Shown: positions 1 through 30,945 of the stretch, one piece after another
Position numbering within the stretch: the stretch's first letter is position 1
How the letters are laid out: every line of letters starts with the position of its first letter
Translations under genes and position numbers: made by a program
Notes under the pieces: generated by a model
The model's input: the letters and a program-made list of their open reading frames with translations, nothing else
Databases searched by the model: none
Told to the model about the DNA's origin: nothing
Assembly (NCBI GenBank): GCA_965644315.1
Contig: CBFFRQ010000148.1
Coordinates: 1 to 30,945 of the forward strand
Length of the DNA: 30,945 bases
Source: Caecitellus pseudoparvulus
Lineage: Eukaryota > Protista > Bigyra: Bicosoecida
Direction: 5' to 3'

Positions 1-603
1 TAACCCTAACCCTAACCCTAACCCTAACCCTAACCCTAACCCTAACCCTAACCCTAACCCTAACCCTAACCCTAACCCTAACCCTAACCCTAACCCTAAC
101 CCTAACCCTAACCCTAACCCTAACCCTAACCCTAACCCTAACCCTAACCCTAACCCTAACCCTAACCCTAACCCTAACCCTAACCCTAACCCTAACCCTA
201 ACCCTAACCCTAACCCTAACCCTAACCCTAACCCTAACCCTAACCCTAACCCTAACCCTAACCCTAACCCTAACCCTAACCCTAACCCTAACCCTAACCC
301 TAACCCTAACCCTAACCCTAACCCTAACCCTAACCCTAACCCTAACCCTAACCCTAACCCTAACCCTAACCCTAACCCTAACCCTAACCCTAACCCTAAC
401 CCTAACCCTAACCCTAACCCTAACCCTAACCCTAACCCTAACCCTAACCCTAACCCTAACCCTAACCCTAACCCTAACCCTAACCCTAACCCTAACCCTA
501 ACCCTAACCCTAACCCTAACCCTAACCCTAACCCTAACCCTAACCCTAACCCTAACCCTAACCCTAACCCTAACCCTAACCCTAACCCTAACCCTAACCC
601 TAA
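1..603 (+). repeat. Terminal telomeric array (CCCTAA/TTAGGG)n, about 100 perfect units
   Basis: Uninterrupted TAACCC from base 1 to 603. The C-rich strand at the 5' end of the + strand indicates a left chromosome end. Confidence 0.99.
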
Positions 604-814
604 TGTCAACCTAATCATAGGTTGTGCATTGCTAACATTGCCTAATCCAGGCGCTCGTGCACCCAAGTGTGGTGTTGCACAGTGTTTGGGTTGGCAGTGC
701 AGCGCGCGGGTGGCAGCTGTGCGAATTCCGCACGCCATCACACCAGCGCAAGCAGTGTGCACTCCCCGCGGGAGTCTGCACCTGTGGATACCTGCATCAC
801 GTTCCATCATCACC

Positions 815-3800
815 ATGGAAGCCAAGACAAGTCAAGTACTGGGTGCGCTCTTCGTGGATAAGTGCATTGCTGCGCGAGCAATGCGTGGACCAAGAACGGG
901 CGGATTTACTGACATGCCGCGCCGAGGCGCTGCACGAACGTTTGAGCTTGGCGGAGTGCCCATCGACGAAGACCCTTCAACATCTTCATCAACAATCCGA
1001 GATTCCTGGCTTCAAGTCTTTGGTGAGGCGGCGGAGGCCCAGTTCCCTGGCATCTGTGCGGAAGTTGGGCGTGGTGCAGCGGCGTTGCGCCGCCCACAAG
1101 GAACCCCAGCTGCCCTGCTAGTCTCGCTTGGCGGAGGAAGTGCCAGCGCAGAGCTGGCACGGAGCATACGCGAAGCAGCAGCACGTGAGGACGACTTCAC
1201 TGTGCGCCTTGGACGAGGTGGCTTCATGGCTGTGGTGTTTCCAGACACACGCCAGTTCGCCAACGCCAAGGCCAAGGTGCAGGTGACTGCCTCGGCCCCA
1301 GTGCTCAAGGCGGCCCACCTCCTGATGCCCCAAGCCACGAAGATTGCTGTTGAGACAGGTGACGTAAGCTCAGTCGTGAAGCTCGTCAAGTCCCATCTTC
1401 ATGGCCACTCGCCGCCTGCTCGTCAAGACCGCCACTTCGTCCGACATTCCGTCCCCGTCAAGGGCGACGCCGCTGTCGACAAAGTGAACCGGCCTGCTCC
1501 ACCCAAGCCTGCCCACACTGCTCATCATGTGCCAGGCAAGCGCAAGAAGGTACGCCGAGGACAGCGCTCGAAGTCTTCGAAGCCATCCAATGTCGTGCCA
1601 GGACGAACGTTCGCTGACCTCTTCAAGACTCCCCCGTCCGAGCCCTCAGCAAGCCGACGCCCCTTCCGTACAGTGATGCCTGCCCCCACCACTTCACCGC
1701 GACCCACGACGGAGGTTGTCCTTCCATCCTCTCGGGTGCGCACTGGGGCTAGCACGCGATGGGACCAACCGCCAACTGCTGAGCAAGACTCAAAGCAACA
1801 ACACCATGCCCAGTCAGCAGCCCAACCCGCTCAGGCACCCAGCACTGAAACGGCCAGGACTTTGTTTGTTGGTGCAGACAAGCCAAGTGTCAAGTCTGAA
1901 CCGCAGGCATGCGACACGTTGGACATGCCAGACTCATCACCACCCTCCCCAGGAATCGTTGAAGTCGTTCGGATGGAAGACTGCAGCAGGCTCCCAGCGG
2001 ATCTCCCAAGACACAGAATCCCAACTGGGTCCCCGCTGGAACGCCTCCTTGCATCAAGCACAGTAGCTGGCAACCTTTCCGAGCGCCACTGTGTGCAAGC
2101 ATGTCTGGAAACTGCAGCGGGTGCTCAGGTGCTGGAGCCCGAGGATCTTCTCCTCCTCCAACACGCAGCCACAGTGGAAGCAGCGCAACGCGCATTCAAA
2201 ACCCTGCGCAAGCGAGAGGCTGCAGCCCTGTCTGACTCGTCCAGCTCGGATGTCCAGTGCCTGGCGCCGACTAGAGGCGTGGCCTCTTCGGATCCCGAGG
2301 ACCAGCTAGCAGCATTGGCCCGACTGCTGTACCGGTTCACTCCGGATGACTCGCTGCTGCAGCCCACGTCTCCCCCAGTGCTTCTGCCAGGTCTCCACAT
2401 GCTGCTGAACCGTATCAATGTTGGGCATGAAGACCTGCATGGCGGGAACAAGCACCATGGCGGTGTGAGTCCACAAGCGGTTGTGGACGAGGACGAGCAA
2501 GAGCGGTACTTCCATGGCGTCCACTTCGCCTTTGCTCTCCACCGGCCCCAACAAGTCCACGCTGCCCACCTGACTCTCATACTGGCTGACCATGACCGTG
2601 GAGTCCTTGTCCTATGGAACCCAGACACACCTGATGCATGCACTGAGCTGCCCATGCACAAGTGTATGCAGAGACTCTACGATGACGCAGTGGACATGGT
2701 GTACAGAGTGTCGGCAACCCCCCACACCGGGAACCCAGTCCCTCTTTGTGACAGGATCCGAGACATATTCCACAGTCTGCGCCAGTCCTTCCCTCCCCTT
2801 CCCTTTGTGGACCACGAGGGGGCTGTCCACCTCAAGACGTTCATCGCGGGGAAGTCTACCAGGGTCACCATTCAAGCAGGCCGGCTCACTCGAGCACAGG
2901 CCTCTGCAGCAAGTGAGGCAAAGGAGCGCGACCCTCTGTTCCAACTCATTCCATCAGACGAGGATGCCATGCCCCCGAGGTGGGAGCAGAGTCCGTACAC
3001 ACCAGTGGGAAAGTCCAGCAGCATCCCAGTGTCGCTCGTGTCATGGAATGTTGCTGGGTCGTGTGGCCGCAACCTGCACAAGGTTCTCATCTGCGCCCAG
3101 TCTGTGTGCCTCCGTTCATCCAGACTGGTCCTCTGCCTCACGGAACCTGGTGGCCACGGCACACTTGACTCGGAAGTCATGGGGCTCCAATGTTTCAGGC
3201 CCTCCCCCCCAGATCGTCCACCCGGTCGCAGTGAAGTTGCGCTTCTGGTCGACCGTCGTCTACGCGCCACGCAGATAGTCAACCTTGGACTCGATGGGCG
3301 CTGTGTGGTCGCCTGCTCCATCCCCATGAAGCCAAGGCCCCTTGCTGTTATCGCGGCCTACGTGCCCAACTGGCACACGGCCCAGCGGAAGAAGCCACTT
3401 GCAGACCCAGACACTAAGCTGCCCCACCGCCAAGAGGTCTGGGAGCAGCTGGCCAACGCTGTAAAAAGTCTGCGAACCACGCATATGATCTCCCTCATGG
3501 GGGACCTCAACTGCCATCCTGGTGATGGCGGACTTCCTGCTTGGGACGCAACATGCTGGCAGAACCGGACCGATGTCGCTGACCCCATCCCAGATGTCAA
3601 GGAGCTCGCAATCGTGTGCGAGCATGGTAACCTCGAGCCAGCCGGGCTCGCCGGGTGCTCCACCCATGCCACGAACGGCAGAGCCCTGGACCACATCCTT
3701 GTCTGCCCACTGCTCAAGGCCCAGGTCAAGGTGCCACACACAGTGACGACAACCTTCTCCAGTGCAGGCAAGCAGAATCCGGAGAAGTCGATCCTGAGTG

Positions 3801-4585
3801 ACCACTACCTCCTGTCAGCAACAGTCCAAGTTGTGATCCCTCCACGGCCAAAGGGTGCCCGGCATGCCCACTCTTCCTTCTCTGTGCCGCCATGGTGGGC
3901 ATCATCTACACGTGAAGGGCGCAGGGCACAGACCTTGCACAGGCGGCTGCTTGACTCATCCATCACTGGTGCCGCATCCCCCCCACCCGGCCAAGCTGCA
4001 GACACCCTGCTGTCAGGCCTGGATGATTTGGTTGCCGACGCTGCCCGACAAGCCCATGCCAAGTGCAAAGTTGTGGCACCCCCGCTGCTTCAGGCCCTTG
4101 CCGACATTCGCACCCTCAGCTCTGTCAAGAAGCGGATGACAGTGAGGACAGGGCGGATCAAGAAGCAACTCCGCAAGCTTCATCGACGCCGGCACCTTCT
4201 TCAGCATAGCCAGTCACCCCATGCCCCAGCTGACCTACGTTGTGCGGATGAACGAAAGCACATGCTCATGGAGGACCTTGCTGCCACCCATGTTGAAAGG
4301 AAGAAGGCGATGCGCAAGTGTACTCGGCTGGTTGCCAAGAAACACAAGGCCGCCATGTTCCAAGTCCAGCAGCGCATCCGGGACCTTGCCCGGCTTGACC
4401 CCTTCACTGCTCACCTGCATGTGCGGAAGCTGTCCGGCAGAAGGAGGAAGGGCACTTCGTCGTCCATCCAGTCAGTCATGGACGACAGCGGCACCCTCAT
4501 CACAGACCCATCACAAGTGCGGGCTGTGGTCAGGGACCAGATGGCCCAGATCATCAGCCCCCTCAACGGCAAGTCGTGTCCCTGA
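815..4585 (+). CDS. Retrotransposon polyprotein, N-terminal part: ORF1-like region, putative cysteine-protease-like region and APE endonuclease
   Basis: The ATG at 815 is in CACCATGG context and aligns with the ATG of the short elements. APE motifs are SWNV (3041-3052), LCLTE, AAYVP, MGDLN (GDLN 3500-3511), LDHILV and SDH (3797-3805). It ends with a typical pre-RT linker, DDSGTLITDPSQVRAVV. Confidence 0.88.
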   Translation: MEAKTSQVLGALFVDKCIAARAMRGPRTGGFTDMPRRGAARTFELGGVPIDEDPSTSSSTIRDSWLQVFGEAAEAQFPGICAEVGRGAAALRRPQGTPAALLVSLGGGSASAELARSIREAAAREDDFTVRLGRGGFMAVVFPDTRQFANAKAKVQVTASAPVLKAAHLLMPQATKIAVETGDVSSVVKLVKSHLHGHSPPARQDRHFVRHSVPVKGDAAVDKVNRPAPPKPAHTAHHVPGKRKKVRRGQRSKSSKPSNVVPGRTFADLFKTPPSEPSASRRPFRTVMPAPTTSPRPTTEVVLPSSRVRTGASTRWDQPPTAEQDSKQQHHAQSAAQPAQAPSTETARTLFVGADKPSVKSEPQACDTLDMPDSSPPSPGIVEVVRMEDCSRLPADLPRHRIPTGSPLERLLASSTVAGNLSERHCVQACLETAAGAQVLEPEDLLLLQHAATVEAAQRAFKTLRKREAAALSDSSSSDVQCLAPTRGVASSDPEDQLAALARLLYRFTPDDSLLQPTSPPVLLPGLHMLLNRINVGHEDLHGGNKHHGGVSPQAVVDEDEQERYFHGVHFAFALHRPQQVHAAHLTLILADHDRGVLVLWNPDTPDACTELPMHKCMQRLYDDAVDMVYRVSATPHTGNPVPLCDRIRDIFHSLRQSFPPLPFVDHEGAVHLKTFIAGKSTRVTIQAGRLTRAQASAASEAKERDPLFQLIPSDEDAMPPRWEQSPYTPVGKSSSIPVSLVSWNVAGSCGRNLHKVLICAQSVCLRSSRLVLCLTEPGGHGTLDSEVMGLQCFRPSPPDRPPGRSEVALLVDRRLRATQIVNLGLDGRCVVACSIPMKPRPLAVIAAYVPNWHTAQRKKPLADPDTKLPHRQEVWEQLANAVKSLRTTHMISLMGDLNCHPGDGGLPAWDATCWQNRTDVADPIPDVKELAIVCEHGNLEPAGLAGCSTHATNGRALDHILVCPLLKAQVKVPHTVTTTFSSAGKQNPEKSILSDHYLLSATVQVVIPPRPKGARHAHSSFSVPPWWASSTREGRRAQTLHRRLLDSSITGAASPPPGQAADTLLSGLDDLVADAARQAHAKCKVVAPPLLQALADIRTLSSVKKRMTVRTGRIKKQLRKLHRRRHLLQHSQSPHAPADLRCADERKHMLMEDLAATHVERKKAMRKCTRLVAKKHKAAMFQVQQRIRDLARLDPFTAHLHVRKLSGRRRKGTSSSIQSVMDDSGTLITDPSQVRAVVRDQMAQIISPLNGKSCP

Positions 4586-7521
4586 AGTTCGGACTGGGCC
4601 GGCTGCTCCCATCGGCCCCGACCCACATGTCGACTGAAGCCGCCTGGACCCCGAGCGTGGACCATATCCTGAAGAAGATCCAGTCCCTGAGCCTCCACCG
4701 CAACCCTGGCACAGGGCACTACCAGGCTGAGCATGTCAAGTATGCCAGCGAGGACTTCCGGAAGAGGTACGCTGCCGCTCTTCAACAGGCCATCAGCACC
4801 GGTTCATGTCCAAGTCAGTACCACAGTGGGGTGGGGACACTCATCCCCAAGACCGCCAGCCAGGCCGGGAGGGTGCAGACATACAGGCTCATTGTCTGCC
4901 GTCCCCCCCAAGCCAAGCTCTTCTTCTCGGTCGTGGCCTCATGTGTCGAAGACTGGGTGCAGCACTGGATCTCACATGAGCAGGCAGGCTTCACCCATGC
5001 CCGCAACACCCACGAGCAGATCCTGGCCTTGCAGGAGGTGTCCACTGCCCACCTGCGCGCCAAGCCCACTGCCAGTGTCCTTGTCCTTTTCGTGGACTTC
5101 AAGAGTGCCTTTGACACTGTCAGCCACGAAGCGATACTCGAGATCCTCGAGTCAGCAAGCCTCCCACAGCCCCTGCTCAGCTGCGTGAAGGACTACATGC
5201 AGCGCGCCACAGTGGCCATTCACACTGGCCATGGTCTTTGCGACCCCCTCCCAGTCACCAACGGGGTCCCCCAGGGTGGCGCACTGTCGCCTCTGTTGTT
5301 CAAGGTGGCTATTGATGTGCTCTCTCAACGCCTGAGAGAGCTGCCAAGTCAGGGAGTGTCAGGGGCAGGAGTGCCGACACCCCGCGGCCACGTCACGCAT
5401 ACGCTCTATGCGGACGATCTTGCTTGCCTCGCCACCACCCCTGCTGCCCTCCATCGGATGTTCCTTGAAGTCAAGGCCCTGGGCAGCCGGGTGGGCTTGG
5501 CCATCAACCCGCGCAAGTCCGGGGTCATGGTCCTCACCGGGGCGCAACAGGTCAATGGGGTGTCAGCCACGGAGCGGCGGAAGCTCATCTGGCGGTCCCG
5601 CTGGCTGAGGTCAGGGCAGTCCATGAAGGTCAAGGGGACACCCATCCAACGCACGAGCACCTACTCGTACTTGGGTGTCCCCCTGTCTGAAACTGTCAGC
5701 CGAACCCGACTGCTTGCCACGAGGCAGGCCACTCTGTCCTGCACTCGGGCTGGGTTCGGCTGCGGTGCCCTCCTCAGTAGTGCGTGGCTGAGTCCGATCC
5801 TGAAGCAGCGGATCGGCACTGCCTCCATCAACAGTGCCGCCGACTACATCTTGGCGTCCCAGGTCAGCAACTCGGTGCTACCTTTGCGGGACGTCGATCG
5901 TGGACTTGCCATCGCCTTCAGCAAGGCCCAGCTGGGGATGCAAAGCTCGCTAGCACGTATGCACAACTATGCAAAGCTTGCTGTGTGCGGCGTCTTGCCA
6001 ACACACATCCGGGCGACGAAACTCCGCAGCATTATCTTCATGAAGCTGCTGAAGAATGTCCAAGTGCCCACCCCCATGGCCAAGGCGCTGTCCATCAGCC
6101 TGCGCCAAGCCCTGGACCTGCTGCCCTCCCCCCTGGACATGGCCAGCATCTTCCTGGCCAATGTCCGCCTCGACAGGCCAGGCGCTGGAGGCATCCCAGA
6201 TCCATGGGCCTTACACGGTCTACTCGACCTCTGGCTCCTTGGATGCCTCCCTGACCGCGCACGCCTGGAGGCTGTGTGCCTGGAGCCGCCGCCTGACTCT
6301 GCCCCAGACACACACGGGGTCGACATCACCGCTGGGATGGACCCCGCCCCCCCCAAGATCCAGCTGCTTGGACTCGCGGCAGCGGAGTCCTCAGATCTGT
6401 CGGCTGCCCCCCAGTTCCCGGACACCACCCCCTGGGCCACTCGGCAACGCGTCGTCGCCTCCTTCCTTCATGTGGCCCAGACGGTCAAGTGCGGTGCAGT
6501 TGGCTACACTCCCACGGGGGAGATGAAGGCCACCAGGCGTCCGAAGGAGTACCACATCGGTGTGGGTGCTCGCTTCTTCGCCTGGCTGCACCCGATCCCT
6601 TCCTCTGTGAACCCAGTCTTCTGGGTCCACGAAGGCGATCAGGAGAGACGTGTGAAGGTGCACCTGTGGCAGACGCTTCAAGTGTTCAACGGGGATGACA
6701 CCCCGACACTGTTCAGCGCCTGCCCCCTGTGCCACAGCGTCTCCTGGTGCAGCCTGCAGGAGCACGTCCTTCTTGACTGCCCCCACCACGCCCTGGTCCC
6801 TGCGAGAAGGTCCGCCCTGTCAGAGGTGCGGAACCTCCTGTCCAGATCCAATGATGCAGTGAGGGGGTCGCCAACTGCCAGTACCTCGAAGTACCCCCCA
6901 CTGCTGGAAGCTGTTGTCCACGCCGACGAAGGCCGCTTGTTGGGCCGCCCGTGTCGCCTGCTGCTGCTGCGACTGCTGCTGTGCGGCCAGTGGCCCCATC
7001 GGTGGGGCCAGCCTCCGGCACAACAGCCCTGGAGTCCCGAGGCAGCCGCGGTCCTGAGTAACCCCCATGTCACTCTCCGCGGCTCCTCGGGTCCACTCCG
7101 CCCCCCCGAGTACTGGCGCGAGGCCCTGGTAGCTGCCACGGGCCTCGCGGTATCTGCGTGGGACGCGGTGGTGACGTGCATGCTCAGCCTTACCTCTCGT
7201 GCCGACCGTCACATCCAGAGGCACGCCCGGTACCTCTGGTGGGCGGCGCATGGACGAACGTGTCCTCTCCCAGGTTACTCGGCTCCTGATCCGAGTACTG
7301 TGAGGAAGCATGTGCGGGACGTGAAGACGCGGCGCTTCGAGCGCACTTACTTCCCTGTCAAGTCCCCTCGTCGGCCGCCTCGCTCCTTCACGAGGCAGGC
7401 CACCTTGCTCGACTTCGGGCTGGCACGGCCGGAAGTCCACGAGGAACCTCCGGCACCGTCGATTTCATCCTCGGCGTCGTCCTCTGGGTCGTCCTTGAAG
7501 TGTCCATCTGACTCTGAGTAG
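4576..7521 (+). CDS. Non-LTR reverse transcriptase with C-terminal CCHC zinc finger, probably continuous with the upstream ORF
   Basis: RT motifs are LIPK, YRLI, EQAGF, FVDFKSAFDTVSH, GVPQGGALSPLLF, YADD (5407-5418), GLAINPRKS and YLGV. The finger CPLC-x10-H-x4-C lies at 6721-6780. The frame is open from 4399 and its first ATG is at 4627. Confidence 0.93.
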   Translation: MSLKFGLGRLLPSAPTHMSTEAAWTPSVDHILKKIQSLSLHRNPGTGHYQAEHVKYASEDFRKRYAAALQQAISTGSCPSQYHSGVGTLIPKTASQAGRVQTYRLIVCRPPQAKLFFSVVASCVEDWVQHWISHEQAGFTHARNTHEQILALQEVSTAHLRAKPTASVLVLFVDFKSAFDTVSHEAILEILESASLPQPLLSCVKDYMQRATVAIHTGHGLCDPLPVTNGVPQGGALSPLLFKVAIDVLSQRLRELPSQGVSGAGVPTPRGHVTHTLYADDLACLATTPAALHRMFLEVKALGSRVGLAINPRKSGVMVLTGAQQVNGVSATERRKLIWRSRWLRSGQSMKVKGTPIQRTSTYSYLGVPLSETVSRTRLLATRQATLSCTRAGFGCGALLSSAWLSPILKQRIGTASINSAADYILASQVSNSVLPLRDVDRGLAIAFSKAQLGMQSSLARMHNYAKLAVCGVLPTHIRATKLRSIIFMKLLKNVQVPTPMAKALSISLRQALDLLPSPLDMASIFLANVRLDRPGAGGIPDPWALHGLLDLWLLGCLPDRARLEAVCLEPPPDSAPDTHGVDITAGMDPAPPKIQLLGLAAAESSDLSAAPQFPDTTPWATRQRVVASFLHVAQTVKCGAVGYTPTGEMKATRRPKEYHIGVGARFFAWLHPIPSSVNPVFWVHEGDQERRVKVHLWQTLQVFNGDDTPTLFSACPLCHSVSWCSLQEHVLLDCPHHALVPARRSALSEVRNLLSRSNDAVRGSPTASTSKYPPLLEAVVHADEGRLLGRPCRLLLLRLLLCGQWPHRWGQPPAQQPWSPEAAAVLSNPHVTLRGSSGPLRPPEYWREALVAATGLAVSAWDAVVTCMLSLTSRADRHIQRHARYLWWAAHGRTCPLPGYSAPDPSTVRKHVRDVKTRRFERTYFPVKSPRRPPRSFTRQATLLDFGLARPEVHEEPPAPSISSSASSSGSSLKCPSDSE

Positions 7522-8351
7522 CGGGCGATGTGTGTAGAGCGCGGCGCGAGGCGGTGCAAGCTTACGGCGTGGCGTGGTGACAACCACGGTCGTGGCTGAG
7601 CGAAGTGCGAGAGCAGGGTGATGTGATGTCCTTGATGAATGACGGAACCTGCGGAAAGTTGGAAGATGATGAAGTGAATATGTCCAGTATACTTACATGA
7701 TGGCTCGGGGTCCACGTGCAGCCCGAGATAGATTCCTGTGACGGGGCGCGCGGAATTTGGCAGGGTGAACACGCGGGCGCGCGGGGCAACGTCGCAGGCG
7801 GGGCGCACAGGTCCTCAGGGCCTTGAGTGATGAGTCAGCTGGATTATCTGTGAAGAAAAGGAGGTGTTCTTGGTGTTCTTGGTGCGCGGGTGGCGTTGTT
7901 CCGGCGGTGCGCGCTGCTACCACCGGCGTGGTGCAGTGCAACACCGTCGTGAAACGCCACCCGAAGGCGGCCACTGCGGCTCAGGACAGCGCGCAGTGGC
8001 CCCAGGCACACGTGCAGTGCCTGGCAAGGGCCAGGAGAAGCGGGGGGTTTCTGAATTATGAAGCGAAGTGTGGACTGGAACGAAGCAAGAGTGGGCCCGG
8101 CCCCTCTGGCTCAGCCGACTGAGCCGAGAGGGCGCGGGCGGGGCAGTTCGACACGTATGGGCGGGCGCGGGCGCGCCCTAGCAAGCGGCGGCTCATACAA
8201 CGGACGTATGTCCGTGATGGCTGCAGACCCACGAGAGTGGGAGCCGCTGTAGCGCTCCTGGTGTGCCTTGTGCACAGCAGCGAACGCTACATGTGATGCC
8301 CAAGCTGTATCGCGTGCAAGCGTGAAGGCGACATGCAATGCATTGAATGAA

Positions 8352-8362
8352 CTAACCCTAAC
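8352..8362 (+). repeat. Interstitial telomeric spacer CTAACCCTAAC
   Basis: 11 nt of telomeric repeat between the long element's 3' end and the next element's 5' end (TTTCCAAATG). Confidence 0.9.
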
Positions 8363-11281
8363 TTTCCAAATGTCAAGCTAATCACAAGTTGTGAAGTGCT
8401 AACATTGCCTAATCCAGGCGCTCGTGCACCCAAGTGTGGTGTTGCACAGTGCTTGCTGGTTGGGTGGTGCGCACCGGGGCGGGGTAGTGCGAATTCCGCA
8501 CACCATCGCACCGTGGCTCCCAGTTTGCGCCCTCGGTCGGGGCATGCACCTGGGATCGACATCAAAAGCATCATTGACAAGCATCATGAACGCCCAAGTG
8601 GATCAAGTCCTGGGGGTCCTCTTCGTGGAGGGGTGCCTGAAGCGCAAGCAAGTGCTCGGCCCCAGAACAGGTGTCTTCACTGACATGCCACGTCGGGGTG
8701 CCGCACGCACCTTCGAGCTTGGAGGACCCCTGCCCAAGACTGATCATGATAGTTCATCTTCGGCACGGGACATGTGGCTCGAGGTCTATGGGGAAGCCGC
8801 CGAACGGCTGATCCCAGGGCTGAGTGCGGAATTCGGCAACGCCAATGCGGCCCTGCGCCAGGGACCCACCGGATCGCCAACCATCCTCGTCACGCTCGGA
8901 AGTGAGGGTGATTCACCAACAGTGGCACGTCAACTTCGCATTCTTGCTGCTCAAGAGGACGACTTCGCCATTCGAGTCGGCCAAGGTGGGTTCGTCGCCG
9001 TGGCCTACACCAACACCAAGCAGTTCGCATCGGCGAAGGCGAAAGTGAAGGTGAAGGCCCACCCCACCGCCATCCAAGTGGCCCACCAAGTGACCAAGGA
9101 AGCAACCGAAATCGCCTGCCAGTCAGGTGATGTTGCCAAGGTCATGTGCCTCGTTAGGTCCCACTTCGACCATGGCCCCGTGCCAGCCCAAGCCGTCCGT
9201 CCCAGTGTCAGACAATCCGTCCCCTCCGAGGGTGATGCACCTGTCGACACCAAGACACCATCGACCTGGACTGACACTCAGCTCGACAAGGCACCGAAGA
9301 AGAAGAAGACCCGTCGAGGCAAGCGAGGAAAGGGCAAGTCAGCCGGACGATCCCTCACCTTCGAGGACGTCTTCATCAAGAACGTCCGGCCACCTGCACC
9401 TCGACCAACCTCACCACCTGCCACCCAAGGCTCACCCAAAGATACCGTCACCACCCCTGTGGTGCATGCCATGTTGCCTTCATCAAGGGTGCAGCGGGGC
9501 GTCGACCGCAAGTGGCCGTCCCCCACCCCGTCGGGCGAGGCAAGCCCCGAGGTGCACCGGTATCGGCCGTCTGCAGCAGCAGCATGGGAGGTGATCACAA
9601 GGGTGGTGCCTCTTCATGACAGTGTGCGGACACCCGAGCACCTGGCCGAGTACCCCATCAAGCCTGGCCCTCTGGCCGACCTGCTGTCATCGACCCACGT
9701 GTACTCTAACGTGGGGGGCGGGCCTGTGTCCAGGCCTGTCTCGAGACGGCAGCAGGGGAGAGGGTCTTCGAGGCTGGGGACCTCCTCCTACTCCAGCATG
9801 CAGCCACCATCAACGCTGCCCAGCTTGCCTTCAAGCACATGGTCAGGCAGCTGGAGGGGGTGGTCAGTGACTCGTCCAGCTCGGACATCATGGACGTCGG
9901 CCAGAAGCCACCCTCCCCCTTCCGCTCAGACGGGCAACGGGTGGCCGTCTTCCGCAACATGCTGCACCAGCACTCGCCGGATGACACCTTCCTGGCCCCA
10001 GGTACACCACCAGTCCTGCTTCCCGGCCTGCACCTGCTCATCGACCGCATCAACCAAGGGTACCGTGCCCCAGCCGGGCATGATGACCTTGGCCAGGCCG
10101 GCGTCGACCCCAGCCAGGTTGATGAAGAGGGTGACCAAGAGGGGCACCTCGACGGAGTGCTGTATGCCTTCGCACTTCGAGAGGTGTGGACCGACAACAC
10201 GGCCCATCTGCAGCTCATCCTCGTCGACCATGATCGAGGCAAGCTGGTGCTGTGGAACCCCGACATCCCTGACCTCCATGACGAGCTGCCCCTGCACAAG
10301 TGCATGACCCGGCTGGCAGCCGAAGGCATCAACGTCTTGTACCGGATCTGGACCACACCCGAGGCGGGCAGTCCAGCACCCTTCCGGGACAGGCTTCGAG
10401 GGGCACTCCAGTCTCTCCGAGATGACTTCCCCCTGCCTCACAAGGCCACCGACGGCACCGTGCACCCCCAGACCCTCATCGCTGGCAAGGGCACAAGGGT
10501 GGCCATGCCTCATGGGCGGATGACCCGACAGCAGGCCGCCACCCTGGAGGCTGAGGTCAAGGACCCCCTCAAGCGGCTGGTGCCTGAAGACGGCGAGGGT
10601 CGCCTGCCCAAGGTCAAGGATGTGCCCCACATCTCGATCGGGCAGATGGGTGGACGCCTGATGTAAGTCACCTGTGGGGGCATACTCCCTGTGCCACACA
10701 TGACTGAAGCTTTGTGTCGCGACCGACGCACATAGCTGACATCGGACATTGGAAAGTCCAACCCAACCTCACCATCACCAACCCAACATCGATACCAACA
10801 CATCAGGACTCGGCTCAGTGGAAGGGGAAGGCACTTGCAGCAAGATCTGTGAGGCCGCCCCCAAACCTGAGCCGAAGGGACAGCCGGGCTGGGTCGTGTG
10901 CTTGCATCTCAGCAACACCCAGTCCGTGTCGAGTCCATATCCTCCAGCCCACACCGCCACCCAAGCCAAGCAAGTCGGGTCTCCACCCCTGGACATCGGA
11001 CCGAGACGGACGAGACTGGACTGGACGGACAAGACAAGAGTGGACCGAGACCTGGACCTACACCTCAAGACCATCCCACCGGGGCGGGCGCTGAAGCGCC
11101 AAGACAGACGGCGACTTATACAACGGACACGAGTCTGTGCTAGTCGCAAAGCCGTGCAAGCGGTGCCGTCGTGGTGTCTGTGTCACTGCATTCTGTTGTG
11201 GCGCAGGTGGCACCACATGTCCAAGCCCAAGCTGTACCATGATGTAGCCTGCATGGAGGCAATCTGCAATGCATTGAGTAG
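8363..11281 (+). mobile_element. RT-less (non-autonomous) telomeric retroelement, copy 1
   Basis: It shares a 55-nt identical 5' block and 3'-terminal motifs with the long element. It encodes only a paralog of the N-terminal region, is flanked by telomeric repeats and is near-identical to 11299-14221. Confidence 0.88.
8586..10666 (+). CDS. ORF1-like protein of the short element, copy 1 (frameshifted at a G run, likely a sequencing error)
   Basis: By eye it matches 11522-13606 except G6 versus G7 (9713-9718 versus 12649-12655, frameshifting) and C5 versus C8 (10429-10433 versus 13366-13373). Confidence 0.75.
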
Positions 11282-11298
11282 CTAACCCTAACCCTAAC
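11282..11298 (+). repeat. Interstitial telomeric spacer CTAACCCTAACCCTAAC
   Basis: 17 nt of telomeric repeat between the two short elements. Confidence 0.92.
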
Positions 11299-14221
11299 TT
11301 TCCAAATGTCAAGCTAATCACAAGTTGTGAAGTGCTAACATTGCCTAATCCAGGCGCTCGTGCACCCAAGTGTGGTGTTGCACAGTGCTTGCTGGTTGGG
11401 TGGTGCGCACCGGGGCGGGGTAGTGCGAATTCCGCACACCATCGCACCGTGGCTCCCAGTTTGCGCCCTCGGTCGGGGCATGCACCTGGGATCGACATCA
11501 AAAGCATCATTGACAAGCATCATGAACGCCCAAGTGGATCAAGTCCTGGGGGTCCTCTTCGTGGAGGGGTGCCTGAAGCGCAAGCAAGTGCTCGGCCCCA
11601 GAACAGGTGTCTTCACTGACATGCCACGTCGGGGTGCCGCACGCACCTTCGAGCTTGGAGGACCCCTGCCCAAGACTGATCATGATAGTTCATCTTCGGC
11701 ACGGGACATGTGGCTCGAGGTCTATGGGGAAGCCGCCGAACGGCTGATCCCAGGGCTGAGTGCGGAATTCGGCAACGCCAATGCGGCCCTGCGCCAGGGA
11801 CCCACCGGATCGCCAACCATCCTCGTCACGCTCGGAAGTGAGGGTGATTCACCAACAGTGGCACGTCAACTTCGCATTCTTGCTGCTCAAGAGGACGACT
11901 TCGCCATTCGAGTCGGCCAAGGTGGGTTCGTCGCCGTGGCCTACACCAACACCAAGCAGTTCGCATCGGCGAAGGCGAAAGTGAAGGTGAAGGCCCACCC
12001 CACCGCCATCCAAGTGGCCCACCAAGTGACCAAGGAAGCAACCGAAATCGCCTGCCAGTCAGGTGATGTTGCCAAGGTCATGTGCCTCGTTAGGTCCCAC
12101 TTCGACCATGGCCCCGTGCCAGCCCAAGCCGTCCGTCCCAGTGTCAGACAATCCGTCCCCTCCGAGGGTGATGCACCTGTCGACACCAAGACACCATCGA
12201 CCTGGACTGACACTCAGCTCGACAAGGCACCGAAGAAGAAGAAGACCCGTCGAGGCAAGCGAGGAAAGGGCAAGTCAGCCGGACGATCCCTCACCTTCGA
12301 GGACGTCTTCATCAAGAACGTCCGGCCACCTGCACCTCGACCAACCTCACCACCTGCCACCCAAGGCTCACCCAAAGATACCGTCACCACCCCTGTGGTG
12401 CATGCCATGTTGCCTTCATCAAGGGTGCAGCGGGGCGTCGACCGCAAGTGGCCGTCCCCCACCCCGTCGGGCGAGGCAAGCCCCGAGGTGCACCGGTATC
12501 GGCCGTCTGCAGCAGCAGCATGGGAGGTGATCACAAGGGTGGTGCCTCTTCATGACAGTGTGCGGACACCCGAGCACCTGGCCGAGTACCCCATCAAGCC
12601 TGGCCCTCTGGCCGACCTGCTGTCATCGACCCACGTGTACTCTAACGTGGGGGGGCGGGCCTGTGTCCAGGCCTGTCTCGAGACGGCAGCAGGGGAGAGG
12701 GTCTTCGAGGCTGGGGACCTCCTCCTACTCCAGCATGCAGCCACCATCAACGCTGCCCAGCTTGCCTTCAAGCACATGGTCAGGCAGCTGGAGGGGGTGG
12801 TCAGTGACTCGTCCAGCTCGGACATCATGGACGTCGGCCAGAAGCCACCCTCCCCCTTCCGCTCAGACGGGCAACGGGTGGCCGTCTTCCGCAACATGCT
12901 GCACCAGCACTCGCCGGATGACACCTTCCTGGCCCCAGGTACACCACCAGTCCTGCTTCCCGGCCTGCACCTGCTCATCGACCGCATCAACCAAGGGTAC
13001 CGTGCCCCAGCCGGGCATGATGACCTTGGCCAGGCCGGCGTCGACCCCAGCCAGGTTGATGAAGAGGGTGACCAAGAGGGGCACCTCGACGGAGTGCTGT
13101 ATGCCTTCGCACTTCGAGAGGTGTGGACCGACAACACGGCCCATCTGCAGCTCATCCTCGTCGACCATGATCGAGGCAAGCTGGTGCTGTGGAACCCCGA
13201 CATCCCTGACCTCCATGACGAGCTGCCCCTGCACAAGTGCATGACCCGGCTGGCAGCCGAAGGCATCAACGTCTTGTACCGGATCTGGACCACACCCGAG
13301 GCGGGCAGTCCAGCACCCTTCCGGGACAGGCTTCGAGGGGCACTCCAGTCTCTCCGAGATGACTTCCCCCCCCTGCCTCACAAGGCCACCGACGGCACCG
13401 TGCACCCCCAGACCCTCATCGCTGGCAAGGGCACAAGGGTGGCCATGCCTCATGGGCGGATGACCCGACAGCAGGCCGCCACCCTGGAGGCTGAGGTCAA
13501 GGACCCCCTCAAGCGGCTGGTGCCTGAAGACGGCGAGGGTCGCCTGCCCAAGGTCAAGGATGTGCCCCACATCTCGATCGGGCAGATGGGTGGACGCCTG
13601 ATGTAAGTCACCTGTGGGGGCATACTCCCTGTGCCACACATGACTGAAGCTTTGTGTCGCGACCGACGCACATAGCTGACATCGGACATTGGAAAGTCCA
13701 ACCCAACCTCACCATCACCAACCCAACATCGATACCAACACATCAGGACTCGGCTCAGTGGAAGGGGAAGGCACTTGCAGCAAGATCTGTGAGGCCGCCC
13801 CCAAACCTGAGCCGAAGGGACAGCCGGGCTGGGTCGTGTGCTTGCATCTCAGCAACACCCAGTCCGTGTCGAGTCCATATCCTCCAGCCCACACCGCCAC
13901 CCAAGCCAAGCAAGTCGGGTCTCCACCCCTGGACATCGGACCGAGACGGACGAGACTGGACTGGACGGACAAGACAAGAGTGGACCGAGACCTGGACCTA
14001 CACCTCAAGACCATCCCACCGGGGCGGGCGCTGAAGCGCCAAGACAGACGGCGACTTATACAACGGACACGAGTCTGTGCTAGTCGCAAAGCCGTGCAAG
14101 CGGTGCCGTCGTGGTGTCTGTGTCACTGCATTCTGTTGTGGCGCAGGTGGCACCACATGTCCAAGCCCAAGCTGTACCATGATGTAGCCTGCATGGAGGC
14201 AATCTGCAATGCATTGAGTAG
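11299..14221 (+). mobile_element. RT-less (non-autonomous) telomeric retroelement, copy 2
   Basis: It has the same termini as copy 1 (5' TTTCCAAATGTCAAG, 3' GCAATGCATTGAGTAG), an intact ORF and flanking telomeric repeats. Confidence 0.88.
11522..13606 (+). CDS. ORF1-like protein of the short element (694 aa), paralog of the long element's N-terminal region
   Basis: Collinear conserved blocks with the 815 ORF include QVLG.LFV..C, FTDMPRRGAARTFELGG, EDDF..R.G.GGF.AV, CVQACLETAAG, PPVLLPGLH.L..RIN, AHL.LIL.DHDRG.LVLWNPD and ELP.HKCM.RL. It stops just before the position of the APE SWNV motif. Confidence 0.87.
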   Translation: MNAQVDQVLGVLFVEGCLKRKQVLGPRTGVFTDMPRRGAARTFELGGPLPKTDHDSSSSARDMWLEVYGEAAERLIPGLSAEFGNANAALRQGPTGSPTILVTLGSEGDSPTVARQLRILAAQEDDFAIRVGQGGFVAVAYTNTKQFASAKAKVKVKAHPTAIQVAHQVTKEATEIACQSGDVAKVMCLVRSHFDHGPVPAQAVRPSVRQSVPSEGDAPVDTKTPSTWTDTQLDKAPKKKKTRRGKRGKGKSAGRSLTFEDVFIKNVRPPAPRPTSPPATQGSPKDTVTTPVVHAMLPSSRVQRGVDRKWPSPTPSGEASPEVHRYRPSAAAAWEVITRVVPLHDSVRTPEHLAEYPIKPGPLADLLSSTHVYSNVGGRACVQACLETAAGERVFEAGDLLLLQHAATINAAQLAFKHMVRQLEGVVSDSSSSDIMDVGQKPPSPFRSDGQRVAVFRNMLHQHSPDDTFLAPGTPPVLLPGLHLLIDRINQGYRAPAGHDDLGQAGVDPSQVDEEGDQEGHLDGVLYAFALREVWTDNTAHLQLILVDHDRGKLVLWNPDIPDLHDELPLHKCMTRLAAEGINVLYRIWTTPEAGSPAPFRDRLRGALQSLRDDFPPLPHKATDGTVHPQTLIAGKGTRVAMPHGRMTRQQAATLEAEVKDPLKRLVPEDGEGRLPKVKDVPHISIGQMGGRLM

Positions 14222-14263
14222 CTAACCCTAACCTAACCTACCCTAACCCTAACCCTAACCTAA
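14222..14263 (+). repeat. Degenerate innermost telomeric tract (CCCTAA, CCTAA and CCTA variants)
   Basis: The sequence reads CTAA CCCTAA CCTAA CCTA CCCTAA CCCTAA CCCTAA CCTAA. Confidence 0.92.
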
Positions 14264-14278
14264 TTGAATGAACTAACC
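14263..14278 (+). mobile_element. Relic 3' terminus of a long-type element
   Basis: ATTGAATGAACTAACC is identical to 8342-8357, the long element's 3' end plus telomere junction. Confidence 0.7.
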
Positions 14279-14819
14279 TCCCACACCTGCGAGCTGAATC
14301 ACCGCAGATGAGAGAGCCGTCCCCATAAGTTTGCTGCTATGCCCAGCCTGCTTGCGTGACAGGCGTGTCCGTGAACACTCGGGTGGCTGCGGTGCGGCAC
14401 AGCGTAAGTGTGAAGCAGTTGAACCCCTGCGGAAAATGCCTTGAAACGCAATGAAACGCGCGGCCTCAAATCAGCCGAGTTGCGCGTTGCATACAATGCA
14501 GGTTGTGATCGAGAAGTCCTTTCGTAAGTTTGAAAAGAAGACTTTGAAGAGGAATTTGATACTGATGACTAGGGCTGGTCTTTGCGTGCTCACTTGCCCA
14601 AGGAGAACGCAGGGAGTCCTGCAGCGTTGAGAGCAGCGCCAAGCCTGAAGAATCTTTGCATGGCAGCAGGCACTGCAAAAGGAAAAAGGCTTGCAGTTCG
14701 CATTTCGAGCTCCCTATGTAAGCTTTCGCTGCAACTGTATTTTTTGTGAGCTGGAGTGTGAGTTCAGCAGACTTGCGCCGTTGTCAGTTTGAAGAGTCTC
14801 TGTGAGGATGGCACCCGTG

Positions 14820-15420
14820 GTGGGCCATCTGACGCGGAGGGGCCAAGGTAAAGCACCGCCCTGGCTGTTGATGAGCTTGCATGGCTGGGGTAGAGCCTGC
14901 TGCAAGAGTCCCTGCGCAAAGGGGTGGTGTTCCTGGCCCCCGCTTGAACTGGATCACACCCTGCCCACGACGTGCTTTGTGGCCTAGCACACGGCTTGAA
15001 CCAGTGCATGCTGCACCTCAGGATATATACCGATAGAGGGGTGCTTCCTGCAGAGTGCCCTTTTTCAGGAGTCAACCTTGTGTTTGAAGGGCTGCGTGAG
15101 GTCTCGCCAGGAGGCTGCGTGGACCTTGACCGTGCCTTCGCGGCCGTGCACGGCGGACCACTCCCACAGGCGATTGGCACACATGATGTACATAGTGAGA
15201 CGTGTCGGGGGGCGAGGTCTATGCAGCCGAGGAAGTTGGGCATAGCTTGCGTGTGGGGAGTGCGCTCGCAGAGGCGAAGTTGATGCCATGCCGGGCTGGG
15301 CCATGGTTTGAACTGCCGCTGTGGGGCTTGAGGCAGCCTTATGAACTAGATCTCACCCCAACGTGCTCCTATGGGACACGAAGCTTGCGCCCTGGCTTCG
15401 CATTTCCTTGCAGTGGTGTA
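14820..15420 (+). pseudogene. Possible decayed gene fragment of unknown family
   Basis: A coding-like frame (STALAVDELAWLG*SLLQESLRKGVVFLAPA*TGSHPAHDVLCGLAHGLNQCMLHLRIYTDRGVLPAEC...) is interrupted by isolated stops and an apparent frameshift near 15255. Boundaries are approximate. Confidence 0.25.
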
Positions 15421-16011
15421 TGGGTGGGACTATCTTGGCGTTGTTGGTTGTGTGAGCGGCTATCCTATGGTATGGCATGCCAACTCGCTGCCGGACAATT
15501 GCCGAGGCCGGCTTTAGCCAAACTCAAAGCCTGTCCGTGCTCGTTTCCGGCGTATCTCTTCGCTCCGTGCCCCTGTCGGCCTTGCGCTGCCAGTGCTTCA
15601 AAAACCACAAGCCAAGCTGGCCACACTCTCCGCTGTGGCACAACTCAAACCAAACCTTGCCAGGGGTAACGGAAATTCAGCCTGGCATCCAGCAGGTAAG
15701 GACATCCTTCAGCTCGATGTCGGCGTGAACCTTTCTTCCCGTGTATCTTGTCAGGAGGTGGTGCGTGCAGCGTTGGCGTGTCACTTGCCGTTGCGATTTC
15801 CGCACATGGAGCCCTGCCGCATTCTTCTCACAAAGACTGGCGCAGTGGCTGCGTCTGCATTTCCACAGGTTTGACGTCGGCATCGGTTTACGCCTTCCCT
15901 TGCTGCATACCTGTTGCTCATCTGCGCAACATTTCGGAGCTTCACTCATACGAGCCTGTTTCTACCTGTGGCTCCAACTTCGGCGTCGTTTGCATCCTGG
16001 CGTCACGTATC

Positions 16012-16833
16012 ATGGCAACCATTGATGATCCGGCACAACTCAAAACCCAATGGAAAGCCGCTTGTGAAAGAAGTGATGTTTTTCAGCTGTGGCTTATCTT
16101 GGGGCGAGTCAGCGCTCAGTCTTCATCTTTGGCAGAGACGCTGGACAGTTCTGACACAACAGATGGGTTTCTAGTCGCTTGCCGATGGGGGGAGGTGGAG
16201 TTGATGCGTGAGCTGCTAGCCCTGGCAGGTGATCTTGCGGTGGATGTGCACGCGCCAGATGGGGGTGGGCCTGAGGCCGGCTTTCGAGCCGCATGCACAA
16301 ATGGCGACATAGACATCGTGTGCGAGCTGCTGGCCCTCACTGGGGCGCGGGAAGTGGATGTACACGCGGCGGATCGGGCTGGACCTGAGGCTGCCTTCCG
16401 AGAGGCATGCCGTGGTGGCTACACAGACATCGTACGAGTTTTGTTGGGCCTCACCGGGGCACGGGAAGTGGATGTGAATGTGCCGGATTGGGCTGGACCT
16501 GAGGCTGCCTTCCGAGGAGCATGCGAGAGTGGCCGCACAGACGTCGTGCGTGAGCTGCTGGCCCTTACTGGAGCGCGGGAAATCGATGTGCATGCAGAGT
16601 ATTTGGCGAAGCCTGATGCCGCTTTTCGATTGGCACTCGGAAAAGACCATGCAGACACCATGCGAGAGCTACTCGCCCTCACTGGTCACCGAGCCATCCC
16701 ACCTCACATCTGGCTCCAAGAAGGGGAGTCTGCCACGCAAGCTGCGCGTGATGCAGTGTGGGCTGGCACCAGCACTCGGCATGGGCGACGTGCGATGCTC
16801 ATGCTAAAATCTCGTGGTGCGGGACGTGCGTGA
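16012..16833 (+). CDS. Ankyrin-like repeat protein, paralog A (273 aa, about 4 full 38-aa repeats)
   Basis: Repeats of VDVHA.D..GPEAAFR.AC..G..DIVRELLALTG. The ATG at 16012 was chosen by alignment of the N-terminal W.AAC motif with its paralogs. Confidence 0.85.
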   Translation: MATIDDPAQLKTQWKAACERSDVFQLWLILGRVSAQSSSLAETLDSSDTTDGFLVACRWGEVELMRELLALAGDLAVDVHAPDGGGPEAGFRAACTNGDIDIVCELLALTGAREVDVHAADRAGPEAAFREACRGGYTDIVRVLLGLTGAREVDVNVPDWAGPEAAFRGACESGRTDVVRELLALTGAREIDVHAEYLAKPDAAFRLALGKDHADTMRELLALTGHRAIPPHIWLQEGESATQAARDAVWAGTSTRHGRRAMLMLKSRGAGRA

Positions 16834-17640
16834 GGAACGGTCCCAATGCAGTCCCTGATTGCGACAGCGCTTATTCCTCTCGCACACCCTCCAACTCCCC
16901 AGGCGCCGAGTCAGAATCCTGCATTACAGAGCAACACCACCTTTCAGCGCTTGAACGGCATTCAAGACGTAGCTATGCCCACTCCTTGGAACGTGGCGTC
17001 TTCTTTCTTTCAAGGCACGCCAATCATGTGCATCTCGCACATTTCGTCGCTGCCAAGCACACCCAAGCAGCTGGGAACGTTACAGAGACGTGCATCCTGC
17101 AAGGCAGCATCAGCACCTTTCTCTGTAGCAGCACAGCACACTAACAGAGATCCACACCTTCCAGTTGAGAGGTGCAGTCAATGAAGGTGGCAACGCGTCG
17201 CCGATCTCCGCGACGCCACGAAACACCCTCCAGACGAGCTCGCCCCTTCCCGCTCTTAACAACACTCGCAGCCTCGCCCTACCAGCTGCCTATCACACTG
17301 CAAAGTGGCAGTCGGGCGTTGAATCCCGTGGCAAGGTGTGGCAAGGTCAGGGGTACCGGCACAGCAGCTGGTGTGGCCTTGCAACCACGCAGTTGCCCCC
17401 AGCACCGCCGTCCCACTGCCTGACATGCGCTCACAACCTTAGCTGTGCGCAGCATGGTTGGCTTGGGTGTGAAGTGCCACCACCTCAGTGAGGGGAGAAA
17501 GCGTATGCTTTGAAGGCAGTGCTGTGTCTGCAAAGACACCCTGCTTGGAAGTCACAAGTTAAGCGTAGGGACCTGTTTCCCGCACCATAGGGATCCAGGC
17601 AAGCCTCACGACTGACCCCATGCTTCTGACTTTTCGACAA

Positions 17641-18777
17641 TTATGCAGTGCTATTCGCTGCTCTGAACAGCATCAGTGTCCTGCGCCCATTGCGAGTGCT
17701 TGTACCGTCCCAGACCGCGTCCTTTGCCGCCTGAAGGGCTTCCCTTGCTAGCTTGCGCCTGGCTCGATTTGGCACAGCACGGATGCCAGTCAGGGCAAAC
17801 AGCTCTCGGAGCACAGCAATTTGGCGGCGCCTGTGCGCTTCACAAAAGGCAGCGTCGGGTCCTTTCTCGTCTCTTGCGCGTACATCAACGGCTCTTTCGC
17901 CCGACAGGCTCAACAGCTCCCGCACGACGTCCACCTGGCCAGCCGCACAGGCAACGCGAAAGGAGGCCTCAGCCCCCCGCCTATCCTTGGCGTGCACGTC
18001 AACCTTTCGGTCACCGTTGAGCGCGAGAAGGATCTTCACAACATTCAAGTGGCCGCCTTGACATGCCAGCCGGAAGCTGGACTCCGGCCCCTGGTGGTCG
18101 GCAGCGTTCACGGCCACTTCCCTGGGCGCTGACAGGGACAGCAGCTCGCGCACAACGCAAGCATGCCCACATTGGCAAGCCAATCGAAAGCCTGCATCAC
18201 TGCCCATGTTGTCATTTGCCCGCACATTCACTCTGCGGCTTCCAGTCAGCGCCAGCAACTCACGCACGATTGGGACGTGGCCGCCAGCGCAAGCCCACCT
18301 GAAGCCAGCCTCTGGACCAGCGTTGTCACCTGCGTGTACATCGACCGCAGCATCTCCAGTCAAAGCCAGGAGTTCTCGCACAACTCCAAGGTGGCCATTG
18401 GCACAGGCCAGCTGAAAGGCAAGCTCACTCCTCGCGTGGACATCAACACGCCGAGCTCCTCCCAGCGCCAACAGCTCACGCACAATCTCCACGTGGCCCT
18501 GCAAGCACGCCTCTCGAAAGCCAGCCTCTGGTCCACCCCTGTCACCAACGTGCACATCCACTTCTTGGCTTCCTGACAGCGCAAGCAGCTCACGGAGCAA
18601 AGGCAGGTTGCCTTTCCGACACGCCAAGATGAAGCTCTCATTCGTCTCTTCGCTTGTCAGTCCTTCCACAAATGACACAGCTTTCTGGCAAGTCCCTCGT
18701 ATGATATCCAGCATGAGCCCATCATCACTAGTGCAGCAAGCCTCGCTCCATAGCGCGGATGCGTCTGCAAAGTCCAT
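17641..18777 (-). CDS. Ankyrin-like repeat protein, paralog B (378 aa, about 7 repeats)
   Basis: It carries the same repeat and C-terminal motif (AKDAVWDGTSTRNGRR). The first ATG is at 18777 (MDFADASALW). Confidence 0.85.
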   Translation of the reverse strand: MDFADASALWSEACCTSDDGLMLDIIRGTCQKAVSFVEGLTSEETNESFILACRKGNLPLLRELLALSGSQEVDVHVGDRGGPEAGFREACLQGHVEIVRELLALGGARRVDVHARSELAFQLACANGHLGVVRELLALTGDAAVDVHAGDNAGPEAGFRWACAGGHVPIVRELLALTGSRRVNVRANDNMGSDAGFRLACQCGHACVVRELLSLSAPREVAVNAADHQGPESSFRLACQGGHLNVVKILLALNGDRKVDVHAKDRRGAEASFRVACAAGQVDVVRELLSLSGERAVDVRARDEKGPDAAFCEAHRRRQIAVLRELFALTGIRAVPNRARRKLAREALQAAKDAVWDGTSTRNGRRTLMLFRAANSTA

Positions 18778-19162
18778 TTCGTGCGATTTGGCTTGGTGGG
18801 TCAGATTCCGCACCAATGCCTTCGTCACCGTGTTACGCTGACGCAGCTCGGGAAGTGCCGGGTAGGCCCCAAAGTGAATTTAATTGTAGGTTAGTATTCA
18901 TCTGACCCAGTACGCTCCTGGTTGGTGTGCGTCTGATCGAGGGCGAGGTCAATGAATCTATCGTAGGGGCGTCGACTGCGCTCTGCAGACTTTCAACAAC
19001 AGCAATTGCGGCATCCCAACAAATTTCAGCTGAAGCACATGTGTCCTTCAGACTCTACCGATCGTTCTTGATCTTATCGTGCAGTAAGGCCTGAAAATTG
19101 CCCCGCAGGACCCCTGAGCTGCCGCGGCAGCCTCGGAAATTGAACCACATCGTGCTCTCTAC

Positions 19163-20548
19163 ATGGCAGCTTTGGAAGCCACAGCACAGCCTGCAGCCCA
19201 GTGGAGAGCAGCTTGTAAACAAAGCGATGTAGACAAACTGTTGAGCATCCTGCAGCAAGTTAGCTCCCAGCCCCCACCCATATTTGGGGCGGTGGCTTGT
19301 GCTGAAACAACAGCTGGTTTTCAGGTTGCATGCAAAGTGGGGCATTTGGAGCTGATGCGAGGCCTGCTGGCACTGACAGGTGATCTGAAGGTTGATGTGC
19401 ACGCAGCAGATAGGTATGGGCTTGAAGCCGCCTTCCGGACCGCATGCAACAGGGGCCACCTGGACATCGTACGTGAGCTGCTCGCCCTCACTGGGGGGAA
19501 TGCCGTGGATGTGCATGCAGATGATGGGCAAGGAGCTGAGGCCGCCTTCCGCGGAGCATGTATTGGCGGCAAGGTAAACATTGTGCGTGAGCTGCTGGGC
19601 CTGACTGGGGCCAGGGCAGTGGATGTGCACGCATGTGATGGGAGCGGGCCGGAAGCTGCTTTTCGATGGGCATGCCGCATGGGCTTTACAGACATTGTGC
19701 GTGAACTGCTTGCCCTTGACGGGGTTCGGGAAGTGGACGTGCATGCAGAGGATGGCGAGGGTCCAGAGGCTGCCTTCCGCTGGGCGTGCGCAGAGGGTCA
19801 CACGGAAATCGTGCATGAGCTGCTCGGTTTGAACGGGCACAGAGAAGTGGATGTGCACGCAGCAGATTGGGATGGGCCTGAGGCTGCTTTTCGAGGTGCA
19901 TGTGCCGAAGGCCATGTGGACATCGTGCGAGAGCTGCTGACTCTTCCCGGACACCGCCAGGTTGATGTGCACGCGGCGGGTTCGAGCGGGCGTGAGGAAG
20001 GGCTCCGGACAGCATGCGACCGCGGCCATACAGGCATCGTGCGGGAGTTGCTGCGGCTCTCTGGAGCCCGTGCGGCGAATGTGCGCGCGCCAGATCAAGA
20101 TGGACCCGAGGCAGCCTTCCGGCTGGCGTGCTCAAGCGGTCATGTGGACATTGTGCGGCAGCTACTGAGCCTATCCGGGCAGCAGGCTGTGGATGTCCAT
20201 GCAGCCGATCGTCGGGGGGCAGAGGCCGCCTTTCGAGGTGCATGTGGCAACGGCCACATTGATGTTGTACGCGTTCTCCTTGCTCTCACTGAAGACCGAG
20301 AAGTGGATGTCCATGCGGCCGATGGGCGCGGCGCTGACGCCGCTTTCCGGTGCGCGTTTCGCCACAGGCACGAACATGTCATGCGTGAACTTCTCGCCTT
20401 GACTAGTACCCGTTCCATCCCACCCTGTGCAAGGCAGCAAGCAGGACAGTCTGCAGTGCGCATTGCACGCGATGCAGTGTGGGCTGGCACCAGCACTCGG
20501 CACGGGAGGCGACCGATGCTCATGCTAAGGCTTCAGGGTGCGAAGTAA
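19163..20548 (+). CDS. Ankyrin-like repeat protein, paralog C (461 aa, about 9 repeats)
   Basis: It shows a 114-bp (38-aa) periodicity and ends with ARDAVWAGTSTRHGRR. Confidence 0.88.
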   Translation: MAALEATAQPAAQWRAACKQSDVDKLLSILQQVSSQPPPIFGAVACAETTAGFQVACKVGHLELMRGLLALTGDLKVDVHAADRYGLEAAFRTACNRGHLDIVRELLALTGGNAVDVHADDGQGAEAAFRGACIGGKVNIVRELLGLTGARAVDVHACDGSGPEAAFRWACRMGFTDIVRELLALDGVREVDVHAEDGEGPEAAFRWACAEGHTEIVHELLGLNGHREVDVHAADWDGPEAAFRGACAEGHVDIVRELLTLPGHRQVDVHAAGSSGREEGLRTACDRGHTGIVRELLRLSGARAANVRAPDQDGPEAAFRLACSSGHVDIVRQLLSLSGQQAVDVHAADRRGAEAAFRGACGNGHIDVVRVLLALTEDREVDVHAADGRGADAAFRCAFRHRHEHVMRELLALTSTRSIPPCARQQAGQSAVRIARDAVWAGTSTRHGRRPMLMLRLQGAK

Positions 20549-20884
20549 GCGAAGGCAGCCTTCCTGCGCTACTCTACAACGCCATGGTAGTTGAGATGAC
20601 AGCTAACCTTTGACGAAAGGTGGGTGCCTGCTCCACAAGCCCAAGCGAGCGCCGATCCTTCACTGAACGTGAACTCGGCACAGGGATCATTAAGGATCCA
20701 CAGCTTTAACAATCCGAACCAAGCACAGCACCGAACCCATCAATGCACCATGTTTCATAGGCTATCCCACCTCGCGTCAACTACTTCGTTGACAAACGCG
20801 CAAGGCATGGCACTCTCTTGAAGCTCGCATCAAGTTTGTCAAGGAGCACACCCACTCTGCTGAACAGGACGTAACCGCAAGCCC

Positions 20885-22156
20885 TCACGTCGTCCGATTG
20901 GCTCGTAGAAGGACAAGTAGGTTCCTTCCCTGTCGAGTGCTTGTTCCGTGCCAGACTGCGTCTCTTGCAAGGTCAGCAATCAGCTGTCCAGCAGCGATCC
21001 TCGCACGGCACGGCGCTGCCCGAGTTCCGACCAGCCCTAGTAGCTCACGCAAGATACGCTTCCGACCATACTCACATGCCCATTGGAAGCCGCTCTGTGT
21101 TCCATCAGCAGACGCAGCATGCACGTCCACGGCGCGGCCTCCTCCAAGGGCAAGCAAAAGGCGCACCACTTGTACGTGACCATTGCGGCACGCATACCTG
21201 AAGGCGTACTCGGGACACTCAGCACCTCCCGCATGCACATCAACTGTGCGGCCACCCGAGAGATCTAGCAATTCCTTCACAACATCAGCTCGGCCGTTTC
21301 GGCATGCCCAGCCAAAGCCAGCTTGCGGGCCGTCCCAATCGGGCGCATGCACGTCTACAGCTCTTTCACCACACAACGCCAGCAACTCACGCACGACTCG
21401 AACGTGGCCGTTCGTACATGCAATGCGGAAGCCAGCCTCAGGCCCGCTGGCATCAGCTGCATGCACATCCACTCGGCGCTCGCCTGTCAATGCAAGCAGC
21501 TCGCGCAGGACATGCACGTGGCCATTCTGGCAGACGCAGCGAAAGCAAGCCTCGCTACCAGCGCTACCCTCTGCGTGAACATTGATCGTTCGCTCCCCTG
21601 CCAGTCCCAGCAACTCTCGCACTACCTTCAAATGGCCCTCTTTGCAAGCGTTTCTGAACCCGGCCTCAGGCCCTTGACGGTCACCCGCATGGACATCCAC
21701 TTCACGCTCCCCGCGGAGTGTCAGCAACTCCCGAACAACTGAAAGGGATCCATTACTGCAGGCCAGCCGGAAGCCAGCTTCTGCACCCTCCCAGTCACCA
21801 GCATGCACGTCCACCGCTTGGCTTCCCTCTTGCTCGAGCAGCACGCGCACCACGTCAACCTGGCCAGCGGCACAGGCTGCCCGAAAGCCAACTTGGCAAC
21901 CATATTTGTCAGTCGCATGCACAGCCGCAGGTTGCTCGCCGTCGAGGGCCAGGACCTTCCGTAAGAGTGGCGCGCTGCCTGCTCGAAAAGCAACCAAAAA
22001 GGCAGCTGCCATGTACTCGCTCGTCAAAGCCTCAAGCGCTGAGCTTGCACCTGTCTCAAAGTCATCTAGCAACGTAACAAGTGCATCAGCATCATCCACT
22101 TCGCAGGCTGCTGTCCAGCGATCCTCTGCGGCGGAAGCCGCTTGTGCATTGCCCAT
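20885..22156 (-). CDS. Ankyrin-like repeat protein, paralog D (423 aa, about 8 repeats)
   Basis: It carries the same repeat and ARDAVWHGTSTRQGR. The first ATG at 22156 gives MGNAQAAS. Confidence 0.85.
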   Translation of the reverse strand: MGNAQAASAAEDRWTAACEVDDADALVTLLDDFETGASSALEALTSEYMAAAFLVAFRAGSAPLLRKVLALDGEQPAAVHATDKYGCQVGFRAACAAGQVDVVRVLLEQEGSQAVDVHAGDWEGAEAGFRLACSNGSLSVVRELLTLRGEREVDVHAGDRQGPEAGFRNACKEGHLKVVRELLGLAGERTINVHAEGSAGSEACFRCVCQNGHVHVLRELLALTGERRVDVHAADASGPEAGFRIACTNGHVRVVRELLALCGERAVDVHAPDWDGPQAGFGWACRNGRADVVKELLDLSGGRTVDVHAGGAECPEYAFRYACRNGHVQVVRLLLALGGGRAVDVHAASADGTQSGFQWACEYGRKRILRELLGLVGTRAAPCRARIAAGQLIADLARDAVWHGTSTRQGRNLLVLLRANRTT

Positions 22157-22592
22157 GCCGTTGAAGCAATTTCCGCACACGATCCCCCAGCACCTCGCAG
22201 CCCTCCCAGTGCACAGGGGAGCCTAGATCAAGTTTACCTCCATATGTTCGTCGCGTAAATACATTGAATTACACTTTCCTTGTGACTCTTGGTTTACAAA
22301 TGTCCGCACCCGTGCACGGAGGGACTTGCTCGAATTGCCTGGTGCACCTTTGGCTGCACAAAATCTGGGCTCCTCAACAACGGCGGCCACAGTGGGCACG
22401 GAACCAGCTGCAACGCCGAACCTGATCAGAAAATCAGAACTGACATTTGAAGACATACTCCCCTCATTCAATGCCCCGACTGCACTGCTGTGGGTAAGGT
22501 CTCAAGGCGTGGCAAAAGGACCATTGGCAAATCATAGCGAGAGCACCATGTACACGGCAACGCCAATACGCATACTTTTCGAGCTCCACAAG

Positions 22593-25280
22593 TTAAACCA
22601 TTTCTACACTTAGGCTTCGACCGCTCCCTGCGGCGCCACCACCCCCTCGCTGCCCTCCAACACCACGGTGACTGCCAGTGGACGCAAGTGGGCCTGCCAA
22701 AGCCACATCTGCACACCTAGCCCCTCTTTCTAGCTGAGCTTTGGCTGAAATTCCTGCCTGTTGCGCGCCGCCCAGGGCACTGCAAGCGTATGGCGTCGCC
22801 TGCAGAGCAGGCAGGCCAGCACCCGAACCAGCTTTCGCGCTGGCAAGCAGCGAAAGGCCTTGCGCGTCCTCTTCACACCCGTCGAAGAGGCTGACGTCAA
22901 TGCGCCTTGCTTCAAGCTCAGGCGTAATTCCATCAAGCAGGCGACGGAAGAGGGCCAGCATGCTGGGCTGCACCCCGCACACCTGCATCCTGCACCTGCA
23001 ATGCTCCGTCGGGTGGTACACTCTGGAGAGCTCGACCCAGCCCACAATGCTCTCAAGCATGCTTGAGCAAGCGCGCGTCCCAGCCTCGATGACGCGTTTG
23101 CCATCAAGTTCAGCTGCCTTGCAGATGGAGGCGTACTGGTCCAGGCAGACTCCGCCCCTGAGTCTGGTTTCCGCTTCGAATCGCAGCACGAGCTCGCGGC
23201 TCGTTGGTGGGAGCAGTTCTATCCCAGGGGATGTGATGTCCATGAACGTCAGCGGTCGTGCCCGTTCGCTCGTACCATGAAGCCCCTTGATAGTGCCGCC
23301 ATCTTCCAACTCAACGCAAGCTGCAGCAGGCTTGGGAGACAAGAGAAAGCGAGTTGGGGTGGTGGGGGAAGCCGTGATAGGCACACTCGCTGCACGCTTC
23401 GCTTCCTCCTCAGCCTTTCGTTGAGCCTCCAAATTTGCCTGGTGGACCGCTTCGCGCTCAGCTGAGATGGCAACGGTCTCATTGAACAGGCTCGTCGCGG
23501 AGCGCCCAGCTTGCACCAGGACACAACTGAGCGGCGCCATGCCAGAAAAGACGACCGTTTCTTTGACCACGTGCTTCTTGATCCTGTCACTTTCATCTGC
23601 TGAGAGATTCGTCGCACCGTCTTGCTTGGAAGCGCGGTGGACCCTGTCTTCTTTCATGCGCTTTCGGAGAACGGCGCGCTGAACATCCTCCCAAAACTCC
23701 CGGTTGGCTTCGTCACCCGGGAGCACTGGCTGGGGTAGGCACCCTGCAATGAATACTGAGAAGTCTACAATGGTTTCAAACCTTTCCAGGGTTGACGCAC
23801 ATGTAAGGCCCCGAGCAAGCAATTCTGCTCCGCTCGGGCAAACGTAGCAGTGTGTCATGCACGCAGACCGAAGGTACTGCGAGTTGGCGATGCACTGCCC
23901 AAGCCGGTGGGCGGCCCGGGCTGACAAGAAAGCTAGCGGGAGGGAAAAGGAGTGCAGGCGATCAATGGAAATGAGCTGAGCAGTCCACCAGCCAGCCCAT
24001 GCAGGGAATGTCTCGACCCGTAGCGGAAGGCCACCGGGCAGCTCGTCAACTTCTTCCACGCAAACGCCCTGGCGCTTCATCTTTTCGGTTTCTTTATGAC
24101 CCTTCACGGCCACAGGGCAAGCCAAAGTGAAGCCTTTGTGGTATTCGCCGTCACTTCGGCGCCACAGTGCATCACGCTTCAAACCATCCCGTAGCTCTCC
24201 AGAATAGGTGAAAACCCTGTTGGCGCCGGTGATAGAAAGCACAAGGGATACGACATACTGGAAGAAAGTCTGATCTTCCACTGCCAGGGATGCGCTGTAC
24301 GTGAGGTAGATGTTCAGTACAGCGGAGAAGAGGGACGTCAGCATGGACACAACCACTAGCGGGAGGTGGTCGTCCAAGATGCCGCTGGCTATGATGTACA
24401 GCTGAAGGATGGAGTGCGGTGCGCACTCGAACACCGACCTTAAAACCTTGCGAAGGCCCGGGTACCGGTGGAGCACCGTGTAGTCATAGTACGCCCCGCC
24501 TGGAAATACCACGCTCGTCACGTCCAGCGCGGTCCCTAAGATGGTTCCCTGCGGCAAGGACGTGCTGAAAGTGAGGGGATCCTGGGTCGCATACCTCGGG
24601 GAGAACAGGTGATTCGTACAAAAACGGCGGCAGGAGGAATCTGGAACAATGCGGCGAAGTACAACAACCCTGCAGGCCTGCCGCGCAGAGGAAGCAAGGA
24701 ATGAGTGCAAGTTGACTTTGCCACAAGTACTCGCAAAGCACCAGCGACGTACAAACCCTCGCTCTGAGCGCGCTGTGCAATCCCAATCGCGTTGCTGAAG
24801 ATAAAACCAGCAATGATGTTAGGCAAAAGCCTGTGCGTGCCGTGCAGTGGAGCAGATGTGGGGCGGGCGGGCGCAGCAACGGCTGGCGTTTCATCGCAGC
24901 AACAGACATGAAAATTATGCCCAAGCTCATGGGTCCAAACGCACGCGCCGCAGCGAGCTGGGTGATGACCAAGATGTCACTGACAATGTCCCAGATAAAG
25001 AGCACCGCACCGAACAACTGGGTTGTGATGCTAAGCGTCGCATACGCGCGTGGCTTTTGCTGGGCGTGGTGGGTGGAAAACTTGCGTTTCATCTTTGCTG
25101 CGGCTCGCTCCGAACGCTGAGTGTACGTACCTCCTGAAAAGAAGTCATGGTGCGCTGCCACTTCCAAGCCGTATATGCTGAGCCCTTTGGCGGGGGTATG
25201 TGTTGCATCAGCCTGATGTACAGGTCTGACGCTTTCTTCGCAGGAGGCTCATCGTTGCCATTCGCACCATCTTGCGACAT
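22593..25280 (-). CDS. Multi-pass membrane protein, XK-related (Xkr)-like, with an LRR-like cytosolic segment; intron-containing, exon structure approximate
   Basis: Hydrophobic segments in successive frames carry XK-family-like motifs WDIVSDILV and FECAPHSILQLYII. A plausible GT-AG intron at 24907-24831 joins IIFM to LLPNII. An RNI-LRR-like stretch reads RLGQCIANSQYLRSACMTHCYVCPSGAELLARGL. The start at 25280 is tentative. Confidence 0.55.
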
Positions 25281-25779
25281 GCTTGGCGCGCTGGTGGCTG
25301 GTCCTGCACAAGCAGGAATCAGGAGAAGGCGCCGGCCTTGAGTGCGATAGTCACAGGCTAGAGGTGCTGGCATGCGGCCATGGCAACAAATAGCAGGAAT
25401 TTGTATTTTCTCTGCCGATTGCCCAACAGTGTTGCAGCCAAGCTTGGTCGCTGGGACGCCACCAACCGTCGCAGGAAATGTACAGTGCTGTTCCAGCTTG
25501 GTATCTCCACGAAGGCATGCTCCTGAGGTGAATCAGCAATGATAACATCACGCAGGGCACGGGCTTGTCGTCTTGAGGCTGATTGGGCTCGCACCGCTGC
25601 TCACCACGACTTTCGTCCCTTTTCGCATCCTCTCTTGAAGACCGATTCCTCCCTCACCAGAGTGGTGCCGCCCTTCTCAGAGTTGGCCGCGGTGCTTGCC
25701 CGCAGCAAGTATCTCCACTCTCGAAACGAACGCAGGTTCTCCCGTGGGCTGCTCAACCTCCTGCCAGCCCATATCCGTG

Positions 25780-28700
25780 TCAGCAACACAAGTTGCGAGC
25801 TGAGGCGTCTCCGGATTCACTGCAGTGATGCACAGAGCCATCACTACGCCGCCGCTTTCCAGCAACAGTCCACTCACTAGGAGGCTGGCCACCAAACGCT
25901 GCCATCAGAAGGCTGACCCGCTGCCAGCACGTGGCCACAGCCCAAACGCGCCGTAAACTTTTACAGCGCCCTTCTCTTGCCCTCGGAGAGAGGCCTAGCG
26001 CCCCATGAGCAATCGCCACAGCGTGCCAAAGCCCGCCGAGAACGATGCTCACCCCCAAAGCAAGCGCAAGACTCAAGAAGCCCACCACGATCACCGTGCT
26101 GGTGGCTTCCACGACCGACACAGCCCGCTCCTGGCCTGACTCCCCACGCAGCTCGAAATCCATCAACCCCAACATCGAATCCACCCACAAACTGGACTGG
26201 GACGCCATCGACAGCACATCCAACGAGCTCGACGTGTACGGCTGTGCCGCCACGTGCAGCACCAGCCCGATGCACAACACACCTGACACTGCCGCCGCAC
26301 GAGCGAAACGAGCCTGCACTGTCACTGCCAAAGCCAACAACAGCACCTTCTGCAGCGTGATCAACAGCTCCCAATACCAGTACCCGCCACAGCATGCGCC
26401 TCGAGCCTGCACTCGGTACCCTTCGTATAGGAAGCCTGCAGCGTGCTGGAAAGCCAGCACATGCAGGCGCCGCCTGTTCAGGCGCAGGAAGAGCATAGCG
26501 CCGATGGGGGCGCCGAGCCCCACGACAAGCACGCCCAAGAAGGCCAAGGCAAATGCAGGACCAAAGGCGGCGTCAAAGGTGCCGTGGCCGAGTCTGTGGC
26601 GAAAGAGCGTGTATCCAAAAACAGGATGAGGAAAGGTGTCCAGGAACTTGATGAATGTTTCCACGACGCCAAAGTGGACGAAAAAGAGAGAAACGAGAGC
26701 TACTCGGATTGCATACGTTGACAATGGAAGAGCAATAACTGCACCGAACGATGGCTTCTGGGAAGCAGGGGATCGCACTTGCCTCCCATCAGCGTTCATG
26801 TCCGGCCATGTCCTGGGCGTGTTGCGAGCAGATGGACGGTGCCTTGCTCTGCTCGTATCAATGAGTGGAGGGAGAACATCCGACGCAGCGCGTGTTCCAC
26901 TGCAAACTGAAGAATCATCAGACTCGTGAGCTTGCTCTGAACTGTGCGACGGCAGCACTCCTGTGGAGAAGCCGAGCTCCTCGGAAAGGGTACGTGCTGC
27001 CCGACCTGAGGCAGGGGAGAGGTCGTACTCCTGGCTGAACTGCGCCAAGTCAAGCGAGGCTTCGACGCCTTCAGGCGTTTGGTCGGGCGAAGCTAAGCTT
27101 TTAGAACCCGAAGCGAGATCATCATCTGGATGGGCAAGTGGAACACCGCGGGTAGCCGTTGTCTGTGCCTGGGCTGGGAACTTCAGTGGTGGGAGGGGGT
27201 TCTTGGTTCTTCTGCTCTGCTGCAGACCCTTCAGACCTACAAGCACTGGGATGCCCCCCTCAGGCACCGGAGGACACACTTTCATGGGTGAGAGCTCTGC
27301 ATGCAGCTCTTGACTTGCCCCAGATTCGTCAGATGGCAACCGCCCTGGAACTATGCGCGCAGACGTTCGAAGCCGTCTCACGGACGGCATTCGCGCCGCG
27401 ACTGTCGCAGGGCAGCATGCTCCAGCCACACCAGATGCTCGAACGGCCCACAGCAACGCCCAGGGTAGAAGCACACACACCACCGGCAGCGCCAGTGCCA
27501 CGTACAGCTCCTGGTAGAAACCCAACCGCAGCCCACACTGCACGGCGGGACTCGAGGTTGAAAAGCCCTTCACCGCCACGCCCAACGCTGACAGCACCCC
27601 GTCCAATGGCTTTGCCGGCGACAGCCCCGCTGCACTCAACAGGGCTGCCACCTGGGCCCATGATGACACGACACGGAACACCGCAGCAGGGGGCGTGCTC
27701 ACACCCTGCCCAGACCGGTTCAATGTCAGATACACCACGAAACCCAGCGCAATCACCATCGTCAGCACTGTCACTGCCACGTCGCTGCCGTCCCTCGGGC
27801 ATGCTTTGCAAGGCGTGTCGGGGCCAGCCCGCCGCCACCCCGCCTCACACTCCCCACACATCGCCCCACGGTGCCCTTCCACACATTGCACCACAGAGCC
27901 ATTGGCACGGCACACCGACGCAGGGGAACAAGGCAGCAAGATGCTTCTCGACGTGAAGATTGGACGACCGTGTCCTAGCCCTACTTCAGACGTCAACGTC
28001 CGGCCCCCTCTTAACCCGTACAGCGACCGGTACCCGCCCAGCAACGCCGGCGCACGTGAAGAGAAGCCAAATAGCGGGAGACACTCCTCACACCACACTC
28101 CATCCCGCAACACCAGCTGCCCCCCCGCACACACAGCGCCTTCCTCGGGGCACTCGATGCACACTCGGCCATCTGGACCAGCGTACGTCCCTGCAGCACA
28201 CTGCCGGCACACTGGAGCATCCAGCACAGTCCCAGCTCGCACCGTGCCAGGTGCACACGCCTCGCACGCCAGGCCAGTCTCTGACGCAGTCCCCTCTGCT
28301 GGGGTCTGGAAGCCCTCAGCACACTCGCACTGCATGGCACCTGGCGCCAGGCGCTGACTTGCATCACACGCTGGTGGCACAACCACCACTGACACGACGC
28401 TGTCCCCACCCTGCCCCGGCACGCCATACCCACCCAGGCGCACCCGCAGTGCAGCACTGCCCACACTGAGCGGACGCAGCTCCAGGGACAGCATGCCGCC
28501 TTGGCCTGTCCCCAGGCTCACCGCCACTGGACAAGGCTGGCTCAAGCATGCCACAAGAGGCAGGCTGCGCAACATGCTGCCCCTGCCCACTGCATCAGAC
28601 ACGTCCAGGTACAGTGTGCGCCGCTCCACACTGGCGTCGGCAGCGATGACCAGCGACTGCCCGGTTCGTGACGGCAGCAAGACGCTGGATGCCGCCGCCA

Positions 28701-30945
28701 AAGGCGGGCCAGGCGCCAAGGACATGTTCACGGGCACGCTCTGCTCGTCGGCCAGGCTGCTGGGATCGGCCACGCTGCGCCCCAGCACCGTCAAACTGGC
28801 GGATGTCGCAGCATCGGCCCCCGAACCCCCTGCACACGCCCAGTCTGCGAACGTCTCCCACTGCAGCTCCCCACCTTCGCCGCCGCACATGTACCGGGCG
28901 TCCACAGACACCACTGCCGAGTCGCCCCTTGCTCCCAACTCCAGCCCGCCGTCCACTGGCACACCCACTTGCCACGCACTATTCCCTGTGCTGCTCAGCT
29001 CCAACTCAGCACGCACAGCTGTGGGCAGCAGGTTCACCAACAACACGCCCCGCCTCGCCCACCCCAGTCCAGCCACCCGCATGTCCACCTCGCTGGGCAA
29101 CACAGCCAACACCGTCACCTGCATCACCACAGGCACGATCAAGGGGGCACCGCCACGCCGCCCGTCATTGCTGGACACGTGCAGATGTGACCTGTACAGA
29201 CCAGTACGCGGCACTGCCGTCGCATTCAGGCGCAGTGTCACGGCCCTCACGCCGCCAGACGCTGTCACACCCGACGCAGACCCCACCAGGCCCACCCATG
29301 CCTGCGCATCGGGCAGACTCACTGACCATGTCAACGGCGCTGTGCCTGTGTTCCGCACCAGCACCTGCACGGTGGACACGTCAGTCGGCGCCAAGGTCTG
29401 ATGCAAGGAAGCGGGCACCACACTCAGCCGAGGCGCCTGCACCACCAACGTGATGGGGATTGACACGCCCGGCACATCGGACACGCTGCGCCGACCAGGT
29501 AGCACAGGCACAGAGGATGATAGCGCCACCAACGACACCACGCCTCGGTACGTGCCACCTGCCAGCCCGCCTGGGGACAGCACCACGGTCACGGACCGAT
29601 CTCCTGAGCCGACCGGCGCAGTCACTGCCGCCAGACCCACCCATGCCCCGCCACCCCCACGACCTACCACCGTCACAGACCACATCACGTGTGCAGGGGC
29701 CTGCACAGGGATGCTGCGAGTCACTGGAGCCACGGCTGGCCCAGCTTGTGCCTCTACCTGCACAGCGCTCACTGTGCTGCGCAGGTATGGCAGCGGGGCT
29801 GGCGAGCGAGATGCACTGGGCCGTGGCGGCGCACCTGCTGACTGACTTGGCAAAGACGTGCTGGCCCCTGATGGCGTCGGCGCCGGGCTGGACGATGCAC
29901 TGGGCACCACCAACGGGGATGTGCTGGGCGCTGCCACGCCGCCTGGTCGCACTGTCAACGGCACAGCCCCACTGCCCATGCTGACACCGGCAGCCACTAC
30001 ATCGACCACCACGTACACTGTCACAGCGCTGTCTTGAGGCGGGGACGGCACACCACCGCCGCCATCGACGACCAGTGACACGTCCCAGTACTGTGTGCCG
30101 CCACCTCCGCCAAGTGCCGCGGCCTGCACAGCTGCCTTGACCCACGTGATCGGGGCGGAGCACAAGGCTGCTTGGCTGGCCAAGCCTGGGCACACGATGG
30201 ACTGCACTGTCACGGTAGGTGCAGCTGTGCCAGCCCGGCTGAGGGCAATGGTGTCACTGCTGAGGACAGTGCGTGCTTCAGTCCCTTGAGATGTGGATCT
30301 GGAGCGGAGGAGCGTGGTTTGAGGGGGCAGTCCAGGGACAGGTGTGGGTGTGGCAGGAGACAGCCATGTGAGGGTGGGGGGAGTGGAGGATGAAGGTGAG
30401 GGGGTGGTCGAAGGAGGGGCAGAAGCGGTGCTTGATGGTAAAGGCGAGCGTGATTGAGAGGCACTCGGTGTGCCGCTGGGCGTGCTGGTCATGGTGCCAC
30501 TGGGCGTGCTGGTCACGGTGCCACTGGGCGTGCGGGTCGCAGCTGTGCTCATGCTGGGGGTGGCGCTCACTGCTGCACTGCTGGTGGCTGTGCCTGAGGC
30601 CCCGCTTGTTGGAGTCCCACTGCTTGTGGAACTTTGAGAAGGTGAGCATGAAGCTGATGGTGAGTGCGAGGAAGTGGTGGAAGGCGATCTCGAGCTTGTT
30701 ATGGATGAAGATGGGGTTGTAGATGCGGTCGCCGTCAGGGAGGAAGTGACCGACATGGATGCAGTTTGAGATGGCGTGCCCGTGCTCGTCATGGAAGGCG
30801 TGCTGGTCACGGTGCTGCTGGGCGTGCTGGTCACAGTTCCGATGGTCGCGCTGGTCACGGTGCCGCTGGGTGTGCTGGTTGCAGTGCCGCTGGGTGTGCT
30901 GGTCACGGTGCCACTGGGTGTGCTGGTCATGGTGCCACTGGGCGT
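25780..30945 (-). CDS. Large cell-surface multi-pass membrane protein (5' end outside window): Ser/Thr mucin-like stalk, Ig/BACON-like domains, Cys-rich repeats and a multi-TM C-terminus
   Basis: The ORF exceeds 1716 aa and is open to the window edge. It has TSTPSGT repeats, a beta-rich LVRNTGTAPLTWSV...WV segment, CxxC repeats (CEACAPG, CRQCAAG, CVEGHRGAMCGEC) and several hydrophobic helices including GFLYEGYR...YWYWELLITLQKVLL. Confidence 0.8.
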   Translation of the reverse strand, partial: TPSGTMTSTPSGTVTSTPSGTATSTPSGTVTSATIGTVTSTPSSTVTSTPSMTSTGTPSQTASMSVTSSLTATASTTPSSSITSSRSPSTTSSHSPSASCSPSQSSTSSGTPTSGASGTATSSAAVSATPSMSTAATRTPSGTVTSTPSGTMTSTPSGTPSASQSRSPLPSSTASAPPSTTPSPSSSTPPTLTWLSPATPTPVPGLPPQTTLLRSRSTSQGTEARTVLSSDTIALSRAGTAAPTVTVQSIVCPGLASQAALCSAPITWVKAAVQAAALGGGGGTQYWDVSLVVDGGGGVPSPPQDSAVTVYVVVDVVAAGVSMGSGAVPLTVRPGGVAAPSTSPLVVPSASSSPAPTPSGASTSLPSQSAGAPPRPSASRSPAPLPYLRSTVSAVQVEAQAGPAVAPVTRSIPVQAPAHVMWSVTVVGRGGGGAWVGLAAVTAPVGSGDRSVTVVLSPGGLAGGTYRGVVSLVALSSSVPVLPGRRSVSDVPGVSIPITLVVQAPRLSVVPASLHQTLAPTDVSTVQVLVRNTGTAPLTWSVSLPDAQAWVGLVGSASGVTASGGVRAVTLRLNATAVPRTGLYRSHLHVSSNDGRRGGAPLIVPVVMQVTVLAVLPSEVDMRVAGLGWARRGVLLVNLLPTAVRAELELSSTGNSAWQVGVPVDGGLELGARGDSAVVSVDARYMCGGEGGELQWETFADWACAGGSGADAATSASLTVLGRSVADPSSLADEQSVPVNMSLAPGPPLAAASSVLLPSRTGQSLVIAADASVERRTLYLDVSDAVGRGSMLRSLPLVACLSQPCPVAVSLGTGQGGMLSLELRPLSVGSAALRVRLGGYGVPGQGGDSVVSVVVVPPACDASQRLAPGAMQCECAEGFQTPAEGTASETGLACEACAPGTVRAGTVLDAPVCRQCAAGTYAGPDGRVCIECPEEGAVCAGGQLVLRDGVWCEECLPLFGFSSRAPALLGGYRSLYGLRGGRTLTSEVGLGHGRPIFTSRSILLPCSPASVCRANGSVVQCVEGHRGAMCGECEAGWRRAGPDTPCKACPRDGSDVAVTVLTMVIALGFVVYLTLNRSGQGVSTPPAAVFRVVSSWAQVAALLSAAGLSPAKPLDGVLSALGVAVKGFSTSSPAVQCGLRLGFYQELYVALALPVVCVLLPWALLWAVRASGVAGACCPATVAARMPSVRRLRTSARIVPGRLPSDESGASQELHAELSPMKVCPPVPEGGIPVLVGLKGLQQSRRTKNPLPPLKFPAQAQTTATRGVPLAHPDDDLASGSKSLASPDQTPEGVEASLDLAQFSQEYDLSPASGRAARTLSEELGFSTGVLPSHSSEQAHESDDSSVCSGTRAASDVLPPLIDTSRARHRPSARNTPRTWPDMNADGRQVRSPASQKPSFGAVIALPLSTYAIRVALVSLFFVHFGVVETFIKFLDTFPHPVFGYTLFRHRLGHGTFDAAFGPAFALAFLGVLVVGLGAPIGAMLFLRLNRRRLHVLAFQHAAGFLYEGYRVQARGACCGGYWYWELLITLQKVLLLALAVTVQARFARAAAVSGVLCIGLVLHVAAQPYTSSSLDVLSMASQSSLWVDSMLGLMDFELRGESGQERAVSVVEATSTVIVVGFLSLALALGVSIVLGGLWHAVAIAHGALGLSPRAREGRCKSLRRVWAVATCWQRVSLLMAAFGGQPPSEWTVAGKRRRSDGSVHHCSESGDASARNLCC
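30465..30945. repeat. 24-bp coding minisatellite (GGTGCCACTGGGCGTGCTGGTCAC-like), two clusters
   Basis: It encodes 8-aa T(V/M/A)TSTPSG units at about 30465-30540 and 30775-30945. Confidence 0.8.

What the first reader, a model, noticed from the sequence alone, without database searches (positions are those of the whole stretch)
1..14278. Two-component telomere-targeted retrotransposon system (APE-RT element plus RT-less coding partner) embedded in TTAGGG telomeric repeats
Seen: three elements plus a relic, all in one orientation with 5' ends toward the tip, each bounded by CCCTAA repeats. One carries APE and RT. Two carry only a paralogous N-terminal ORF but share both termini with it. Known: Drosophila HeT-A (gag only) with TART/TAHRE, Bombyx TRAS/SART, Giardia GilM/GilT and Magnaporthe MoTeR1/2 occupy telomeres. 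Inference: this is an independent HeT-A/TAHRE-like partnership in a lineage that still has telomerase-type repeats. It builds a buffer of about 14 kb between genes and the tip. I do not recognise the family.
Basis: partly seen in the sequence, partly recalled or inferred. Interest (0 to 1): 0.93.

Follow-up and report, generated by a model that had tools for sequence, protein, structure and literature searches.

The report
Telomere-targeted retrotransposons with RT-less coding partner
This chromosome end of a marine heterotrophic stramenopile carries a head-to-tail stack of previously undescribed retrotransposons that insert only into TTAGGG telomere repeats, including a very abundant short partner that keeps just the N-terminal protein, a convergent parallel to the telomere elements of fruit flies, silkworm and rice-blast fungus.

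Summary
After 603 nt of CCCTAA repeats the window holds a 7.75-kb APE+RT non-LTR element. Two 2.9-kb RT-less elements and a 16-nt relic follow, all with the 5' end toward the tip and joined by short CTAACC tracts.

Genome-wide I found at least 71 3' ends of the short element and 36 of the long ones. Every one whose contig length I know lies within about 30 kb of a contig end, in the telomere-pointing polarity. 5'-truncated copies keep exact 3' ends.

- **Frame break:** the apparent APE/RT break at 4557 is a homopolymer assembly error. The real element has one ORF of about 2,300 aa. At least four deep autonomous lineages exist.
- **Shared N-terminal protein:** it is 42% identical between the long and short elements and has no relative among 1.84 billion proteins. 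Its C-terminal half models as a papain-fold cysteine protease, with Josephin deubiquitinases as best matches (moderate confidence).
- **3' UTR:** a structured 3' UTR with compensatory changes is shared by all lineages. This fits trans-mobilisation, which is inferred and not shown.
- **Telomerase:** an apparently intact TERT gene is present.

Verdict: a new variant of a known kind. First-reader notes of this scan flagged similar stacks on other pieces of the same genome.

The parts
1..603 (+). Terminal telomere tract, (TAACCC)100, C-strand reading inward from the tip
   Evidence: Tandem Repeats Finder gives 100.5 perfect copies. The pattern search gives 99 matches here.
604..8357 (+). Autonomous element A (7.75 kb), 5' end at the telomere; its 3' end runs into ...GAATGAACTAACC with no poly(A)
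   Evidence: Near-identical full-length copies lie on C135 and C34, and a 94% copy on C105.
815..3019 (+). N-terminal protein region of A: N-half 815-1459, basic linker, and papain-fold (Josephin-like) domain 1925-3019 with invariant Cys/His/Asn-Asp motifs
   Evidence: Alignments. Model with pLDDT 61 and pTM 0.66. Fold matches. dN/dS 0.14-0.23 between A subfamilies.
3041..3805 (+). APE-type endonuclease domain, catalytic motifs intact
   Evidence: PF03372 at E 1.4e-6, above the cut-off. Motifs are conserved in all lineages. dN/dS 0.03.
4558..4562 (+). C5 homopolymer where the assembly lacks one C, creating the apparent APE/RT frame break (ORF 629-4585 versus 4576-7521)
   Evidence: An extra C is present in the contigs of runs X1, X5 and X6 and in copies on C34, C105 and C41. 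Relatives have one ORF of 2,000-2,300 aa.
4843..5682 (+). Reverse transcriptase domain (YADD present)
   Evidence: PF00078 at E 8.6e-32. PDB L1 ORF2p and R2 match at about 1e-17. YADD is seen. dN/dS 0.07.
6721..6780 (+). C-terminal CX2CX10HX4C zinc-knuckle-like motif
   Evidence: Conserved in all five autonomous copies examined.
7522..8357 (+). 3' UTR of A; the last ~250 nt form conserved hairpins shared with the RT-less element
   Evidence: RNAalifold on 9 copies of 4 lineages: 61 pairs, 15 with compensatory double changes.
8358..8362 (+). Junction CTAAC between A and B
   Evidence: Read directly.
8363..11287 (+). RT-less element B (2.9 kb); differs from C only at two homopolymer runs
11288..11298 (+). 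Internal telomere tract CTAACCCTAAC
11299..14227 (+). RT-less element C (2.9 kb). Its ORF runs from the ATG at 11522 to the stop at 13606 (694 aa) and encodes only the N-terminal protein, ending where APE begins in A
   Evidence: At least 47 full-length copies at about 100% identity and 71 3' ends genome-wide.
14228..14262 (+). Degenerate telomere tract, an old telomere seed
14263..14278 (+). Relic: a 16-nt extreme 5' truncation matching the 3' terminus of A, followed by unique subtelomeric DNA
   Evidence: Read directly. Comparable 28-29-nt remnants of the short element occur on C187, C190 and C140.

Best explanation
**What it is.** The first 14.3 kb is an array built by repeated terminal or near-terminal insertion of a new lineage of APE-type non-LTR retrotransposons that target TTAGGG telomere repeats.

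**The autonomous elements.** They are 6.5-7.8 kb and carry one ORF of about 2,000-2,300 aa. The ORF reads, in order:
1. an N-terminal protein (an unassigned N-half, a basic linker, and a papain-fold cysteine-protease-like domain);
2. an APE endonuclease;
3. a reverse transcriptase;
4. a CCHC motif.

**The partner.** An abundant 2.9-kb element keeps only the N-terminal protein plus the family's 5' end and structured 3' UTR. Inferred: the RT of the autonomous elements copies it in trans by recognising that 3' UTR.

**Insertion mechanism (inferred).** The transcripts have no poly(A) and end in CUAAC(C). This end pairs with the G-strand, either at the natural 3' overhang or at an APE nick. The G-strand 3' OH then primes cDNA synthesis toward the tip. 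This gives the fixed polarity, the fixed repeat register and the frequent 5' truncation.

**After insertion.** Telomerase, which is present, re-caps the new end.

**Protease role (speculative).** The protease-like domain may release the N-terminal product from the polyprotein, near the conserved P-x-T-P-V-G-K motif. The partner's ORF stops at that point.
For: **Shown**
- **Layout and polarity:** the window layout is.
- **Genome-wide position:** there are 36 A-like and 71 short-element 3' ends. Forward-strand ones all lie within 30 kb of contig starts. Reverse-strand ones lie near contig ends on all 11 contigs of known length.
- **Junction register:** in the ~20 contig ends read, all but two 3' junctions continue as CTAACC in one register; the other two keep only part of it (CTA, CTAA).
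- **Truncation series:** 5'-truncated copies with exact 3' ends begin at element positions 241, 1023, 1180, 2421 and 2478, and remnants go down to 16-29 nt.
- **Array diversity:** the order of elements differs between chromosome ends, and no inverted telomere tracts occur.
- **Coding integrity:** APE, RT and CCHC motifs are intact in all lineages. Purifying selection acts on every domain, with dN/dS 0.03-0.34.
- **Single ORF:**
- **Partner ORF:** it is intact at 41-46% identity to every autonomous lineage, and the Cys/His/Asn-Asp motifs are invariant.
- **Shared 3' UTR structure:** compensatory changes include the partner.
- **Papain fold:** Josephins rank first in three structure searches.
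- **Telomerase:** TERT has its RBD and RT domains in one open frame.
Against: - There are no RNA data, so transcripts, their 3' ends and trans-mobilisation are unobserved (one search found no RNA run).
- Near-100% identity among copies could partly reflect subtelomeric recombination or assembly polishing.
- Array order could not be checked on raw long reads.
- The fold model is of moderate quality (pLDDT 61) and Z 7.5 is below the tool's caution line of 8.
- The Josephin Pfam model does not match, and the profile-profile comparison is not significant (E 0.069, probability under 1%).
- Three reverse-strand copies (C111, C129, C137) lie on contigs whose lengths I could not obtain.
- The RT clade is not assigned.
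Confidence: 0.8

Rival explanations
1. The 2.9-kb units are Y'-like subtelomeric repeats. They would spread between chromosome ends by recombination or break-induced replication, not by reverse transcription. The RT elements would then be unrelated neighbours.
For: - Copies are about 100% identical at more than 40 ends.
- At least five contigs carry tandem dimers with the same minimal CTAAC junction (coordinates).
- Short telomere tracts between units are also typical of yeast Y' arrays (my own knowledge).
Against: - A graded series of 5' truncations with exact 3' ends.
- The same unit has different neighbours at different ends.
- The termini and the 3' UTR structure are shared with RT-bearing elements, with compensatory changes.
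- The ORF is a paralogue of the retrotransposon's own N-terminal region.
Confidence: 0.08
2. The short element is only a dead internal-deletion derivative. It would be a passive hitch-hiker whose ORF has no function, so there is no real partnership.
For: - No variation exists within the family to measure selection, since all copies are about 100% identical.
- No expression data are available.
- Non-autonomous deletion derivatives are common among LINEs (my own knowledge).
Against: - The 694-aa ORF is uninterrupted although only 41-46% identical to every autonomous lineage. This implies long independent evolution under coding constraint.
- All invariant motifs of the protease-like domain are retained.
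- The ORF ends precisely at the domain boundary before APE.
- Its copy number exceeds that of all autonomous lineages together.
Confidence: 0.15
3. The APE/RT frame break in the window reflects programmed -1 ribosomal frameshifting between two ORFs.
For: In the window the two ORFs overlap by 10 nt in the -1 relation. Two other assembled copies are near-identical.
Against: - The break is a C5 versus C6 run.
- Short-read contigs of X1, X5 and X6 all carry the extra C.
- The C34, C105 and C41 copies do too.
- Four related lineages have one continuous ORF.
- The other indels among near-identical copies are also in homopolymers.
Confidence: 0.02

Closest known systems
TRAS1 / SART1 (R1-clade telomere-specific LINEs of Bombyx mori and other insects)
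   Same: APE-type non-LTR elements that insert only into telomerase-type repeats at a fixed position and orientation. They coexist with the simple repeats and form subterminal arrays (PMC10088271, PMC7265360).
   Different: TRAS and SART have two ORFs, with a zinc-knuckle Gag-like ORF1, and a poly(A) tail. Here there is one ORF with a papain-fold N-terminal domain and no poly(A), plus a coding RT-less partner. The host is a stramenopile. The RT clade is not determined, and the APE shows no sequence match to solved LINE endonucleases.
HeT-A / TAHRE / TART of Drosophila
   Same: Head-to-tail terminal arrays with 3' ends toward the centromere. An RT-less element encodes only the N-terminal (Gag-like) protein, shares its ends with an RT-bearing relative, and outnumbers it (PMC5537684).
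   Different: Drosophila has no telomerase and no simple repeats. Here TERT is intact and 0.6-1.9 kb TTAGGG caps are present. The shared protein is not Gag-like by any test. The autonomous element has an intact APE.
MoTeR1 / MoTeR2 (Magnaporthe) and FoTeRs (Fusarium)
   Same: A telomere-repeat-targeted retrotransposon with a shorter non-autonomous partner sharing both termini, in a telomerase-positive microbe. The arrays are separated by short telomere tracts (PMC10088271, PMC12857005, PMC8381367).
   Different: MoTeRs belong to the CRE-like, restriction-like-endonuclease group (PMC10088271). Here the endonuclease is APE. By my own recollection MoTeR2 does not encode a paralogue of a MoTeR1 protein domain.
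Zepp (Chlorella) and Tx1-1_ACar (anole), L1-group telomere-associated LINEs
   Same: APE plus RT plus a C-terminal CCHC architecture. They accumulate at or in telomeric repeats in telomerase-positive hosts (PMC10088271).
   Different: Those have poly(A) tails and no protease-like N-terminal domain (my own knowledge). No coding non-autonomous partner has been described. The relationship of the RTs was not tested here.
[quoted passage not shown]
   Same: A single-ORF, target-specific non-LTR element with an N-terminal clan-CA cysteine protease domain (PMC4640811).
   Different: Those use a restriction-like endonuclease and a Ulp1 (C48) domain, and target spliced-leader or U2 genes. Here the endonuclease is APE, the best fold match is Josephin (C86), and the target is the telomere.

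Membership tests
APE-type non-LTR retrotransposon (LINE) | N-terminal apurinic-like endonuclease with catalytic N, E, D-N and D-H motifs | tested here: met
   PF03372 is above its cut-off. The motifs SWNV, LTE, GDLN and SDH are conserved in all lineages.
APE-type non-LTR retrotransposon (LINE) | Reverse transcriptase with the YxDD active site, downstream of the endonuclease | tested here: met
   PF00078 at E 1e-30 to 1e-32. YADD is seen. L1 ORF2p and R2 are the best solved relatives.
APE-type non-LTR retrotransposon (LINE) | No terminal repeats; 5'-truncated copies with complete 3' ends | tested here: met
   No LTR-like repeats appear within an element.
APE-type non-LTR retrotransposon (LINE) | Poly(A) or simple-repeat 3' tail and target-site duplications | tested here: not met
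   The 3' ends run into CTAACC with no A-run. Target-site duplications cannot be defined inside a tandem repeat. Several accepted LINE clades also lack poly(A), so this does not exclude membership.
Telomere-specific LINEs of the R1 clade (TRAS/SART) | Insertion restricted to telomeric repeats, with fixed register and orientation | tested here: met
Telomere-specific LINEs of the R1 clade (TRAS/SART) | RT groups within the R1 clade | not testable with these tools
   No reference set of named LINE clades is available. The nearest database proteins are unnamed and at most 30% identical.
Telomere-specific LINEs of the R1 clade (TRAS/SART) | Two ORFs, with ORF1 carrying CCHC zinc knuckles | tested here: not met
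   There is a single ORF. No Pfam domain or zinc knuckle is found in the N-terminal 800 aa.
Drosophila-type retrotransposon telomeres (HeT-A/TAHRE) | An RT-less element encoding the N-terminal protein and sharing its ends with an RT-bearing relative | tested here: met
Drosophila-type retrotransposon telomeres (HeT-A/TAHRE) | Telomerase absent; the elements themselves form the extreme terminus | tested here: not met
   TERT has its RBD and RT in one open frame. Terminal TTAGGG tracts of 600-1,880 nt cap every array examined.
Josephin / MJD deubiquitinases (PF02099, peptidase C86) | Match to the family's sequence model | tested here: not met
   PF02099 finds two host genes but not the element, even at E up to 10. 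hmmscan at E up to 10 shows nothing relevant.
Josephin / MJD deubiquitinases (PF02099, peptidase C86) | Papain-like fold with Cys at a helix N-terminus and His and Asn/Asp on following strands | tested here: inconclusive
   The model has pLDDT 61 and pTM 0.66. Josephins rank 1-3 of 48,161 chains, at Z 7.5, 7.1 and 6.4, and nearly all top-50 matches are papain-fold proteases. The Foldseek top hit is a Josephin at probability 0.95 and E 8.5e-3. The ESM Atlas gives C39, C70 and Josephin clusters at TM under 0.5. hhalign puts the Cys, His and W-N-x-D motifs in register, but at E 0.069 and probability under 1%.
Josephin / MJD deubiquitinases (PF02099, peptidase C86) | Isopeptidase or peptidase activity | not testable with these tools
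   This needs a biochemical assay.

The most novel reading that the evidence does not exclude
The RT-less element may be more than a parasite of a parasite. On this reading it is the main supplier of a Josephin-like protease/deubiquitinase that acts as the system's Gag-equivalent. The elements would then be added preferentially to critically short or broken ends, making them a retrotransposon-based back-up for telomere healing in a telomerase-positive protist. Internal telomere tracts are mostly 5-62 nt, against 600-1,880 nt terminal caps. That would be a Drosophila-like mutualism caught at an early stage and evolved independently in stramenopiles.
Probability: 0.15. Interest if true: 0.85.

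Novelty: new variant of a known kind. Interest (0 to 1): 0.64.

Why it matters
**Where it sits.** Telomere-targeted retrotransposons are known from insects, Giardia, Chlorella, a lizard, rotifers and a few fungi (PMC10088271, PMC12857005). I found none described from stramenopiles.

**What it adds.** This system is another independent origin of the autonomous-plus-coding-non-autonomous arrangement that in Drosophila led to loss of telomerase. Here telomerase is still present, and the copies look young and active.

**What could be tested.**
- How telomere specificity arises in an APE-type element that lacks poly(A).
- Whether short telomeres are preferred targets.
- What an orphan papain-fold domain does in a LINE.

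**Practical note.** The elements explain why many contigs of this assembly break in subtelomeres. The work also shows that the assembly carries homopolymer errors that create false frameshifts.

Tried and rejected
1. **Programmed -1 frameshift between APE and RT:** rejected as a homopolymer error.
2. **Sequence homology for the shared N-terminal protein:**
   - Pfam found nothing.
   - PDB sequence and profile searches found nothing meaningful.
   - An exhaustive phmmer search of 1.84 billion proteins found only a 48-aa fragment at 96% identity.
   - The ESM Atlas feature search gave no usable hit.
   - A JGI metagenome contig scan found no relative.
3. **Fold of the N-half (815-1459):** the model failed at pLDDT 35. 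My impression from the sequence pattern that it is RRM-like is unsupported, and I do not claim it.
4. **Josephin membership by sequence:** PF02099 does not match and hhalign is not significant. Only the fold-level statement is kept.
5. **RT clade:** no named LINE reference set is available. L1 ORF2p and R2 tie among solved structures, and the Atlas gives only generic APE+RT clusters. An RT phylogeny against Repbase clades was therefore not done.
6. **APE against solved LINE endonucleases:** no match at E up to 10.
8. **Expression:** no RNA run holds the element.
9. **Organism identity:** resolved only to a heterotrophic marine stramenopile.
10. **Handling:**
Intact natural copies were used by reference.
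Full report
**Observation.**
The window starts with 100 perfect TAACCC units at 1-603. The 12-mer telomere pattern occurs 102 times against 0.05 expected. Reading the junctions and the repeat analysis give this layout:

| Coordinates | Feature |
|---|---|
| 604-8357 | element A |
| 8358-8362 | CTAAC junction |
| 8363-11287 | element B |
| 11288-11298 | CTAACCCTAAC |
| 11299-14227 | element C |
| 14228-14262 | degenerate CTAACC tract |
| 14263-14278 | 16-nt copy of the extreme 3' end of A |

Unique DNA with ankyrin-repeat ORFs follows. All elements point the same way, with the 5' end toward the tip.
- A carries APE (PF03372) and RT (PF00078).
- B and C carry only an ORF that is 42% identical (E 7e-165) to the first ~800 aa of the A protein.
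- B and C share the A 5' ~360 nt (74%) and 3' ~200 nt (~70%).

**Genome-wide distribution.**
The window is contig C148 of a 30.6-Mb, 215-contig assembly.
- A pattern for the A-like 3' terminus plus CTAACC finds 36 sites, 30 forward and 6 reverse.
- The 3' terminus of the short element finds 71 sites, 59 forward and 12 reverse.
- Every forward site lies within 30 kb of a contig start.
- Reverse sites lie 0.1-20 kb from the contig end on all 11 contigs whose length I obtained: C12, C13, C34, C42, C88, C105, C114, C145, C151, C194 and C208.

No copy was seen at an internal site.
- In the ~20 contig ends I could read, all but two 3' ends continue as CTAACC in the same repeat register, with no poly(A); two innermost copies (C67, C151) keep only CTA or CTAA before unique DNA.
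- There are no inverted telomere tracts.
- The order of elements differs from end to end. Examples are telomere-A-C-C here, telomere-C-A-truncated A on C135, and telomere-C-telomere(541 nt)-C-A2 on C44.
- 5'-truncated copies with complete 3' ends are frequent. The short element starts at positions 241, 1023, 1180, 2421, 2478, 2716 and 2754, with remnants down to 28-29 nt. A starts at 2344, 2432, 3539, 3631, 4829 and further in.

These are the hallmarks of target-primed reverse transcription. They are not the hallmarks of block duplication.

**The autonomous element has one ORF.**
In the window APE sits in ORF 629-4585 and RT in ORF 4576-7521, which is in the -1 frame.
- The protein text is continuous across the break in the way usual for a LINE ORF2.
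- Aligning copies shows that the window lacks one C in a C run at 4558-4562 relative to C34, C105 and C41. All other indels among near-identical copies are also in homopolymers.
- Contigs of three sequencing runs, including the likely source sample and a marine metagenome, all carry the extra C.
- Relatives have one uninterrupted ORF of 2,298, 2,307 and 2,003 aa, with APE and RT in the same frame.

The break is therefore an assembly error and not a programmed frameshift.
- B differs from C only at a G6/G7 and a C5/C8 run, so its broken ORF is probably the same kind of artefact.
- I did not repair any sequence. Intact natural copies were used by reference.
- APE catalytic motifs, YADD and a C-terminal CX2CX10HX4C motif are conserved in all lineages.
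- Between the two A subfamilies (94% nt identity) every domain is under purifying selection. dN/dS is 0.03 for APE, 0.07 for RT, 0.14 for the protease-like domain and 0.23 for the N-half.

**Lineages.**
The protease-like domain defines four deep autonomous lineages, here called A, A2, A3 and A4. A and A2 are 65% identical, and A3 and A4 are 40-47% identical to the rest. The RT-less lineage is 41-46% identical to all of them. The RT-less ORF has therefore been kept open through as much divergence as separates whole autonomous families. It retains every invariant motif. It stops a few residues after the conserved P-x-T-P-V-G-K motif that precedes APE in the long elements. Its copies are about 100% identical and outnumber all autonomous copies together.

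**The shared N-terminal protein.**
No Pfam family matches, and no PDB sequence or profile does either. The protein has no relative among 1.84 billion representative proteins apart from a 48-aa near-identical fragment.

An AlphaFold model of the C-terminal half, built on eight in-genome paralogues, reaches pLDDT 61 and pTM 0.66. In it:
- the invariant Cys of the C-V-Q-A-C-L-E motif opens a helix;
- the invariant His of A-H-L lies on a strand, and the W-N-P-D motif on a following one.

Three structure searches agree on a papain-like cysteine protease fold, with Josephin deubiquitinases first:
- VIA-align gives Z 7.5, 7.1 and 6.4 for ranks 1-3 of 48,161 chains, and nearly all top-50 matches are papain-fold proteases.
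- Foldseek gives a top probability of 0.95 at E 8.5e-3.
- The ESM Atlas gives C39, C70 and Josephin clusters.

Against a small alignment of real Josephins, hhalign places the Cys, His and W-N-x-D motifs in register. The score is not significant, at E 0.069 and probability under 1%. The Josephin Pfam model finds two host genes but not the element.

I therefore call it a papain-fold, Josephin-like domain at moderate confidence. I do not file it as a Josephin family member. The N-half could not be modelled. [quoted passage not shown] I found no description of one in an APE-type, telomere-specific element, nor of a partner that encodes nothing else.

**3' UTR and mechanism.**
The last ~250 nt of nine copies from four lineages, including the RT-less one, align. 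They fold into conserved hairpins of 61 pairs, 15 of which show compensatory double changes. This fits a stringent RT that recognises its own 3' UTR. It explains how the RT-less element could be copied in trans, which is inferred and not shown.

The polarity and register fit priming of cDNA synthesis by a G-strand 3' OH paired to a CUAACC RNA end. The OH could be the natural overhang or an APE nick. The intact, strongly constrained APE favours nicking (inference).

Internal telomere tracts are mostly 5-62 nt, with a few of 119-541 nt. Terminal caps are 600-1,880 nt. This suggests one of three things:
- insertion near the base of the tract;
- insertion onto very short telomeres;
- later shrinkage of the tract.

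At least five contigs carry tandem dimers of the short element with only CTAAC between the units (coordinates). That could reflect template jumping or recombination. This is unresolved.

**Host.**
- HSP90 is about 75% identical to that of oomycetes and diatoms. The only closer hits are unnamed metagenome proteins at 99% and 89%.
- No light-harvesting protein genes were found.
- The element's words occur in marine and aquaculture metagenomes.
- TERT is present, with its RBD and RT domains in one open frame.

The host is a marine heterotrophic stramenopile that I could not name.

**Comparison and verdict.**
In lifestyle this matches TRAS/SART, Zepp, Tx1-1_ACar, MoTeR and FoTeR. Those are telomere-repeat-targeted elements in telomerase-positive hosts (PMC10088271, PMC12857005). 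In its pairing of an RT-bearing element with an RT-less, protein-coding partner it resembles HeT-A/TAHRE and, more loosely, MoTeR1/MoTeR2.

It differs from all of them in five ways:
- a single 2,300-aa ORF;
- the orphan papain-fold N-terminal domain;
- no poly(A);
- at least four co-resident autonomous lineages;
- a stramenopile host.

Literature searches in the held library found no description of it. It is a new variant of a known kind.

First-reader notes of this scan describe similar stacks on other pieces of the same genome. They are unchecked notes, and my genome-wide mapping is consistent with them.

Noticed in passing
window 15748-22180: A cluster of four ankyrin-repeat ORFs on alternating strands, built from 114-nt (38-aa) tandem units 71-76% alike. 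It is a subtelomeric gene family right behind the element array.
   Followed up: partly
window 25780-30930 (-) and 30470-30945: A 1,716-aa uninterrupted ORF with only a sub-threshold DUF7630 match. It has 24-nt tandem repeats near its 5' end, running to the window edge.
   Followed up: no
window 4557, 6862, 6893, 8100; also 9712 and 10428: The assembly has homopolymer-length errors. Short-read contigs disagree with it at C/G runs, which creates false frameshifts in repeats. ORF breaks elsewhere in this genome should be read with that in mind.
   Followed up: yes
G000 C12, C43, C128, C133, C211 (coordinates): Tandem dimers of the 2.9-kb element sit only 2 nt apart in query coordinates, so the junction is just CTAAC. 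This is the same minimal junction at several chromosome ends. It may reflect template jumping or recombination.
   Followed up: no
L007:1251-7931 (G000 C67, distal element): A fourth autonomous lineage with a 2,227-aa ORF, only 40-43% identical to the others in the protease-like domain. It sits directly under a 1.2-kb telomere cap.
   Followed up: partly
window 11005-11045 and 13945-13985: A 19-nt unit repeated 2.2 times in the 3' UTR of the RT-less element.
   Followed up: no
L030 (G000 C13:703366-703695) and L031 (C28:48221-48541): Two host Josephin (PF02099) genes. The C13 one carries a ubiquitin-interacting-motif-like tail. They are unrelated at sequence level to the element's domain.
   Followed up: partly
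window 2400-8340 in runs X1 and X3: Summed contig word-depth rises about three-fold or more from the 5' to the 3' part of element A. This is as expected if 5'-truncated copies are common, but the tool warns that depth is not copy number.
   Followed up: no
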